Below, one piece after another: positions 1 to 64,000 of a stretch of 64,000 nt of DNA. The notes beneath the pieces are model-generated. The model did not search any database and was not told the origin of the DNA. It saw only the letters and a program-made list of their open reading frames with translations. Source of the stretch: Dehalococcoidia bacterium (GTDB taxonomy: Bacteria; Chloroflexota; Dehalococcoidia; Lucifugimonadales; UBA2962). The first letter of the stretch is position 1. Every line of letters starts with the position of its first letter. The translations under genes were made by a program, and so were the position numbers. Location of the stretch: positions 1,503,628 to 1,567,627 of the forward strand of contig OZ244723.1 in the NCBI GenBank assembly GCA_965219325.1, given 5' to 3'.

Positions 1-700
1 GTGCGCAGGCCGCGATCTCCTCGGGCCTTGCGAGCCGGCCGATGGGGTGAAGATCTATCAGCGCCGAGAGGGCCTCAGGGTCTGACGTGAGCTTTTCGGT
101 GAACGGGGTGTCGACAAAGCCCGGGTTGATGCAGTTCACCCGGATGCCCCTGGGCGCAAGCTCGACCGCGAGATTCCTGGTCAGTTGAAGAACCCCGCCC
201 TTTGACGGGTTGTAGGGCGAGAGCCCGGCACCGACCCCGCGTGCGTATCCCACGAGGCCCATGACCGACGACAGGTTGATAATCGACCCGCCGCCGCGCC
301 GCTCCATGGCCGGGATCGCGTGGCGGCAGGCGAGATAGGTGCCCTTGAGATTCACCTCGATGACCGCGTCCCAGATCTCCTCCTCAGACTTTCCGGCCAA
401 AGAGCCTATCCGCGGGTTCAGCCCGGCGCTGTTTACCAGGACATCGAGACCGCCGAAGCGCTCTTCTGCGGCCTCAACGGCGGCGGTCACCGCGCCGGAG
501 GAGGTAACGTCCACGGACATCCCCTCGGCCCTCCCTCCCTGGTCCCTTATTTCGCCGGCCGTCCGGGCCGAGGCGTCCCCGCTGAGGTCGGTCACCAGGA
601 CGCTAGCGCCATGGCGGCCGAACAGGAGCCCGGTGGCGCGACCGATGCCGGAGGCCCCGCCGGTGATGATCGCCGTCTTGCCGCTAAGCCTCTTTTCCAT
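1..700 (-). CDS. Short-chain dehydrogenase/reductase (SDR), runs off the window start
   Basis: Not in the ORF track. The minus strand from ATG at 700 reads MEKRLSGKTAIITGGASGIGRAT (TGxxxGxG) and later has the catalytic YNPSK (YxxxK) motif. Confidence 0.9.
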   Translation of the reverse strand, partial: MEKRLSGKTAIITGGASGIGRATGLLFGRHGASVLVTDLSGDASARTAGEIRDQGGRAEGMSVDVTSSGAVTAAVEAAEERFGGLDVLVNSAGLNPRIGSLAGKSEEEIWDAVIEVNLKGTYLACRHAIPAMERRGGGSIINLSSVMGLVGYARGVGAGLSPYNPSKGGVLQLTRNLAVELAPRGIRVNCINPGFVDTPFTEKLTSDPEALSALIDLHPIGRLARPEEIAACA

Positions 701-894
701 CAGGCAGATCTCCCCTCGGGCCGGCGCCACGGGCGCCGATCTGCGGGTCGCCGAAAGCTCGCCTCCAGCGGGCTGTCCGCGCGGCCGCGGCCCGGTAAAC
801 GGACCAATGATATCCCAAAATTCATTGAACTCCTTCTTAGACAAGATAGAGAATTTTTGGGTGGTCAGATCGCCGGGTAGAAAGGAACCAAGCC

Positions 895-3165
895 ATAGGC
901 GCCTCTGAGCAGCTCACCCTCATACGAGACTTCGCGATCATAATGGCCGTCGCCGGTGGGGCCGTCGTCGTCTTCAAGCGTCTTCGCCAGCCCTCCATCC
1001 TCGGCTACCTGCTTGCCGGGATCCTCGTCGGTCCCTTCACCTTCCCCAACGCTCCCGTTACCAACATTGAGATCGTCAGGCTCCTGGCCGATCTGGGCCT
1101 GGTGCTGCTGCTGTTTGCGGTCGGCATGGAGTTCGGGTGGCGGCGGATCCGCCAGGTCGGCCTGGGGGTGCTGCTGATCGGCAGCATCGAGATGCTGGTG
1201 ATGGTCTCGATCGGCTACCAGCTCGGCCGGCTCCTGGGCTGGACCCCCGTCGAGGCGATCTACCTGGGCTCGGCGATGGCCATCTCCAGCTCGGCCATAC
1301 TGATCAAGGTGCTCCGCGACTCCGGGAAGCTGACGACCAGGGTAGGCAAGCTGGTGGTCGGGCTGCTGGTCGTTGAGGACTTTGTCGCCGTCATCCTCCT
1401 GACCCTGCTCTCGGGCCTTGCAACCTCGGGCGCCACGAGCTTCGGTGACGTCGGTCCGCTGGTGCTAAAGCTGGTCCTGTTCACCGTGGCCTCGGTGGCG
1501 CTTGGGGCGGTCTTCGTACCACGCCTGCTCTCTTACATCAACAAGTTCGAGTCCCCCGAGACCCTGGTACTGGCGGCCCTGGCACTGTGCTTTGCCCTGG
1601 CGCTGATCGGGGAAGAGCTCGGCCTGTCTGCAGCCGCCGGTGCGTTCCTGATCGGCGCGGTGATAGGCGACACCCCGCAGGCAGAGCAGATGACCAGGAC
1701 GATCTCACCCATAAGGGACATGTTCGGAGCCCTGTTCTTCGTGTCGATAGGCATGCTGATCAACGTTCACGTGATTGGCGATCACATCGTGCCCGCCATC
1801 GTGATCGCCGCCGTGTTCATCGCCGGCAAGATCGCCGTCAACACCTTCGGTGCGTTCATCGCGGGCCAGCCCGACAGGGTGCCGATCCAGTTTGGAATGC
1901 GGACCCCACAGGTCGGTGAGTTCTCCCTCGCCATGGTCAAGGTCGGTGTCGAGAGCCAGACGATCGGCGCCTTCATGTACCAGGTGCTGGCGGCCGTCAC
2001 CGCGATAACGTCCCTGTTCTATCCGTACATCGTCAGGTCCTCCGACCGCGTCGCGGACCTGCTGCGGCGCCGGTCCCCGGAGGGGCTTCGCAGATCGCTG
2101 TCCGGCTACACGATCGGTGCTGTGGGGCTTGGCGGCACCCTGAGCCCCGACCTTCGGCAGCGCGTCAGGGGACCGGCCCTGTCGGTGCTGGTCAACTTCC
2201 TGATCGTCGTGGTGCTCATGGCGCTGGGCAGTCTGGTCGTCGGCCTCTCATCCGACATCGCCCGCCCGCTGGGCATCTCCGAGGGAGTGGTGGCTAAGAC
2301 CGTCGCATTCGCGGCCCTGGCGCTCAGCTTCCCGTCCTCCGTAGCGATCTGGCGCGGCCTGGAGCGGCTTACCGAGCAGGCTGCGACGTACCTGATCCTT
2401 CATGGCAGGGCTCCCAGGATGCGCGTTCAGACCGTCGCAAAGAACCTGGTCCGCGACGCTGTGATGATCCTGGTCATCTTCGTTGCCAGCCTGTGGGTGA
2501 TCCCGTTCGTCGCGCACCTGCTCTCCCTGGGCCCCCTGGAGGTTCCGCTGCCCTTCATGGTCGTGGCCGCGATGGTCTACGTCGCGATCCGTTTTCTTAG
2601 GCAGGTGCACCGCCACCTGGTCGAGTCCTTCAGCAAGACCTTCCTCGGGGGACATCTTCCCGGCAGCGAGACCGCCCCGGGCGGTGTGGAGAGATCGGTC
2701 GAGCGGGCCAGCGGCCTCCTTCCGTCCGTTACCGTGCGCTCCGAATACGCACCGGCCGTTCCGCCCGAAGCCGAGCCGGCGCTCGCTGATGATCCGCCCC
2801 CGGATACAGCGAAGAACGTGACGACCGCGGACGCAGAGATAAGCGCCCTTACGGTCGTTGAGAACGACACGTCGCCGTATGTCTCGCGCCTGGGCAGGGT
2901 GCCGATGGTCTGGGAGTTCAAGAAGGCGACGGAGGTGGACGGCTACTTCTTGATCACCCTTCGCTTCCGCAAGGCCTCCGCCCCTTCCTGGGACCACGGG
3001 GAAGAGGACCTTTACGTGGACGCCAGGGGACGCGTCAGGGTCCGGCAGATCAGGTCCTGGCCGAAGAGCGTCAGGGCCGGATTCTCCCCGCACATGTTCT
3101 ACGGAGGAGCCGCGGTGCTGATCGCGGTGGTGCTGGCGGCCGGTGCGCTGTACCTTCTGCGGTAG
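895..3165 (+). CDS. CPA2-family cation:proton antiporter with C-terminal membrane and soluble extension
   Basis: Multi-TM core with GLVLLLFAVGMEF, AISSSAI, GLLVVEDF and QVGEFS motifs. The first ATG is at 943, but family-like sequence (LIRDFAIIM) extends upstream to an in-frame ATA at 895, so the start is uncertain. Confidence 0.85.
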   Translation: MGASEQLTLIRDFAIIMAVAGGAVVVFKRLRQPSILGYLLAGILVGPFTFPNAPVTNIEIVRLLADLGLVLLLFAVGMEFGWRRIRQVGLGVLLIGSIEMLVMVSIGYQLGRLLGWTPVEAIYLGSAMAISSSAILIKVLRDSGKLTTRVGKLVVGLLVVEDFVAVILLTLLSGLATSGATSFGDVGPLVLKLVLFTVASVALGAVFVPRLLSYINKFESPETLVLAALALCFALALIGEELGLSAAAGAFLIGAVIGDTPQAEQMTRTISPIRDMFGALFFVSIGMLINVHVIGDHIVPAIVIAAVFIAGKIAVNTFGAFIAGQPDRVPIQFGMRTPQVGEFSLAMVKVGVESQTIGAFMYQVLAAVTAITSLFYPYIVRSSDRVADLLRRRSPEGLRRSLSGYTIGAVGLGGTLSPDLRQRVRGPALSVLVNFLIVVVLMALGSLVVGLSSDIARPLGISEGVVAKTVAFAALALSFPSSVAIWRGLERLTEQAATYLILHGRAPRMRVQTVAKNLVRDAVMILVIFVASLWVIPFVAHLLSLGPLEVPLPFMVVAAMVYVAIRFLRQVHRHLVESFSKTFLGGHLPGSETAPGGVERSVERASGLLPSVTVRSEYAPAVPPEAEPALADDPPPDTAKNVTTADAEISALTVVENDTSPYVSRLGRVPMVWEFKKATEVDGYFLITLRFRKASAPSWDHGEEDLYVDARGRVRVRQIRSWPKSVRAGFSPHMFYGGAAVLIAVVLAAGALYLLR

Positions 3166-4350
3166 GTGACGGCAGCCGTGAAGAACCTCGGGACAAGAGC
3201 GCCATCCATCGTCATCGTGGGTGGCGGCGTGATGGGATGCTCGACCCTCTATCACCTGGCCTCGCTCGGCGTCACCGATACGCTCCTTCTCGAGCAGGAC
3301 TCCCTTGCGTCGGGGTCGACCTCGCGGACCCAGGGCGTGCTTCGCATGCACTACTCGAACGAGGTCACCGCCCGGATGGCATGGGAGAGCCTGGCGGCAT
3401 ACCGGGACTTCAACGAGCTGGTCGGCTCCCCGTCCGGTTACGTTCAGACCGGGTACATCCTTGCGGTGCCGGCCGAGTACGGTTCGGCCCTCCGCCGCAA
3501 CCTGGCGATGCAGACGGCGCTCGGGATCGATACCGCGGAGGTCGATGCCGACCGTCTGTCCGACCTTGCGCCCTCGGTAAGGACCAGGGACGGAGAGGCC
3601 TATGCATTCGAGCCTCTCTCCGGCTATGCGGACGCCCACCTGGTCACGAGCGGCTATGCCCGGCGCGCCGAGGATCTCGGTGCGACCGTCCGGGTGGGGG
3701 CGCGGGCGGATGGGGTGGTCGTCGAAGACTCCAGGGTCACTGGGGTCCGGGTTGACGGCGAGGTCGTCCCGACCGGGGCCGCGGTCGTTGCGGCAGGTCC
3801 GTGGTCCGGGCCCCTTCTCGCCGGGCTGGGCGTGGAGATCGGCCTGTCGACCGTCCGGCACCAGGTGCTCGCGGTCACGCGGGACCGGGACCTTACCCAC
3901 CCCGCCATCGGTGACGTGGTGGGGGATTTCTCGGGCCGGATGGACGCCCCCGGTCTCTCGCTGGTCGCGCTGGGTGAGGAGCGAGATACGGCCGGTCCGG
4001 ACGACTACAACCGCGGCGTCGACCAGTCCTACATAGAGGCCGGCCTAAGAGCCATCTCGGATAGGGTTTCCGGCATGGAGGATGCCGGCTACGTGCGGGG
4101 CTGGTCGGGCCTGTTCACCGTGACCGAGGACTGGCATCCGGTCATCGACCGGGTGGAGGGAATCGATGGCCTGTACTGCGCGGTGGGCTTTTCCGGGCAT
4201 GGCTTTAAGATGGCGCCCGCGATCGGCCGCGCCATGGCCGAGATCATCGTTGGCAGCGGCCAGACCATAGACGTTAGCCGCCTCAGGCTCGGTCGCTTCG
4301 CCGAAGGGGACCTGCTCGGCTCCAGCTATCCGCTGAGGGTGCTGGCCTAG
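3166..4350 (+). CDS. FAD-dependent oxidoreductase, DAO/sarcosine oxidase beta family
   Basis: IVIVGGGVMG dinucleotide-binding motif, ASGSTS, AAGPWS and GFSGHGFKMAP. Confidence 0.9.
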   Translation: MTAAVKNLGTRAPSIVIVGGGVMGCSTLYHLASLGVTDTLLLEQDSLASGSTSRTQGVLRMHYSNEVTARMAWESLAAYRDFNELVGSPSGYVQTGYILAVPAEYGSALRRNLAMQTALGIDTAEVDADRLSDLAPSVRTRDGEAYAFEPLSGYADAHLVTSGYARRAEDLGATVRVGARADGVVVEDSRVTGVRVDGEVVPTGAAVVAAGPWSGPLLAGLGVEIGLSTVRHQVLAVTRDRDLTHPAIGDVVGDFSGRMDAPGLSLVALGEERDTAGPDDYNRGVDQSYIEAGLRAISDRVSGMEDAGYVRGWSGLFTVTEDWHPVIDRVEGIDGLYCAVGFSGHGFKMAPAIGRAMAEIIVGSGQTIDVSRLRLGRFAEGDLLGSSYPLRVLA

Positions 4351-4489
4351 CCGCTGGGCCAGCCCCTCCGGGACTCGCCACGGAAGGTGCCCGGCGGTAT
4401 GCTGTCCGCCGTTACGACTATCTCCACCCCGGGGCAGGGGAGTGGGGGATCGGGACGAACCTTTTGGGAAGCGAGTTAAGGGCAGCGCC

Positions 4490-6106
4490 ATGGCAGATCT
4501 AGTGATGTTGGGCGGACGAATCCTGACGATGGACCCAGTGGGGAGCAGGGCTGAGGCCCTCGCCGTCAAGGATGGGAAGATCGCCGCTGTGGGCACCAGC
4601 GAGGAGATAGTCCGCATGGTGGGGGATGGCACCAGGGTGGTGCGGCTGAACGGGCGGGCGGTCACGCCGGGCTTCATAGACCCCCATAACCACTTCTCCA
4701 TGACGACGTTCGAGCCGGTGTCCTGCGATCTTCGCACCCCGCCGCTGCGCTCAAAGCGCGAGGCCCTTGAGGTCATCGCGGCCACGGCCGCAATAACGCC
4801 CACCGGCCAGTGGATCTGGGGACAGGCCTACAATGCCCGGAGCCTCGAGGGCACCGGGCCCCTGACGAGGTACGAGCTCGACGAGGCGGGCGGGGATCAT
4901 CCCGTGTGCGTCATGGACGACTCCTACCACGCCCTGTACGCGAACTCGGCCGCCCTGGCCCTGGCGGGCATCGACCGCGACACGTCGGACCCCGCCAAGG
5001 GTGTGATCGTGCGGGACGACTCGGGAGAGCCCACGGGTTTCCTGCAGGAGCGCGCGATGGATGCCGTGCACCGCACCACGATGCGCTCGTTCATCGAGGT
5101 GTACGGTGAGGACGCCGTCGGCGACCTGGTCCGCCACAACGCCCGGCGCCACCTGTCCCACGGGGTCACCAGCCTCGGTGACGCCCAGACTATGCCCGAG
5201 AGCGCGCAGATGTACCAGCTCGCCGACGCCCAGGGCAAGCTCCCCATCTGCGTACGCCAGCTCAGGGGAGGGGACACCTTCTTCGGCGCGCCGAGCAGGC
5301 CGGCCGCCGGCGAGTTCCTCGCGGACAACGTCTCGGACCGCCTGCGGGGTGGGGCGGTGAAGCTGTTCATGGATCCGGTCTATCCGAACTTCGGGTTCTT
5401 CCGGTGCCACTCCGACGGCGCGGTCACGCCCGAGGGCGAGGTCTACTACGAGCAGGAGCAGGCCGACGAGCTGGTCCTGTCGGCGGTGCGCAACGGCCTG
5501 CAGGTCGCCATCCACTGCATAGCAAACCGGGCCATCGAGCAGGGTCTCAACTCGTTCGAGCGGGCCCTAAGGGAGGTGCCCGGCGCGGCGGACCTTCGCC
5601 TGAGGATCGACCACTTCATGTTCCCCACGATGGCGCAGATCAAAAGGGCGGCCGAGATGCCCATCGTCATCTCCCAGCAGCCGGCCTTCCTCTACAACAT
5701 AGGCCACATGTTCGAGGACGGGGTGCGCGAGTACAACATCGATGCCGAGGCTGAGCCCATCGCAGCCATGGTCGAGGCGGGCGCGACGATAGCCGCCGGA
5801 TCGGACTTTCCGTGCGCCTCGATTGCGCCGCTGGACGGGATGGCCGCGGCGGTAAGCCGAAGGCACGTCACCGGACGGCAGATCGCCCCGGACCAGGCGA
5901 TATCCGCAGAGGAGTGCATCAGGCACTACACCAACGGATCTTCATACGCCATTTTCCGGGACCACGAGGTGGGATCGCTGGAGGTCGGCAAGCGCGCCGA
6001 TATGGTGGTGCTCAGCCATGACCCCACGGGCTCGCATCCCGATCACATAAGGGACATAGCGGTTGAGCAGACCTACGTGGACGGGTCGCTCGCATACGAA
6101 GCCTAG
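4490..6106 (+). CDS. Amidohydrolase (YtcJ-like, Amidohydro_3)
   Basis: PGFIDPHNH, AIHCI, RIDH, AGSDFP and GSLEVGKRADMVVL motifs. Start placed at ATG 4490 (MADLVMLGGRI). Confidence 0.88.
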   Translation: MADLVMLGGRILTMDPVGSRAEALAVKDGKIAAVGTSEEIVRMVGDGTRVVRLNGRAVTPGFIDPHNHFSMTTFEPVSCDLRTPPLRSKREALEVIAATAAITPTGQWIWGQAYNARSLEGTGPLTRYELDEAGGDHPVCVMDDSYHALYANSAALALAGIDRDTSDPAKGVIVRDDSGEPTGFLQERAMDAVHRTTMRSFIEVYGEDAVGDLVRHNARRHLSHGVTSLGDAQTMPESAQMYQLADAQGKLPICVRQLRGGDTFFGAPSRPAAGEFLADNVSDRLRGGAVKLFMDPVYPNFGFFRCHSDGAVTPEGEVYYEQEQADELVLSAVRNGLQVAIHCIANRAIEQGLNSFERALREVPGAADLRLRIDHFMFPTMAQIKRAAEMPIVISQQPAFLYNIGHMFEDGVREYNIDAEAEPIAAMVEAGATIAAGSDFPCASIAPLDGMAAAVSRRHVTGRQIAPDQAISAEECIRHYTNGSSYAIFRDHEVGSLEVGKRADMVVLSHDPTGSHPDHIRDIAVEQTYVDGSLAYEA

Positions 6107-6141
6107 GCCCCAGGGCTTAAGGGGAGTCGGCCGGAGGGATC

Positions 6142-7065
6142 ATGTCCGAATTGATGGTGTACATAAGCGGGGAGTACGTGCCGGAGTCGCGGGCGGGGGT
6201 GTCCATATACGACCGCGGCTACATGTTCGCCGACCTGGTCACCGAGTCGACGCGGACGTTCGACATGCGTCCGTTCAAGCTGCCTGAGCACCTGGACCGC
6301 CTCTACTACTCGATGAAGGCCACCGAGATCGACGCCGGCATGACCAAGGCGGAGATGGAGACTGCGACCCTCCAGATGCTTGAGCGCAACCGCGCCATGT
6401 TCGGCCCGGGGGAGGATGCCTGGATCGTGCACAACATCTCGCGCGGCGTGTACAGATACCGCAGCGAGCCTGAGTCTGGACCGGGTCCCGCCACGGTCGT
6501 CATCCACTGCTTTCCCATAGACTTTCCGTCGTTCGCGCGCTTTTACACCGAGGGTGTGCACGCGATCACGCCCTCCGCCAGGCAGATACCGCCTGAGTCC
6601 CTCGACCCGAAGATTAAGCACCGCAGCCGCATGGCCGGACAGCTGGCGGACCTGGAGGTGGCGCGCGCCGATCCCGACGCGATGTCGGTCCTCTTGGACC
6701 GTGACGGGAATCTGACCGAGAACACGGGCGGAAACGTCTTCATAGTCAGGGACGGCCACGTCATGACCCCGACCGACCGCAGCATCCTTGAGGGTGTGAG
6801 CAGGGCGACGGTGCTTGAGCTGTGCGAACAACTGGACATACCCCACAGCCAGGAGGTGCTCCAGCCCTACCATGTGCTGGTCGCAGACGAGGCGTTCCTT
6901 ACCAGCACCCCCTACAGCATGCTTCCGGTGACCCGCTTTAACGGCAGGCCGGTCGGTGAGGGGCGTCCGGGGCCCGTTACGGCCCGGCTGCTAGGCGCAT
7001 GGAGCGAACTGGTCGGAGTGGACATCGTGGACCAGGCGCTCGGGGTGGCCCTTAACCGACCGTAA
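6142..7065 (+). CDS. Aminotransferase class IV (branched-chain/D-amino acid aminotransferase family)
   Basis: DRG, HLDRL, catalytic Lys in PKIKH, ENTGGN, LEGVSR and ADEAFLTST. Confidence 0.9.
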   Translation: MSELMVYISGEYVPESRAGVSIYDRGYMFADLVTESTRTFDMRPFKLPEHLDRLYYSMKATEIDAGMTKAEMETATLQMLERNRAMFGPGEDAWIVHNISRGVYRYRSEPESGPGPATVVIHCFPIDFPSFARFYTEGVHAITPSARQIPPESLDPKIKHRSRMAGQLADLEVARADPDAMSVLLDRDGNLTENTGGNVFIVRDGHVMTPTDRSILEGVSRATVLELCEQLDIPHSQEVLQPYHVLVADEAFLTSTPYSMLPVTRFNGRPVGEGRPGPVTARLLGAWSELVGVDIVDQALGVALNRP

Positions 7066-7108
7066 TCACCCGGGCCGCCCAAAGGAACCGACGCGCCCGG
7101 CTGGACTT

Positions 7109-7180
7109 CGTCCCACCGTCCGCACCCGGGGCGTAAGGCCGCCGGGTGCGCTGCGGGAAACGGGCCGGCCTGGTGGGACG
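7109..7180. other. Nested inverted repeats between convergent genes (possible terminator or stabilising structure)
   Basis: CGTCCCACC (7109-7117) pairs with GGTGGGACG (7172-7180) and encloses CGCACCCGG (7121-7129) / CCGGGTGCG (7142-7150). Confidence 0.5.
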
Positions 7181-7189
7181 GACCTGCCC

Positions 7190-7660
7190 TCAGTCTTCGA
7201 CCTCTAAGATCACCTCTATCTCGACGGGTATGTTGCCCGGCAGGTTCGCCATGCCTACCGCCGAGCGCGCGTGCCGGCCCCTGTCGCCGAACACCTCCAC
7301 CATAAGGTCGGAGCAGCCGTTGGCGACCTGGGGATGCTCGGTGAAATCGCCCGTCGAGTTGATCATCGAAAGGAGCTTGACGACCCGCTTTACGCGGTCG
7401 AGGTCACCGTCAACGGCCTGCTTCATGCGCGCGAGCATGTTTACGCCCACGAGGCGGGCGGCCGCGTAGCCCTCCTCAGTACCCAGGTCCCGGCCCAGCT
7501 TGCCGTTGGGTCTGGTACCGTCATCGGCCGCCGCGGGGCCCAGTCCTGACAGGTAGATCAGGTTGCCGGTGCGTACGCTGGGAACGTAGTTGGCCACCGG
7601 CGACTGAGGGTCGGGCAGGGTGATTCCGAGTTCTGCTATGCGGTCGTCTATCTTTCCCAA
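7190..7660 (-). CDS. RidA/YjgF/UK114 family protein (Rid1-like)
   Basis: N-terminus LGITLP...PVANYVP, VANGCSDL, and HARSAVG with the conserved Arg. Confidence 0.9.
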   Translation of the reverse strand: MGKIDDRIAELGITLPDPQSPVANYVPSVRTGNLIYLSGLGPAAADDGTRPNGKLGRDLGTEEGYAAARLVGVNMLARMKQAVDGDLDRVKRVVKLLSMINSTGDFTEHPQVANGCSDLMVEVFGDRGRHARSAVGMANLPGNIPVEIEVILEVED

Positions 7661-7717
7661 GTGGAGACCTCCGGTCGTCGCGTTGCTATCTGGATGGCGC
7701 TAGTGTCGTCTGCCCGG

Positions 7718-8770
7718 TCACTCGAAGGCCAGTATTGCCGCCGGGTTGCCGGTCGTTATGTCCGAGACCTCCTCGGCCGAAAAGCCCCGCTGCTTCATGC
7801 GCGGGACGATGTTCTCGAGGATGTGCTGGTAGCCGTGGCCGCCGTACCTTACCAGCCTGTGCTTGGTGCAGATGTCCTGGGCAACCAGCAGCTTTTTGCC
7901 GAAGTCGTTCTCGACCAGCAGCTGCAGCTTGTCCATCCGCTGGACGTCGTTGGGCATGTAGGCGCCGGGCAGGGGATAGTGTGAGGACTCGCTGCCGAAC
8001 AGGTCGTACTCCATGTAGCAGCCGCTCCCGGCGAGCTCGAGCGTCTCGGCGTCGTCGAACACGGTGCGGTCGAGGTGACCCATGATGACCCTCTCAATGC
8101 TGGCTCCCGCCTCTGCGAGGATGTCGAGGATCTCCCGGGGCGCCGAGGGGTCTCGGCCGGGATGTATCAGGACCGGGGCCCCGGTTTCCTGCTGGGCGGT
8201 CGCGGCCGCGCGCAGCACCTTTCGCTCGTTGTCCGTCAGGGGAAACGAGCAGCCGATCTCCCCTATGATGCCGGCCCTAACCCCGGTCTCGCCCACCCCC
8301 TCGGTGAGCTCGGTCACCATCTGATCGGCCAGCTCCGACTCGGTCCGCTCGCCCATCTCCTTGGGGTGGACCTTGTCGATGTACCAGCCGGCACCCATCA
8401 CCACGTTAAGGTCGGTCGCCCGGGAGATCCGCGCCAGTGCCAGCGGGTCGCGTCCTATCCCGAGGGTCGTGGCATCGACGATCGTGCCCCCGCCCTCGAG
8501 CCGGTAGTGCATCGCCTCCTCCACAGCCGCCTTCTCGTCGATCAGCAGCAGGTTGTCGTAGTTGGAGGTCCAGTTGTAGCGCACCCATCCGAGGTTCTCC
8601 ATTGAGATCTTCTGGTGCGCAAGGAATTTTCGCGACGCCTCCTCGGGCTCGACGAACATCGTCGTGAACTCTATGAGCAGGTGCTCATGGGTCATCGTCG
8701 GGCCGAGGGTCGCCGGGTCCACGGCGCCGGTCACCGTCTGGACCAGGCCTGAAATCTCGGATTTGGCCAA
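7718..8770 (-). CDS. Phosphotriesterase-family metallohydrolase (PHP/PTER-like)
   Basis: THEHL, GGTIVDAT, GIIGEIG, IHPG, GHLDR and YGGHGY motifs. TTG start with a GAGGAGG RBS. Confidence 0.9.
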   Translation of the reverse strand: MAKSEISGLVQTVTGAVDPATLGPTMTHEHLLIEFTTMFVEPEEASRKFLAHQKISMENLGWVRYNWTSNYDNLLLIDEKAAVEEAMHYRLEGGGTIVDATTLGIGRDPLALARISRATDLNVVMGAGWYIDKVHPKEMGERTESELADQMVTELTEGVGETGVRAGIIGEIGCSFPLTDNERKVLRAAATAQQETGAPVLIHPGRDPSAPREILDILAEAGASIERVIMGHLDRTVFDDAETLELAGSGCYMEYDLFGSESSHYPLPGAYMPNDVQRMDKLQLLVENDFGKKLLVAQDICTKHRLVRYGGHGYQHILENIVPRMKQRGFSAEEVSDITTGNPAAILAFE

Positions 8771-8925
8771 TGGATATCCTCCTCGTCTACTCCCCGGCCG
8801 CGCTCACTCAGGGGCGGGTCCGGCGGGCCAAGGCTAGCAATCGCCAAATCCGAGCGTCAAGCTGCGCCCGGGCGGCGGACATGTCGATGGAGGCCGGGCC
8901 TCGGCCCGAGCCGGCGGTGCTGGCG

Positions 8926-9867
8926 CTACGGGGAATCGCCCCGCCACGCGGCGACGGCCCTGCCCAGCCGGTCCGCCTGGTCAACGATGTCCAAGCCGAC
9001 CTGCTCGGACCAGGCCGCAAGGAGGCGCGAGGTCACCGGCCCGGGCGCCCTGCCGTCGGCCACATCGCGGCTGTCCACCCGGGAGACGGGAAGCAGGCAA
9101 AACGGCGTCGAGCACAGGAAGGCCTCGTCGGCGGTGTAAACGTCGTAGGGCTGAAGGTTCTCCTCTGCGACCGGGATGTCGAGCGTCGCGGCAAGCTCGC
9201 CGATCGCCAGCCTGGACACGCCCTGCAGGATCGCCGTGTCGCGCGGGGTGCGGATCGTCCCGCCGCTGACGATGGCGAAGTTGGAACCGACGCTCTCTGT
9301 GACGTTGCCGTCCATGTCGAGCATGATGGGAAAGGCCTGCGGATCGAGGTCGGCGGCCTCGAGGTCGGCCATCACGTAGCTGAGGCGGGAAAAGTGCTTT
9401 ACCTTCGGGTCGAGCTGCTGGGGGGAGAGGCTGCGGGACCGGGTGATCACGGCGCGCGCGCCGCGCGAGTACATGGGCCCGTAGGACGCAAAGTCGATGG
9501 GGTCGATGAAGACCGAGACGCTGGGCTGTCCCGCATCCTTGATCCTGTACCCGGTACCCCGGGTAACGATCGGGGAGATCATGTAGTCGTCACCGAACTC
9601 TCGCCTCACCGGCTCGTTGCGGTCGACGACCTCTTGTATGAGCCTCCCGAGGCTCGCCATCGAAAGGCCCGGGTCGATGCGCACGTACCTGAGCGTCCGA
9701 TCAAAGCGCTCAAGGTGCTCGCTGAGCCTGTAGATGCGGCCGTCGAACGTCCTTAGGGTGTCGTAGACGACGTCGCCGAGCTTGAACCCCCGGTCGAGCA
9801 TCGATATCTGCGCCCGGTCACGGGGGTAGTACTCTCCGTTCAGCCATATCTCGTAGGCCGGGCCCAT
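8926..9867 (-). CDS. Aminotransferase class IV (second paralogue)
   Basis: WLNGEY, DRGFKLGD, HLERF, PKVKH, LQGVSR and ADEAFLCST. Start placed at MGPAYEI. Confidence 0.88.
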   Translation of the reverse strand: MGPAYEIWLNGEYYPRDRAQISMLDRGFKLGDVVYDTLRTFDGRIYRLSEHLERFDRTLRYVRIDPGLSMASLGRLIQEVVDRNEPVRREFGDDYMISPIVTRGTGYRIKDAGQPSVSVFIDPIDFASYGPMYSRGARAVITRSRSLSPQQLDPKVKHFSRLSYVMADLEAADLDPQAFPIMLDMDGNVTESVGSNFAIVSGGTIRTPRDTAILQGVSRLAIGELAATLDIPVAEENLQPYDVYTADEAFLCSTPFCLLPVSRVDSRDVADGRAPGPVTSRLLAAWSEQVGLDIVDQADRLGRAVAAWRGDSP

Positions 9868-9887
9868 CGGGTCTTCCGCCAAGGCTC

Positions 9888-10322
9888 CTATCCGTCGATA
9901 ACTATCGCGTCCCCTGGACGCACCGCCCCGTCCGCGACGATCCTGCCGAGCATGCCTCGCCTGCCCTCGATCCTCTCGCGCAGCCCGGGCTCTGCCTCGT
10001 CCATCTGCGAGCACGGGTCGCAGTCCCCTGTGATCTCCACCACCGCCGACTCCCCCAGCCTTACGCGCATCCCGCGCCGAAGGCTCGATATGTCCAGGCC
10101 GGAGGTGGTCACGTTCTCGCGCGTTACGGCGGGGCCTATCCTGAACTCGGCCTGTGTCTCAGAGTCCATGATCAGCACCTGCCGGGTGCGCGTGCGGCCC
10201 GCGTGCCGGTCGCCATCGATGCCGTGCCCGGCCCGAAAATCCGCCTGGGTAAGCACGGTCATCGGCTGCCGCCTGACCGGTGAGACCTGCACCTGCGCCA
10301 CGGTACCGCTTGAATCGACCAT
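9888..10322 (-). CDS. MOSC domain protein
   Basis: GIDGDRH, RQVLI, RENVTT, CDPC and GRRGMLGR. ATG 10322 has a GGAGG RBS. The long N-terminal part of the listed ORF is a shadow frame. Confidence 0.85.
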   Translation of the reverse strand: MVDSSGTVAQVQVSPVRRQPMTVLTQADFRAGHGIDGDRHAGRTRTRQVLIMDSETQAEFRIGPAVTRENVTTSGLDISSLRRGMRVRLGESAVVEITGDCDPCSQMDEAEPGLRERIEGRRGMLGRIVADGAVRPGDAIVIDG

Positions 10323-10457
10323 TCCAACACCTCCACGGGCGATTTGAGACGGCTGAGCCGCTAGATTACGGCACCGCCGGCGCAGCCACAAGCGCCGGCT
10401 CTCCCAAAGCGGCCCGGCTCCGCTTATCATTAGCGCGATCCTCGCAGGGGGCGTGCA

Positions 10458-11414
10458 ATGACTAACGCGGTAAGGCTTGGACAGGGAGCACATACGTACC
10501 TTAACGACACCGACTGGGCGAGGCCCCCGGCCGGGGTCGGATGGAGGGAGATCGCCGGCGTGGCCATCGGCGCCGACGGGCGCGTCTACGTCTTTGCAAG
10601 GGGCGACCACCCGGTGATCGTATTCGAGAGCGACGGGACCTTCGTTACGAGCTGGGGCCAGGGATTGTTCGCAAATCCCCATGCGATCACCGCAGGTCCC
10701 GACAACACCTTCTACACGACCGACCACTTCGGGCACGTCATCAGGCAGGTGACCGCCGACGGACAGGTGCTGATGACCATAGGCGAGCCCGGCGTCGCGG
10801 CCGCCCCGCACTCCGGGGCGCCGTTCAACATGCCCACCGACGTCGCCGTCGACCCGAGCACGGGCGACCTGCTCATAAGCGACGGGTACAAGAACTCGGC
10901 CGTACACCGCTTCTCGGCCGCCGGAGAGCACATCCTCAGCTGGGGCGGTCCGGGCGTTGACCCGGGCGAGTTCTCGATTCCGCACAACATCGCCATCGAC
11001 GCCGACGGGTTCGTCTACGTCGCCGACCGCGAGAACCACCGGATACAGGTGTTCGACGGCCGGGGCAACTTCCAGACCCAGTACAACAACGTCCACCGCC
11101 CCTGCACCATCAGGATAGGCGGCGACGGCCTGATGTACGTGGGCGAGCTGGGCTTCGGGATGACCGTCAACCGCGAGGTGCCGAACATAGGCCCCCGCAT
11201 GAGCGTGCTGACAAGGTCCGGAGAGAGGGTCGCAAAGGTCGGTCACCTGGGCTTCGGCATGGACCCCGGCCAGATGACCGCACCGCACGCCCTGGCCGTC
11301 GACGGCCGCGGCGACGTCTACCTGGGGGAGGTGGCCGCAACGGCGAGCAGGGGCTGGGTAGACGAGGACGCGCAGATCCTCAGCCTGCGCAAGCTGGTGA
11401 GGGTGGCCGACTGA
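10458..11414 (+). CDS. NHL-repeat beta-propeller, peptidyl-alpha-hydroxyglycine alpha-amidating lyase (PAL)-like
   Basis: Repeated F..PH/PT.(I/V)A(V/I)D units plus PAL-type SDGYKN and ADRENHRIQ motifs. Confidence 0.85.
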   Translation: MTNAVRLGQGAHTYLNDTDWARPPAGVGWREIAGVAIGADGRVYVFARGDHPVIVFESDGTFVTSWGQGLFANPHAITAGPDNTFYTTDHFGHVIRQVTADGQVLMTIGEPGVAAAPHSGAPFNMPTDVAVDPSTGDLLISDGYKNSAVHRFSAAGEHILSWGGPGVDPGEFSIPHNIAIDADGFVYVADRENHRIQVFDGRGNFQTQYNNVHRPCTIRIGGDGLMYVGELGFGMTVNREVPNIGPRMSVLTRSGERVAKVGHLGFGMDPGQMTAPHALAVDGRGDVYLGEVAATASRGWVDEDAQILSLRKLVRVAD

Positions 11415-11455
11415 GGGGGGCCGGCGAGCCCGGCCCACCCGGAGGAGCTGATCAA

Positions 11456-12448
11456 ATGACCACAGCCGAAAAGACCCGGATAAGGGCCCCTGAGACCATC
11501 TCGGAGATGGCGGACGCTGCGATGGCCTTCCTGGCGACGCTCGATCCCGGCAGGCGAGAGCGGGCCGTCTACCCCTTCAGCGCCGATGAGCGCGGGAACT
11601 GGCACTACATCCCCAAGGCCCGAAACGGCCTGCCCAGGCGCGAGATGGACGGGGCGCAACTGGAGGCCTCAGAGGCGCTGATAAGGGCGAGCGCCAGCGA
11701 GACGGGAGCGGCAAAGGCGCTGGCGATAATGGAGAACGAGGCGGTCCTCGGCGAGATAGAGGCGTCGGTCGGGCAGCTCTGGCACGATCGCGACCCGGGC
11801 CTGTACTTTTTCACGGTGTTCGGAGACCCGGCCGGAGACGGGCCCTGGGGCTGGCGGGTGGAGGGACACCACGTCTCCCTTAACTACTCGGTCTTCGGCG
11901 ACGAGCTGATCGCCGTTACCCCCTCCTTCCTGGGCTGCAACCGCGCAGAGGTTCTTAGCGGCCCGCACAGGGGACAGCGCCTCCTCCCGGACGAGGAGGC
12001 GCTGGGCCGCGCGCTCCTGGTCTCACTCGACGAGCGGCAGCGCCACAGGGCGGTCATATACCCGGTGACGCCCAGGGAGTTCTTTACCCGGTCCAGCCGC
12101 AGGGTGGAGATAGCGGCGCCTCTGGGCGTGCCCGCCTCTTTGATGACCGCCGACCAGCGGGACCGGCTGATGCGCCTGGTCCGCGTCTACACCGAGCGAA
12201 AGCCCGCCGATATCGCCGCCCAGGCGCTGGGGAAGATCGAGTCCGAGGGCATAGAGAACATAGTATTCGGGTGGGCCGGAAGCGCGTTTCGGTTCCAGCC
12301 CCACTACTACCGCCTGCACGGGCCGGCGCTGTTCGTCGAGTACGACAACACCCAGGACAACGCAAACCACATCCACTCGGTGTGGCGAGACATCGAGGAC
12401 GACTTCGGCCGCGACCTTCTGGCCGAGCACTACGCCGACTCGCACTAG
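11456..12448 (+). CDS. DUF3500 family protein
   Basis: WHYIP, WGWRVEGHHVSLN, HYYRLHGP and EYDNTQDNANHIHSVWRD motifs. Confidence 0.85.
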   Translation: MTTAEKTRIRAPETISEMADAAMAFLATLDPGRRERAVYPFSADERGNWHYIPKARNGLPRREMDGAQLEASEALIRASASETGAAKALAIMENEAVLGEIEASVGQLWHDRDPGLYFFTVFGDPAGDGPWGWRVEGHHVSLNYSVFGDELIAVTPSFLGCNRAEVLSGPHRGQRLLPDEEALGRALLVSLDERQRHRAVIYPVTPREFFTRSSRRVEIAAPLGVPASLMTADQRDRLMRLVRVYTERKPADIAAQALGKIESEGIENIVFGWAGSAFRFQPHYYRLHGPALFVEYDNTQDNANHIHSVWRDIEDDFGRDLLAEHYADSH

Positions 12449-12463
12449 GGCCTGCCCCGGGCG

Positions 12464-13417
12464 CTATGGGCTGGCGGGCAGGGCCTCTTCCGGGATCAGG
12501 TAGCTGTCCAGCGGCAGCATGAAACTGTCTACGACCGGGCCTTCGACGATGAACACGTCCGCCCGCGCGGTGTTCTTGGCGTAGTAGCTGCCGTCCTCGC
12601 GGCGGATGAACAGGATCCGCTGGGTGGGTATCTGCGAGCCCTCCCTGGCCTTTACCAGCAGCGATGCGTCCGGGACGTCGAAATTGAGCGCCTTGGCCTC
12701 CTCCTCGGATGCGAAGCCCGAGGCCACCAGGACCTGCAGGGCCCTTACCAGGGCCTCTGCGGTGAACGGGTTGGCCGGCTGGGGTCCGTCGGCCAGCAGC
12801 ACCATGGGGAACTGGCCCGTGGCGTCGATCTCGAAGAATTCGTCGCCCTGCCGCGGGAAGCGTATGGTCACGCGGTCGAGCGCCTCGAACGCCACGCTGA
12901 TGATCACCGGATTCCTCCAACCGTCCGGGTCCGGGTCGAACAGGTCGTCGAACTGGCAGTTCACCGCGTACACGAGGTCCCCGTCGCCCCTCCGAAGGAA
13001 GCACCGGCGCACGTCGGGCGACCAGCGCCCGATCGTGAACTTCTCCTGCACCGCCTGCCCGAGGAAGAAGATGATCTCGGTGCCCTGCCGCGGGTCCACG
13101 CCCATGCGCTCGTGGTTGGCCGGATTGCTCGAGACCAGCTGGGCGCCCTCGAACTCGTTCACCACGGCCCACATCTGGTCCAGCTTGGGCTCAAAGGCCG
13201 GTTGCGTTCCTATGGTCCACGCATCGCCCCTGCGCACCAGGATCGCCTCTGATGTGGTGGTCCGGATGGTCACGCGGTCGATCACGTCCCGATGCACCGG
13301 CAGCAGGCCGGACAGGGTCTCGTCGCCGCCGCCCGCCGCGACCAGGCGCACTATGACGCCCGCTATGGCCAGGGCGATCAGCGCCAGGAGAACGTAGCCG
13401 ACCTGCCCGCTCTTCAC
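12464..13417 (-). CDS. DUF4340-like membrane-anchored protein
   Basis: One N-terminal TM helix, two similar beta-rich halves and a WR motif; lies downstream of gldG-like gene as usual. Confidence 0.7.
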   Translation of the reverse strand: MKSGQVGYVLLALIALAIAGVIVRLVAAGGGDETLSGLLPVHRDVIDRVTIRTTTSEAILVRRGDAWTIGTQPAFEPKLDQMWAVVNEFEGAQLVSSNPANHERMGVDPRQGTEIIFFLGQAVQEKFTIGRWSPDVRRCFLRRGDGDLVYAVNCQFDDLFDPDPDGWRNPVIISVAFEALDRVTIRFPRQGDEFFEIDATGQFPMVLLADGPQPANPFTAEALVRALQVLVASGFASEEEAKALNFDVPDASLLVKAREGSQIPTQRILFIRREDGSYYAKNTARADVFIVEGPVVDSFMLPLDSYLIPEEALPASP

Positions 13418-15702
13418 TCCGGTTTGCTCCCTTCCTCGTAGAGTCTCTGGGTGAACTGGCGCCTGCGCACAAAGAGCACCGCCCCCACCAGCACCAGAAG
13501 GACCGGCACGCCGGCGATGTTGACGTACTGGACGGCGGTCTTGTGTGCGTCGGAGGTAAACAGCAGGTCGCGCGAGGTGACCACCTTGGACCGGATGCTG
13601 GCCAGGGACTCCTCCTGCGCCAGCCAGTCGACCCAGTTCAGGGCGAGCACGATGTTCTCAGGGGTCCTGCTGGCGATCGAGTCGGTGATCCAGTCGGAAT
13701 CGCCGACCACGACCATGCGGAAATTGCTCTCGCCCTCCGCCGGGTTCGTCGCCGTGCCCGTCAGGCCGACCGCGAGCAGATGCTTTCCGAACTCTTCGCT
13801 CTCCACCCCGTAGGCCGAGATGTCGGGCTGGGGACTGATGTCCTGGTACTGCCAGCGAAGGACGCCGAACTCGGTCGTCTCCACCAGGTGGATGAAGCGG
13901 TCGACCTCCCTTACCTCCGGCCTGTCGACCAGCTCTACCGAGGCCGCCCAGGGCAGGAGCACGGTCTCGGTGTTGCCCGAGATCTTCGACTCCACGGTGG
14001 GGGCCTTTATCCAGAACGGGTACTGCAAGAGCACGTTGCCCACCTGGGTCGTAAACGAGAGCGTCTCGTTGGACTCAAGGTCGATGACGATGTTCTCGTG
14101 TACGAACACGCCGTACCTGAGGATGAAATCGTTCAGCGTGTTGGGGTTGGGCAGGGCGATGAAGCGGTTGGGGTCCGCCGCGGTGGTGTCGACCAGGAAC
14201 AGCGCCTTGCCGCCCCGTCTGAAGAACAGGTCCAGCTGGACCTGTTCCGACTCGGGGATCGGCTGGTTGGGGCCGGCGACTATGAGCACGTCGACATCCG
14301 ACAGGTCCAGCCCGCCCTCGGCGTCGGCCCGGACGTCCACGACGTCGTACTGCTCCACGAGCTGGGCGTTGAAAAAGCGCAGCTCGGCGTCCCGCGCCTT
14401 CTCCCCGTGCCCGGTGAGAAAGCCGACCGTCTGCTTGTCTCGGCGCACCATCTTGTTTGCCAGGGTGGCCACCCTGTACTCGAGGCCGTCCACCGAGTCC
14501 ACGAACCGGATGACCTCGCGCCTGTCCGTGTAGCTGAGGGTCATGCCCAGAAAGCCGACCTTGACCTGCAGCTCGTCCTGCCCCTGGATGTTGAACTGCA
14601 CCGGAGGCACCCCCGCGACGCGCGCCTTCTCCTCCGACTCATCGTCCCTGTCGGGGGTGTGCCTTACCACCCTGACCAGGTCCGACTGGCCGTCCAGGTC
14701 TCCCAGAAAGCCCTCGATGTCGCGGCTTGCCCCGGCCAGCTGCACCGGCGGATCGCTAGAGGCGTAGAAGTTGATGGTCAGTAGGTCGTCCAGCCCGTCG
14801 ACGAGCTCCTTGGTCGCAGGGCTGAGGGTGAACAGCTTGTCGTCGGTAAGGTCCCAGCGGCCGCCTATCGACGACCCGAACCAGCCGGCGAGTATGCAGC
14901 CCAGGATGAGCCCGGCGACGCCCAGCCGAAGGTTCTTGTAGAGCTGGGTCTGGTGGCTGAGCGTTCTGCCCCTGAGCATCAGGTAGCTGCAGGACAGGAA
15001 CAGCACCGTCAGGGCCACGAAGTAGATGATGTCCCGCAGGTCGATCACGCCGCGGGCCATGTTTCCGAAGTGGGTTATCGGGCTCAGGTCCTGCAAGAGC
15101 ACCGCGGCCGCAGAGGGCAGGGTGAGCGTGACGAACGACAGGCCGATGACGATCAGCACGACGTTTATGAACAGGGCGACTATGAACGCGACGATCTGGT
15201 TGCGCGTGAGGCTGGACGTGAAAAGGCCTATGGCGACCAGCACCGCCGAGAAGAAAATGGCGCCTATGTACTGCGCCGCCGCCGCCCCGCCGTCAAGGTC
15301 GCCGGCCGTCTCGACAAGGATGGGAATGCCGATGGTAAGGACGATGCCGACCGTAACGAACGTCAGTCCCGCCGTGAACTTTGCGCCCAGCACCGTCCAG
15401 GTGCGAAGCGGCTGGGTCAAAAGCAGCTCGAGCGTCCCGTCCCGCAGCTCCTCGGCCAACAGCCTCATGGTCGCGGCCGGTACGAACACCGCCAGAACGA
15501 AGGGCATTACGTCGAAAAGGCCCCTCAGGGACGCCTCGCCGCTGGAGAACGCCGCGCGGAAGTGGAACCAGGAGACGACCGCGACGAATATCACCAGCAG
15601 CACGTAGCCGGTGGGCTGGTCGAAGTAGCCCTTCAGATCCTTTCGGATCAGGGCCGTGAAGGTCCGGGTATAGTCGCGCACAAAGGCGATGGCGGCCGTC
15701 AT
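13414..15702 (-). CDS. Fused GldF-like ABC permease and GldG-like (GIFT/ABC_transp_aux) protein
   Basis: N-terminal permease (TMRLLAEE..GTLELLLTQP), then RWDLTDDKLFTLS, FLTGHGE, VVVGDSDW and a C-terminal TM. Confidence 0.85.
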   Translation of the reverse strand: MTAAIAFVRDYTRTFTALIRKDLKGYFDQPTGYVLLVIFVAVVSWFHFRAAFSSGEASLRGLFDVMPFVLAVFVPAATMRLLAEELRDGTLELLLTQPLRTWTVLGAKFTAGLTFVTVGIVLTIGIPILVETAGDLDGGAAAAQYIGAIFFSAVLVAIGLFTSSLTRNQIVAFIVALFINVVLIVIGLSFVTLTLPSAAAVLLQDLSPITHFGNMARGVIDLRDIIYFVALTVLFLSCSYLMLRGRTLSHQTQLYKNLRLGVAGLILGCILAGWFGSSIGGRWDLTDDKLFTLSPATKELVDGLDDLLTINFYASSDPPVQLAGASRDIEGFLGDLDGQSDLVRVVRHTPDRDDESEEKARVAGVPPVQFNIQGQDELQVKVGFLGMTLSYTDRREVIRFVDSVDGLEYRVATLANKMVRRDKQTVGFLTGHGEKARDAELRFFNAQLVEQYDVVDVRADAEGGLDLSDVDVLIVAGPNQPIPESEQVQLDLFFRRGGKALFLVDTTAADPNRFIALPNPNTLNDFILRYGVFVHENIVIDLESNETLSFTTQVGNVLLQYPFWIKAPTVESKISGNTETVLLPWAASVELVDRPEVREVDRFIHLVETTEFGVLRWQYQDISPQPDISAYGVESEEFGKHLLAVGLTGTATNPAEGESNFRMVVVGDSDWITDSIASRTPENIVLALNWVDWLAQEESLASIRSKVVTSRDLLFTSDAHKTAVQYVNIAGVPVLLVLVGAVLFVRRRQFTQRLYEEGSKPE

Positions 15703-16727
15703 GCGCCCTTGGATGCTCCGTCCGGCTCACCGCCGGGGCGAGCCTCGCCCCCGTCCTCTTCGCGGCCCTTGGTAAGGGCGTGGAAAACGTCCTGCAGCTT
15801 GGCCTCCGACTCCCTCAGCTCCCACAGCACCCAGTCGCGGCGCTTGGCCAGTTTGAAGACCTCCGGCCTGGGGTCGTCCTCCCCGGTGAACGACAGGTTG
15901 AACCTCTTGCGCTCGCCTATGTCCTCCTCGCGCTCAAGGTCCGCCAGCTCGGGCAGCCGCTCAAGGTACCTCTGGACATCCCGGCCCTGGACCTCGACGA
16001 CGATCGCCCACGTGCCGCGCACGCGCTGGGATATGGATGCGACCGGGTCGTCGGCGATGAGCTTGCCGCGGTCTATGACCAGCAGCCTGTCGCACGTGCC
16101 CTCGATCTCCCCGAGCACGTGCGTGCTGAGCAGCACCGTGCGCTCGGTCCCCAGCGTGCGTATCAGGTCGCGCATGGACAGGCGCTGGTTGGGGTCGAGG
16201 CCCTCGGTGGGCTCGTCCATGATCAGGATCTCCGGATGGTGGAGGATGGCGGCGGCAAGGCCGGTGCGCTGCCGGTAGCCCTTGGACAGGAAGCTGATCG
16301 GCAGGTAGTAGACCTCCTTCAGGCCCACCTCCTCGACCGCCGTCTCGATGTTGCCGGTGCGCTCTGCGGCCGACAGGCCGCGCAGGTCGGCGACGAAGTT
16401 AAGGTACTCGTGCACCAGAAGGTCGCCGTAGAGCGGATTGTTCTCCGGGAGATAGCCGATTCGCTTGCGCGTCTCGATGTCGGAATCCTGCGTATCTATG
16501 CCCGTGATCCGCACGGCCCCCGCGTCCGGGCTGTAGTAGGAGGTGAGCATCCGCATGGTCGTCGTCTTTCCGGCGCCGTTGGGCCCCAAAAATCCCACCA
16601 CCTCGCCGCGCCCTATCTGGAAGGACACGTCGTCGACTGCCTTTCGGGTGCCGAATATCTTCGTGGCGTGGTCGACCTCGATCGTCGGGTTGTCGCCGGC
16701 CTTGCCGGTTCGCTGTCTAGTGGCCAT
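15699..16727 (-). CDS. ABC transporter ATP-binding protein (GldA-like)
   Basis: Walker A GPNGAGKT, signature LSKGYRQR and Walker B ILIMDEPT. Confidence 0.92.
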   Translation of the reverse strand: MATRQRTGKAGDNPTIEVDHATKIFGTRKAVDDVSFQIGRGEVVGFLGPNGAGKTTTMRMLTSYYSPDAGAVRITGIDTQDSDIETRKRIGYLPENNPLYGDLLVHEYLNFVADLRGLSAAERTGNIETAVEEVGLKEVYYLPISFLSKGYRQRTGLAAAILHHPEILIMDEPTEGLDPNQRLSMRDLIRTLGTERTVLLSTHVLGEIEGTCDRLLVIDRGKLIADDPVASISQRVRGTWAIVVEVQGRDVQRYLERLPELADLEREEDIGERKRFNLSFTGEDDPRPEVFKLAKRRDWVLWELRESEAKLQDVFHALTKGREEDGGEARPGGEPDGASKGA

Positions 16728-16837
16728 GTCCTGTCATCCGTGCCCCAAGGGCCGGCAGCTCAGGGCGCCGAGGGGCGTCCCGGGTCCGTGTTCGGCAGAT
16801 GGTCAAGTGGATCTACGAAGACCTTAGTCGAGGGCGC

Positions 16838-18511
<1,674 letters not shown>

Positions 18512-18575
18512 TCACTAATCCTCCAAGATGTTGCTACTAGCCAATTCTATCTTTGCTCAGATCGATCTTCGGGCA

Positions 18576-20870
18576 CTAGGCTCCGTCCAGTGCTTTAACG
18601 ATATTTCCCGGTGACATGGGTAGCACCGGCACCCGTACGCCTACCGCCTCGAAGATGGCGTTGGAGATGGCGGGCAGGGGAGGGACTATCGATGCCTCCC
18701 CGACCCCCCTTGCCCCGTAGGGATGCCCGGGGTTCGGGACCTCCACGATCACCGTGTCTATCATCGGCACATCCCAGGATGTGGGCATGCGGTAGTCCAG
18801 CAGGGATGGGTTCTGCAGCCTCCCGTCGTCACCGTAGACGTACTCCTCGTGCAGGGCCCAGCCGACCCCCTGCACCGTCCCGCCCTGCATCTGACCCTCC
18901 ACGTAGCTGGGGTGAATGGCCTTTCCGGCGTCCTGGACGACGGTGTACCTGAGGATCTCCGTCTTGCCGGTCTCGGCGTCCACCTCCAGGTCCACCAGGT
19001 TCGCGGTGAACGAGCCCGCCCAGCCCCCGGGGTGTATGTTGCCCCTGCCGCTGATCGGACCGCCGGTCGAGTTGAGCATCGCCGCCAGCTCCGGCAGCGG
19101 CATCCTGAGCTCGGTGTCCGTCTTGTGAAAGGCGGCACCGTCGTCGAAATCGACCTCGGACTCGGGAACGCCCCATATCCGGGCGGCCCTTTCGATAAGC
19201 TGGCGCTTAACGTCCAGGCCCGCCTCGTGCGCCGCCCAGCCGCTCTTGTGAGAGGCGCTGCTGCCCGCGCTGGGTCCGGTGTAGCCGGCCGTGTCGGTGT
19301 CCGCGACGATCGGATCTATCACGTCCAGCCCTATGCCCAGGACCTCCCCGAACTGCTGGGCGATCGATGCCCGGGTCCCGCCGATGTCCACCGATCCGGT
19401 AACCAGCTTTACCGTCCCGTCCGCGGCCAGGCTCGCCAGCACCGTCGCCTCCCCGGAGATGTTCCCGCTGTATCCCATGGCAAAGCCCCGGCCAACCCTG
19501 CGGTGGGGGGTCGAGGGCGAGGGAAGAGGGGACCCGTAGTGCTCGTGGTCCCTGAGCGCCTCTGCGACCTCGACCATGCCGATCGCAGGGTAGACGGTTC
19601 CGTCGGGGCGCCTCGAGCCCTCGCGGGCGGCGTTCAGCAGCCTGAACTCGACCGGGTCGATCCGTAGCTCCCTGGCCAGGTCGTCTATCGCCGTCTCGGC
19701 CGCAAGAGCTGCGTTGGGGGTGCCCGGGGCGCGGTAGGCACCGGTCTTGGGCTTGTTGTCGACGACGTCGTAGCCGTCGATCAGGAAGTTGTCGATGTCG
19801 TAGGAGGCGAAGACCGTGTTGCATGCGTTCTCAACGAAGGAGCCGGGGTACGCGCCCGCCTCGAACGCAAGGTACACGTGGCCGGCGGTGATCCTGCCCT
19901 CCCTGGTGGCACCGACCCTGGCCCGCACGATCCCCCCGCAGGTGGGCCCGGTCGCCTCCAGCACCTCTGTCCTGTCCATCGTCATCTTCACCGGCCTGTC
20001 GGTCTTTCGCGAGAGCACCGCCGCGATGGGCTCAAGGTAGGCCGTTATCTTTCCGCCGAACCCGCCCCCTATCTCCATGGGTATGACAGTCACATCCGAG
20101 ACGGACAGTCCGGTCAGCTCGGCGACGTCATGGCGAACGCCGAAGTGGCCCTGGTTGCTGCACCAGATCGTAAGGTGCCCGTCCTCGGACCAGATCGCGG
20201 TAACGTTCTGGGGCTCGATGTAGCCCTGGTGCACGGTCTGGGTGCGGTACTCGCGCTCGATGATGACGTCGGCTGCGGCAAATCCTCCCTCGATGTCGCC
20301 GTGGGCGAAGTGGATGTGGGAGACGATGTTGGTTCCGGCGAACTCGCCGCCCCGCTCGACCGGGGTCACGGGCCGCTCGTGGAGGACGGGTGCGCCCGCC
20401 GCCAGGGCCGCGTCGATGTCCATGACCGCCTCGAGCACCTCGTACTCGACCTCTATCAGGGAGAGGGCCTCCTGCGCCGCGTGGGCACTGGTGGCCGCCA
20501 GCGCAGCGACCGGGTGGCCCACGTAGAGGACCTTCTCGCCCGCCAGCACGTTGTTGCTCAGGTATCCGAAGTTGCTCTGGATGCCGTCGACGTCCGCGCG
20601 TATCCGGTTCTCGGCCGGGGCCAGGTCGGAGCCTACTGCCACGGCCCGAACCTCCGGGTGCGCCTCGGCCCGGGACGTGTCGATCGACAGTATCCGGGCG
20701 TGCGGGTGGGGACTGCGAAGTGTCTTTCCGTGGAGCATCCCTCCCATCATGACGTCGGCCCCGTAGCGGGCCCGCCCGGTCACCTTGTCGGTGCCGTCCG
20801 GCCTGACCGGCCGCTTGCCGACGACCTTGAATTCCCTTGTCGACAGCACGATGTTGCTCTTGGACGTCAT
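18576..20870 (-). CDS. Xanthine dehydrogenase-family molybdopterin-binding large subunit
   Basis: DKVTGRARY, GGGFGGK, AYRAPG, EGQMQGG, DYRMPT and GARGVGE. Confidence 0.92.
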   Translation of the reverse strand: MTSKSNIVLSTREFKVVGKRPVRPDGTDKVTGRARYGADVMMGGMLHGKTLRSPHPHARILSIDTSRAEAHPEVRAVAVGSDLAPAENRIRADVDGIQSNFGYLSNNVLAGEKVLYVGHPVAALAATSAHAAQEALSLIEVEYEVLEAVMDIDAALAAGAPVLHERPVTPVERGGEFAGTNIVSHIHFAHGDIEGGFAAADVIIEREYRTQTVHQGYIEPQNVTAIWSEDGHLTIWCSNQGHFGVRHDVAELTGLSVSDVTVIPMEIGGGFGGKITAYLEPIAAVLSRKTDRPVKMTMDRTEVLEATGPTCGGIVRARVGATREGRITAGHVYLAFEAGAYPGSFVENACNTVFASYDIDNFLIDGYDVVDNKPKTGAYRAPGTPNAALAAETAIDDLARELRIDPVEFRLLNAAREGSRRPDGTVYPAIGMVEVAEALRDHEHYGSPLPSPSTPHRRVGRGFAMGYSGNISGEATVLASLAADGTVKLVTGSVDIGGTRASIAQQFGEVLGIGLDVIDPIVADTDTAGYTGPSAGSSASHKSGWAAHEAGLDVKRQLIERAARIWGVPESEVDFDDGAAFHKTDTELRMPLPELAAMLNSTGGPISGRGNIHPGGWAGSFTANLVDLEVDAETGKTEILRYTVVQDAGKAIHPSYVEGQMQGGTVQGVGWALHEEYVYGDDGRLQNPSLLDYRMPTSWDVPMIDTVIVEVPNPGHPYGARGVGEASIVPPLPAISNAIFEAVGVRVPVLPMSPGNIVKALDGA

Positions 20871-20892
20871 GTTACTGGCCTCGGTGCGTGGT

Positions 20893-20979
20893 CTAGGCGG
20901 ACCTAAAGGCGATCACCATCATTATCGCGACCGCCGGTATTACGATCATCCAGAGGATACGCCTAGGATTGAGCTTCAT
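20893..20979 (-). CDS. Putative 28-aa single-TM small protein (MKLNPRRILWMIVIPAVAIMMVIAFRSA)
   Basis: ATG 20979 to TAG 20893. Basic N-terminus followed by about 18 uninterrupted hydrophobic residues. Minus-strand TATAAT at 20993-20998. Below the ORF-track length cutoff. Confidence 0.55.
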   Translation of the reverse strand: MKLNPRRILWMIVIPAVAIMMVIAFRSA

Positions 20980-21044
20980 AGCGGGAGCCATCATTATATG
21001 CAAGGTGCCGGGCCAACGCCGCTCAGGGTCTAGGTCCGTATTCG

Positions 21045-21854
21045 ATGACATTCAAGCTGATCGCACTCGACATAGACGGAACAATCAGGGGACCCGATCA
21101 CCCGATTGCCGAGCGGACCACCCGGGTACTGGGCCGCGTGCGCGAGCTGGGCGCCGTTGTCACGATCGCGACCGGCCGGTCGTTCCGCTCGGCGGTCGAG
21201 GCGACGAGCGGGCTGGACCTTCAGGATCCGATCGCGTCCTTTCAGGGCGCACACCTGGCGGACCCGCGGACCGGACGGGTGCTCTGGCACCGCCCGCTGA
21301 CGGAGGGCCTGACCATGCGCGCGCTCGACAGCCTGAACGGGTGGGACGGGGGCGTGATGGCCTTTATCGGCGAGGAGGTGTACGTGAGTCATCTCACCGA
21401 CTGGTCCGCGGCCTACGGCGACAGGCAGGACGTCCGTGTCCGGGAGGTGGGGAGCCTTGAGCGGGTGGCCGACATGTGTCCCACGCGCCTTGTGGTCGTC
21501 GGCGATGAGGACCGCATCGAACGCCTGGAATCGGAACTGATCGGTCGGTTCCAGGACGAGCTCCACGTAACCCGCTCGCTGCCATATTTCTGCGAGATAC
21601 TGCACCCGGCCGGAGGCAAGCACCGCGCCCTCGAGGCGCTGTGCGCCAGGCTGGGCCTGGCGCGTGAGGACACGCTGACCTTCGGCAACGGCTACAACGA
21701 CGTGCACATGCTCAGCTGGGCGGGTCTCGGGGTCGCGGTCAGGGGCGCCGTCGCGCCCGCGGTCGAGGCGGCCGACATGATCTGCCCCCCGGTCGAGCAG
21801 CAGGGGCCCGCCCAGGTCCTGGAAGACCTGGTCTCGGACGGCCTGATCGGGTGA
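21045..21854 (+). CDS. Cof-type HAD-IIB hydrolase
   Basis: LIALDIDGT, ATGR, conserved Lys in GGK, and motif IV variant FGNGYND. Confidence 0.9.
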   Translation: MTFKLIALDIDGTIRGPDHPIAERTTRVLGRVRELGAVVTIATGRSFRSAVEATSGLDLQDPIASFQGAHLADPRTGRVLWHRPLTEGLTMRALDSLNGWDGGVMAFIGEEVYVSHLTDWSAAYGDRQDVRVREVGSLERVADMCPTRLVVVGDEDRIERLESELIGRFQDELHVTRSLPYFCEILHPAGGKHRALEALCARLGLAREDTLTFGNGYNDVHMLSWAGLGVAVRGAVAPAVEAADMICPPVEQQGPAQVLEDLVSDGLIG

Positions 21855-21887
21855 GGCCCGCCCGGGCCTCCTGACGGCGACGCGCCC

Positions 21888-22826
21888 ATGGCCGAAACCT
21901 CCCGCGCCAACATACTGGTGCTCGGCGGCATCAACATCGACCTGATCGCCTCGTCGGACAGGATCCCGCTGCCCGGCGAAACCGTGACCGGCGACCTGTT
22001 CTACACGACGCCCGGCGGCAAGGGCGCCAACCAGGCCGTCGCCGCGGCGCGCATGGGGGCGAAGGTCCAGATGGTCGGCAGGGTGGGCGCAGACGCCTTC
22101 GGGCCCGGCCTCATCGAAGATCTTAGGACCGAGGGCATCGACGTGTCGGCCGTGGCGGAGCAGGCAGGTGCCGCCTCGGGCGTCGCCGTGATCCTGCTCG
22201 ACGGCGAGCGCCAGAACTACATCGTCCAAGTAAGGGGCGCAAATCTGATGGCCGGGGAGACGGAGGCGGCAGGGGCCGCCAGTGCCCTCGGGGCCGCCGA
22301 CGCCCTCATGCTGCAGCTGGAGCTGCCGTTCGAAGTCTCCCTCCGGACCGCGGAGGCGGCGCGAAGGGCGGGTGTGCCGGTCATCTGGGATCCCGCCCCG
22401 CCGAGTCCGGACATGGAGCGGGCGATCGGCTCGGTGGACGTGATAACGCCCAACCAGAGCGAGGCACAGTTCCTTACGGGGATAGAGGTCACCGGGCCGG
22501 AGTCGGCCGGGGCGGCCGCCCGCGACCTGCTCGAGCGCGGGGTGCCAACGGTGGTGATCAAGATGGCGGAGTTGGGCGCCTACTACGCAACGGCCGAGGA
22601 GTCCGGCCTAGTGCCTGCGCTAAAGGTAGGGGTGGTCGACTCGGTTGCGGCGGGCGATGCGTTCGGTGGGGCGCTCGCGGTATCCATCGCCGAGGGACGC
22701 TCCCTGCGCCGGTCCGTTGAGCGCGGCTGCGCGGCGGGCGCCCTGGCGGTGACCCGGCCCGGGGCCCAGGCCGCCATGCCCTCACGGCGGGAAGTGGAGC
22801 GATTGGCCTCCGCCCTAGGCGGCTGA
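21888..22826 (+). CDS. rbsK: Ribokinase
   Basis: GGINID, PGGKGANQAVAAAR, PNQSE and DSVAAGDAF. Confidence 0.9.
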   Translation: MAETSRANILVLGGINIDLIASSDRIPLPGETVTGDLFYTTPGGKGANQAVAAARMGAKVQMVGRVGADAFGPGLIEDLRTEGIDVSAVAEQAGAASGVAVILLDGERQNYIVQVRGANLMAGETEAAGAASALGAADALMLQLELPFEVSLRTAEAARRAGVPVIWDPAPPSPDMERAIGSVDVITPNQSEAQFLTGIEVTGPESAGAAARDLLERGVPTVVIKMAELGAYYATAEESGLVPALKVGVVDSVAAGDAFGGALAVSIAEGRSLRRSVERGCAAGALAVTRPGAQAAMPSRREVERLASALGG

Positions 22827-22862
22827 GGGCCGTCCCCTCGGTCGCCGCCCGGAGGGCCCTCG

Positions 22863-23630
22863 CTAGGCCTCGGTGCTGCTCTCGGCCTCGAGCAACTCGA
22901 TCTGCCGGTCGATCGTGCCCATCTCGGCGAACGCTTCCCTTACGAGATGGAACGAACGCTGAAGGTACAGGTCGGCCAGCTGCGCGCCCCGATCGTCGGC
23001 CGCCTTGACCGCCGCCACCATCCTCGGCACGTGTAGATCGTCCGGCAGGTGGCGGCAGATGAGGTCGATCTCGTCCTCGGTCTCGCGGACCAGGCTGTCC
23101 TCCTTGCCGTCGACGGCGTACCTGAGTCGCCCGATCAGCTTGGTGAGCTCGCCGAGCCTGTCGCTCTCGCTCATCAGGCCGTAGAGGACCTCGTTGATTC
23201 CTACGTCCGCCGCTCGTTCCCCGTCCTCATCAGGGGCCGTGACCCTGGCAGAGCTCGACTCCGAGTACCGCTGCGAGTAGCTCTGGAGCAGGTCGTTGAC
23301 CGTGAACATCGCCGACGAGACATCGTCGGCGGCAACGGGCCCCCCGAAGAGGATGTCGTCTTCGCGCAGGCCGGCCAGCTCGTCTAGGAAACCCCGGTCC
23401 GGGACCTTCTCCGGAGACGGGGGAAAAGCGAAGGCCGACAGGTCCTTGGGACCGAGCTCGCCCATCTGGTTCATCAGGAAGGGGGGGACGTACTTGGTCA
23501 CATCCACCTTGATCGGAAGGACGATCAGGTACGTTGCCCAGACCTCTTCGGGAGCGCCCGAGGAGGTGAAGTAAACCAGGGCGTGTCCCTTGGGGTTGGA
23601 GGCGTCGCCCCTCTCGAAGATAAGGTCCAT
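22863..23630 (-). CDS. Hypothetical protein
   Basis: Clean 255-aa ORF with a GGAG RBS and natural acidic/helical composition; fills the gap between neighbours. No motif recognised. Confidence 0.75.
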   Translation of the reverse strand: MDLIFERGDASNPKGHALVYFTSSGAPEEVWATYLIVLPIKVDVTKYVPPFLMNQMGELGPKDLSAFAFPPSPEKVPDRGFLDELAGLREDDILFGGPVAADDVSSAMFTVNDLLQSYSQRYSESSSARVTAPDEDGERAADVGINEVLYGLMSESDRLGELTKLIGRLRYAVDGKEDSLVRETEDEIDLICRHLPDDLHVPRMVAAVKAADDRGAQLADLYLQRSFHLVREAFAEMGTIDRQIELLEAESSTEA

Positions 23631-23696
23631 GTAAGGCTCCGCCTATAAGTAGGCCACGGCGGGCCCTGGTTCGCAAGGCGCGAGCGGCCGCTGGCC

Positions 23697-23702
23697 TATA
23701 AT
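23697..23702 (+). promoter_or_regulatory. -10 box TATAAT, 7 nt before the pyrD ATG (leaderless-type)
   Basis: TATAAT-cgggtgg-ATG. Confidence 0.6.
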
Positions 23703-23709
23703 CGGGTGG

Positions 23710-24735
23710 ATGCTTTACCGTGCGCTCGCACGGCCGCTACTGTTCGCGCTGCCGGCCGAGACGGCCCACGCTGTTGTCGAAACCGCTCTGGGGGCGACGC
23801 CTCTGTGGCGGATGGCCGCGCCCGTGTTCGGCAGGGATTCCCCGCGGCTTCGCACCGTCCTGTGCGGCCTCGATCTGTCATGTCCCATAGGCCTTGCGGC
23901 GGGCTTTGACAAGGGTTTCTCGACGTCATCGGCGCTGGCATCCCTGGGGTTCGGCTACCTGTCGGCGGGCACGGTTACCCTTGAGCCGCGCCATGGCAAC
24001 CCCAGGCCCAGGCTGGTCAGGGACGGCGATAGGCGGGCACTGGTCAACTCGATGGGCTTTCCGAACCCCGGCTCGGAGACGGCCGTCCGCAAGATGAAGC
24101 GGTACGCCGGATCGCCCCCGCTGGTCGCGAGCGTTTCCGGCACCGAGGTGGCAGATCTCGTGGCCTGCCACCGAAGGGTCGAGCCCCATGCGGCGGCGGT
24201 CGAGATCAACATCAGCTCGCCGAACACCGCCGGCCTGCGCGTGTTCCACGATCCCGCCGCCCTGGCCGACCTGCTCTCTGCGGTCGGGCAGGGCAGGGGA
24301 AGGCCCCTGTTCGTAAAGCTGCCGCCCTACCCGGATGCGGCGGACGGTCGCCGGACCGCCATGGCCCTGGTCCGCGCCTGCGCGGACGGCGGGGTCGACG
24401 GGCTGACCCTGGCAAACTCAAGGCCCGTAAGCGACGATCGGCTCGCCGTGGGCTCGGGGGGCCTGAGCGGCGGGCCCCTCCTCGGCGAGACCCTGCGCAT
24501 GGTGAGGGAGGTGCGGGCTGAGCTGGGAGCCGGCATGGCGATCAGCGCGTGCGGCGGGATATTCGACGGAGGCCAGGCCGTCGAGGCTCTTAGGGCGGGC
24601 GCCGATACCGTTCAGATATACACGGCCCTTGTGTACCGGGGCCCGGCCGCGGTCGGCCTGATCAAGCGGGAGATGCTGCGGGCGATGGATGCGGCCGGGG
24701 CCGAGGACCTGGCCGACCTGTCCGAACGGCCGTAG
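23710..24735 (+). CDS. pyrD: Dihydroorotate dehydrogenase (quinone, class 2)
   Basis: GLAAGFDK, GNPRPRL, NSMGF, NISSPNTAGLR, GGLSG and QIYTALVY. Confidence 0.92.
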   Translation: MLYRALARPLLFALPAETAHAVVETALGATPLWRMAAPVFGRDSPRLRTVLCGLDLSCPIGLAAGFDKGFSTSSALASLGFGYLSAGTVTLEPRHGNPRPRLVRDGDRRALVNSMGFPNPGSETAVRKMKRYAGSPPLVASVSGTEVADLVACHRRVEPHAAAVEINISSPNTAGLRVFHDPAALADLLSAVGQGRGRPLFVKLPPYPDAADGRRTAMALVRACADGGVDGLTLANSRPVSDDRLAVGSGGLSGGPLLGETLRMVREVRAELGAGMAISACGGIFDGGQAVEALRAGADTVQIYTALVYRGPAAVGLIKREMLRAMDAAGAEDLADLSERP

Positions 24736-24769
24736 GACCGCCGGAACGATCCGGGAGTGGAGGGGTCCG

Positions 24770-25735
24770 CTAGTTTCGGGACAGGGCGCGTCGAAGGTGG
24801 TTGAGCGAGAGGTTGCCGCCGCTCTGGACGAGCACGACCGTCTTTCCGGCGAGGCTCTCCCTGATGCTGATCGCCCCGGCAAGGGCCGCGGCGCCGGCGT
24901 GCTCGGCCAGGTTGCGGGTGTGCTCGATCCACAGCACGACGGCCCGCTCGATCTGATCGTCGCTCACCAAAACGAAGTCGTCCAGCAGATCGCGCATGAT
25001 CCCGACCGTGTACTCAAATCCGACGCCGGTCGCAAGGCCCTCTGCGATCGTACCCATCTCGAGCGTCGCCATCTCACCCGTGCGCCATGACTGGTGGGCG
25101 GCGGGGGCCTCTGCGGACTGAACGCCTATGACCTTTACGTCGGGGTTTATGGACTTTACCGCGATGGCCGTTCCGCAGACCCCGCTGCCGGCCCCGACGG
25201 GCACCAATATCGCATCGACGCCGGGCAGGTCGTCCATTATCTCAAGGCCGTAGGTGCCGACGCCCTCGACCAGGTCCGGCTCGTCGGCCGAGTGGATGTA
25301 CAGGTAGCCCTCCTCCCTGGACAGGCGCTCGACCTCCTCGCGCGACCCGTCGAAGTCACGTCCATGGAAGCGAACATCACCTCCCAGGGCCCTCATCGAG
25401 GCCACCTTGCCCGGGTTCGCATCCTCCGGCACGACGATGACGGCGTGGACACCGAACAGTGCGGCCGCATAGGCGATCGACTGGCCGTGATTGCCCGTCG
25501 AGGCGGTCACCACTCCGCGCAGGCGCTGCTCTGCGGGCAGCTTGAGCATGTAGTTGACGCCGCCCCTCATCTTGAATGCGCCCAGGCGCTGGTGGTTCTC
25601 GTGCTTAACGTACACCTCCGCCCCGCCGACCAGATCGTCCAGGGCCAGGTACCTGTGCAGTGGAGTGCGCGTGATGTAGGGCAGGATGCGCTCGTGCGCG
25701 CTGCGAATGTCCTTGAGGGTGGGTCTCTTGAGCAA
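24770..25735 (-). CDS. PLP-dependent serine/threonine dehydratase family protein (no ACT domain)
   Basis: KHENHQRLGAFKMRG, STGNHG, PVGAGSG and SGGN. Confidence 0.9.
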   Translation of the reverse strand: MLKRPTLKDIRSAHERILPYITRTPLHRYLALDDLVGGAEVYVKHENHQRLGAFKMRGGVNYMLKLPAEQRLRGVVTASTGNHGQSIAYAAALFGVHAVIVVPEDANPGKVASMRALGGDVRFHGRDFDGSREEVERLSREEGYLYIHSADEPDLVEGVGTYGLEIMDDLPGVDAILVPVGAGSGVCGTAIAVKSINPDVKVIGVQSAEAPAAHQSWRTGEMATLEMGTIAEGLATGVGFEYTVGIMRDLLDDFVLVSDDQIERAVVLWIEHTRNLAEHAGAAALAGAISIRESLAGKTVVLVQSGGNLSLNHLRRALSRN

Positions 25736-25826
25736 GTTAACGCCGCCGGCTAAGTGGGTCTACCGCAAGGGCTCCCCGCCTTGCACGGGGGATGCCAGTG
25801 GGCCCACTGAGTATAATCCAAGGCCC

Positions 25827-27557
25827 ATGCCCATTCGTGTCCTCAGGCCCGACGTCGCTGCCAAGATCGCGGCCGGCGAGGTTATCGAGCGCCCGGCGTC
25901 CGTGGTCAAGGAACTGATCGAGAACTCCCTGGACGCCGGGGCGGGCAGGATCGCGGTGGATATCGCCGGCGGCGGCGCGGAGACCATTCGCGTTCTCGAC
26001 GACGGGCGCGGCATCCCCGGAGACGAGGTGGAGCTTGCCTTCCGTCGCTTCGCAACCAGCAAGGTGACGATTCTGGCGGACCTTGAGGCGATACGGTCCC
26101 TGGGGTTCAGGGGCGAGGCCCTGGCCAGCATAGCCGCCGTCTCCCGCGTCGTGCTGGTAACGAAGATGAGCTCAGAGGATGCCGCAACCGAGATCGAGGT
26201 CTCTGAGGGAGAGCTCCTCAGGGTCGCGCCGGCGGGGGCCGCCGACGGGACCTCCGTTACGGTCAGGGACCTGTTCGCCTCCCTCCCGGCAAGGCGAAAG
26301 TTCCTTTCCTCGGCTTCGGCCGAGGCGACCCGGGTAAGGACGCTGGTCCAGCGCTACGCCCTGGCCTATCCCGGCGTCGCGTTCGAGCTCAAGGTAGACG
26401 GCAGGAAGGCCGTTTCCACCTCCGGGTCGGGAGCCCTGCTGGACGCGGTGGCGCAGGTCTACACGCCGGACCTTGCGGCCGAGATGATCGCCGTCCAGGG
26501 CGACCGTCCCGGGCTCATTTCCCTAACGGGGCTGGCCGGTGCGCCGACCGTGAGCCGCTCGAGCCGGGCGCACATCAGCCTGTTCGTCAACGGTCGCTGG
26601 ATACAGTCGGGCAGCCTCGGGCATGCGGTCGAGCAGGCATACCACGGGTTCATGGGCGAGCGGCGCCACCCCGTGGCGGTGCTGGGCATCCGGGTCGACC
26701 CATCGGACCTTGACGTAAATGTCCACCCCGCCAAGGTCGAGGTGAGGTTTCGCCGCGGGCGCGAGGTCTACGCCGAGGTGCAGCGGGCGGTCAGGGAGGC
26801 CCTGACCCAGTACGCACCGGTCCCTGCCATGAGGGGCGAAGGATCTGCGCGCGCCATCAGGGAGCGCTCGGGGGCGATGTGGACATCCACCCTCGCAAGG
26901 ACCGATCGGCCGTCCGAGCACGCGGCCCGGGCCGCCGCGACCGAGGCGCAGGGGCGCGCGCCCCGTGCGCCGATGGCCTCGGTCCTGCCGGCGATGCGCG
27001 TGCTGGGACAGTCGCAGCTGACCTACATCGTCGCCGAGGGGCCGGACGGCCTGTACCTGTTCGACCAGCACGCCGCCCATGAGCGAGTGCTCTACGAGAG
27101 GATGGGCGCCGAGTCCGGCGCCGCGGCCTCCCAGGCGCTCCTGGTGCCGGTCGAGATCGACCTGTCGGACCTGGAGCCCGAGGTCGGGGACGCTCTCGCA
27201 TCGGCCGGGGAGATCCTCGCCGACACCGGATTCGAGATCGAGCCGTTCGGTCCCATGACCTACCGGCTGATGGCCCTCCCGGCGGCCATGGGGGCCGCTG
27301 ATCCGGCAGGCGGGCTTATCGAGGCGCTGCGGGACATGGGGCGGTCGACGCGCGCCGCCGACCGGCGCGAGAGCCTCGTGCGTCGCGTAGCCTGCCACGG
27401 GGCCGTGAGGGCGGGCATGAAGATGGCCAAGGAGGAGATGGAGGAGCTGATCCGCCTGCTGGAGGCGTGCGCCCAGCCCCACTCCTGCCCGCACGGGCGC
27501 CCGACCACGATTCATCTCAGCGAGGCCCGGCTGGAGCGCGAATTCGGCCGCTCCTGA
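25827..27557 (+). CDS. mutL: DNA mismatch repair endonuclease MutL
   Basis: IAAGEVIERPASVVKELIENSLDAG, GFRGEAL, DVNVHPAK, DQHAAHER, ACH and CPHGRP. TATAAT at 25812-25817. Confidence 0.96.
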   Translation: MPIRVLRPDVAAKIAAGEVIERPASVVKELIENSLDAGAGRIAVDIAGGGAETIRVLDDGRGIPGDEVELAFRRFATSKVTILADLEAIRSLGFRGEALASIAAVSRVVLVTKMSSEDAATEIEVSEGELLRVAPAGAADGTSVTVRDLFASLPARRKFLSSASAEATRVRTLVQRYALAYPGVAFELKVDGRKAVSTSGSGALLDAVAQVYTPDLAAEMIAVQGDRPGLISLTGLAGAPTVSRSSRAHISLFVNGRWIQSGSLGHAVEQAYHGFMGERRHPVAVLGIRVDPSDLDVNVHPAKVEVRFRRGREVYAEVQRAVREALTQYAPVPAMRGEGSARAIRERSGAMWTSTLARTDRPSEHAARAAATEAQGRAPRAPMASVLPAMRVLGQSQLTYIVAEGPDGLYLFDQHAAHERVLYERMGAESGAAASQALLVPVEIDLSDLEPEVGDALASAGEILADTGFEIEPFGPMTYRLMALPAAMGAADPAGGLIEALRDMGRSTRAADRRESLVRRVACHGAVRAGMKMAKEEMEELIRLLEACAQPHSCPHGRPTTIHLSEARLEREFGRS

Positions 27558-27639
27558 GGGATCCGCCGGCGCCGGCCCGCGGGCGGGGGACCGGCCGGGT
27601 ATCAAGCGCTTACGATCGCCCCCGGCGCGGGGGGGGCCG

Positions 27640-28905
27640 CTAGTAGTACCGCAGCCAGACGTAGAGGCCGGAGATCATCAGGGTCACTATGCCGATCACG
27701 ATTCCGTACCTGAGGAACCGGAAGAAGCTGATGGGGTGACCGAGCGTGCGCGCCATCGTGACCACGACGACGTTTGCGGACGCGCCCACGATGGTCAGGT
27801 TGCCCCCCAGATCGGCGCCCAGGGTCAGGGCCCACCACAGGGGGCTGACCTCCCCGGTCGAGGTGTCTCCCACTATCTGACCCACCACGTGGATCATCGT
27901 GGCGGTGAACGGGATATTGTCGATGATCGCCGACACGCCGCCCCCGATGTACAGCATCAGAAGCGACAGGGTGCGCTCCTCGCCCCCGGCAAGATCTACC
28001 ATCCACTCCTGGAAGAGATCTATCACCCCGGCCTCCACCATCCCGCCGACCAGGATGAAAAGGCCGGTGAAGAAGGCAAAGGTGTTCCACTCCACGTCCC
28101 TGAGGATCTCGCCGGGCTCGAGCCCCGATACCATCAGCAACAGTCCCGCTCCGGCGAGTGCCACGAAGGCCGGGCTCACCCCGATCAGCTCATGGGTAAA
28201 GAAGGCCACCACCGTGAGCCCGAATACACCCAGGCTCTTTACGAGCAGACCGCGGTCCGTGATCGCCCCGTTGGACGACGCGGCCATGACCTCCATCCTC
28301 TTATCGTCGGGGACCCGCAGATCTTTTCTGAAGAACAGGTAGAGAAGGGCGATCAGCGCCACCATCGACAGGGCCGAGACCGGGATCATGTTCAGCGTGA
28401 ATTCCAGAAAGCCGATGTCCGCCGCGCTGGCGACGATGATGTTCGGGGGATCGCCCACTATCGTGGCCGTGCCCCCTATGTTGGATGCGAACACCTCGCC
28501 TAGCAAAAAGGGCACGGGATCGAGGCTCAGGCTGCGGCACAGGTTCATGGTGATGGGCACCATGATCACGACCGTCGTCACGTTGTCCAGGAGCGCCGAC
28601 CCCACGGCGGTGATCATGACCAGCAGCACCATGAGGCCGAACCCGTTGCAGTTGACCAGCTGGGCGCCCCGCCTCGCGGCCCAGTCGAAGGCGCCCGTCC
28701 GCGAGATGATGCTGGCCAGGACCATCATGCCGGCCAGGAGGACGATCACCTCAAGGTCTATGTGGTGGAAGGCCTGATCGGGAGTCAGGACCCGGGCGAA
28801 GACCATAACCGCGGCGCCGAGCACCGCGATGACGGCGTGGGGGATTCTACCGACCGCGATAGCCAGATAGGCGATCCCGAAGATTACCGCGGCCGTGATC
28901 ATCAA
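27640..28905 (-). CDS. ArsB/NhaD (CitMHS/P-protein-like) ion transporter
   Basis: LLDNVTTV, SNIGGTATIVGDPPN, IIDNIP and GGNLTIVGASAN; many TM segments. Confidence 0.9.
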   Translation of the reverse strand: MMITAAVIFGIAYLAIAVGRIPHAVIAVLGAAVMVFARVLTPDQAFHHIDLEVIVLLAGMMVLASIISRTGAFDWAARRGAQLVNCNGFGLMVLLVMITAVGSALLDNVTTVVIMVPITMNLCRSLSLDPVPFLLGEVFASNIGGTATIVGDPPNIIVASAADIGFLEFTLNMIPVSALSMVALIALLYLFFRKDLRVPDDKRMEVMAASSNGAITDRGLLVKSLGVFGLTVVAFFTHELIGVSPAFVALAGAGLLLMVSGLEPGEILRDVEWNTFAFFTGLFILVGGMVEAGVIDLFQEWMVDLAGGEERTLSLLMLYIGGGVSAIIDNIPFTATMIHVVGQIVGDTSTGEVSPLWWALTLGADLGGNLTIVGASANVVVVTMARTLGHPISFFRFLRYGIVIGIVTLMISGLYVWLRYY

Positions 28906-28971
28906 GCAGAGTATTCTACAGTCCTTGCGGGGCTTTCAGGGAGCCGGGCGGCCGCAGGCGGGCGCGGGCGC

Positions 28972-28980
28972 TGATATAAT
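28972..28980 (+). promoter_or_regulatory. Extended -10 promoter (TGnTATAAT) for the def-cca-secD-secF run
   Basis: TGATATAAT in the divergent intergenic region upstream of def. Confidence 0.55.
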
Positions 28981-29073
28981 TTTCCGGCCTTGGCTGGAGC
29001 CGCCGGCGATCGGCCGAGGCTGGGGAGGCCGGTTGGCCGCCCCTCCATACTCGAACACGTGCAAAGGCCCGCA

Positions 29074-29646
29074 GTGGCTGTCCTTCCCATCATCAAGTTC
29101 CCGGACAAGACCCTCCGTCAACGCGCGCGCAAGGTCAGGACGATCGACCGCTCAGTAGTTCGGCTCGCCAGCGACATGATCGAGACCATGGACGCCGCCG
29201 AGGGAGTCGGCCTGGCCGCAAACCAGGTCGGTGTGCTCAAGAGGGTCATCGTGGTCAGGCTCCCCGAGGACGAGGTGGCCCGGGTCTACGTAAACCCGGA
29301 GATCGTCCACCGGGAGGGGGAGAGGCTGGTGGAGGAGGGCTGCCTGAGCCTACCGGGCCTGGTCGGCACCGTGACCAGGGCCATCTGGATCAGGTTCCGT
29401 GGGCTCGACCTGGACTCAAAGCTGGTGCGGATCAGGGCCGAGTCGCTTCTCGCCCAGGTGCTCGAGCACGAGGTAGATCACCTGAACGGCGTCCTCTATA
29501 TGGACCACCTGGCGGCCCACGAGACCCTCAGGCCCATCGAGGAGGCGGCCGAAGATGCCGAGCAGGCCGGGGAGCTGGTGCACACGGGCTCCGGCGCCCT
29601 TCGAGTCTCGCCCGGGGCCGCTCACGAGGTGGTGGCGGCTGACTAG
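29074..29646 (+). CDS. def: Peptide deformylase
   Basis: GVGLAANQ, EGCLS and HEVDH. GTG start at 29074 (MAVLPIIKFPD). Confidence 0.95.
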   Translation: MAVLPIIKFPDKTLRQRARKVRTIDRSVVRLASDMIETMDAAEGVGLAANQVGVLKRVIVVRLPEDEVARVYVNPEIVHREGERLVEEGCLSLPGLVGTVTRAIWIRFRGLDLDSKLVRIRAESLLAQVLEHEVDHLNGVLYMDHLAAHETLRPIEEAAEDAEQAGELVHTGSGALRVSPGAAHEVVAAD

Positions 29647-29653
29647 CGGCTTG

Positions 29654-31255
29654 ATGGCATCCATCGCATCGTCGGATTCCGATCCGGCTCAGGCAGGGCC
29701 TCGCGGCGGCATAGCCCCCGCCGGTTGCGGGGCCACACCGGGGCAGGGCTCGTCATTGACGCTCGACCGGTTCGATCCCCGGCTTGAGCTGATCGCGTCC
29801 CATCTGCGCCGCCTGGGCCTGGAGGCCCACGTGTTCGGCGGAGCCGTGCGCGACGCCCTGCTTGGCCGGGCCACCAGCGACCTTGACGTGTCGGTTTCCG
29901 CCCCGGCCGATCGTCTTGGAAGAGAGCTGGCCGACCTGCTCGGGGGAAGCTACTTCCAGCTGGACTCGGTCCGCGGGATCGGCCGGGTGACCGTCGCCGG
30001 ACCCGGGGCACTTACCGTCGACCTGACCGGCGGCCTGCCCGCCGGCGAGATCGACCGGCACCTGAGATCCAGGGACTTCACGATCGATGCCATGGCCGTC
30101 TGCCTCAGAGAGCTGACCCTCGGCAGGGGCGCCGTGCTCGACCCCGTCGGCGGCCTGATCGACCTTCGGTCGGGGATCGTGCGGGCGGTGTCTCCCTCGT
30201 CGCTGCAGGACGACCCGATAAGGCTGCTGCGGGGACCACGCCTTGCGGCGACCATGGGGCTCGACCTGGAGCCCAGCACGGCCGGCTGGATACGCGAGCG
30301 GGCGGGCCTGCTGGCGCGTGTCGCGCCCGAGAGGGTGCGCGATGAGTTCCTGAAGCTGCTGGCCGCACCCGGCGTCACCCGGTCGCTGAGGGGCCTGGAC
30401 GAGCTGGGCCTGCTGACCGCCGTAGTCCCCGAGCTGGAGCGGTCAAGGGGAGTCGCGCAGCCGCCGGAGCACCACTACGACGTTCTCGATCACTGTATCG
30501 AGACTCCGGGAGCCCTCGAGCTGATCCTCGATGGGCCGGGCGGCGGACCGGTTACCGGCCGTGTCCCGAAGTTCGAGGGCATCAAGGACTATTTCGGCCG
30601 GCAACTTGTGGACGGGGCGGACAGGGCAACCATCCTGCGGCTGACCTGCCTGCTCCACGACATCGCCAAGGCGGCCACCAGGACGGTCGAGCCGAGCGGC
30701 CGAATCCGTTTCCTCGGGCATGGACCGCAGGGAGCCGCGGTGTGCAGGGACCTGATGGAGCGCCTGAGGTTCAGCCGCAGGGCGATAAGGTATGTGACCA
30801 CCGCGGTCGAGCACCATCTGCGACCGGGCCAGGCCGCACCGCCCGGGGATCTGCCCTCGGCCAAGGCGATATATCGCTACCGCCGAGACCTCGGGGACCT
30901 CGCCGTGGACGTGCTCTACCTGAACATGGCCGACTACATCGCCGCCAAGGGGCCCCCGATGCTCGAGCCGGGCTACGACCTTGCGGACTGGGAGCGTCAC
31001 TGCGGCGTCGTCACGGCCCTGCTCGCCGGAGACGATGGCCAGAAGTCAGGGGGCCGGTCCAGCGCGGCGCTATTGGACGGGAACGATATCATGGCCGAGC
31101 TTTCACTCGAGCCCGGACCCCTGGTAGGCGAGCTGCTCGAGATGGTTGACGAGGCGAGGGCCACCGGCGATATCGATAGTCGCGCGGATGCTCTCGACCT
31201 GGTGCGGAGCGCCCTTCAGTCGAGGCGCGGCTGCCGGAATGGATCGAGTCGTTAG
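29654..31255 (+). CDS. Class II tRNA nucleotidyltransferase with HD domain (probably CC-adding)
   Basis: GGAVRD..L....DLD, RDFTIDAM, DDPIRLLR, PERVRDE, LLHDIAK and RFLGH. Start is ATG 29654 or TTG 29756. Confidence 0.85.
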   Translation: MASIASSDSDPAQAGPRGGIAPAGCGATPGQGSSLTLDRFDPRLELIASHLRRLGLEAHVFGGAVRDALLGRATSDLDVSVSAPADRLGRELADLLGGSYFQLDSVRGIGRVTVAGPGALTVDLTGGLPAGEIDRHLRSRDFTIDAMAVCLRELTLGRGAVLDPVGGLIDLRSGIVRAVSPSSLQDDPIRLLRGPRLAATMGLDLEPSTAGWIRERAGLLARVAPERVRDEFLKLLAAPGVTRSLRGLDELGLLTAVVPELERSRGVAQPPEHHYDVLDHCIETPGALELILDGPGGGPVTGRVPKFEGIKDYFGRQLVDGADRATILRLTCLLHDIAKAATRTVEPSGRIRFLGHGPQGAAVCRDLMERLRFSRRAIRYVTTAVEHHLRPGQAAPPGDLPSAKAIYRYRRDLGDLAVDVLYLNMADYIAAKGPPMLEPGYDLADWERHCGVVTALLAGDDGQKSGGRSSAALLDGNDIMAELSLEPGPLVGELLEMVDEARATGDIDSRADALDLVRSALQSRRGCRNGSSR

Positions 31256-31273
31256 GCATTGGCGGAGAGATAG

Positions 31274-33292
31274 TTGCGCAGGTATTCAAAGACCCTCCTG
31301 GTGATCGCGGCCCTTGTGCTGATCTCCGGGCTTACCCTGGGATTCCAGACGATACAGATACGGGGTTTTCTGCGCACCGGCGATAACCCGCTGGGCCTAA
31401 AGCTCGGACTCGATCTGCAGGGAGGCAGCCATCTCGTCTACGAGGCGGCGCTCACCGATGCCAGCGGCGAACGAATCCAGCCGACGGCCGAGCAGATGAG
31501 TTCCCTCAGGCAGATCATAGAGCGGAGGGCCAACCAGACCGGCCTGGGTGAGCCGATCATCCAGACGCTCGGCGAGGACCGCCTTCTCGTCCAGCTGCCG
31601 GGCGTGGACGATCCCGCCAGGGCCAAGGCGATCATAGGAGAGACGGCGCGGCTGGAGTTCAAGCACCGCCAGCTGGACGTACCGGTTCCGGTAGGGCTCG
31701 GCGACCAGAGCATCGTGTCGGTGACCATCGACGCATTCCCCGAGCCCGCCGCGGCGGAGGAGACGGGCGAAGCCGGGGAGGCCGGGGACCTTGCCGTCAG
31801 CGAGGATGCCGAGGTGATGGTCGGGTCCGAGGAGACCGAAGACCCTGCCGGCAGCGAAGATGCCGAGGTGATGGCCGGGCCTGGGGAGACCGAGGACCTC
31901 GCCGACAGCGAAGATGCCGAGGCGATGGCCGGGTCCGAGGAGGCCGAAGACCCTGCCGGCAGCGAGGATGCCGAGGCGATGGCCGGGCCTGGGGAGACCG
32001 AGGACCCTGCCGGCGGCGAGGATGCCGAGGCGATGGCCGAGGAAGAGGAGGTCGCCCTCGAGCCCGCGGTCCTGCTGGTCGAGTTCACCGACGAGGCCGC
32101 GGAGGTCTTCGACCAGATCCTCGAGCGTTTGTTGCAGTCGGCCATCACCTTCTTTTCGGGCGGCGGGGCGCAGCCGAACCGGATCCAGATAGATTTAGAC
32201 GGAGACGAGTTCACAACGCTCACCCTTCAGGCCGGTGCGGTCACCAGGGTCGAGGATACGAACGTGTTTGCGTTCGCGCTGCTGAATGCGACCGGTCAGC
32301 CGCTGGCTCCCACGATCGAGGAGACCAGGGCCATCTACGGCGAAAGCCCCGGGGTGAGCTTCGTCGAGATCTACGGGGCGTTCGACGACGACATCGGGCT
32401 GACTGGAGACGACCTTGCCAGGGCGTATGCGGGAACGCATCAGACCACCGGCCAGCCCATCGTCAACATCGAGTTCAACGCACAGGGCGCCCGCAGCTTT
32501 GGCGAGCTGACACAGCTGATCATCAACACCGACGACCGCATCGCCATATTCCTCGACGACGAGGAGCTGATCGCCCCCGCGGTGGACCAGGTGATCACCG
32601 GTGGCGCGGCCTTCATCCGGGGCGACTTCACCCCCGAGAGGGCCCAGGACATAGCCCAGCTTCTCGAGGCCGGACGCCTGCCCATTCCCATCGAGCTCGT
32701 GCAGGAGCGCGACGTCGACGCGATACTCGGTGCCGACTCGCTCAGAAAGAGCGTCGTGGCCGGTCTTGTGGGACTGGCGCTGGTGCTGGTCTTCATGGCC
32801 GCCTACTACAGGGTGCCCGGCCTGGTAGCCGCGGTGGCCCTGATCATCTACGGCGCGATCGTGCTCGCTGTCTTCAAGCTGATCCCGGTGACCCTGACCC
32901 TGTCGGGTGTTGCCGCGGCGATCCTATCGGTGGGCATGGCCGTCGACGCGAACATACTCATATTCGAACGCATGAAGGATGAGCTTCGCGCCGGCAGGAC
33001 GCTGCTCACCTCCATAAACATAGGCTTTAACCGCGCCTGGCCGGCGATCCGCGATGGCAACGTATCCACCCTCATCACCTGCGCAATCCTGTTCTGGTTC
33101 GCAGACACCCTGGGTGCCTCGGTGGTGCAGGGCTTTGCGGCCACGCTGGCCATAGGCGTGCTGATCAGCATGTTCTCGGCGATAGTCGTCAGCAGGACGC
33201 TGCTGCGCCTGCTGGCAACAACCGGCATATCGGATCGGGCGAGCTGGTTTACACCGGTGGGCAAGAGGTTCCTGCCCGAGGGAAGCCGCTAG
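31274..33292 (+). CDS. secD: Protein translocase subunit SecD with an acidic repeat insertion
   Basis: LGLDLQGG, VQLPG, AIFLD, GMAVDANILIFER and IRDGNVST. Confidence 0.95.
   Translation: MRRYSKTLLVIAALVLISGLTLGFQTIQIRGFLRTGDNPLGLKLGLDLQGGSHLVYEAALTDASGERIQPTAEQMSSLRQIIERRANQTGLGEPIIQTLGEDRLLVQLPGVDDPARAKAIIGETARLEFKHRQLDVPVPVGLGDQSIVSVTIDAFPEPAAAEETGEAGEAGDLAVSEDAEVMVGSEETEDPAGSEDAEVMAGPGETEDLADSEDAEAMAGSEEAEDPAGSEDAEAMAGPGETEDPAGGEDAEAMAEEEEVALEPAVLLVEFTDEAAEVFDQILERLLQSAITFFSGGGAQPNRIQIDLDGDEFTTLTLQAGAVTRVEDTNVFAFALLNATGQPLAPTIEETRAIYGESPGVSFVEIYGAFDDDIGLTGDDLARAYAGTHQTTGQPIVNIEFNAQGARSFGELTQLIINTDDRIAIFLDDEELIAPAVDQVITGGAAFIRGDFTPERAQDIAQLLEAGRLPIPIELVQERDVDAILGADSLRKSVVAGLVGLALVLVFMAAYYRVPGLVAAVALIIYGAIVLAVFKLIPVTLTLSGVAAAILSVGMAVDANILIFERMKDELRAGRTLLTSINIGFNRAWPAIRDGNVSTLITCAILFWFADTLGASVVQGFAATLAIGVLISMFSAIVVSRTLLRLLATTGISDRASWFTPVGKRFLPEGSR
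31787..32040 (+). repeat. 54-bp (18-aa) coding tandem repeat, about 4.7 copies
   Basis: Units start at 31787, 31841, 31895, 31949 and 32003. Consensus D(P/L)AGSEDAE(V/A)MAG(SEE/PGE)TE. Confidence 0.92.
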
Positions 33293-33307
33293 GGACGAGA
33301 GGTCATC

Positions 33308-34222
33308 TTGGATATCGTTGGCAAAAGGGGCTGGCTCTTTCTCATATCGGCGATTCTGCTCGTCCCGGGGATTGTGTTTTTGATCATGGCCCCCGGCCTG
33401 CGGCCGGGCATCGACTTTACCGGCGGCAGCACCATCACCATAGAGTTCGCCGATCCGGTCGGGCAGCAGGAGTTGCGCAACGCCCTCGCCGACCTCCAAG
33501 TCGACGACGCCACGGTCCAGAACTTCGGCGACAACGTCTACTTCATCCGCACCAAGGAGCTCTCAGAGCAGGACAAGGAAGATCTGACCGGGGACCTTGA
33601 GACCGCCGTCTCACCCGGCGGCTCGAACGTCCTGGCGTTCGACCTGGTGTCCCCCGTCGTGGCCCAGGAGACCGTGTTAGCGGCCTTCTGGGCGGTATTT
33701 GCCGCCGCGATCGGCATATTCCTCTACGTGTGGTGGGCCTTTCGCAACGTCCCCAGCCCGTTCAGGTACGGCGCCGCCGCGATAGTGGCCCTCATACACG
33801 ACGCGGGCGTGATCCTCGGCATATTCGCCATCCTCGGCGTTGTCGCCGATGTCGAGGTGAACACGATGTTCCTGATCGCGCTCCTGACGGTGATCGGCTT
33901 CAGCGTAAACGACACCATCGTCGTGTTCGACAGGCTCAGGGAGAACATAGTCGCCGCCCCGACCAGGAGCCTTACGGCCAACATCAATCTGTCCATCTCC
34001 GAGACCCTGGGCCGGTCCGTGAACACCAGCATGACGCTGCTGTTCACGCTGCTGGCGCTGATGCTCTTCGGCGGGCCCACCCTCAGGGCCTTTCTCCTGG
34101 TGCTGCTGATCGGCGTCCTGGTCGGCACCTACAGCTCGATAGCCGTCGCCACCCAGACCCTCGCCGTCTGGGAGCAGAGGGACATCCCACGGCTGTACAG
34201 GCGCCTGAGGGGTCGCGCCTAG
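33308..34222 (+). CDS. secF: Protein translocase subunit SecF
   Basis: GIDFTGG, ALIHD, GFSVNDTIVVFDRLREN and GTYSS. Confidence 0.95.
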   Translation: MDIVGKRGWLFLISAILLVPGIVFLIMAPGLRPGIDFTGGSTITIEFADPVGQQELRNALADLQVDDATVQNFGDNVYFIRTKELSEQDKEDLTGDLETAVSPGGSNVLAFDLVSPVVAQETVLAAFWAVFAAAIGIFLYVWWAFRNVPSPFRYGAAAIVALIHDAGVILGIFAILGVVADVEVNTMFLIALLTVIGFSVNDTIVVFDRLRENIVAAPTRSLTANINLSISETLGRSVNTSMTLLFTLLALMLFGGPTLRAFLLVLLIGVLVGTYSSIAVATQTLAVWEQRDIPRLYRRLRGRA

Positions 34223-35100
34223 GGGTTCTCCACCCGGGAGGCGATGCCCTCCACCGTGGTCCACAGGTCCCTGGACTCATCGAGCGTTTCCGGTGTCTCG
34301 TCCGCGAAGGCGCTCCGTCCAACGAGCCTGTAGACGTCGGCCGCCGCGCCGTGAAAGCCGGGCGGCAGGCCCGCCGACTCGAAGGTCGCTGCGATCTCCT
34401 CCATCTCCCCGACCCAGCGCCGGGCCTTGACCGGCAGGGCCGGGACCTCGCCTCGCATGCGCTCGAGCCCGGCCGACTGGCTCTCGGCAAGCTCTCGGTC
34501 CAGCTCCGCGGCCACCCCCAACCGGATGGCCATCGTCAGCACGCCGACCGAGAGCGCGCTCGTTCCCTTGGTGAATCCGGCATAGCACATCTTGATCGCC
34601 GAGGCGGCTCCCGTGCGCGCGCCCATGTTCCTTACGACTATTCCCTGGCCGTCGAGACCGTCCATCAGGTGGGCGAAGGGGCCGCAGGTGTAAAAGCGCG
34701 GCGGAGAGCCCCTGCCGGGCGGCGGCCCGATTATCGAGGCGTCGATGTACCGGCTCCCAGCCTCCGCGATCGCCGACTCGATCCTGGCGCTGGTGGCCGG
34801 GGCGACCGCATTGCAGTCGGCGAACGTCACCGTGGCACCGGCGGCACTTGCGGCATGGGCGACCCTGCCGGCAAGCGGTTCGGCCTCCGACGGCACCAGG
34901 ATGGACAGGACCAGATCGGCCTGCTCCACCAGGTCCCGGAGGCGGCCGACGTCGGTGATGCCCGCCTCCTCGCTCAGCCCGCGGGTTCGCTCGCTGCGGC
35001 CGGCAAGGCAGGTTATGACCCGGTGTCCTGCCGCGCCAAGCTCCCTTCCCACCGCGTGGCCCATGTCTCCCGGGCTGAGGATCGCTATGGTCTGCGGCAC
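34219..35100 (-). CDS. NAD(P)-dependent oxidoreductase, 6PGDH/3-hydroxyisobutyrate dehydrogenase-like with DUF1932
   Basis: LSPGDMG, DCNAVAP, ASAIKMCYA and KARRWVGEMEEI. AAAGGAGG RBS. Confidence 0.85.
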   Translation of the reverse strand: MPQTIAILSPGDMGHAVGRELGAAGHRVITCLAGRSERTRGLSEEAGITDVGRLRDLVEQADLVLSILVPSEAEPLAGRVAHAASAAGATVTFADCNAVAPATSARIESAIAEAGSRYIDASIIGPPPGRGSPPRFYTCGPFAHLMDGLDGQGIVVRNMGARTGAASAIKMCYAGFTKGTSALSVGVLTMAIRLGVAAELDRELAESQSAGLERMRGEVPALPVKARRWVGEMEEIAATFESAGLPPGFHGAAADVYRLVGRSAFADETPETLDESRDLWTTVEGIASRVENP

Positions 35101-35168
35101 CGGGCGCCTCCTTTCCGCTGGGGTCTGTCGGGGCCTAGATTAGCGCGCATGTCCGTATAATCAAAGCC

Positions 35169-36038
35169 GTGCCAATGAAGATAGGGGCGCACGTCTCCGC
35201 TGCGGGAGGGGCCGACAAGGCCATAGATAACGCGCTGGAGATCGGCGCGGAGAGCATCCAGATATTCGCGTCATCGCCCCGGACCTGGTCCTTCAGGGCC
35301 CAGAAGCCGGGCGCGGTCGATGCGTTCAGGGAAAGGGCGCGGCAGACCGGTGTGGGACCCGCGTTCCTGCACGGAAGCTACCTGGTCAACCTGGGTGGCA
35401 ACCCCGAGCTGGCCGAAAAGTCGGTAGCATCCCTTACCAGCCACATGAACGCCGCGGCCGACCTGGGCGCCAGCGGTGTCATCTTTCACTCCGGCAGCCA
35501 CAAGGGCAGGGGATTCGACAACGTCCTGGACCAGGCCGTAAGGTGCCTTGCCCGGGTACTGGACGGCACGGCGGCCGAGACCTGGCTTATCATCGAGAAC
35601 AGCGCCGGCGCGGGCAACCACATCGGTGCGACCTTCAGCGAGATCGGCCGGATGATCGAGGCGATTGGCAGCGATCGCGTAAAGGTTTGCCTGGACACCC
35701 AGCACGCCTTTGCGGCCGGATACCGCATCACGGACCGCGACGGCCTCTACGCGGCGCTGGACGAGTTCGACGGGGCGATGGGTCTCGACAGGCTGGTGGC
35801 GGTCCATGCCAACGATTCCAAGACCGAGATGGGCTCAGGGGTGGACCGTCACGAGAACATCGGACACGGCCACATAGGCGAGCGGGGTTTTGCCAACATC
35901 ATGTCCCACCCGGCCTTTGCCAACGTCCCCTTTCTGCTCGAGGTTCCCGGAATCGAGGGAGGCGGCCCCGACAGGATCAACGTGGATGCCCTCAAGTCCA
36001 TAAGGGACATGGCGTCGGGCCGATGCCGGAGCCCTTGA
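35169..36038 (+). CDS. nfo: Endonuclease IV
   Basis: IGAHVS, HGSYLVNL, FHSGS, IENSAG, CLDTQH, HANDS and DRHENIG. Confidence 0.95.
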   Translation: MPMKIGAHVSAAGGADKAIDNALEIGAESIQIFASSPRTWSFRAQKPGAVDAFRERARQTGVGPAFLHGSYLVNLGGNPELAEKSVASLTSHMNAAADLGASGVIFHSGSHKGRGFDNVLDQAVRCLARVLDGTAAETWLIIENSAGAGNHIGATFSEIGRMIEAIGSDRVKVCLDTQHAFAAGYRITDRDGLYAALDEFDGAMGLDRLVAVHANDSKTEMGSGVDRHENIGHGHIGERGFANIMSHPAFANVPFLLEVPGIEGGGPDRINVDALKSIRDMASGRCRSP

Positions 36039-36078
36039 CCAATGAGTCGCCGCCCGGGAGGGGCGGCCAAACCACGCG

Positions 36079-36804
36079 ATGAACCCGGATGGCGCCGATC
36101 TCACGTCGGCCGCCCCGATGGGGGGCACCCAGGACGGCGGCGTCATTCGTGCCGCGGTCCTGGGCGTCAACGACGGCCTGGTTTCCAACTTCAGCCTGGT
36201 CATGGGGGTCGCCGGCGGGGTCGACAACGCCGACTTCGTGGTCATCGCGGGCGTGGCCGGCCTGCTCGCCGGCGCCTTCTCGATGGCCGGCGGCGAGTAC
36301 GTCTCCATGCGTTCTCAGCGCGAGATATACGAGAACCAGATCCGCCTTGCCGAGCGCAGGCTCAACGAGCGGCCGGCCGACAATGCCGAGGAGATAGCCC
36401 TCATATACGAGGCCAAGGGCCTGCCGCGGGCGGAGGCCGCGAGCGTGGCCGGCCACATAATGGGCAACACCCGGCTGGCCCTCGACACCATCGCGCGCGA
36501 GCAGCTCGGCCTGAACCCGGACGACCTGGGCTCGCCCTGGGGGGCGGCCGCCAGCTCCTTCGTCTCGTTCTCCGCCGGGGCGGTGCTGCCCATCCTCCCG
36601 TACCTGGCCGGGGCGGGCGGCCTTGCGTTCATACTGAGCGCCATCGTCAGCGCCGCAGGGCTGCTCGTTGTCGGTGGCGCAGTGTCGGTGGCCTCGAGCC
36701 GGGGCGTGATCTGGGGCGGGCTCAGGATGCTGCTGATAGGGGGCGCCGCGGCCGCGGTGACATTCGGCATCGGCACGCTGATAGGGGTGGAGGTGCTCGG
36801 TTGA
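36079..36804 (+). CDS. VIT1/CCC1 family Fe2+/Mn2+ transporter
   Basis: RAAVLGVNDGLVSN, GAFSMAGGEYVS, an acidic cytosolic loop and SF..GAVLP.LPY. Confidence 0.92.
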   Translation: MNPDGADLTSAAPMGGTQDGGVIRAAVLGVNDGLVSNFSLVMGVAGGVDNADFVVIAGVAGLLAGAFSMAGGEYVSMRSQREIYENQIRLAERRLNERPADNAEEIALIYEAKGLPRAEAASVAGHIMGNTRLALDTIAREQLGLNPDDLGSPWGAAASSFVSFSAGAVLPILPYLAGAGGLAFILSAIVSAAGLLVVGGAVSVASSRGVIWGGLRMLLIGGAAAAVTFGIGTLIGVEVLG

Positions 36805-37619
36805 CCGCCTCGATGCCCACGCTCCCGGTGGTCGAGGACATGGAGGAGTGGGCGGAGCGTTTCGAGGGCCGCTGGCTTGACCATGTCAGACGCAACGTGC
36901 TCGGCATCCCGGGCGCAGAACCGGACTGGAGCCTCTACGAGGGCCCGAGGAACCAGACCGCTCCCGCCGGACGCGCCGTGCGCCTGTCCGAGTCCCGGCT
37001 GGTCCTGGTCTCGTCCTCAGGCGCCTCCCTGAGGTCGCGAGGCGAGCCGTTCGATGCCGAGAACGTGCTGGGCGATCCCACCCTGCGCCTCATCCCGACG
37101 AGTGCGCCCCTGTCCGACGTCAGGTTCGACCACACCCACTATGACCACGGTGCGGTTGCGGCAGACCCTCAGGTGCAGCTTCCGCTCCGCCACCTCGAGG
37201 GAATGGCGGCCGATGGGCGGATTGGAGAGCTGGCCGAAAACGTGGTCAGCTTCAGCGGCTACCAGCCGGACGTACGGGCCGTGGCCGATTTGGTCGCGCC
37301 CGGGGTGCTGGCCGCCGCGAGGGACTTAAAGGCGGATGCCGCCCTGCTGGTGCCGGCCTGACCGATCTGCTGTCAGTCCGTCGGACTGATCGCAAGGCTC
37401 CTTGAGCAGGAGGGCATCGCAACCACCTTAACGAGCGCCGTCCCGGGCATGACAAGGCGCACGGCGCCTCCCCGCGCGACCTTCACTCGGCTGAAGACGG
37501 GAAGCATGCTCGGCGCCCCCAACGAACGGGCCCAGCAGATGCGCGTCCTTTGGGCCACGCTCTCCCTGCTCGAGCGCGACGCGCCGCTTGCGCCCGTAAA
37601 GCTGGAGGAGACGTGCTGA
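36801..37619 (+). CDS. PrdB/GrdB-family (D-proline/glycine reductase selenoprotein B-like) protein with Sec encoded by TGA 37359..37361
   Basis: Before the TGA: LSESRLVLVSSSG, GDPTLRLIP, HTHYD, G.IGELA and DAALLVPA. After it the frame stays open for 85 codons: PICCQSVGLIARLLEQEGIAT...PPRA...LEETC. GGAGG RBS 7 nt before TTG 36801; alternative ATG at 36813. Confidence 0.88.
37368..37394 (+). promoter_or_regulatory. Candidate bacterial SECIS hairpin
   Basis: TCAGTCC (37373-79), loop GTC, GGACTGA (37383-89) form a perfect 7-bp stem, with lower pairs TGC/GCA. The G-starting loop begins 18 nt after the UGA. Confidence 0.7.
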
Positions 37620-38596
37620 CCGGCCTGGTCCTCTACCACGGAATCGACTCGGGTGCCGAGCTGGCCGGGTACGCGCGGGCGGCCGAGCAAGCGGGCTTCG
37701 ATTCGATCTGGGTCACGGAGCGATACTTTCACGAGGAGACGTTCTCCCTTCTCGGACATCTCGCCGCATCGACCGATCGGATGGCGCTGGGCGTGGGCGT
37801 GGTAAACCCCTTTACCCGCCATCCGGCGCTCCTTGCGATGGCCGCGGCGACCGTCGACCGGCTCAGCGGAGGGCGCATGGTACTGGGCCTGGGGCGCAGT
37901 GATGAGTGGTTGATCAGGGACCGGCTCGGGCTCTCCTACAACAGATCGCTGAGCGAGCTTGAGCGGGCGGCGGGAACGGTAAGGGCCCTGCTGTCGGGAC
38001 AATCGGTCCGCATCGCCGACGGCACCGACCCAATCCGCCTGGCGGTGCCGCCGGTCCAGTCTCCTCCGAGGATATATCTTGCGGCCATAGGGCCCAGGGC
38101 GCTGCGACTTGCCGGGGCAATCGCCGACGGGGTGATCCTCAACGCCTACAGCCCTGTGGGCTACGTAGAGTGGGCCGTCGGCCAGATCCGCCTCGCCGCC
38201 GAGGGAGCGGGCCGCGATCCGGACGAAGTGGAGATCGCCTGCATGATCGTCGTGCGGCTCACAGACGACCCGGGCCCGCTGATGCCCGGACTCAGGCGGC
38301 GAATCGCAAGGTTGCTGGCCGAACCCGGGATGGGCCGGCTGCTGCTGGGCCGCGCCGGCCTTGATACGGGTATCGCCGATTCGGTGACCACGCTGGATGC
38401 CGCAGGCGAGTCGGCGGAGGCGGCCGCCCTGGTCCCTGACGAGCTGGTCGGCCGCATGTACGTCATGGGGAGCGCCGGCGAGTGTCTCGGGCGGCTCGGT
38501 GAGTACAGGCGCGCCGGGGTCACCCACCCTCTACTGCTTCCCCGTCTGGAGGATCTCGGGAGGGTGACCCGCGAACTCGGCCCCGGGGTGGCCTAG
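37613..38596 (+). CDS. LLM-class flavin/F420-dependent oxidoreductase (Mer-like)
   Basis: AEQAGFDSIWVTE, GVVNPFTRHP, SGGRMVLGLG and AIGPRALRLAGAIADG. GTG 37613 follows GGAGGAG. Confidence 0.9.
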   Translation: MLTGLVLYHGIDSGAELAGYARAAEQAGFDSIWVTERYFHEETFSLLGHLAASTDRMALGVGVVNPFTRHPALLAMAAATVDRLSGGRMVLGLGRSDEWLIRDRLGLSYNRSLSELERAAGTVRALLSGQSVRIADGTDPIRLAVPPVQSPPRIYLAAIGPRALRLAGAIADGVILNAYSPVGYVEWAVGQIRLAAEGAGRDPDEVEIACMIVVRLTDDPGPLMPGLRRRIARLLAEPGMGRLLLGRAGLDTGIADSVTTLDAAGESAEAAALVPDELVGRMYVMGSAGECLGRLGEYRRAGVTHPLLLPRLEDLGRVTRELGPGVA

Positions 38597-38618
38597 GCAG
38601 GGCCGGGGCCGCTTGCGG

Positions 38619-40214
38619 CTACGGGCCCGCCTTGCCCCTCCTGAGCGCCCGCCCGGGGTGGGCGCCGGTGTGTTCCCCGTGGTCCACTACGACCTCGCCG
38701 TTGACTATCACGTAGTCGACCCCGAGGGAGAACTGCTTCGGATCGAAGCGGGTCGCCGGGGCCGATATCCCCTCGTAGTCGAATACCACGATATCCCCCT
38801 TAAAGCCGTCGCGCAGCAGGCCCCGGTCGGGGATGTCCAGCCTCTGGGCCGCATATGAGGTCATCTTGCGGATCGCCTCGGGCAGGGAGATGCGGCCCTC
38901 CTCGCGGACGTACTTGGCGATGATGACGGGGAACGTCCCGTAGGCCATGGCCGGAGGATAGTCCCCCAAGAGCAGGGCGTCGCTCCCGATCATCTGCATC
39001 GGGTGCTCGACGAACATGGGTAGTGTCTCTGCGTCGATCGCCTCTGCGTGGAAGGAAACCTGCAGGTCCTCGTCCAGGCACAGATCGAACAGCGCCTCGA
39101 TCGGATCGGTTCCCATCATCTCGCCGGCCTGGGTGAGGGTCTTGCCCTCAAAGCGCTGGTTGTGAGGCTTTTTGAAGTAGGTGATCATCAGCGAATCCCA
39201 GCCGCCCCGGTGCCTTGCAAACCCGGAATGCATCTCCCGCTTCATCAGCGTCCGCGTCTCCGGATCGCGCAGTGCCTCCATTATCTTCTCCGGCCCCCCG
39301 TCGGCCGCCCACTGGGGCAAGAAATAGATCAGCCGGGTGCCCCCGTGCGAATAGGGAAAGCAGTCGAATGTGACATCCATCCCCTCCTTGTACCTGGCGC
39401 TCTCGACCAGCTCGAGGATCGGTCGACCGCCCTTGAAGTCTCCCTGTCCGGCCGGCAGCAGATGCGTGATGTGAACCGGCGAACCGCTGCGCCGGCCGAT
39501 CTCCAGAGCCTCCCGTTTCGGATCCAGGTAACCATCGCCGAGCGGGAAACGCTCATGCGTGTGATAGAACCCGCCCATTTCGGCGACGACCTCTGAGAGC
39601 TCAACCAGTTCGTCTGTATCCGCGTAGCTGCCCGGCGGGTAGTCAAGGCCGGTCGACATGCCGAAAGCGCCCTCCTCCATGCTCTCGCGGAGCAGGCCCT
39701 TTTGGCGGTCCATCTCCCCGGCGCTCGGCCTGCGGTTCCCCCAGCCCATCGCCCCGACGCGCAGCGGCGAGTTGCCCACGATGTAGGCCACGTTCACCGA
39801 GACCTTGCGGTCGTACATATCCAGGTACTCGGGTATGGTCGACCAGTAGCCCGGCAGATCGGGTGATCCCTCGAGGCCAGAATTTATCTGGATCATGCGC
39901 TTTAGGTCCTCAAGGTCGGCGAACGGGGCATAGGAGTTGCCGTCAATTCCCAGCAGCTCGGTGGTGATCCCCTGGTGCACCTTGGGAAGGTGGTCAGGGT
40001 CCGCCAGGATCATCAGGGCGGAGTGAGCGTGGACGTCGATGAAGCCGGGGCTGACCACTCGCCCGGTCGCATCGATCCTCTTGCCCGCGGCCACCTGCGA
40101 TACGTCACCCCGGAGCACCGAGACGGTGTTGTCCTTGACACCCACCGCGCCGGAAAAACCCGGGCTGCCCGTACCGTCGACGATCATTCCATTCTCAATT
40201 AGCAGGTCTAGCAT
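38619..40214 (-). CDS. N-acyl-D-amino-acid deacylase family amidohydrolase
   Basis: VDGTG, PGFIDVHAHS, GAFGMSTGLDY, HITH, IGSD, YGTFP and EAIRKMT. Confidence 0.9.
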   Translation of the reverse strand: MLDLLIENGMIVDGTGSPGFSGAVGVKDNTVSVLRGDVSQVAAGKRIDATGRVVSPGFIDVHAHSALMILADPDHLPKVHQGITTELLGIDGNSYAPFADLEDLKRMIQINSGLEGSPDLPGYWSTIPEYLDMYDRKVSVNVAYIVGNSPLRVGAMGWGNRRPSAGEMDRQKGLLRESMEEGAFGMSTGLDYPPGSYADTDELVELSEVVAEMGGFYHTHERFPLGDGYLDPKREALEIGRRSGSPVHITHLLPAGQGDFKGGRPILELVESARYKEGMDVTFDCFPYSHGGTRLIYFLPQWAADGGPEKIMEALRDPETRTLMKREMHSGFARHRGGWDSLMITYFKKPHNQRFEGKTLTQAGEMMGTDPIEALFDLCLDEDLQVSFHAEAIDAETLPMFVEHPMQMIGSDALLLGDYPPAMAYGTFPVIIAKYVREEGRISLPEAIRKMTSYAAQRLDIPDRGLLRDGFKGDIVVFDYEGISAPATRFDPKQFSLGVDYVIVNGEVVVDHGEHTGAHPGRALRRGKAGP

Positions 40215-40292
40215 GGGTCTAGGCTCCCTCCTCGCTATGGGTTACAGCCCTGATCGTCCGACGCAGTTGCCGCCGGGCTGTGGCCAAGGTTA

Positions 40293-41285
40293 CTACGACT
40301 TGCCCGGATCGGGCCGGGATCGCCCTACCATCTGCTCCTCGGAGAAGCGCTCCATGCGCTCTGTGACCTCGGATGCGGACTCTCCACGAAAGAGCACCTG
40401 GATCTGCCCCACGCCGGCCTCTTCGAACCGACCGATGTCCGAGGCCATGGCATCCGCGCCGCCGGTGAAGATCTGGCGCGAGCCGTCGGCCGCCAGCACC
40501 TTCCGGCCGGGGTCGAACATCATCTCGGCGTCCAGGATCACGTCCATGGCATCCGGGTCGCGTCCCTCCGCCTCCATGAGGTCGTGAAGGCGGGAGAGCG
40601 ACTCCCTCAGGCCGTCGACCGATCCGATCGCCGGGGGCCTGGGATGGGCGAACGGATACCACCCGTCGGCCAGCCTCGCGGCCCTGCGAAGGGCGGAGCC
40701 GCTCTCGCCTCCCATCCAGATGGGTGGGTGTGGCCTCTGGACAGGCTTGGGCAGAAAAGAGATGTTCGAGAAGCTGACCCAGTTCCCCGCGAACTCGGGA
40801 TGGTCCGCGGTCCAGAGCTCGACGAATGCGCGGAGGTACTCGTCGGTAACCGCCCCACGCCGCTCGAACGCGGGTGCGCCGAGTGCCTCGAACTCCTCCC
40901 TCATCCATCCCGCCCCGGCTCCCAGTATCAGCCGGCCCCTGGACAGGACGTCCATGGAGGCCAGGGCCTTTGCGGTGTGCACCGCGGGGCGGTACGGTAC
41001 CACCATGACCGAGGTGAGCAGTCTTATGCTCCGGGTGCGGGCGGCGACGAATGCCATCACCGTGAGCTGGTCAAGGTACTCGACGTCGGACGAGCCGAAC
41101 AGCGTTCCCGGGTACCGTCCCTTCTCGTTGTACGGATAGTCCGAGCTGATCGACCTTGGTATGACCACATGGTCGCTCACGGAGGCGAACTCAAAGCCGA
41201 GCTCCTCCCCCCGGCGCGCGATCAGCCCCATGGACTCCGGTCTGGCCAGTGGACCGCGCGTCGGCAAGGGGAACCCGAATTTCAT
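40293..41285 (-). CDS. LLM-class probable F420-dependent oxidoreductase (Rv2161c-like)
   Basis: SDHVVIP, TSVMVVPYR, GAGWMREEFEALG, PKPVQRPHPPIWMGG and DGWYP. Confidence 0.9.
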   Translation of the reverse strand: MKFGFPLPTRGPLARPESMGLIARRGEELGFEFASVSDHVVIPRSISSDYPYNEKGRYPGTLFGSSDVEYLDQLTVMAFVAARTRSIRLLTSVMVVPYRPAVHTAKALASMDVLSRGRLILGAGAGWMREEFEALGAPAFERRGAVTDEYLRAFVELWTADHPEFAGNWVSFSNISFLPKPVQRPHPPIWMGGESGSALRRAARLADGWYPFAHPRPPAIGSVDGLRESLSRLHDLMEAEGRDPDAMDVILDAEMMFDPGRKVLAADGSRQIFTGGADAMASDIGRFEEAGVGQIQVLFRGESASEVTERMERFSEEQMVGRSRPDPGKS

Positions 41286-41340
41286 TTGCGTTCCGTCCTC
41301 ATGATGTCCGGGCGCCCGGGAGCGCTATCCGCCCCGGCCC

Positions 41341-42390
41341 CTACCTGCTGGTGGTGCCGAACTTCTTCGGGGCGGGATCCCAGGGGTTCCATGTCCCCAC
41401 CCTGGGAGCGATGTCCTCGCCCGAGACGTTGCGCTGGTACGCCTCGTCGGAGATCGCATTCACCTCGTCCAGGATGTCGCCGGGAAGATCATCGTTCGCC
41501 GACCGCGCCGCCGCCTCCACTTCCGACGAGGTGCGAAATCCCACAAGTGCCGTCGTCACCTCGGGCCGGCTCAGCACCCAGCCGACCGCCAGATCCGGAA
41601 GCGTCATGCCGGCCCCGGCCGCGATCTCGGCAAGTCGCTGTGCGGTCCGCACGTTGTCCTCGAAGTAGCCGGCCCTGAAAAGCGGCATCCCGAACGCGTT
41701 CTGGGTGGCGCGCCAATCCCAGTCCTGGAAAGCGGTCTCCTCGGTCATCGACCCGGTAAGCAGGCCGTGCGCCAGGGAACCGTAGGCCATCAGGCCGATG
41801 CCGCGGTCCCTGCAGAAATCAAGCACGCCGCGCTCTACGCGTCGCTCGAATATCGAGTAGCCGGCCTGGTCGGCAACGATGTCAAGGTGGCTCAGGCACT
41901 CGCCCATCATCGCCGGCATGAAGTTGGACACGCCCGCGTAGCGGATCTTGCCCTGGTCCCGCAGCTCGGAAAGGACCGCCATGGTCTCTGCGAAAGGCGT
42001 TTCGGGATCGGGCCAGTGAACCAGCAGCAGGTCGATGTAGTCCGTGCCCAGCCTGCGCAGGCTCTCCTCGCATCCAGCTGCGACGGCCTCCCGGGTGCCG
42101 TCGCGATACAGCCTCTTTTCGACCGGGGCCCAGGAGAGGCCGCACTTTGTGACGATGACTACATCCTGGCGGTGCGGAGCCAGGGCCCTTCCCATCAGCT
42201 CCTCTGAGCGCCCTAGACCGTATCCCGCCGCGTTGTCAAAGCACGTGATCCCCAAATCGACCGCCCGCTCAACGGCGCGTACGGTCTCCGAATCATCGGT
42301 GGTGCCGTACTGGGTGCCTCCCATCGGCCAGCCGCCAAACCCCAGTGCAGACACTCGCAAGTCCGAGTTGCCAAAATTCCGGTACCTCAA
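41341..42390 (-). CDS. Aldo/keto reductase
   Basis: LGFGGW, FDNAAGYG, VTKCG, LRRLGTDYIDL..VHWP and GKIRYAGVSNF. Confidence 0.92.
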   Translation of the reverse strand: MRYRNFGNSDLRVSALGFGGWPMGGTQYGTTDDSETVRAVERAVDLGITCFDNAAGYGLGRSEELMGRALAPHRQDVVIVTKCGLSWAPVEKRLYRDGTREAVAAGCEESLRRLGTDYIDLLLVHWPDPETPFAETMAVLSELRDQGKIRYAGVSNFMPAMMGECLSHLDIVADQAGYSIFERRVERGVLDFCRDRGIGLMAYGSLAHGLLTGSMTEETAFQDWDWRATQNAFGMPLFRAGYFEDNVRTAQRLAEIAAGAGMTLPDLAVGWVLSRPEVTTALVGFRTSSEVEAAARSANDDLPGDILDEVNAISDEAYQRNVSGEDIAPRVGTWNPWDPAPKKFGTTSR

Positions 42391-42459
42391 GCTGTCCCCC
42401 GATCCTGCCAGCTAGTCGCTTGCCCGAAGTCCGCGGTTCCCGAGACCTGCCCGCGGCCG

Positions 42460-43428
42460 CTATTCTCCCACCAGCGGCCGGACGTTCTCGGCGAACCGCT
42501 GCATCTGCTCAAGGGTGGCGTTTGGGGAGGCCGCGTCGACCTCGAAGCCGAACATCACGCATTTTGCCCCGCTCGCCTTGTAGGCCCGGATGTCGGAGGC
42601 AATCTGCTCGGCGCTCCCGGTGAACACCCGTCTTGCGCCGTCCCTGCCCGTGTGCTCCCGGCAGTCGTCGTAGATGTTGATGGCGAAGGAAATCTCGATC
42701 GTGTCCGGGTCGCGGCCCTCGCCCTCTGCGACCTGCCTCATCTGGGCCACTCCGCCTGCGAAGCGTTCTGCGGTATCGAGTGGATTGCGGGGGTTGTCGA
42801 TGATGGGGAACCAGGCGTCGCCGACCCTTGCCGTCCTGCGCAGCGCGGGCATGCTCTCGCCACCCACCCAGATGGGCGGATGAGGCCTCTGGAGCGGCTT
42901 GGGTTCGAATGCGATATCCGAGTAGGAGGCATATCTGCCGGCGTAGGACGGCTCTTGTTCCGTCCACAGGTTCTTAAAGATGCGTATGTACTCCTCTGTC
43001 ACCGAGCCCCTCTGCTCGTACGGCGGCCTGCCCAGCGCCTCGAACTCCTCTCGCATCCATCCCGCTCCGCAGCCCACTATCACGCGGCCGTCGGACAATA
43101 CGTCCGCGGTTGCCAGTATCTTCGCCGTCAGCACCGGGTCGCGGTAGGGTACGACCATAACCGAGGTGAGCAGCTTTACGGTCGACGTTCGGGAAGCTAG
43201 GAAGCTGAGCACGGTCAGCTGCTCAAGGTAGTCGCCCGTGTCCCCGAACTCGTTGAACTGGCCCGTGTCGGTGTACGGGTAGCGAGAATCTATGGAAAGG
43301 GGCATTACGACGTGGTCGTTTACCCACATCACCTCAAAGCCCAGCTTCTCTCCTGTCGCTGCAAGAACAGACAGGTTCTCCGGGTCTGCGAAGATGCCCT
43401 GGGCCAGTGCACCGAAAGCGTACTGCAT
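42460..43428 (-). CDS. LLM-class probable F420-dependent oxidoreductase (paralogue of 40293..41285)
   Basis: NDHVVMP, TSVMVVPYR, GAGWMREEFEALG and PKPLQRPHPPIWVGG. Confidence 0.9.
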   Translation of the reverse strand: MQYAFGALAQGIFADPENLSVLAATGEKLGFEVMWVNDHVVMPLSIDSRYPYTDTGQFNEFGDTGDYLEQLTVLSFLASRTSTVKLLTSVMVVPYRDPVLTAKILATADVLSDGRVIVGCGAGWMREEFEALGRPPYEQRGSVTEEYIRIFKNLWTEQEPSYAGRYASYSDIAFEPKPLQRPHPPIWVGGESMPALRRTARVGDAWFPIIDNPRNPLDTAERFAGGVAQMRQVAEGEGRDPDTIEISFAINIYDDCREHTGRDGARRVFTGSAEQIASDIRAYKASGAKCVMFGFEVDAASPNATLEQMQRFAENVRPLVGE

Positions 43429-43467
43429 TATTTCTCCATTTCCCCCTGACCGGGTGACTCTAGCTTC

Positions 43468-44376
43468 CTAGTAGCTACGGAACCACTCCAGGGTCTCCCT
43501 GATCGCCTCCGCGTGCGGTGTGGTGGTGGCACCGAACGTGGCCTCGTACATGGAATGGTCCGACACGAACGGACTCTGAAACTGGTACAGCTTCTCCCGT
43601 CGGGCCCGCCGAACCTGCCCGCTCAATATCCCCATGAGCCGAAGGGAGGTCGACCCGAGCGTCCGGAGCCTGGGCATCTGGCCCGCCTCCCCGAAGGCCA
43701 TCGCCAAAAACTCCCTGGTCGAGATGGTCTCCGCGCTGGGAACGTGCCACGCTTTCCCGTCCGCCTTATCGCTGTCGCCGAGCGTGGCAAGCGCGCGGGC
43801 GAAGTCCCGGCTGTACGTGTAGGTGTGCTGCATGTCGGGGTCTCCCAGGACGGTGGCCGGCCGGCCTTCCAGGGCGGCCCGAAAGACCGCAGAGCCCATC
43901 ACCGAAACGATCACTCCGGGGCCGAACAGGTCCGACGACCTGCCGATTGCCGCTCTGACCTCGCCCCTTCGGTGGGCGGCGATCAGCCGCTGCTCCAGCT
44001 CCGCTCTCGTGCGGCCGGACTCCCGGTCGGCAAACTCGTAGCGGGTCCTCTCGGACATGGGCCCCGATGAGCACTCGTACATGGCCAGGCTGTCGGCCAG
44101 GACCAGCTTTGCTCCCTCCCTCGCGCAGGCCGACGTCACCGCGTGGTTGGTCGGCGGAAATGCGCAGTTGTAGACTACCGAAGCCCCGTTGCAGGCAGTC
44201 CTCGCGCCCTCCGAGACCGACACGTCGGCAATGACGACCTCAATGCCCTCGGGAGGGTCGTGGAACTGTGTTCTGGTGACCGACCGCACGCTGTTGCCGC
44301 GCCTCAGCAGCTCTTCTGCGAGCGCCCGGCCGACCGATCCGCTGCCCCCCAGAACGACATGAAGTTGCTCGCTCAC
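43468..44376 (-). CDS. NAD-dependent epimerase/dehydratase family (atypical SDR)
   Basis: VLGGSGSVG, RSSDLFGP, HTYTY and AWHVP. Confidence 0.85.
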   Translation of the reverse strand: MSEQLHVVLGGSGSVGRALAEELLRRGNSVRSVTRTQFHDPPEGIEVVIADVSVSEGARTACNGASVVYNCAFPPTNHAVTSACAREGAKLVLADSLAMYECSSGPMSERTRYEFADRESGRTRAELEQRLIAAHRRGEVRAAIGRSSDLFGPGVIVSVMGSAVFRAALEGRPATVLGDPDMQHTYTYSRDFARALATLGDSDKADGKAWHVPSAETISTREFLAMAFGEAGQMPRLRTLGSTSLRLMGILSGQVRRARREKLYQFQSPFVSDHSMYEATFGATTTPHAEAIRETLEWFRSY

Positions 44377-44459
44377 AAGTCCTCCGCGCGGGCGCAGCCG
44401 GCTCGTTCGGCCTTCCCGGAGCGCACCTTCCCAGCGCTGGCGCGTATCCTAGCAAAACT

Positions 44460-45035
44460 ATGTCCGGCGGAACCCGAAAGATCGCCGAACTCAGGCGCAT
44501 GGACACAGGAGACGGGGTGGTCCTGCGGCCGGTCCGTCTCTATCACGGCGAGGAGATCTATGCCGCCGTGATGGACAATCGGGACTCGCTGGCCCGGTGG
44601 CTGCCCTGGGTTGAGGGGGTGAAGGGCCTGCCCGATGTTAGGGAGTTCATACGCAGGTCGATGGCCGAGCAGGACCGCGGAATCGCGGTGCAACTCGGCG
44701 TTTGGACGAACGCCAGCTTCCTGGGAATGGTCGGCCTGCATAGCGTCGACTGGACGAACCGCCGTACCTCGATAGGCTACTGGCTCACCGAACACGGCCG
44801 GGGCAGGGGAGTGATGACCGCCTGCGCGCGGGCGCTCATCGACTTTGCGATCGATGACCTTGAGATCAACCGGGTGGAGATCAGGTGCGGGGTCGACAAC
44901 GTCTCCAGCCGGGCGATTGCCGAGCGGCTCGGCTTCAGGCTGGAGGGTACGGCGCGCCAGGACATGATCCTTAACGGACCCTACGTCGATCTTGTAATCT
45001 ATGCGGTGCTCGCCCGCGAGTGGCGGCGCGGATAG
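44460..45035 (+). CDS. GNAT acetyltransferase, RimJ/RimL family
   Basis: WLPW, IGYWL....GRGVMT and N..SRAIAERLGF..EG..R. Confidence 0.9.
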   Translation: MSGGTRKIAELRRMDTGDGVVLRPVRLYHGEEIYAAVMDNRDSLARWLPWVEGVKGLPDVREFIRRSMAEQDRGIAVQLGVWTNASFLGMVGLHSVDWTNRRTSIGYWLTEHGRGRGVMTACARALIDFAIDDLEINRVEIRCGVDNVSSRAIAERLGFRLEGTARQDMILNGPYVDLVIYAVLAREWRRG

Positions 45036-45075
45036 GCTCAGGGGGGAAGCGCTTTGGGGCGAGAGGGAGGCTATC

Positions 45076-46272
45076 GTGAGGCGTCTACTTATCCTGGCCG
45101 CAATCCTTGGGCTCGCCGCGCTAATGGCCGGCTGCGGCGGGGATGAGCCCGCCGCACCAACCTCCCCGGCGGAGGAAGCGGCAGCGGCACCGTCCGGAGA
45201 GGACTCCGGCACCGAGGCCGCCCCGGAGCCCGAGCCCGAGAGTTCGGCTCCCATAGGCTCGTTTACCGAGGGCGGGCGCATGACCGACGCCCGCATGGAC
45301 CACGTCACCGTTCTCCTGGGTAACGGCCGCATCCTGACCGTTGGCGGACGCGGGCGCGGTGCGACGATCCGTCCTCCCAGGCTGGAGAGGGCCGAGGTTT
45401 ACGATCCGGCAACGGGTGAGTGGACCTCGGTGGGGGAGATGTCCGCAAAGCGTGAGGTGTTCTGCGGGGTCGCCCTCAGCGACGGCCGGGGGATGATATT
45501 CGGGGGCGCCGACGAACGCAGGGAGGCGCTCAAGACCACAGAGATCCTGGACCCGGCGACGGGCGAGTGGACGCTGGGACCGAAAATGAACAAGAAAAGG
45601 TGGAAGCACTCGTGCCTGCTGCTCAGTGACGGCCGCGTAATGATCGCCTCTGGAAGCGACATAGGCTTCCAGGAGGAGGTGGACATCTTCGATCCTTCCA
45701 CCGGGGAGATCGAGGCCACCGGCGACATGGCCGAGGGGCGCGCGCGGTTCACGCTGACCGAGCTTCCGGACGGCCGCGTGCTTGCGGCCGGAGGCGGCAA
45801 GGACGAGGGCCCATACATAGCCAGCGTCGAGATTTGGGACCCTGAGACCGGGGAATGGTCGGCGGCGGCCCCCATGAGCGCGGAACGCGCCTCGCACACC
45901 GCCACGCTCCTGGGCGACGGCACGGTGCTCGTGGTGGGCGGCCGGGGCCGGCTGGCGACAGCCGAGATATACGACCCGGAGGCCGATACCTGGACCGCCG
46001 CCGCCGGACTGACGGAGGGTCGCACCGATCACACCGCCAGCCTGCTGGCCGACGGCCGCGTTCTGATTGCGGGCGGGGTCAGCTCAATAGCCCTGTCGGA
46101 GATATACGATCCTTCTACCGGCCAGTGGACCGACGGCCCCTCGATGATGCAGGGGCGCCACCAGCACACCGCCACCACCATGGCCGACGGCCGCGTGATG
46201 ATGGTGGGCGGGCAGGCGCAGGACGGCGACCGCCGCGAGCTCAGCAACCTGCCGGAGATCTACGGACCCTAG
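45076..46272 (+). CDS. Kelch-repeat lipoprotein
   Basis: GTG 45076 after GGGAGG. Signal peptide MRRLLILAAILGLAALMAG-C, an acidic Pro/Ala linker, then about seven R..H....L.DGRVL..GG...E.YDP..G.W units. Confidence 0.85.
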   Translation: MRRLLILAAILGLAALMAGCGGDEPAAPTSPAEEAAAAPSGEDSGTEAAPEPEPESSAPIGSFTEGGRMTDARMDHVTVLLGNGRILTVGGRGRGATIRPPRLERAEVYDPATGEWTSVGEMSAKREVFCGVALSDGRGMIFGGADERREALKTTEILDPATGEWTLGPKMNKKRWKHSCLLLSDGRVMIASGSDIGFQEEVDIFDPSTGEIEATGDMAEGRARFTLTELPDGRVLAAGGGKDEGPYIASVEIWDPETGEWSAAAPMSAERASHTATLLGDGTVLVVGGRGRLATAEIYDPEADTWTAAAGLTEGRTDHTASLLADGRVLIAGGVSSIALSEIYDPSTGQWTDGPSMMQGRHQHTATTMADGRVMMVGGQAQDGDRRELSNLPEIYGP

Positions 46273-48020
46273 GGACCCGCGGGGATCACCGGCAGGATGA
46301 GCCGGGACGGGCGCGCGCCGTCGTGGTGGACGGTCTGGTGCGCGGCCCTCAGCTCGGCGTCGAGGCCGAAGGGATTTCCCGTGTTCGGGTTGCGGTCAAA
46401 GCGCGGGAAGTTTGAGCTGGACACGTCGAGCCGGATGCAGTGACCCGCCCTGAACACGTTGCTGGTCACCCACAGATCTAGGTTGAACTCGTAGATCTCG
46501 CCCGGCACCAGGAGCTCCTGCCGATCGGTTCCATTGCGGTACCGTCCCCGCAGGATGCCGTCGGTCAGGTTGATCGCACGCCCGTCCGGGAACACGTCAA
46601 CGAGCTTGGCCGTAAAGTCGGTGTCGCGGCAGTCCGTGGAGGCGAACAGCTTTAGCACCACCGGCCCGGTCACCTCCAGATCGTGCTCGAGGGGCTCGGA
46701 CGTGTAGACGAGCACATCCGACCTTGCCTCGATTTCCCGCTGGTCATAGGCGCCCCACGGAACGAGGTGCGGATCGCAGCAGTTCCCGCCCCCGCGGGTC
46801 GGCACGGGGAACATGGGGTCATAGGTGAACGAGTCGGACGGGGCCGCGGGCGGCGAGCCGTGATCGCCCCCATCCCGCCCCGGGCCCAGCCTTGAGAGCA
46901 GCCCGTCCCCGGAGGCCGAGTTCGCACCACCGCCGCTGTGCAGGTAGAAGGGCGTGAACTCCGTCCTCTCCAGGGGCCACTCGTGCTCATCCCGCCACCG
47001 GTTTATCCCCATCACGAAGATCTTGAGGGGAGCCTGCCGGTCCGCCCCGTTCTCGATTCCCCTCAGCCAGCGGTCGAACCACGCCAGCTCCACCTCGCGA
47101 AGATCCAACTGGGAGGCGGTGCCGAAATCGACGTCTCCGGCCACCGTCATGTTGCTGGCCGAGTGTATCCACGGCCCCATGATGGCCCGCTGGTTGGACC
47201 GTGCCTCGGCCGAACCTCCCCGATCCCGCATGCCGTTAAAGAGGTTCATCGTGCCTGCCGGGTAGAGGTCGTACCAGCCCCCCACCTGCAGGGCCGGGAC
47301 CTTAACGCCCCCCAGCCTGTGCAGCACGTTCCGGTCGACCCAGTACTCCCCGAAATCGGGGTTGTCCACCCAGTCCGTAAAATCCGGTATGACCTTGCCG
47401 GCCGCCGCGGGAACGTCCCTTACCGGCAGGGTATGCATCAGCCGTTCCCAGTCGAAGTCATCGATCCCCTGCATCGTGCGCGCGTCGGTGCGGAACGACC
47501 AGGTCGCGTTGACGCCCAGCTGGAACGCGCCCCCCTGATAGTGGGGCGCCTCGTGCAGATCGCCTCCCATGACCTTGGGCACGATGCACTTCAGGTACCG
47601 GCTTCCCATGGATGCGGCCTGCCACTGGACGTATCCCAGGTAGGACGGGCCCGCCATACCGACGTTGCCGTCGCACCAGGGCTGGGAGCCGACCCACTCG
47701 ACCGTGGCGTGGCCGTCGTCGAACTCGTTGACCCAGCGCCTGAACTCGCCCTCAGAGTCGTACCGCCCCCGCACGTCCTGGCAGACGACCGCATAGCCGT
47801 GCTGGGCAAAGAAATTGGCGCGCTCGACAGGGTATTCCATCTGCCCGTTGTACGGCGTCCGGTAAAGGACGGCAGGGTAGGGCCCCTCGACATCCGTCGG
47901 AAGGTAGATGTCGGCCGACAGCCTTACCCCGTCCGCCATGGGCACCGCCACGTCGTAAAGCACGCCTACGCCCGCGGGCCTGTGGGCGCCCGCGTAAGGT
48001 GATCTCTGTTCGGCGTTCAT
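46269..48020 (-). CDS. CocE/NonD family serine hydrolase (peptidase S15)
   Basis: RTPY, QDVRGR, nucleophile GPSYLG, GGWYD, GPWIH and SSSNFPRFDRN. Confidence 0.92.
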   Translation of the reverse strand: MNAEQRSPYAGAHRPAGVGVLYDVAVPMADGVRLSADIYLPTDVEGPYPAVLYRTPYNGQMEYPVERANFFAQHGYAVVCQDVRGRYDSEGEFRRWVNEFDDGHATVEWVGSQPWCDGNVGMAGPSYLGYVQWQAASMGSRYLKCIVPKVMGGDLHEAPHYQGGAFQLGVNATWSFRTDARTMQGIDDFDWERLMHTLPVRDVPAAAGKVIPDFTDWVDNPDFGEYWVDRNVLHRLGGVKVPALQVGGWYDLYPAGTMNLFNGMRDRGGSAEARSNQRAIMGPWIHSASNMTVAGDVDFGTASQLDLREVELAWFDRWLRGIENGADRQAPLKIFVMGINRWRDEHEWPLERTEFTPFYLHSGGGANSASGDGLLSRLGPGRDGGDHGSPPAAPSDSFTYDPMFPVPTRGGGNCCDPHLVPWGAYDQREIEARSDVLVYTSEPLEHDLEVTGPVVLKLFASTDCRDTDFTAKLVDVFPDGRAINLTDGILRGRYRNGTDRQELLVPGEIYEFNLDLWVTSNVFRAGHCIRLDVSSSNFPRFDRNPNTGNPFGLDAELRAAHQTVHHDGARPSRLILPVIPAGP

Positions 48021-48063
48021 CGCAATCCTCCTTCGCTTTTGACCGATCCGGTCAGTTCGGCCG

Positions 48064-49704
48064 TCACCAACCGGATCTTACCGCTTGCCCGTCGATTTCG
48101 GCGGTCAGGGACTCTACCGCGCCGGCCGAATCGTCAGGGAGCCTGACATGAACCAGGCGCCTTCCCAGCTGCCCCAGGGCTCCTAGGTCCCCCAGAGAAT
48201 CGGCGTCAGTGACCTCTCCAAGGGTGTATGGCTCACCCGGGATCGCCGTGTCCTCCTGGTGGGGCGCCGTAAGGAGAAGGAAAATGCCGCTGCCCGGCCC
48301 ACCCTTGTGCACCTGGCCCGTGGAATGCAGGTATCCCGGGCCGTGTCCGATCGTGGTGGCGAGCCGATATCGGCGGACCACCTTCTCCCTCAGCTTTCGC
48401 AGGGCGCCCTCGACGCCTCCGGCGTGAGGAAGGAAGGCCAGTATGCCCAGGTAGTCGCCGGCGCGTGAACAGCCGAGCAGGCGGGCCAACTCCCAGGCGC
48501 CTTCATCTATCGGATGCGCGCCTGCCGAAAGGTCCAGGCCGCCGCGCGGGCCGCTAAGTATGTCCCCAGTGCGGTCCTTGGACATCTGCACGTCCGGCTG
48601 GTCGAACGGGTTCACGCCGATCACCGCCGCGGCGATCGCAACCGCAAGCTCCCACCTGAAGAACTCGGCGCCAAGCTCCTGTCTGGTCTGCATCCTAAGG
48701 GTTATCACGGGATGACCCCTATCGCCCACCCCGCCGAGGGCCCTGTCGGTCGAGTCGTTGTCGTCTCCGTCCAGGCGAAGGTAGATGAAGAGCCGGTCGT
48801 CGCCGTACAGATCGGGATCGACCAGTGGTTCACCCGCGACGGGAATGACACCCTTGCCGTCCTTGCCAAGGCTCTCGGCCACCAGCTGCACCACCCAGAG
48901 GCTGAACCCGAACATCCCGGGCGAGGTGACCAGCGTAAGCTTGTCCCTGCCCGCAAGGGACATCGCGCCGATCGCAGCGCCCAGGCTCGCAGCCGGATTG
49001 GCATCCGGTGCCACGCCGGGTCCGCAGAGCCGGCGCATCCGCGAGCCCTCCTCGACCAGCGACCCCACGTCCTGGCCCACCAGCGCCGCGGGTACGAGTC
49101 CAAAATGCGTGAGCGCCGAGAACCTCCCGCCGACCGTCGGGTCGCCGGTAAACACCTTGCCGAATCCCTCGGCCAGGGCAAGGTCGACGAGCGGCGTGCC
49201 GGGGTCGGTGATCGCCGCGAACCTGCGGCCGGCCGGGCCGGGTCCCAGGGCAGTGTCCATCTCCTTCCTGATCACCTTGTAGGTCATGAGGGGTTCGATC
49301 GTCGTGCCCGACTTCGACGAGAGGATCACCAGGGACCTGGCGGGGTCAATCTGGTCCATTGCAGAGTGGACCACCGCGGGGAGCGTGGATTCGACGGCGA
49401 TCATCCTCGGGTGGCCAGGGCGGGCGGGAAGCGTCCTGTGGATCGCCCTTGCGGCCCGGCTGGAGCCGCCCATCCCCAGCAGCACGATGTGCTCGATACC
49501 CTCGGCGATCACATCGCCGGCGAACCGCCTTACCTCGGCCAGCCCGGTCCCCATCCAGCGGTCCGCCGAGAGCCAGCCGAGCCTATCGGCTACGCCCCCT
49601 GGGTCCCGGCTCCAGACGGTGTGGTCCCGCCTCCAGATGCGCTCGAGCGTGCGCTCGCCTGCCAGGGCGGCGAGAGTCCGGTCGACGGGGGCCCGGTCGG
49701 CCAC
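48064..49704 (-). CDS. Glucose-6-phosphate isomerase-like protein (resembles the PGI domain of Tal/Pgi fusions)
   Basis: RLGWL, GMGGS, SKSGTT, GGRFS, QLVAESLGK, NPFDQPDV and HSTGQVHKGG. Confidence 0.85.
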   Translation of the reverse strand: MADRAPVDRTLAALAGERTLERIWRRDHTVWSRDPGGVADRLGWLSADRWMGTGLAEVRRFAGDVIAEGIEHIVLLGMGGSSRAARAIHRTLPARPGHPRMIAVESTLPAVVHSAMDQIDPARSLVILSSKSGTTIEPLMTYKVIRKEMDTALGPGPAGRRFAAITDPGTPLVDLALAEGFGKVFTGDPTVGGRFSALTHFGLVPAALVGQDVGSLVEEGSRMRRLCGPGVAPDANPAASLGAAIGAMSLAGRDKLTLVTSPGMFGFSLWVVQLVAESLGKDGKGVIPVAGEPLVDPDLYGDDRLFIYLRLDGDDNDSTDRALGGVGDRGHPVITLRMQTRQELGAEFFRWELAVAIAAAVIGVNPFDQPDVQMSKDRTGDILSGPRGGLDLSAGAHPIDEGAWELARLLGCSRAGDYLGILAFLPHAGGVEGALRKLREKVVRRYRLATTIGHGPGYLHSTGQVHKGGPGSGIFLLLTAPHQEDTAIPGEPYTLGEVTDADSLGDLGALGQLGRRLVHVRLPDDSAGAVESLTAEIDGQAVRSGW

Positions 49705-49810
49705 TAGGTTCCGCGAGATCCCGGGGCGACGCCCTTATCCGTCTGCTCGTCGATGCGCCGGTCCTCCCGCATCGCGAGTGGCGACCGTCCCGGGGCGACT
49801 TTGGCCATGG

Positions 49811-50239
49811 CTAGGACAATCCGAGCTGGCTATTCATTGAGGACAGGTCGAAGTAGGTGTGATCGTCAACGATCCTGCCATCGTCGTTGAGGACCAGCAT
49901 CGAAAGACCCTTGATTTCGAACCGTCTTCCGGTCGGCGCGATCTCGTCATCTCCCTCGCCGATCGGCCCGGTATTGGTTGCCGTCATGACCCAGTGGTGC
50001 GCGTTACAGTAGCCTTCGGAAAAATCGTGCACGAACTCAAGGTGGACATCCGGAAAGGACCGGAACAGCGACCTGTACCTGTCCGGAATCTCGTCGCCAT
50101 CGGTGACCGGATCGGCGGAACCCGGACCGGTCCAGTTGATCCGATCGGCGTAATAGCGCCTGAGGGCGTCGGCGTCGTGGCGGTTAAAGTCCTGGCGATA
50201 CGCCTCGTTGAGGTCCCGTATCTCGTCTGGAGACAGCAT
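49811..50239 (-). CDS. SnoaL-like/NTF2 ester cyclase family protein
   Basis: FNRHD, FPD, T.TG, PTGR and YFD. AAGGAGG RBS. Confidence 0.85.
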   Translation of the reverse strand: MLSPDEIRDLNEAYRQDFNRHDADALRRYYADRINWTGPGSADPVTDGDEIPDRYRSLFRSFPDVHLEFVHDFSEGYCNAHHWVMTATNTGPIGEGDDEIAPTGRRFEIKGLSMLVLNDDGRIVDDHTYFDLSSMNSQLGLS

Positions 50240-50592
50240 ATTTCCTCCTTCGCTGGCCGCCCGCTCAGGATCGGCGAAACCCGATCTGGCGCCAGTATTT
50301 TATGGCGATCAAGGTGTGCGGGAAAGCGAACCGCGGGCAGGTTCGGCAGGGAAGAGGGCACCCGCCCCGAAGGCGGTCTGCGCCGAATCGAGTGTCAGCG
50401 GCCGTTAGCTGGCACAATTGTCTGGCCGGCACCGGTCCGCCCGGACCCGTCATCCGGCTGGTAATCGATGGCGAAACGGATAACGGACCGGGACATGCGG
50501 CCGTTATACCTACAAGCCACGCTAAAAGGATCCGATAGATGGAAGGAATGATCGAATGGCGTCACGTCAGTCGGGACGCGACTGGCAACGCG

Positions 50593-51585
50593 ATGAGCCG
50601 CACGGAGATCCAGGAGATGAACCTCAGGGTCGAGCAGGAGGGGCTCTTCCTGAGGGACCTGATGGCCGAGGTGGGTAAGCAGGTGGTGGGACAGACGGAG
50701 ATGGTCGAAAGGGTGCTCGTTGCGCTCCTTACCGGCGGTCACATTCTCCTTGAGGGCGTTCCGGGCCTTGCCAAGACGCTCATGGTAAAGACGCTCGCCG
50801 AGGCCATAACCGCGGGATTCTCCCGGATCCAGTTCACGCCGGACCTCCTGCCGGCCGACCTGCTCGGCACACAGATCTACAGCCCCAAGACGAGCGAGTT
50901 CAGCATCCACCGCGGCCCGATCTTCGCCAACATCGTGCTGGCCGACGAGGTCAACCGTGCGCCGGCGAAGGTCCAGAGCGCGCTCCTTGAGGCCATGCAG
51001 GAGCGCCAGGTAACGATAGCCGACCAGACCTTTGCCCTGGACGACCCCTTCCTCGTCCTGGCGACCCAGAATCCGATCGAGCACGAGGGCACCTATCCGC
51101 TTCCGGAGGCCCAGGTCGACCGCTTCATGCTGAAGGTAATAGTCGAGTATCCCTCCCGGTCAGAGGAGAGGAGGATCGTGGACCTGATGGCGGTCGGGGA
51201 GCCCGAGCAGATCCACCCGGCCGTGGACGCGGAGGCGATACTGCGGGCGCGGGAGGCGGTCCGCCGAATATACGTCGACGAGCGCATCACCGAGTACGTG
51301 CTCGACCTGGTCCTGGCGACGCGCGACCCGGAGGGCCACGGGATGAAGGACCTGCGCGGGCTGATCGCCTACGGGGCCTCGCCCCGGGCCAGCATATATC
51401 TGGTCACCGCCGCCCGGGCGTACGCCTTCCTCAGGGGCAGGGGATACGTGATCCCCGACGACGTAAAGCAGATCGCTCTCGACGTCCTCAGGCACCGGGT
51501 GATCACCACCTACGAGGCGGAGGCCACCGACGTGGACGGAACGAGTATCGTCGGGCGCATCCTCGATACCGTCGAGGTGCCATAG
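50593..51585 (+). CDS. moxR: MoxR family AAA+ ATPase
   Basis: GVPGLAKT, RIQFTPDLLPAD, LADEVNR, ATQNPIE and EAQVDRF. Confidence 0.95.
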   Translation: MSRTEIQEMNLRVEQEGLFLRDLMAEVGKQVVGQTEMVERVLVALLTGGHILLEGVPGLAKTLMVKTLAEAITAGFSRIQFTPDLLPADLLGTQIYSPKTSEFSIHRGPIFANIVLADEVNRAPAKVQSALLEAMQERQVTIADQTFALDDPFLVLATQNPIEHEGTYPLPEAQVDRFMLKVIVEYPSRSEERRIVDLMAVGEPEQIHPAVDAEAILRAREAVRRIYVDERITEYVLDLVLATRDPEGHGMKDLRGLIAYGASPRASIYLVTAARAYAFLRGRGYVIPDDVKQIALDVLRHRVITTYEAEATDVDGTSIVGRILDTVEVP

Positions 51586-51593
51586 CCGGCCGG

Positions 51594-52520
51594 ATGCTGC
51601 CCGCAGAACTGCTAAAGACGGCCCGCCGGATCGAGGTGCGAACGCGGAGGCTCGTCGATGAGTCCTTCGCCGGCCACTACCAGTCCACCTTCCGCGGGCA
51701 GGGCATCGAGTTCAGCGAGGTGCGTCCCTACCAGTCGGGAGACGACGTTCGGACCATCGACTGGAACGTGACGGCGCGGATGGGCAGTCCCTACGTAAAG
51801 CGATTCGTCGAGGAGCGGGAACTGACCGTAATGATCGCCGTCGACGCCAGCGGCTCGGGCGATATAGGCACGGTCGATCGCCTCAAGCGCGAGCTTGCCG
51901 TGGAGCTGGCGGCGGTGATCTCCTTTGCGGCAACCACCAGCAACGACCGCGTGGGCCTGGCGCTGTTCACCGACGAGATAGAGCAGTTCGTGCCGCCCCG
52001 AAAGGGCAGAAAGCACGTCATGCGGCTGGTCGCGGACCTGCTGTCCTTTTCTCCGGCCGGTACCGGGACCGATGTGGGAGGCGCGCTGGACTTTCTAACC
52101 GCCGTCAGCAGGCGGCGGAGCGTCATCTTCCTGGTCTCTGACTTTCTCGTGCCGGCCGACAGCTACGCCAGGCAGCTCAAGATCGCATCGCGCAAGCACG
52201 ACGTGGTTGCGGTGGATCTTCACGACCCGCTCGAGAGCGCGCTGCCCGAGATCGGTCTTGTCACGCTCGAGGACGCAGAGACCGGCGAGACGGCCCTGGT
52301 GGACACATCCGACCCCCTGTGGAGGCGAGAGCTGGGCGAAAGGCTCGAGGCCGCCGGCGACCGCCGGCGCGGCGCGTTCAGGTCCGCGGGCGTGGACCGG
52401 ATCGCCGCGACAACCGGTCGCGACTACGTTCCCGGCCTGATCGATTTCTTCGCCAGGAGAGCCCGCCGCGCCGGCCGGACGCGCCGCACGGCAGCGTCCG
52501 TTTCCGCGGTGCAGCGGTGA
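51594..52520 (+). CDS. DUF58 protein
   Basis: GIEFSEVRPY..GDDVRTIDWNVTAR, EEREL and SDF. Confidence 0.92.
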   Translation: MLPAELLKTARRIEVRTRRLVDESFAGHYQSTFRGQGIEFSEVRPYQSGDDVRTIDWNVTARMGSPYVKRFVEERELTVMIAVDASGSGDIGTVDRLKRELAVELAAVISFAATTSNDRVGLALFTDEIEQFVPPRKGRKHVMRLVADLLSFSPAGTGTDVGGALDFLTAVSRRRSVIFLVSDFLVPADSYARQLKIASRKHDVVAVDLHDPLESALPEIGLVTLEDAETGETALVDTSDPLWRRELGERLEAAGDRRRGAFRSAGVDRIAATTGRDYVPGLIDFFARRARRAGRTRRTAASVSAVQR

Positions 52521-53530
52521 GCGCCTCATCGGTGGGCCACCTGAACAGGGCGCTCTTGCCGAAGGCGCTGGGAGCCGGATTGCTCGTGACGCTCACGCTC
52601 CTGGCGTTCGGGACCGGCGCGGCCGGGGCGCAGGGGCCAGTGGAGGCGCATCTCTCCGTCTCGCCGGACGAGCTGGTGATCGGCGATGTCCTCGTGGTGA
52701 CGGCGTCTGTGGATCACCCCGCCGGCCACACCGTCGGCCCCCTCAAGCTCGAGGACAACTGGGGTCCTTTCGAGGTGAGGGCACTGCGGGCTCCGGTGAC
52801 CGTCGCCAACGACGACGGCTCAGAGACGACCTCCGTCACCTTCGAGGCGCAGGTCTTTGCGCTCGGCCAGCTCACCACCCCTGAGCTCAGCCTCACCGTT
52901 CAGTCGCCCACGGGCGCCCAGAGCATTGCCGTGGCGGCTCCGGTCACCGTAGAGGTCGTCACCGTGCTTCGGGACAGCGAGCTTCGCGACATCAGGCCCC
53001 AGGTGGATCTGCCCGGCCCCAGGACCGGCCTGGTTGCGGGCCTTGCGATCGGCGGCCTTGCGATCGTGGCGATCACGTTCCTGGCCTACTCGAGAGCGAG
53101 CCGACGCCGCGGCCCGCTCCCGTTCGGCCGCGCGGGAGGATCGCGGTCGCCGTACGAGTGGGCCATCTCGGAGCTTTCGGGGATGAGTCATCTCGGCCTC
53201 GAGGAAGCGGAGGACCTAAGGCGGTACTACACGCAGGTCTCGGAGGTACTGCGCCGCTACATCGATGCCGAATTCGGTCTCGAAACCATCGAGAGCACGA
53301 CGGCGCAGGTGTCTCGTCAGATAAAAAGGAGCGGGCTTGAGTGGAAGCTCGGTCACAGGGTGCTCTCCCTTCTTCTGGTGGCAGACCTGGTCAAGTTTGC
53401 CCGGTACCGGCCCACCCCGGGCGAGGTGCAGACCCTCGTGCCGGACACCATCGAGGTCATAGATGACCTGCACCGGGAATCCGCCAAGTCCCCGCCCGAG
53501 CGAGGCCCGGCCGAGGTGGACGCGAGGTGA
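52517..53530 (+). CDS. Bat-operon membrane protein (BatD-like N-terminal domain)
   Basis: Signal-like N-terminus, beta-rich domain, LRDIRP, TM helix, LRRYI...ESTT and ADLVKFAR. GTG overlaps the DUF58 stop. Confidence 0.75.
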   Translation: MSASSVGHLNRALLPKALGAGLLVTLTLLAFGTGAAGAQGPVEAHLSVSPDELVIGDVLVVTASVDHPAGHTVGPLKLEDNWGPFEVRALRAPVTVANDDGSETTSVTFEAQVFALGQLTTPELSLTVQSPTGAQSIAVAAPVTVEVVTVLRDSELRDIRPQVDLPGPRTGLVAGLAIGGLAIVAITFLAYSRASRRRGPLPFGRAGGSRSPYEWAISELSGMSHLGLEEAEDLRRYYTQVSEVLRRYIDAEFGLETIESTTAQVSRQIKRSGLEWKLGHRVLSLLLVADLVKFARYRPTPGEVQTLVPDTIEVIDDLHRESAKSPPERGPAEVDAR

Positions 53531-54510
53531 CGTTTTCCTTCGCGTCCCCCGAGGTCCTGATAGCGCTGCTGGCGCTGCCCCTGCTCGCCGCCGCGAGCTG
53601 GGTGTACGCAAACCGGCTGCGCAAGCCGGCCGTCCGATACCCCAGCCTCAGCCTCGCGCCTTCGGCGAGGCGTCGGTCTTGGCGCGTCTACTCCGGCCAC
53701 ATCCTGCTGGCCCTGCGGCTGGCGGCACTGGCGCTGCTGATCGTTGCCCTTGCGCGCCCGCAGACCGGCAGCGCCCGGGAGATCGTCAGGGGCGAGGGCG
53801 TGGACATCGCACTCGCCCTGGACATCTCCGGCAGCATGGGCGCGCGGGACCTGGGTCCGGGCGGCCGCATAGAGGCCGCCAAGTCCGCCATCGCCGACTT
53901 CGTCGCCGAGCGCGAGCACGACCGCATCGGCCTGGTGGTCTTCGCGGAGGAGGCCTTCCTGCAGGCGCCGCCCACCCTGGACCACGGGGTGCTGCTGAGC
54001 CTTGCGGAGCGGGTGGGGCTGGCCAAGTCCGTGGGCGTAAGGGACGGTACGGCGATAGGCATGGGTCTGGCAACGGCCGCGACCATGCTCAAGGACTCGG
54101 ACGTGGAGAGCAAGGTGATAGTGCTGCTGACCGACGGGGTGAACAACGCAGGCGCGATTGACCCGCTCACGGCCGCGGCCGCAGCCGAGGCGCTGGATAT
54201 CAGGGTGTACACCATCGGCGTCGGGCGGCCCACCGCGTCCGACTTCGGGGGACTGGGCAGCAGTGCCGACCTCGACGAGGAGACCCTGCGCGGGATCGCC
54301 GGGCTCACCGGCGGACGGTACTACAGGGCTGTGGACCCGGAGGGGCTGTCCAGGATCTACGACGAGATCAGCCAGCTGGAAAAGTCGGAGATCGAGACGC
54401 TGTCCTTCAGCAACAAGAGGGAATGGGCCGGCTGGATCATGATCCCGGCGCTGGCGCTCCTCGTCGGGGAGCTCGGGCTGCGGCGCACCCTGCTGAGGAC
54501 CCTGCCCTAG
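53527..54510 (+). CDS. batA: BatA VWA-domain protein
   Basis: F..P N-terminal TMs, ALARPQ, MIDAS DISGS, GTAIG and LLTDGVNNAG. Confidence 0.85.
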   Translation: MTFSFASPEVLIALLALPLLAAASWVYANRLRKPAVRYPSLSLAPSARRRSWRVYSGHILLALRLAALALLIVALARPQTGSAREIVRGEGVDIALALDISGSMGARDLGPGGRIEAAKSAIADFVAEREHDRIGLVVFAEEAFLQAPPTLDHGVLLSLAERVGLAKSVGVRDGTAIGMGLATAATMLKDSDVESKVIVLLTDGVNNAGAIDPLTAAAAAEALDIRVYTIGVGRPTASDFGGLGSSADLDEETLRGIAGLTGGRYYRAVDPEGLSRIYDEISQLEKSEIETLSFSNKREWAGWIMIPALALLVGELGLRRTLLRTLP

Positions 54511-54512
54511 AC

Positions 54513-55541
54513 ATGTCTTTCGGCCATCCCCTGCTGCTGATCGCCCTGCTTGCGGTTCCGGCCGCAGCGGTCCTGGTCGCCTGGGCGGCCGGACGGCGCC
54601 GCCACGCCCTTGGAACGCTGGCCGAGCCGCACCTGATCGGCGGCCTGCTCGCCGGCATAAGCGGTGCCGGCAGGCGGTGGCGCCTGGGCCTTTGGGCGGT
54701 GGCGGTCGCCTTCCTGGTGCTCGCTTTGGCCAGGCCCCAGTGGGGTGAGCGCGAGGTGCTGGTCGAACAGGAAGGCGTGCAGGTCATGGTGGCTCTGGAC
54801 GTGTCGGCCAGCATGCTCGCCCAGGACGTTAGGCCGGACCGCCTGTCCCGGGCAAAGCTGGAGCTGATCGATCTGATGGACCGGCTGGATGGTGACGAGG
54901 TCGGACTGGTGCTGTTCTCCGGCGCCGCCTTCGTACAGCTTCCCCTCACCTCGGACTACCTGACCGCCAGACGCTTTCTGGACGCCGCCAGTACCGAGTC
55001 GATATCGCGCCCCGGCACCGTCATAGGGATGGCCATCCAGATGGCCTCGGCGGCATTCGACCAGGAACGCGAGGGCGCGAAGGTGATCCTGCTGATGACC
55101 GACGGCGAGGACTCGGAAACCGATCCGGTGGCGGCCGCCCGCGAGGCCGCAAGCCAGGGAATAACGATCTTCGCCGTGGGCTTCGGCTCACCGGACGGCC
55201 ATCCGGTGCCCGAACTGGACAGGTACGGCAACGTGGTCGGCCTGAAGACGGACAGTCGCGGAAATCAGGTCCTTTCCCGCCTTGACGAGGCGACCCTCAG
55301 GGACGTCGCCGAGGCCGGCGGGGGTGGCTATCTCGGTCTGAGTGGGGCGGCTCCGACGATAGCAGCCGAGATCGACGCCCTGCAGGCCGGCAGGCTCGAG
55401 AGCAGGGTGGAGACGCAGCACATAGAGAGGTTCCAGATCTTCCTTGCAATCGCGGTTCTCGCCCTGATCGCCGCCGAGCTGATACCGGAATCGACACTCG
55501 GCGGGACGCCCCGCGCGGTGAGAAATTGGCTCCGGCGTTGA
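54513..55541 (+). CDS. batB: BatB VWA-domain protein
   Basis: ALARPQWG, DVSASM..DV.PDRL, PLTSDY, TDGE and SRLDEATL. Confidence 0.85.
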   Translation: MSFGHPLLLIALLAVPAAAVLVAWAAGRRRHALGTLAEPHLIGGLLAGISGAGRRWRLGLWAVAVAFLVLALARPQWGEREVLVEQEGVQVMVALDVSASMLAQDVRPDRLSRAKLELIDLMDRLDGDEVGLVLFSGAAFVQLPLTSDYLTARRFLDAASTESISRPGTVIGMAIQMASAAFDQEREGAKVILLMTDGEDSETDPVAAAREAASQGITIFAVGFGSPDGHPVPELDRYGNVVGLKTDSRGNQVLSRLDEATLRDVAEAGGGGYLGLSGAAPTIAAEIDALQAGRLESRVETQHIERFQIFLAIAVLALIAAELIPESTLGGTPRAVRNWLRR

Positions 55542-55600
55542 ATTCCAAATTGACCGGTTGCGGCCTCGGGAAAAAGTCCGCCGGGCCGATCGGGCTGCCG

Positions 55601-56323
55601 ATGAAGTTGCCGGTTGCCAGGGCCTTGCGGGGAATGCTGGCGTTTGCAACCGGGGTAGGGGCGGTCCTTTCGATTCTCTCGGCGGCGGCCTGCGCGTCGC
55701 CCCAGAGCGAGCTGGTTGGCCAGGGCAACGAGGCCTTTGAGCAGGGCGATTTTGATGCCGCAACGCAGAGGTACCAGTGGGCGGAGGTTGAGGCGCCGGA
55801 TACGTCGGAGCCGTACTACAACGCGGGGAACTCGCTGCTGCGCCAGGACAGGGCTGAGGAGGCCGCAAGGCACCTTGAGCAGGCCCTTGGGAGCGCCGGC
55901 CATGAGCTCGGCGCCGATGCCGCGTTCAACCTTGGGAACGCCTATTTTGAGTCCGGAGACTACGCCGCGGCGATCGAGGCGTATGCCGACAGCCTCAGAC
56001 GCGCCCCCGAGGAGATGGATGCCAAGCATAACCTTGAGCTCGCCCTGCAGAGGATGCAGCAGGATCAGGTCGAGGCCGAGGAAAGCCCGGATCCAGTGGA
56101 TCAGAGTGACGGCGAGGATGAAGATCAGCCGGACCCGCAGCAGCAGCGGGAGGAAGACCAGGCAGGTGACGAGACCGAGTCGTCGCTTACCGAGCAGCAG
56201 GAAGTGCTGACCGAGGAGCAGGCACACCGGTTGCTGGAGGCCCTGTCCCAGGACGCAGAGACCCTGGAGCAGCGCCTGCAGTTCGGCACCGGCCGGTCGC
56301 TGGAACCCGCACAGGACTGGTAG
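55601..56323 (+). CDS. batC: BatC-like TPR protein
   Basis: YNAGN, FNLGNAYF and DAKHNLELA, an acidic Gln-rich tail and terminal DW. Start uncertain (55526, 55601 or later). Confidence 0.75.
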   Translation: MKLPVARALRGMLAFATGVGAVLSILSAAACASPQSELVGQGNEAFEQGDFDAATQRYQWAEVEAPDTSEPYYNAGNSLLRQDRAEEAARHLEQALGSAGHELGADAAFNLGNAYFESGDYAAAIEAYADSLRRAPEEMDAKHNLELALQRMQQDQVEAEESPDPVDQSDGEDEDQPDPQQQREEDQAGDETESSLTEQQEVLTEEQAHRLLEALSQDAETLEQRLQFGTGRSLEPAQDW

Positions 56324-56324
56324 C

Positions 56325-58064
56325 GTGAGAACCCTCGCGGCGTTGGCCGCACTCCTTGTGACCCTCGCAGCCGTCGCGCCGCTCGCCGCACAGGCGCCCT
56401 CGGTTACGGCCGAGGTCGACAGGAGCAGCGTTACGACCGACGACGTAATCACGCTCTCGATCATGGTCGAGGGCGGCAATCAGGCCTCTCAGCCACAGCT
56501 CCCGCTGCTGGACGGGCTCGTGGTACTGGGCACCAGCTCCGTCTCGCAGGTATCCATCACCAACGGCAAGATGGTTGCCAACTTCCTGTTCGAGTACCGA
56601 CTTGCGGCCACCCGGACCGGCAAGATAACCATCGAGCCGATCTCCATCGGCGTCGACGGCGTTGAGCATCTCACCGGGCCCATTGAGATCGACGTCTCTC
56701 CGGGCACCGGCAGCCTGGCCGTACCCACCCCCGCTCCCGATTTTGACTTCGGCAGCGGCGGCGGCTCTGCCTCCCTGACCGGCCAGGACCACTTCCTTGA
56801 GGCGGGTGTGGACGATCCGGCCCCCTACCTGGGCCAGCAGGTGACCTACTTTCGCAAGTACTACCGGGCCCACGAAGGCGTGGGCGTACCTCGCCTGATT
56901 CGCCGCTCCTACGACCCGCCCACTTTCAACGGGTTCTGGCACCTCGATCTGAGTGACGAGGGGCGATACGAGACCAGCGCGGCCGGAAGGCGATACGAGG
57001 TCCTCGAGGAGCGCACGGTACTGTTTCCGTCCCTTGTCGGCGAGCTGACCATAGACCCGGCCGCCATGAGGGTTTCAGAGGGTCTGGGCAGGTCTCAGCA
57101 GGTGCTGGTTACCGAGCCTGTCACGGTGAACGTTCGCCCGCTGCCTCAAGGAGCCCCCGCCGGGTTCGACGGGGCGGTCGGTGACTACAGCATGGAGGCC
57201 TCGGTAGACTCCGACAGGCTGTCGGGCGGTGAGCCTGCGACCCTGACGATCACGATCAGGGGTGCAGGCAACATCGACGCCCTTCCGGGCCCGAACGTTC
57301 CGGCCTCAAGCGACTGGCGTATCTTCAGCCAGGGCTCGGACTCCAGCTCGCAGGTATTCCGCGGGGTGCTCAGGGGCAGCAAGGCCTTCGAATTCCTCCT
57401 GCTGCCAAACAACGACGGAGCGCTGCAGATTCCATCCTTCGAGTACGTCTATTTCGACCCCGACACCGAGACATACGTGACCCTGTCAACCGATCCCATC
57501 AGGGTCGAGATAGAACCCGGGTCCGTGGACAGGGCGGCCGTGGACAGGGCGCTGGTCAACGCGGAGGGAGAGCAGGCTCCAGATGTCGCGCCGGCCGCCG
57601 AGAGGTGGAACCTTAGGCCGCTCGATGGCCCCATTTCGAGACAGGGCAGGGGGTTTGCCGGCACGGCATGGTACCTAGCCCTGTTCGCTCTGCCGGCGCT
57701 GTTGATTCTCGCCATCGAGACGGTCCGTCGTCGCGGCGCGCTGTCCGCCGCGCTTCGCACGGTGACGGGGAGAAGCGAGCCGCCTTCCGGCGTGTCCGGC
57801 CCGCACGCTGTGCCCCCGGATCGGCGTCTGGCCGACTTCCTGGCGGCGAAGCTGGGTCAGCCCGTCGCCGGGTGGAGGAGCGACCGACTTGCCCGCGAGC
57901 TTCTGGCGCGGGGCGTGGATTCGGCCCTGATGTCAGAGGTGTTTGAGGTGATGGACCTCAGCAACGCCGCCAGATTCGCCCCGCCGCCAATGCGCCCGGA
58001 GGGAGCGGGCGGCGAATCGAGTGTCGATGACATCATCAGTCGCCTGGGCCGGGCGCTCGAATGA
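56325..58064 (+). CDS. batD: BatD family protein
   Basis: Signal peptide, repeated beta-sandwich modules, V.VRPLP..AP..F.GAVG, YFDP and a C-terminal TM. Confidence 0.85.
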   Translation: MRTLAALAALLVTLAAVAPLAAQAPSVTAEVDRSSVTTDDVITLSIMVEGGNQASQPQLPLLDGLVVLGTSSVSQVSITNGKMVANFLFEYRLAATRTGKITIEPISIGVDGVEHLTGPIEIDVSPGTGSLAVPTPAPDFDFGSGGGSASLTGQDHFLEAGVDDPAPYLGQQVTYFRKYYRAHEGVGVPRLIRRSYDPPTFNGFWHLDLSDEGRYETSAAGRRYEVLEERTVLFPSLVGELTIDPAAMRVSEGLGRSQQVLVTEPVTVNVRPLPQGAPAGFDGAVGDYSMEASVDSDRLSGGEPATLTITIRGAGNIDALPGPNVPASSDWRIFSQGSDSSSQVFRGVLRGSKAFEFLLLPNNDGALQIPSFEYVYFDPDTETYVTLSTDPIRVEIEPGSVDRAAVDRALVNAEGEQAPDVAPAAERWNLRPLDGPISRQGRGFAGTAWYLALFALPALLILAIETVRRRGALSAALRTVTGRSEPPSGVSGPHAVPPDRRLADFLAAKLGQPVAGWRSDRLARELLARGVDSALMSEVFEVMDLSNAARFAPPPMRPEGAGGESSVDDIISRLGRALE

Positions 58065-58849
58065 TCAGCCGCCTCCTCTCGATCGTTGTGACCGTCGCCG
58101 CGGCGAGCCTGATCGCCACCGGCAGCACGTCGGCGCAGGATGCCGACCTGAGCGACCTGGCGCGGGCCGGCATCCAACTCTACGAGATAGAGGATTACGA
58201 CGGTGCCGTGCAGGTATTCGAGCAGGCGGTCGTCATGGGAGCGAGGGACCCCGTGCTCTACTACGATCTCGCCGTTGCGTATATGAGGACGGGGCGTCCG
58301 GCTCTGGCTGTCCTGAACTTTCGCAGATCGCTTGCGCTGGACCCGTCCGATCCGGATGCGGCATCGGGGCTTGAGGAGGCCCGGTCAGCCCTTGATGATG
58401 TCCGGCCACCCACGGCTCCAATCCTCGACCGCGTGTCCGCCTCGGCGATGGGGTCGGTGCCGGCACCACTCATCGCCGTCGCCGCCGTGGTGTCCTCGGT
58501 CCTGGTGGCGGTGCTCTGGGGCGTCTTCAGGATGGCCCGCAGACGGCGTCTTCGAGTGGGAGCCGTCTACACGGCTGTCGTTCTCCTGCTGGTCGCCGCC
58601 TTCTCGGCAACCATGGTCGTCTCGCATGCGGGCCGGGACAGCGGGGATGCGGTCCTGCCCAGGGGGACTGCGCTGTACAGCGGTCCTGGCCCCGCCTATG
58701 TAAAGCTGCTCTCCGTGCCGGCCGGGGCTGAGGTCAGCATAGTGGACGAACGTGGGGATTGGGTTCGCCTGAGGCTCCCGCCGGGTGACTACGGAGACGA
58801 CGTGCAGGGCTGGGCCAGGGCGACGGCGATCGAGCTTGTCCTGAACTAG
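58061..58849 (+). CDS. batE: BatE-like TPR + TM + SH3b protein
   Basis: TPR motifs, two TMs and an SH3-like C-terminus (LYSGPG...GDWVRL...GW). Confidence 0.75.
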   Translation: MISRLLSIVVTVAAASLIATGSTSAQDADLSDLARAGIQLYEIEDYDGAVQVFEQAVVMGARDPVLYYDLAVAYMRTGRPALAVLNFRRSLALDPSDPDAASGLEEARSALDDVRPPTAPILDRVSASAMGSVPAPLIAVAAVVSSVLVAVLWGVFRMARRRRLRVGAVYTAVVLLLVAAFSATMVVSHAGRDSGDAVLPRGTALYSGPGPAYVKLLSVPAGAEVSIVDERGDWVRLRLPPGDYGDDVQGWARATAIELVLN

Positions 58850-58904
58850 CGCTCGCGCGCGAAGCCCCTCGGGCACGTGCGTCTAACGGACACCGGCCAT
58901 TACC

Positions 58905-59927
58905 TCATGGCGCCAGCAGCACCTTTACGTCCGTGGACGGGCTCATCAGCCGCTCGAAGGTCGCCTGCAGGTCACCCAGGCCTATGATCGCCCCATCGGC
59001 CATCAGGGGCTCGACCCTCACAAGGCCCCTGGCCACCAGTTCGAGCCCTATCCTCCAGTCGTCGGGCTCGTAGATGAAGCTGGTCGTGAAGTTGATCTCC
59101 CTGGCGATCCAGTCGACCGGGTTTAGTGCAGTCGCCTCCCAGGCCAGTGAGACCAGGGTCACGTTGCCGCCCTTGCGCACCGTACGGAGGGCATCTTCCA
59201 GGGTTCCGCGAGCCGCTGCACACTCGAATGCCACATCAGGACCCTTCCCGCTCGTGAGGTCCGCAAAGGCCTCCTCGACATCGGTCTCGGTGGGGTCTAT
59301 GACTGAATCCGCTCCGAGAGTGAGAGCCGCCGCAGAGCGCGCCGGGGCGGGTTCTGCGACCAGCACTCTCGATGCTCCCGCCGCTCGGGCCACCTGCATT
59401 GTGAACAGCCCGATGGGGCCCGCTCCCAGGACCGCAACCGAGTCACCGACCTTAAGGGACGACCGGCGCACCGCATGGACCGCGGTCGCCAGCGGCTCGG
59501 CCATTGCGGCCGCCTCGTCGGACACCCCCTCGGGTATCGGGATCGGCCTCCAGGCCTCCATCTCGACGTATTCCGCATAGCCCCTTGCCCATATGGGCTC
59601 ACGTCCGGGCCCCATCGTGCGGTAGTTGAACCTCGGGTCCGAGGTGAAGGGATCCACATAATCCCTGGGCGGCTCGCCCCCGCCGCCGATAACGCTGTCA
59701 CCCACATTCCATTCCTCCACCCCCTCTCCCAGGGCCGCGATCGTCCCGCAGTACTCGTGCCCCATTTGAGAACCAGCCGGGGTGACGTCGTACATGAAGG
59801 TATGTACGTCCGTCCCGCAAATGCCGCAGTACTTGACCTTGACCAGTACGTTACCCGGTCCGGGTTCGGGGACCGGGATTTCCCGGATCTCGAATCGCCT
59901 GCCGCCGGTGTAGATCGCCGCTCTCAT
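58905..59927 (-). CDS. Zinc-dependent medium-chain alcohol dehydrogenase
   Basis: CGICGTDVH, GHE, AEPLA and GAGPIG. ATG 59927 after GAGGTG. Confidence 0.9.
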   Translation of the reverse strand: MRAAIYTGGRRFEIREIPVPEPGPGNVLVKVKYCGICGTDVHTFMYDVTPAGSQMGHEYCGTIAALGEGVEEWNVGDSVIGGGGEPPRDYVDPFTSDPRFNYRTMGPGREPIWARGYAEYVEMEAWRPIPIPEGVSDEAAAMAEPLATAVHAVRRSSLKVGDSVAVLGAGPIGLFTMQVARAAGASRVLVAEPAPARSAAALTLGADSVIDPTETDVEEAFADLTSGKGPDVAFECAAARGTLEDALRTVRKGGNVTLVSLAWEATALNPVDWIAREINFTTSFIYEPDDWRIGLELVARGLVRVEPLMADGAIIGLGDLQATFERLMSPSTDVKVLLAP

Positions 59928-60069
59928 GTGCTCACCTCTCTGGGCGCGGATCCCGACCGCCACCCAGCAACCTCGGTTTCGTTGTCATCGCGTTCGGAGG
60001 CCGACGCTACGACCTGACCGGCCTCACCCATTTGCCCCGGGAAGGCTCTCGATTACCGTCACGGATCGG

Positions 60070-60549
60070 TCAGGCGCTGCGATAGATTGCGCCCCTCTTT
60101 CTGACCGCCTCGAGAAGCGACAGATCGCCCCGCTCGATCATATGTCCAGAGGGCTGCGGGGGTCGCCCATCCTCGCCGAGCAAGCCCAGAATCTTGCGAT
60201 CGGTGTAGTACCCGCCGTAGGTGTGTTTGATCAGTGCCGAGAAAAACTCAGGGGCGGTGGCCTCGATGTCGCCGAGTACCTCATCCTTTGCGATATCGGG
60301 AAGTTCCGTGAACGGAGCCCCCCGGCACTGGGAATTGGCACCGATCCGCTCCAGGCCTCTGGCGAACAATCCGGCAAGGTCAGTATTCCTTGCCAGTTCC
60401 CTCTGGACGAACGTGGCGACGCCCGCCTCGCCCGCGCCAGGCATGACGCCGGATCTCGGAATGATGCGGTCGAGCACCGCGACTAGCAGTGTGAAACCCG
60501 TCGCGTCCATGGCTTCGCCCTGTCGGGCTGGGTCTGATTCGCTTGCCAT
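60070..60549 (-). CDS. Gluconate 2-dehydrogenase subunit 3-like protein
   Basis: DRIIP...PGA..AGV..F, F.EL and FF......GYY pattern. Confidence 0.7.
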   Translation of the reverse strand: MASESDPARQGEAMDATGFTLLVAVLDRIIPRSGVMPGAGEAGVATFVQRELARNTDLAGLFARGLERIGANSQCRGAPFTELPDIAKDEVLGDIEATAPEFFSALIKHTYGGYYTDRKILGLLGEDGRPPQPSGHMIERGDLSLLEAVRKRGAIYRSA

Positions 60550-60588
60550 AAGCTGCGGAGGCCGGTGGCGGGAATGATATCAGGCGAT

Positions 60589-62067
60589 TCAGGCCCGGGG
60601 CTTTACGACAGCGTGCTTGCCCTTGCGGGCTTTGGGATCATCTGCCCCCGGCCGCTTGATCGACGCGAGGACCGCACCGAACAGCAGCACGAAGACGACC
60701 ATGAGCGTCGCCGTCCGAAAGCCGCCCAGGTAGGCGCTGCGCACCTCGGCATCCGACAGCAGGCCGAGGGCGGCGGGCAGGGCCAGCGCGAGTACACCTG
60801 CGGCCGCGGTCGCACCGATCGCGTGCCCCAGCTCCCTCGTGGTCTCAAGCATCCCGGAGGCTGCCCCACGATGCTTGGTCGGCAGCGAGTTCATGATCGT
60901 GGCGTTGTTGATGGGGTTGAACATGTTCGTGCCTATTGCGATCGGCAGCATTAACAGCGGCAATGCCCAAAAGCCTACGTGGGGAGCTACCATACCCAGC
61001 GCCAGAAAGCCGCCGGCAATTGAGGCCATCGTCGCCGGCCTAAGCCACATGGGCCGATGCTTGTCGTATACCCACCCGGCGACCATTGGCATGAACAGAC
61101 CCAGAGTCTGACTCGGCAAGAGCACCACCGTCACCCACAGGGGCTCCCTGCCGAATCCCTCCTCGACCAGAATTGGCACGAGGGTGAAGGTGGCCAGCAT
61201 GGAAGCATGGTAGGTAACGTTCGTCGTCAGACTCAGTGAGAATGCGCCGACCTTGAAGTGACGCATGTCCACAACGGGGTTGCGCACCGAGCGCTCGACG
61301 AACACGAAGGTGACAAGGATGAGGAGTGCGGCGATGTGCATGGGCAGGTGGTAGGTAAGCCCGTCTTCGGATATGAACGACTCCTCGCCCCCGTGAAGGT
61401 GACTTCCCGAGAGGATCAGCACGATCGCACCCGCCGCGAGAAGAGCGCCGCCAAGCCAGTCGATCCCGCCCTTGGCAGCCTCCTTTGATCGGCCGACGGG
61501 GGATTCGTTTCTGGCGCGGGACAGTAAGGGGAGAGTCAGCACAAGGGCCGCCAGCCCGAGCGGAACGAAGGTCAGGAACACCGGACGCCATCCCACGAAC
61601 TGGAGCATCAAGCCGAAGATCGCCAGACCCGTCAGGGTGCCCAGACGTGCCCCGATGATGGGTACCGCGAAGGCCCGACCTCTCTTCCCGGGCGGGAACG
61701 CCCCCGCAAGGATGGCGTTGGCATTGCCCATGATCATCGCAGAGCCCAGTCCGGCGATTGCGCGGAATGCCAGAACCTGCCACAGGTCGGTGGAGATCGC
61801 GACCAGCCCTGAAGCCGCCGCGAGTACTATGACGCCAAAGAAAAAGACCGGCTCGTGACCGATGCGGTCGCCCAATCGCGCAGCAATCATCACGAAGCTG
61901 CCCAGCATCAGCAGGTATATGACTACCATGAGGGCGACATCTTCGATGCTCGCGCCGAACTGCTCGGACAGGGTCGGCAGTGCGATCGCCACGGGCAGGC
62001 TCGAGATCTGCACCAAGAGGTAACCAGCGGTGACAGCCACCAGCACCTCGCGGTGTCGCCGGGTCAC
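60589..62067 (-). CDS. MFS transporter (DHA2/EmrB-like)
   Basis: ALPT, RLGDRIG, RAIAGLG, RGRA, WRPVF, IDWLG and GAASG. Confidence 0.88.
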   Translation of the reverse strand: MTRRHREVLVAVTAGYLLVQISSLPVAIALPTLSEQFGASIEDVALMVVIYLLMLGSFVMIAARLGDRIGHEPVFFFGVIVLAAASGLVAISTDLWQVLAFRAIAGLGSAMIMGNANAILAGAFPPGKRGRAFAVPIIGARLGTLTGLAIFGLMLQFVGWRPVFLTFVPLGLAALVLTLPLLSRARNESPVGRSKEAAKGGIDWLGGALLAAGAIVLILSGSHLHGGEESFISEDGLTYHLPMHIAALLILVTFVFVERSVRNPVVDMRHFKVGAFSLSLTTNVTYHASMLATFTLVPILVEEGFGREPLWVTVVLLPSQTLGLFMPMVAGWVYDKHRPMWLRPATMASIAGGFLALGMVAPHVGFWALPLLMLPIAIGTNMFNPINNATIMNSLPTKHRGAASGMLETTRELGHAIGATAAAGVLALALPAALGLLSDAEVRSAYLGGFRTATLMVVFVLLFGAVLASIKRPGADDPKARKGKHAVVKPRA

Positions 62068-62140
62068 GAGAAGTGGTCTTATGACGGAGAGAATAAAGAA
62101 GGCCTTTCGGCGGTCATTTTAGGGGTAGAATGGGTGATTG

Positions 62141-62230
62141 GGAGAGGTGGCAGAGTGGTCGAATGCGCTCCCCTGCTAAGGGAGTAGCCGGTGATGAGCT
62201 GGCTCGCGGGTTCGAATCCCGCCCTCTCCG
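62141..62230 (+). tRNA. tRNA-Ser(GCT); CCA end not encoded
   Basis: Acceptor GGAGAGG/CCTCTCC, anticodon arm CTCCC-CTGCTAA-GGGAG, long variable arm, T arm GCGGG-TTCGAAT-CCCGC, discriminator G followed by CCG. TAGAAT at 62126-62131. Confidence 0.96.
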
Positions 62231-62330
62231 CCGCCTAACCAGGACGGCCCTGCGCTCTCGCTGCCCAAGGACGCCGTCGGAACGTCGGGCATACGGCGGT
62301 GACTTAGAACCCTTCCAGGCAGGCAACCGG

Positions 62331-62888
62331 CTAGCAGTCCCTATTGTTTGTCTCGCCTTTGGGCATGATGGTGTTGCAGAAGATGGTGCCGTCGAAGCTG
62401 GCGCCCCTTACGTCGGCGAACGTGAGGTTGGCGTCGGTCAGGTCGGCCTCTTGCAGCGAGGCATCCTTGAGGCTGGCGCTCCTGAGCTGCGCCCCTGTCA
62501 GATTGGCGCCGGTGAGATCGGCTCCCTCTAGGGAACCCTGGAACATGCTCACGCCACTCAGGTCGGCGTACCGCAGGTTCGCATTCGAGAGGTCGACCGG
62601 GTCGAAGTTCTGCCAACCGGCGTCCCCGGGATCGAGGTCAGCTCCCTCAAGGTCGGCTCCCTCGCACTGGGCACCGGGACCGATCTCGCAGTTGCCGGCC
62701 ACGGTCTTTCGCAGGGCCTCGGCGGTTGCGGCCGAGGTAACGCTGTCGACGTCGGATCCCGACTGTTCGACTGCGGTGGGTGACTCCACGGAATCCTGCT
62801 CGGGCACAGCCCCGGGGAGATCTCCTCCCCCGCACGCTGCGTGCACGAAGAGGACCACCCCCGGAATCACGAAGTACGCCAGCCTCAT
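62331..62888 (-). CDS. Pentapeptide-repeat lipoprotein
   Basis: MRLAYFVIPGVVLFVHAA-C lipoprotein-like signal and A(D/N)L.. pentapeptide repeats. Confidence 0.85.
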   Translation of the reverse strand: MRLAYFVIPGVVLFVHAACGGGDLPGAVPEQDSVESPTAVEQSGSDVDSVTSAATAEALRKTVAGNCEIGPGAQCEGADLEGADLDPGDAGWQNFDPVDLSNANLRYADLSGVSMFQGSLEGADLTGANLTGAQLRSASLKDASLQEADLTDANLTFADVRGASFDGTIFCNTIMPKGETNNRDC

Positions 62889-62893
62889 CTGAT

Positions 62894-64000
62894 CTAAAAC
62901 AACGTCTTCGGTTCGAGTCCCATGTAGAAGGCACCGGCGGTATCGTAATGGGTCAAGCGCCCCTGAACCTGCTGGGTGATGACCTGGGCATCCTGCAGAC
63001 GCCGCTGGATCGGGTTGCTCTCGAAGATCCCGTCCGAGCCCGCCACGTCGTAGGCGACCGCGACAACCTGCACCCCGGTGCGGATGGCGTGGGTCGCGGC
63101 CAGCCTCAGTCGAAGCCGCTCCTCGGCGTCCAGGCAGTCGCGAGTGGCAGCGCTGTCCCACACCGCGGTAACCGCCTCCGCAAGGAAAGCCCTGGCAGAT
63201 CGCCAGAGCGCCTCCGCCTCTCCGATCTGTCGCTGCGTCGTAGAGGTGTGCATCAGGACGGAGGTACGCATCACCGGCGTCTTGGCGCGTGCGATCTCTA
63301 TGGCGGCATCGAGACCCGATCGCGCAGCTCCGAGGGCGACCGTGGCGAACCCGGCCGCGAACATCAGGACAGTCGGGATCACGTACAGCGAGCCGCCGCG
63401 CAGGGGAGCCTCGTCCACCCGGTACGACCTATCGGCCGAAACGAACAGGTCCGTCGCCTGGAAGCTAAAGCTCCCGGTGCCCCTGAGCCCGTTCACTTGC
63501 CACACGTCAAGGACCTCGATCTGGTCCTTTGGTATCAGGAGGATGATGCCGCGTTCATGGTCGATTGTCGGCCGACCCGGCTCGCTCGATTCGCCCAGGG
63601 GGGCGAGGGCGGCAACCCACGTTGCATGTCGAATGCCGCTGCTGAAGTTCCATCGTCCGGTTACGCGGTATCCGCCCTGTACGGCAACTGCGCGAGTAGA
63701 AGCAATGGGCGGGCCGTTGCTCACCACCGCGAGTGGGTCGGTCCAGATCCCAAGGGCCGTCTCCTCAGCCATCCGCACGGCGTTGGTCGCAAAGACGTTG
63801 TTTTGGTTCACGCACCATGCGGTGCTCGCGTCGGCCCTGGCGAATATCTCCACTATCCTCAGGTAGCTCGGAAAGTCCAGCTCGGCTCCTCCGATCGATC
63901 GGGGCACCAGGAGCCTGAACAGGCCTTCTCGGGCCATATCCGCCGCGAGCTGAACCGGCAGGCGGCGTTCCCTGTCTATCTCGTCTGCGGCCTCCCCGGC
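62894..64000 (-). CDS. Acyl-CoA dehydrogenase-fold flavin-dependent hydroxylase (HsaA/DszC-like), 5' end beyond the window
   Basis: ERRLP, P..IGG.E, DASTAW, GRWNFSSG, W.V.GLRGTGS and QRRLQD. The frame is open to the window edge. Confidence 0.88.
   Translation of the reverse strand, partial: AGEAADEIDRERRLPVQLAADMAREGLFRLLVPRSIGGAELDFPSYLRIVEIFARADASTAWCVNQNNVFATNAVRMAEETALGIWTDPLAVVSNGPPIASTRAVAVQGGYRVTGRWNFSSGIRHATWVAALAPLGESSEPGRPTIDHERGIILLIPKDQIEVLDVWQVNGLRGTGSFSFQATDLFVSADRSYRVDEAPLRGGSLYVIPTVLMFAAGFATVALGAARSGLDAAIEIARAKTPVMRTSVLMHTSTTQRQIGEAEALWRSARAFLAEAVTAVWDSAATRDCLDAEERLRLRLAATHAIRTGVQVVAVAYDVAGSDGIFESNPIQRRLQDAQVITQQVQGRLTHYDTAGAFYMGLEPKTLF

Follow-up and report, generated by a model that had tools for sequence, protein, structure and literature searches.

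An orphan PrdB-like selenoprotein gene within a probable nfo-VIT1-LLM transcription unit of a Dehalococcoidia bacterium

Do four adjacent genes of a Dehalococcoidia bacterium, which encode an AP endonuclease (nfo), a VIT1/CCC1-family membrane protein, a PrdB-like selenoprotein and a luciferase-like (LLM) oxidoreductase, constitute a new biochemical system? The genes are co-oriented on the + strand at 35169-38596 of a 64,000-nucleotide stretch of contig OZ244723.1, hereafter the window. A preliminary description had presented them as a candidate for such a system, following a single TATAAT and lacking the usual Stickland partners. All four genes were found at the positions given there, and their identities are backed by Pfam and NCBIfam profiles. 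The nfo product (35169..36038, +, with an alternative start ATG at 35175) is endonuclease IV, which matches TIGR00587 with an E-value of 4.3e-67 and 226.3 bits, above the cut-off of 129.65, and PF01261 with an E-value of 2.4e-48. VIT1 (36079..36804, +) encodes a putative Fe/Mn transporter with the VIT1 domain only, covering positions 1-214 of the 214 in PF01988 (E 2.6e-65, 220.7 bits against a gathering threshold of 28.1). It is followed by the selenoprotein gene (36801..37619, +; TTG start, 272 residues) and by the gene for a flavin/deazaflavin oxidoreductase of the LLM type (37613..38596, +; GTG start), which matches PF00296 with an E-value of 3.9e-61 and 207.6 bits against a gathering threshold of 27.9.

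The junctions between these genes are tight. A gap of 40 nt separates nfo from VIT1, the VIT1 stop (36802-36804) overlaps the selenoprotein TTG at 36801, with a GGAGG 7 nt upstream of the TTG, and the LLM gene, with a GGAGGA upstream of its GTG at 37613, begins before the selenoprotein stop (37617-37619) is reached; both overlaps are thus as originally reported. The TATAAT, a -10-like hexamer (35156..35161, +), was read in the divergent intergenic region upstream of nfo, and no matching -35 was found for it. A consensus scan of 34900-38800 returned neither a full two-hexamer promoter nor a terminator-like site. With just 7 nt between the hexamer and the GTG of nfo, or 13 nt to the alternative ATG, an nfo transcript driven from this hexamer would be leaderless or nearly so. 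We conclude that the four genes probably make up one transcription unit in this species.

The selenoprotein gene carries an in-frame TGA (37359..37361, +), read here as selenocysteine (Sec) U187 in the motif LVPA-U-PIC-CQSVGL. Public gene calls stop at this codon and entries of 173-186 residues dominate the matches, as would be expected if the TGA were a true stop, leaving a protein cut short at 186 residues, with non-coding or decayed sequence beyond it. That reading is already contradicted and we regard it as extremely improbable, since the 85 codons 3' of the TGA are conserved in frame at 35-92% identity across 72 loci, an associated hairpin covaries, the genome encodes the Sec machinery (tRNA-Sec, selA, selB and selD, with all three proteins above cut-offs), and an AlphaFold2 model of the full-length protein stays confident into its C-terminal part (mean pLDDT 95.1). 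TGA occupies the U187 codon in 65 of the 72 assessable homologous loci; at the remaining 7 the codon is for Ser or Gly, never for Cys. On these sequence grounds, the PrdB-like gene is a genuine selenoprotein gene whose UGA is decoded as Sec, and public annotation truncates PrdB-like selenoproteins at the UGA.

Recoding would be directed by a SECIS-type hairpin (37373..37389, +) that starts 14 nt downstream of the UGA, inside the QSVGL codons. It comprises a 7-bp stem (37373-37379 with 37383-37389) closed by a GUC loop, and a possible outer stem (37368-37370 with 37392-37394). Pairing is seen in 87% of cells over 66 sequences, versus 27-37% with slid partners. Compensatory changes occur in four pairs (for example, pair 15-31 is UA in 30, CG in 17 and GC in 8 sequences, and pair 18-28 is GC in 53 and AU in 8), and the covariation score was reached by none of 500 shuffles. 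The single-sequence fold is weak alone (z -1.55). A permissive Rfam scan of 34000-40000 matched no family, and it was covariation that established the SECIS. Where TGA is missing (7 loci), this hairpin does not appear in the predicted fold. The locus illustrates cleanly how a SECIS hairpin can sit within an invariant protein motif (QSVGL), covarying in Sec forms and missing from the predicted fold of Ser/Gly forms.

We then asked which family the selenoprotein belongs to. Its best NCBIfam match is the D-proline reductase subunit PrdB (TIGR04483, E 7.6e-27), with 94.3 bits, below the curated equivalog cut-off of 300. Matches to PF07355 (GRDB, 16.6 bits against 22) and TIGR01918 (selenoprotein B, 17.1 bits against 65.45) also remain below threshold. 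Many homologues at about 50% identity have a precomputed PF07355 match, which makes the protein a fringe member of the GrdB/PrdB superfamily. It is homologous to PrdB and to GrdB/GrdF/GrdH (PF07355) over residues about 61-258, and its Sec stands in a UxxC motif (U187-P-I-C190) at the place equivalent to that of PrdB and GrdB, going by the motif as tabulated in the part of PMC13188914 consulted. Unlike PrdB and GrdB, it scores far below every curated cut-off, and its first 60 residues, an additional N-terminal helix region, lie outside the PrdB model. The family is large, with 2493 library representatives at E <=0.001, among which CxxC forms occur. C190 is conserved to at least 90%. In 7 genomes and several metagenome homologues, the Sec position is Ser or Gly with C190 retained, a poor fit to a simple U/C-xx-C redox cycle.

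In the AlphaFold2 model, U187 and C190 lie between a strand (180-184) and a helix (188-203). No sequence-related PDB structure was found with either the single protein or a 47-sequence profile as query, and a Foldseek comparison with the PDB had no match at E <=0.001. The model shows an alpha/beta sandwich, most similar among solved structures to LacI/periplasmic-binding-type domains (Z 7-8.7). Since the best match in the VIA-align wide search (Z 8.7, rmsd 3.1, 137 aligned) sits at the tool's stated noise level, we claim no fold family for the selenoprotein.

PrdB and GrdB are B subunits, and the protein could likewise be the B subunit of a genuine Stickland-type reductase, with its pyruvoyl and electron-transfer partners encoded at other sites in the genome. 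Its best match to PrdB and its UxxC motif would suit this role, although its score of 94 bits is far from the cut-off of 300. The window offers no such partners: among 54 ORFs of at least 100 aa (7 + 47, greedily chosen), none had a Pfam match to Gly_reductase, GRDA, proline racemase or thioredoxin, although a small thioredoxin could be missed at this length. The absence of Stickland partner genes from the window, as first described, is thus borne out. A prd/grd cluster elsewhere was also considered as an explanation. However, PF09338, the pyruvoyl GrdE/PrdA-type subunit, has no match in the genome, a single contig that is 96.7% complete, whereas searching 201 genomes of the phylum with it gave matches in 8, among them the unpublished G098. 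PF04723 (GrdA) likewise has no match in this genome; its control matched no genome, so the power of that search is not shown. The sole other relative of the selenoprotein in the genome is one further orphan paralogue, and the M24/creatinase-like neighbour of that paralogue is absent within a flank of about 1.4 kb at other paralogue-type loci. Without a pyruvoyl partner, the selenoprotein cannot perform Stickland-type C-N cleavage as PrdAB or GrdBE do, and we consider the B-subunit role very improbable. In this Sec-using genome, and unlike for PrdB and GrdB, no PrdA/GrdE, GrdA or prd/grd operon was found to accompany it, which agrees with its initial description as a Sec redox enzyme that stands alone, here within the GrdB/PrdB superfamily.

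To determine whether the four genes belong together, we compared 73 homologous loci, 8 from near kin and 65 more distant. Within 6 kb of the distant selenoprotein loci, neither VIT1 nor nfo occurs (0/65 each), and an LLM gene occurs once (1/65, 5.3 kb away) and is adjacent in none. The 120 immediate neighbours of these loci are heterogeneous in Pfam terms and include no VIT1, AP_endonuc_2 or Bac_luciferase. When all ORFs were clustered, the most recurrent neighbour outside near kin was one family in 8 of the 65 loci, and no family occurred in more. Among relatives, nfo-VIT1-LLM is intact without an intervening PrdB-like gene in one genome of the same genus (G001) and three of a sister genus (G010, G012 and G013). 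The latter three have no match to the selenoprotein anywhere, and in G001 the sole match is a 36%-identical paralogue at another site. LLM relatives that are 73% and 47-49% identical directly follow VIT1 in such selenoprotein-lacking genomes. Conversely, G005 and G002 have VIT1 and the selenoprotein followed by an opposite-strand methyltransferase in place of LLM, and G006 has the selenoprotein without an adjacent LLM. The adjacency is thus absent from relatives in both directions, and the claim that nfo, VIT1, the selenoprotein and LLM form a dedicated new system does not hold; it does not exist as a unit and should not be pursued as one. The existence of selenoprotein-free nfo-VIT1-LLM and of LLM-free VIT1-selenoprotein arrangements places the selenoprotein gene inside an older gene order.

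We therefore favor, as the likely explanation, that the four genes are probably one transcription unit and not one machine, an orphan, solo selenoprotein being lodged within an older gene order. That order, secF - (dehydrogenase) - nfo - VIT1 - LLM - amidohydrolase, would be vertically inherited in this Dehalococcoidia family, and in one genus the selenoprotein gene would have come to sit between VIT1 and LLM. Some observations count against this explanation. The four closest genomes (87-90% identity) retain both overlapping selenoprotein junctions and the LLM arrangement, as expected of co-translated, possibly interacting proteins, so that a lineage-specific partnership keeps some probability. 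VIT1 adjoins the selenoprotein gene in all 8 congeners that carry it.

The conserved LLM arrangement, together with the overlap of the selenoprotein stop with the LLM start and the Shine-Dalgarno inside the selenoprotein gene, would also be compatible with a dedicated two-component reductase, in which reduced flavin or F420H2 from the LLM enzyme feeds the Sec centre for reductive cleavage of a substrate. Such a pairing had been put forward at the outset, but the two genes dissociate in relatives, as LLM directly follows VIT1 in the four genomes without a selenoprotein ortholog and is not adjacent in G005, G002, G006 or any of the 65 distant loci. The genome contains 31 matches to PF00296, three of them within 6 kb of the cluster, so an LLM neighbour is weak evidence. 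LLM enzymes catalyze oxidation or reduction of small substrates, and they are not known to act as protein-disulfide reductases. F420 is a candidate cofactor of this LLM. The best NCBIfam matches of the enzyme are Mer/F420-type models, and the genome has cofE (251.8 bits, cut-off 180.65), although other cof genes are absent from its vicinity. On the other hand, the two top scores were 171.4 against 276 and 166 against 348.7, the LLM stayed below the cut-off in all 25 NCBIfam models listed, the F420-specific ones (including Mer, TIGR03555/NF002619) among them, and cofD and cofH had no match in the genome with controls working. By the three markers searched (cofE, cofD and cofH), F420 synthesis is incomplete. 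We consider a two-component reductase unlikely.

Could all four genes instead serve as an oxidative/iron-stress module under one promoter, in which AP-site repair and Fe export go together with a selenol antioxidant and a flavoenzyme? The nfo-VIT1 adjacency is kept across three families (the family of this bacterium, f1; G015 in f2; and a SAR202-labelled locus, L103), the cluster has no internal terminator-like sites, and a typical UxxC selenoprotein is an antioxidant or redox enzyme according to the portions consulted of PMC13188914 and PMC2398784. However, the selenoprotein is dispensable for the cluster, and its gene looks broken in G002 (a frameshift and a TAA), G006 (a frameshift and truncation) and G016/L103 (a TAG and C190Y). 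Gene order in close kin is expected from descent alone, and no regulator or stress-responsive site was identified. We rate this module as unlikely. Equally, we are doubtful that the orphan UxxC selenoprotein has been recruited into an nfo-VIT1-LLM stress operon, coupled on both sides, and acts with LLM or the transporter, a reading confined to one SAR202-related genus; that it would there reduce, for example, a thiol that is oxidised or bound to metal, or else an oxidised product, is similarly doubtful. If recruitment were true, it would give the first functional context for PrdB-like selenoproteins common in oxic-ocean Chloroflexota, and would represent GrdB/PrdB-type chemistry without a pyruvoyl subunit.

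Under the favored explanation of a solo protein in an older gene order, the selenoprotein would most likely work by itself as a selenol/thiol oxidoreductase of the UxxC type. Sec187, at the helix start, would attack an oxidised or electrophilic substrate, Cys190 would resolve the adduct to a selenenylsulfide, and a general thiol reductant, for instance thioredoxin, could regenerate the enzyme. A nucleophilic Sec at a helix start with a resolving Cys at +3 would liken this putative cycle to that of Trx-like, Prx-like and DsbA-like UxxC/CxxC oxidoreductases, whereas the alpha/beta sandwich of the model differs from the thioredoxin fold of such selenoproteins. As the PrdB-like family has no conserved partner, future work should be directed at the protein itself rather than at the operon.

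Earlier work had already recorded PrdB-type selenoproteins that lie outside clostridial operons (PMC2398784). In the GOS surface-ocean metagenomes, 'proline reductase PrdB' is among the most abundant selenoprotein families; Table 2 of that survey gives 235 Sec forms and 110 Cys homologues (PMC2398784). The protein described here is likened to that family on the same Pfam assignment and the UxxC motif; the excerpts of PMC2398784 at hand give neither neighbourhood nor function for it and do not mention PrdA. Within the literature searched, we found no account of the function or neighbourhood of the PrdB-like subfamily. The present locus is a well-documented case of this widespread selenoprotein family. 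SAR202 genomes carry many paralogues of FMNO (FMN/F420-dependent monooxygenase), as described in the portion of PMC5395668 consulted, where no link between LLM and a selenoprotein is made; the cluster LLM, being one of so many PF00296 matches in its genome, resembles those expansions. Unlike Stickland fermenters, the host genome has many oxygen-using flavoenzyme paralogues, and it is described as a marine-type Chloroflexota.

A row of four genes on the forward strand contains the selenoprotein gene. An nfo gene (35169-36038; TIGR00587, 226 bits against a cut-off of 129.65) is followed by the gene for a VIT1/CCC1-family membrane protein (36079-36804; PF01988, E 2.6e-65), the PrdB-like selenoprotein frame (36801-37619; single TGA at 37359-37361), and a luciferase-like (LLM) oxidoreductase gene (37613-38596; PF00296, E 3.9e-61). 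Since a DUF1932/NAD-binding dehydrogenase gene (34219-35100) lies divergently upstream of nfo and an amidohydrolase gene (38619-40214) convergently downstream of the LLM gene, the four genes form one block. A TATAAT at 35156-35161 stands just before the nfo start, and given this closeness the nfo mRNA would be leaderless or near-leaderless. A consensus scan detected no two-hexamer promoter and no terminator-like site inside the block. The VIT1 stop overlaps the TTG of the selenoprotein gene, with GGAGG 7 nt upstream, and the selenoprotein stop overlaps the GTG of the LLM gene, which is preceded by GGAGGA. The sequence and family matches thus bear out the preliminary description, which had reported four co-oriented genes behind the TATAAT with overlapping junctions.

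That description had further proposed that the selenoprotein works with VIT1, nfo, and LLM as a system, and a survey of homologous neighbourhoods had been set beforehand as the test that could refute it. Relatives of the selenoprotein were scanned in one genome per species, yielding 73 loci, and flanks of up to 6 kb were searched by tblastn with the window proteins. All 8 near-kin loci (7 of the window's genus and 1 labelled SAR202 cluster) carry nfo and VIT1 upstream of the selenoprotein gene. At the 65 loci outside this group the adjacency is absent: VIT1 and nfo were each found at 0/65 within the flanks, and LLM at one, with 28% identity and 5.3 kb away. In an all-versus-all clustering of ORFs of at least 90 residues, no neighbour family recurred at over 8 of these 65 loci. 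When 120 immediate neighbours (124 references, of which 4 ran off the loci and were dropped) were scanned against Pfam, no VIT1, AP_endonuc_2, or Bac_luciferase was detected. These neighbours are mixed, including metallo-beta-lactamase, cyclophilin, MFS, SurE, and ABC transporter proteins, with thioredoxin-TPR, AhpC, and MerA-like proteins occurring once each. The proposed four-gene functional system is not supported.

Gene order among closer genomes was also compared. The selenoprotein ortholog is present in 8 of the 9 other genomes of the genus, and 4 of those keep the complete nfo-VIT1-selenoprotein-LLM-amidohydrolase order (87-90% identity). Two congeners, G005 and G002, have nfo-VIT1-selenoprotein followed by an opposite-strand methyltransferase gene and no LLM, and in a third, G006, no LLM was found within 1.5 kb after a truncated selenoprotein gene. 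The congener without the ortholog, G001, has nfo-VIT1-LLM, its LLM being 73% identical and the LLM match starting 23 nt past the VIT1 match. Three genomes of the sister genus (G010, G012, and G013) gave no match to the selenoprotein and show secF-nfo-VIT1-LLM(47-49%)-amidohydrolase. Only nfo-VIT1 is kept in G015, from another family, and at the SAR202-labelled locus. Thus all four of the combinations occur, with nfo-VIT1 as the conserved backbone that reaches to LLM-amidohydrolase within the window's family; the selenoprotein gene stands between VIT1 and LLM in one genus only. In three genomes this gene looks damaged, by real decay or MAG assembly error: a frameshift and TAA in G002 (L014/L064), a frameshift and truncation in G006 (L015/L102), and a remnant of residues 131-270 with a TAG and C190 changed to Tyr in G016 (L016/L103). 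Because translational coupling ties the selenoprotein gene to both of its neighbours, a lineage-specific partnership in the window's genus keeps a slim chance, although we regard it as improbable.

The LLM neighbour is weak evidence by itself, because the genome has 31 PF00296 matches and a 6-kb stretch of the window holds three LLM genes (37613-38596, 40293-41285, and 42463-43428). Amidohydrolase and aldo-keto reductase genes are interspersed among these three. FMNO/LLM paralogue expansions have been reported for SAR202, and the count here fits (PMC5395668). The LLM had also been linked with F420. Three markers of F420 synthesis were sought: a cofE homologue (F420-0:gamma-glutamyl ligase) scored over the cut-off at an isolated position (G000:C1:1047206-1047970; L110:8207-8986), and cofD and cofH were not found in the genome by searches with working controls. 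All F420-specific NCBIfam models stayed under cut-off for the LLM at 37613-38596. The cofactor may thus be F420 or, no less likely, FMN. An IS1182-family transposase gene lies ~3.6 kb from cofE.

The selenoprotein at 36801-37619 is real and Sec-decoded. With the TGA read as Sec, the product is 272 residues long and carries the motif LVPA-U-PIC-CQSVGL. The genome, a single contig of 3.25 Mb and 96.7% complete, encodes tRNA-Sec, SelA, SelB, and SelD; selD itself (G000:C1:2421791-2422711; L003) carries one in-frame TGA and is probably a selenoprotein gene too. The majority of the 73 relative loci belong to Chloroflexota (Dehalococcoidia, Anaerolineae, Caldilineae, Chloroflexia, and Ardenticatenaceae), and a few are labelled, for example, Calditrichaeota, Acidobacteriota, Neomarinimicrobiota, Myxococcota, Lentisphaeria, Krumholzibacteriia, or Enterobacteriaceae. 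The Sec-site codon could be placed in 72 loci, and 65 of them have TGA. The remaining 7 (L072, L079, L081, L093, L095, L100, and L104) have a Ser or Gly codon aligned to 37359-37361, none has Cys, and C190 is kept. A hairpin with a 7-bp stem (CAGUCC-GUN-GGACUG plus one flanking pair), 14 nt downstream of the UGA, overlies the stretch encoding the invariant motif QSVGL. Across 66 TGA-bearing sequences, 87% of the hairpin cells are paired, versus 27-37% with the partners slid; pair 15-31 occurs as UA (30), CG (17), and GC (8), pair 18-28 as GC (53) and AU (8), and the covariation score was reached by 0 of 500 shuffles. The hairpin is absent from the predicted fold of the 7 loci lacking TGA, where the protein motif is similar. 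Covariation of the hairpin and its absence from non-TGA folds characterise a bacterial SECIS; in Rfam, the region has no matching model.

The best family match is PrdB (TIGR04483, E 7.6e-27), with 94 bits versus a cut-off of 300, and the protein also scores under the cut-offs of PF07355 and TIGR01918. These profile scores place it at the fringe of the GrdB/PrdB superfamily; it is not a PrdB. Public gene calls for the PrdB-like family mostly end at the UGA (173-186 residues; matches P0002-P0121), so databases hold mainly its N-terminal fragments.

The absence of Stickland partner genes from the window, reported earlier, held for the 54 ORFs scanned, none of which matched the Gly_reductase (GrdE/PrdA), GRDA, proline racemase, or thioredoxin families. 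Genome-wide, PF09338 (the GrdE/PrdA-type pyruvoyl partner) also gave no match, and since the same search found clear matches in 8 of 201 genomes of the phylum (including the unpublished G098), this absence carries weight. PF04723 (GrdA) likewise had no match in the genome, in a search without a working control. The sole other relative in the genome is a second orphan Sec paralogue (G000:C1:435443-436009; L002:1393-2202) with 34% identity, one in-frame TGA, and the motif LVPA-U-PVC-HQSVGL. An M24/creatinase-type peptidase gene comes after it; no such neighbour was found in the ~1.4 kb flanks of other paralogue-type loci.

An AlphaFold2 model built on a 47-sequence alignment (mean pLDDT 95.1, pTM 0.93) predicts an alpha/beta sandwich plus a helix at the N terminus, with U187 and C190 between strand 180-184 and helix 188-203. 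Sequence searches turned up no related solved structure, and structural comparison gave matches at noise level only. Conservation is complete or almost so at C190, Q192, G195, R199, and the PPR motif (223-225). Going by the motif and by established knowledge of GrdB/PrdB and other UxxC selenoproteins, the most economical cycle would have Sec187 make a nucleophilic attack, Cys190 resolve the product to a selenenylsulfide, and a general thiol system re-reduce the enzyme. This redox reading fits poorly with the non-Sec relatives found in genomes, which have Ser or Gly in place of Sec and keep C190. Among 39 library representatives with a recognisable motif, 9 have CxxC and 10 S/GxxC, besides other variants.

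A survey of surface-ocean metagenomes (PMC2398784, Table 2) already lists UxxC selenoproteins of the PrdB type, represented by 235 Sec forms, among its most abundant selenoprotein families. In a 2026 review (PMC13188914), PrdB and GrdB appear in the table of UxxC families, with prdB-prdC and grdA-grdB given as typical operons. The literature searched yielded no account of the function or neighbourhood of the PrdB-like subfamily. The gene cluster was thus correctly read, and the selenoprotein is a genuine orphan of an already known kind. Elsewhere in the window, the periplasmic part of SecD (31274-33292) contains a long acidic insertion made up of near-repeats of the type ...EDPAGSEDAEAMAG.... 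The genes lined up at 50539-58846 resemble an aerotolerance operon of the Bat type: they encode a MoxR-type AAA ATPase along with two VWA/BatA-like proteins, TPR proteins, and a BatD-like protein.

Follow-up and report, generated by a model that had tools for sequence, protein, structure and literature searches.

The window analysed here is a 64,000-nt stretch of contig OZ244723.1 (assembly GCA_965219325.1, positions 1,503,628 to 1,567,627) from a Dehalococcoidia bacterium. A putative selenoprotein gene lies within it on the forward strand, between a VIT1-family gene and a luciferase-like monooxygenase gene; the window as a whole is rich in monooxygenase genes. The features of the locus are as follows:

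36079–36804, + strand: upstream VIT1-family (Fe/Mn transporter-like) gene (PF01988, 220.7 bits)
36789–36793, + strand: GGAGG, Shine-Dalgarno-like, 7 nt 5′ of the TTG start (putative role)
36801–37619, + strand: complete coding sequence of the predicted selenoprotein, 272 codons plus terminal TGA, read directly
37359–37361, + strand: in-frame UGA, predicted Sec at residue 187 in U-P-I-C, with the putative resolving Cys190; a conserved column
37362–37616, + strand: 85 codons following the UGA, with their own homology to TIGR04483, coding constraint and a predicted fold
37369–37393, + strand: SECIS-like hairpin with a 2+8 bp stem, from the centroid fold and comparative data
37613–38596, + strand: downstream luciferase-like monooxygenase gene (PF00296, 207.6 bits)

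Reading from the TTG at 36801 revealed a TGA at codon 187 (37359–37361), 85 further codons and a final TGA at 37617–37619, which confirmed the layout given in a preliminary description, namely that the frame runs for 85 codons past the first TGA and overlaps the start of the next gene. The translation beyond this TGA was PICCQSVGLIARLLEQEGIATT...PPRA...LEETC, and the context of Sec187 in the predicted selenoprotein was ...LLVPA-U-PICCQSVGLIAR, the motif at residue 187 reading U-P-I-C-C. The TTG shares bases with the VIT1 stop codon (TTGA), and the terminal TGA overlaps the next gene, which begins with GTG at 37613. A start-capable first codon was kept in the orthologues L047, L048, L050 and L051, and an ATG at codon 5 was not kept among orthologues. 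The GC content of 65–71%, the presence of 82 ORFs of at least 60 aa within 15 kb and the fact that the selenoprotein frame is already open from 36042 mean that the open frame alone carries little weight; long spurious ORFs are common here, a point in favour of the locus being a pseudogene or encoding a genuine 186-aa protein, with the TGA as an authentic stop and the frame beyond it open through high GC. The argument that read-through goes beyond chance is therefore drawn from homology and conservation.

The read-through product matched the NCBIfam PrdB model TIGR04483 with 94.3 bits (E 7.6e-27) over residues 61–258 (model positions 26–219), and this match spanned the UGA, as had been anticipated for a PrdB model; the genome search gave 88.6 bits with the same model. 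When searched separately, the head (model positions 26–143, E 2.4e-10) and the 85-aa tail (model positions 151–220, E 8.9e-10) matched TIGR04483 colinearly, so that the UGA falls between the two and the UxxC Sec lies at the position homologous to U151, given as the Sec residue of PrdB in the available excerpt of PMC11229817. The Pfam model GRDB (PF07355), for which a match across the UGA had likewise been anticipated, stayed below threshold (16.6 versus 22 bits), covering only residues 110–155 and leaving the UGA unspanned. Comparison of the region downstream of the UGA with five orthologues showed that third-position differences (24–47) exceeded second-position differences (0–16) and that synonymous changes (20–31) exceeded non-synonymous ones (7–23); substitutions after the UGA are distributed as in coding sequence. 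A tail with synonymous-biased substitutions and PrdB homology of its own argues against a real stop at codon 187.

The TGA itself was found to be conserved. Among 48 match rows from 61 related genomes, 46 contained exactly one TGA, and the other two were N-terminal pieces only. It occupied the same column in all 20 relatives' loci, each codon having been verified, and in 21 of 21 sequences when the own-genome paralogue was included. In a Chloroflexota-wide set of species-level genomes, 64 of 72 subfamily loci carried the TGA, despite divergence of the flanking sequence to 40% identity, which is difficult to reconcile with a pseudogene or a truncated protein. The remaining eight loci had Ser, Gly or Arg at the Sec column. 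A translation-table artefact was considered for the Gly and Ser residues and refuted, the genomic codons being truly GGN, TCN and AGC. None of the 72 loci had a Cys codon at this column; absence of Cys homologues within a subfamily is unusual for selenoproteins. Among 269 database homologues, 58 carried Cys at the Sec column, all of them distant (at most 36% identity). The expectation that U or C would align in homologues was thus borne out, by TGA within the subfamily and by Cys in the database proteins.

In an alignment of 99 sequences, residues 187 and 190 were nearly invariant, as were E202, G205 and P224, and R225 of the PPR motif, which is encoded in the tail beyond the UGA, was invariant; the flanking motifs proposed in the preliminary description fit this pattern. 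Its reading of the motif as UPICC was correct, but the second Cys is not a conserved residue, position 191 varying among C, S, A, I, V and T in the subfamily and among H, N and T in the paralogues. It was also noticed that copies in two relatives contained extra stops (a TAA in L032 and a TAG in L034), an observation on the side of gene decay.

The AlphaFold2 model of the 272-residue product was a single domain with pLDDT 96.0 and pTM 0.93. In this model, Sec187 follows a beta-strand and is placed at the N-terminus of helix 188–203, three residues before Cys190; the tail is predicted to supply this helix, strands 207–212, 226–230 and 266–271, and helix 243–258. The last 85 residues are thus, in the predicted structure, core elements of the fold, and a tail forming core strands and helices of a fold modelled at this confidence would not be expected of sequence left behind a genuine stop. 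A sequence search of the PDB gave nothing below E 0.27, and Foldseek against the PDB gave no match at E 0.001 or better. The best match in a wide VIA-align search (Z 8.8, rmsd 3.0 Å, 135 aligned residues, against a stated background of Z 7–8) was among LacI/periplasmic-binding and Rossmann-type alpha/beta folds, and such matches appear to show only a generic three-layer alpha/beta arrangement.

Bacterial SECIS stem-loops are placed immediately 3′ of the UGA, according to the available part of a review (PMC9312934). At the present locus the hairpin starts 10 nt after the U of the UGA and spans +11 to +35, with the apical loop GUC at 37380–37382. A conserved G in the apical loop is expected in bacterial SECIS elements (bSECISearch model); every one of the 64 TGA loci had G as its first loop base, and in 61 of them the loop began with GU, so that a 3′ stem-loop with the conserved loop G/GU is present. 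Across 21 sequences, 88% of cells were able to pair, compared with 19.5–39.5% in slid controls, five of the ten pairs showed compensatory changes, and the G at column 22 was invariant; the covariation score was reached by none of 500 shuffles. The aligned set included the sequence from which the tested structure had been taken, and the stem partly encodes the conserved peptide QSVGL. On average 9.03 of the 10 pairs were kept in the 64 TGA loci, and 5–8 in the eight loci without TGA. A co-varying hairpin that is present only where the TGA is present speaks against a pseudogene or truncation. The 62-nt fold following the UGA was not more stable than its shuffles (z -0.69), and support for a SECIS therefore rests on the comparative data. 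An Rfam scan of 37300–37480 with E values up to 10 gave four chance-level matches and no SECIS family.

The machinery for Sec insertion, for which the preliminary description had suggested a search, was found in full: tRNA-Sec (62 bits; called SeC(tca) by ARAGORN), selA (523.9 bits), selB (351.5 bits) and selD (362.9 bits, carrying a TGA of its own) were all present in the genome and all above the curated cut-offs. These genes bear on the alternative that an amino acid other than Sec, such as Trp or Cys, is inserted at the UGA through near-cognate decoding or a changed genetic code. Three database homologues do show W at the Sec column, possibly having been translated under another table. However, TGA serves as an ordinary stop for the AP_endonuc_2 gene, for VIT1 and for the selenoprotein gene itself, a hairpin with the loop G-U lies at the distance required for SelB-dependent decoding, and the homologous column contains Cys in 58 relatives. 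We therefore regard decoding of this UGA as an amino acid other than Sec as very improbable.

Inspection of the database entries showed how the gene has been handled by gene callers. The closest named homologue was a 186-aa 'hypothetical protein', the orthologues were stored as fragments of 173–186 aa or as 'hypothetical proteins', and 160 of the 269 database homologues checked ended exactly at the Sec position, in agreement with the earlier expectation that automated pipelines would mishandle this gene, by splitting it or calling it a pseudogene. Ends at this codon would also be produced if the proteins were genuinely short, but in view of the conserved TGA, the constrained tail, the predicted fold and the hairpin, a pseudogene or a true 186-aa protein is highly unlikely. 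In two cases the tail had been called alone (P0200, 81 aa; P0223, 79 aa; both matching residues 194–270), as might be the case if two separate genes were present, one for a 186-aa protein and, downstream of it, one for a small protein of about 80 aa. Homologues with Cys, Ser or Gly at the Sec column are, in contrast, contiguous proteins of 259–290 aa, frame and spacing across the TGA were ungapped in all loci compared, and the model is a single domain, which makes two genes extremely improbable. Taken together with the conserved TGA, the co-varying hairpin, the Sec machinery and the homology on both sides, 36801–37619 is very probably one gene for a 272-aa PrdB/GrdB-family UxxC selenoprotein, as originally proposed, that gene callers cut at the UGA; with a similarly high degree of confidence in this explanation as a whole, the hairpin at 37369–37393 would act as a bacterial SECIS.

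Glycine, sarcosine and betaine reductases each have a substrate-specific 'protein B' selenoprotein (GrdB, GrdF and GrdH), for which PF07355, TIGR01917/TIGR01918 and NF040794/NF040795 were used as reference models. TIGR04483 was the best family match, some homologues have been named 'D-proline reductase (dithiol) PrdB' by JGI, and Sec-x-x-Cys occupies the corresponding place; these points would suit either PrdB in a D-proline reductase of the canonical type or a GrdB-type subunit of a glycine, sarcosine or betaine reductase, acting with a pyruvoyl PrdA/GrdE partner. The TIGR04483 score of 94.3 bits, however, did not reach the equivalog cut-off of 300 bits, and the GrdB/GrdF/GrdH models gave 15–26 bits versus cut-offs of 602–800 (TIGR01917, 15.2 versus 602), with weak colinear matches over residues 101–214 (E 3.4e-06 to 7.5e-03); TIGR01918 gave 17.1 bits versus a cut-off of 65.45. 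Many subfamily homologues carry PF07355, including ones at about 50% identity, and the gene product is therefore a divergent relative of the protein-B superfamily.

The partners of the canonical enzymes were sought by family searches and in flanks of ±4 kb. The own genome, 96.7% complete in a single contig, gave no match to PF09338 (PrdA/GrdE); as a positive control, the same search matched 18 of the 151 genomes from the class. Among five other genomes carrying the subfamily, PF09338 was missing from four and located about 6.4 Mb from the subfamily gene in the fifth. PF04723 (GrdA) had no match in the own genome and none in any control genome either, and this search is thus without a positive control.

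The gene lies between VIT1 and the luciferase-like monooxygenase gene, with neither prd nor grd genes next to it. When the 1589 ORFs flanking the 72 loci were clustered, no neighbour cluster was found in more than seven loci, after exclusion of the gene itself and of two clusters whose example ORFs were antisense over the gene (39 and 30 loci). The VIT1 gene, which ends in an ordinary TGA and is translationally coupled to the selenoprotein gene, showed synteny in near relatives alone (9 of the 20 loci; 7 of 72), and the luciferase-like monooxygenase gene was adjacent only in the closest ones (5 of 20; 4 of 72); a family-wide functional link to either was rejected on these counts. An M24 peptidase/creatinase-N gene beside the own-genome paralogue was not found in the other 20 loci searched (L025–L044).

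With scores below both equivalog cut-offs and no PrdA, GrdE or GrdA found, the product does not qualify as a genuine PrdB or GrdB. The assignment to PrdB/GrdB in the preliminary description thus holds at the level of the family and not for the specific enzymes; the gene product is no canonical subunit of D-proline or glycine reductase, and we give very little credence to the alternative that it serves as one with a pyruvoyl partner.

The following sequence of events can be proposed for the selenoprotein. Translation would start at the TTG (36801) in coupling with VIT1 just upstream, and at UGA 37359 the hairpin at 37369–37393, with its conserved loop G-U, would recruit SelB carrying Sec-tRNA(Sec). 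Sec would thereby be inserted at residue 187, as the sequence features suggest, and translation would proceed to the true stop UGA at 37617. The selenol nucleophile may then form a selenenyl-sulfide with Cys190 and be recycled by a thiol reductant, as in PrdB, and the protein would work without a pyruvoyl subunit PrdA/GrdE and without GrdA.

The clade consists of proteins of about 260–290 aa with a specific N-terminal two-helix extension and occurs mostly in Chloroflexota (Dehalococcoidia, Anaerolineae, Caldilineae and Chloroflexia), with scattered members in other phyla. It is conceivable, though on balance rather doubtful, that it represents a distinct, obligately Sec-dependent selenoenzyme lacking any pyruvoyl PrdA/GrdE partner; to our knowledge, every characterised member of the family needs such a partner. 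If this were true, the selenol might cleave a substrate whose leaving group is intrinsically good, such as a quaternary ammonium or sulfonium osmolyte; such a reaction would be novel within the protein-B superfamily, and aerobic Chloroflexota would be making widespread use of selenium.

In practical terms, the result corrects an annotation, the true product very probably having 272 aa with the last 85 residues as part of the fold. It also provides a well-supported example, complete with a natural control, in which the SECIS structure follows the UGA, and marks out a Chloroflexota-wide PrdB-like clade in which the partner is lacking. Abundant marine PrdB-like genes are named 'proline reductase' without biochemical support, and knowing what a partner-less member acts on would shed light on a considerable share of the selenium used by microbes. 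To a specialist in selenoproteins, the gene as such would come as no surprise.

Among known systems, PrdB of Clostridium sticklandii and Clostridioides difficile (TIGR04483) is homologous over residues 61–258, has the UxxC Sec at the corresponding place and is of similar size (about 240–270 aa, compared with 272 aa here). The present protein differs in about 60 extra N-terminal residues (helices 14–23 and 25–33 in the AlphaFold2 model), in scoring 94 bits versus the cut-off of 300, with no PrdA/PF09338 found and no prd operon, and in its host, a Chloroflexota bacterium and not a Stickland fermenter. In PrdB of C. difficile, it is the Sec that attacks C-alpha of the substrate, and a U151C variant was inactive, as described in the available excerpt of PMC11229817; this inactivity fits the absence of Cys forms in the subfamily. 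For GrdB, the UxxC motif is listed in the tables of a review (PMC9312934, in the part available), but GrdB, GrdF and GrdH have about 430 aa compared with 272 aa here, and neither GrdA (PF04723) nor GrdE (PF09338) was found.

A search for the wording 'PrdB-like' selenoprotein found no literature. The closest counterpart is the 'proline reductase PrdB' of marine surveys, described in the available portions of these reports as a UxxC family related to pfam07355, occurring in free-living bacteria of marine and aquatic habitats and as a rule stored in truncated form (PMC1088965, PMC2398784). In the Sargasso Sea study of 2005 it comprised 42 genes and was the third most abundant selenoprotein family (PMC1088965), and the GOS survey of 2008 counted 235 Sec and 110 Cys forms (PMC2398784); in the same portions, the function as D-proline reductase is assigned by name only (PMC1088965, PMC2398784). 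Judged by these descriptions, our gene is the same kind of object, whereas its clade appears to be set apart by the N-terminal extension, by its occurrence mostly in Chloroflexota and by the absence of Cys forms. PrdB-type UxxC selenoproteins are thus a long-known, abundant marine family, of which the gene described here is a further, misannotated member.

The preliminary description had proposed that the frame closed by TGA 37359-37361 continues for 85 codons into the next gene, and the sequence confirmed this. The features concerned are as follows.

36801 (TTG) to 37617-37619 (TGA), forward strand: PrdB-like selenoprotein CDS, 272 residues when read with U
37359-37361, forward strand: in-frame TGA, codon 187, with 85 more open codons after it
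37369-37393, forward strand: SECIS-like hairpin, 2+8 bp with loop GUC, columns 11-35 from the U of the UGA
37613-38596, forward strand: downstream neighbour, a luciferase-like monooxygenase gene
Upstream neighbour: VIT1-family transporter gene, translationally coupled to the PrdB-like gene

The TTG, located 7 nt downstream of a GGAGG, shares bases with the TGA at which the upstream gene ends (TTGA), and the terminal TGA overlaps GTG 37613 of the following gene. The first codon was start-capable in orthologues L047, L048, L050 and L051; TTG 36801 was taken as the start because the ATG at codon 5 was not retained among orthologues. The read-through product contained the motif ...DAALLVPA-U-P-I-C-C-QSVGLIARLLEQEGIATT...PPRA..., the extra Cys of which, pointed out previously, turned out not to be conserved. 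Local GC was 65-71%, 82 ORFs of at least 60 aa overlapped 15 kb and the gene's own frame was open from 36042; the open frame alone is poor evidence for a gene.

Searching with the NCBIfam PrdB model TIGR04483 revealed that residues 61-258 matched model positions 26-219 of 238 (94.3 bits, E 7.6e-27). When searched alone, the 186-aa head preceding the UGA matched positions 26-143 (E 2.4e-10) and the 85-aa tail following it positions 151-220 (E 8.9e-10); therefore, the UGA sits where PrdB has its Sec, which is U151 in C. difficile PrdB according to PMC11229817. The expectation that family models would span the UGA thus held for TIGR04483 but not for Pfam GRDB, which was sub-threshold (16.6 bits vs 22) and covered only residues 110-155. 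Identity as true PrdB was rejected (94 bits vs an equivalog cut-off of 300), as was GrdB, the GrdB, GrdF and GrdH models giving 15-26 bits vs cut-offs of 602-800. Exhaustive HMMER searching, with no limit on length, yielded 843 representatives at E ≤0.001, 255 at ≤1e-10 and 13 at ≤1e-30.

Six-frame searching of 61 genomes, the own one and 60 relatives, gave matches in 30 of them, with exactly one TGA in 46 of 48 match rows; the remaining two span only residues 2-100 and 4-62, short of position 187. By tblastn, loci L025-L044 carried the stop at position 187 of the query, with Pro next, in 20/20 cases, and a script check found TGA at this codon in 21/21 loci, including the second PrdB-like copy of the own genome (C1:435419-436066; L045:1417-2223, forward strand). 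This paralogue, 34% identical to the window gene and nearer to the PrdB model (171.9 bits), also contains an in-frame TGA (U-P-V-C-H) and a hairpin of its own, and adjoins a VapB-like ORF and a Creatinase_N/M24 peptidase gene, the latter not found at any of the 20 remaining loci covered (L025-L044). Pattern scanning across 185,579 species genomes provided a close subfamily of 72 confirmed loci (35-90% identity, mostly aligned over residues 7-272), nearly all from Chloroflexota (Dehalococcoidia, including a SAR202 record, Anaerolineae, Caldilineae, Chloroflexia and Ardenticatenaceae), with single records labelled Calditrichaeota, Acidobacteriota, Neomarinimicrobiota, Myxococcota, Lentisphaeria and others. 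The residue-187 codon was TGA in 64 of the 72. The other eight (L082, L089, L091, L103, L106, L110, L113 and L118) had Ser (TCC twice, TCA, AGC), Gly (GGG, GGC, GGT) or Arg (CGG), in addition lacked the Pro that comes next as well as most of the hairpin, and may be inactive or repurposed forms. The prediction of U or C at this column was borne out by these TGA codons and by Cys in 58 distant homologues among 269 aligned database proteins; no Cys codon occurred within the subfamily (0/72). Extra in-frame stops (TAA or TAG) were noticed in L032 (G002:C14), which also had an apparent frame break, and in L034/L112 (G016; the SAR202 record); these copies are possibly pseudogenes or assembly errors.

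Comparison of codons 188-272 with five orthologues revealed 24-47 third-position vs 0-16 second-position differences, and 20-31 synonymous vs 7-23 non-synonymous changed codons, with the same bias upstream of the UGA. AlphaFold2 (99-sequence alignment) predicted one compact domain (mean pLDDT 96.0, pTM 0.93) in which strand 180-184 is followed by Sec187 and helix 188-203, the tail further supplying strands 207-212, 226-230 and 266-271 and helix 243-258. Residues D92, D122, P128 and R225 were invariant in the alignment, and the U/C187 column, C190, E202, G205 and P224 nearly so. Both results indicate that the tail is translated and belongs to the fold. A PDB sequence search gave nothing below E 0.27, Foldseek with the model nothing at E ≤0.001, and a wide VIA-align search only generic alpha/beta folds, the best at Z 8.8 (rmsd 3.0 Å, 135 aligned), a value inside the background stated for the tool; the model thus appears to have no specific likeness to any solved structure.

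Centroid folding of the 62 nt 3′ of the UGA gave the hairpin, which, since its energy was ordinary (z -0.69), was tested comparatively with 21 sequences (20 distinct). Standard pairs occupied 88.0% of 200 cells vs 19.5-39.5% with the 3′ partners slid 1-3 columns, and this value was reached by none of 500 shuffled alignments (mean 77.8%); the covariation score (0.317 vs 0.172) was likewise reached by 0/500, and the both-side changes in 5 of the 10 pairs by 15/500. Column 22 (G) was invariant and column 23 (T) at least 90% conserved. The structure came from a sequence that is itself in the alignment, and the stem codes for a conserved peptide, QSVGL; these caveats are answered by the paralogues with a different peptide (T-H-T-V-S-V), which keep a hairpin of other sequence at the same place, and by the difference between TGA and non-TGA loci. 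The 64 TGA loci kept on average 9.03 of the 10 pairs (9 or 10 in 55), the first loop base being G in all 64 and the loop opening with GT in 61, whereas the eight non-TGA loci kept just 5-8 pairs despite Q-S/T-V/A/I-G/A-L-like peptides. Therefore, the hairpin tracks the UGA and not the protein sequence.

The own genome (single contig C1, 3.25 Mb, 96.7% complete) was searched for the Sec machinery, and all four genes proposed for checking were found.

C1:2395421-2395514: tRNA-Sec, 62 bits, above the Rfam cut-off; tRNA-SeC, anticodon tca, by ARAGORN
C1:2409616-2410947: selA, 523.9 bits
C1:516787-518634: selB, 351.5 bits
C1:2421791-2422711, forward strand: selD (L020), 362.9 bits, one in-frame TGA

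The tRNA-Sec, selA and selD genes lie within about 27 kb of one another, and selB elsewhere. Because selD has an in-frame TGA, its product, selenophosphate synthetase, is probably also a selenoprotein. Genome-wide reassignment of TGA was excluded, since the AP_endonuc_2 and VIT1 genes and the PrdB-like gene itself all end with it as a normal stop. The sole tRNA in the window, a tRNA-Ser (gct) at 62141-62232 (forward strand), is also a sub-threshold match to the tRNA-Sec model (37.9 bits, G000:C1:1565768-1565856).

These results show that all requirements for SelB/SECIS-dependent Sec insertion at residue 187 are present. With a SECIS, the Sec machinery and a conserved UGA spanned by TIGR04483, the proposal of a 272-aa PrdB/GrdB-family selenoprotein is supported, and it is highly probable that the window ORF is a genuine Sec-decoded gene.

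No PF09338 protein (PrdA, GrdE and relatives) was found in the own genome by a search that gave above-cut-off matches in 18 of the 151 genomes examined from this class, nor was PF04723 (GrdA), searched without a positive control. PF09338 was not found in four of five more subfamily-carrying genomes, and in the fifth the match and the subfamily gene were separated by about 6.4 Mb. Close full-length relatives are 259-290 aa, and longer forms (up to 514 aa) are confined to distant Cys-type relatives; thus, the gene product is a relative of protein B with a single domain and apparently no partner. AP_endonuc_2 and VIT1 genes were beside the gene in 9/9 loci of the genus (L025-L033) and 0/11 others; in the subfamily they accompanied 7 of 72 loci, and the monooxygenase 4. 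When the 1589 ORFs flanking the 72 loci were clustered, no neighbour was common to more than seven, the only larger clusters being the gene itself and two with example ORFs antisense over it. Three luciferase-like monooxygenase genes occur within 6 kb (37613-38596, forward; 40296-41285 and 42463-43428, reverse), accompanied by aldo/keto reductase, amidohydrolase and epimerase genes. Two long ORFs had no Pfam match: 44376-45332 (reverse, 319 aa) and 33730-35160 (forward, 476 aa), the latter overlapping the end of the SecF gene and, in high-GC sequence, perhaps not a real gene.

In the model, Sec187 would lie at the N-terminal end of a helix, with the nearly invariant Cys190 three residues further on, and may act as nucleophile or redox centre, cycling via a selenenyl-sulfide as in PrdB, whose Sec, as described in PMC11229817, attacks the substrate carbon and whose Cys variant is inactive. 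Subfamily replacements of Sec were Ser, Gly and Arg, where the SECIS had decayed, and never Cys, which fits a chemistry where Cys cannot substitute. Speculatively, the substrate might be small and charged, given the acidic and basic residues that are invariant. Judging from sequence, the clade appears to be partner-less and obligately Sec-containing.

As predicted, automated annotation does not keep the gene whole: the Sec column was the exact end of 160 of the 269 aligned database proteins, and orthologues are stored in databases as fragments. Among the 120 matches listed, most were 173-186 aa and covered 64-68% of the query; the closest named was 'hypothetical protein [Dehalococcoidia bacterium]', and other names were 'glycine/sarcosine/betaine reductase selenoprotein B family protein' and 'D-proline reductase (dithiol) PrdB'. 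Trp occupied the Sec column in database proteins P0142, P0171 and P0238 (e.g. ...PVWPVC...), which may reflect gene calling with TGA as Trp and not a real Trp codon. A literature search of limited reach found no paper on the clade by itself. 'Proline reductase PrdB' (UxxC, pfam07355) ranked third in abundance among selenoprotein families in the Sargasso Sea survey, with 42 genes (PMC1088965), and the GOS survey counted 235 Sec vs 110 Cys forms (PMC2398784); reviews name PrdB and GrdB as two of the most widely distributed selenoproteins in bacteria (PMC9312934, PMC13188914), and BSepDB includes MAGs of Dehalococcoidia for which 46-49 selenoprotein genes are listed (PMC13326102). In view of these surveys and reviews and of the fragment entries, this kind of selenoprotein is already known, and the window gene is a new, misannotated member of it.
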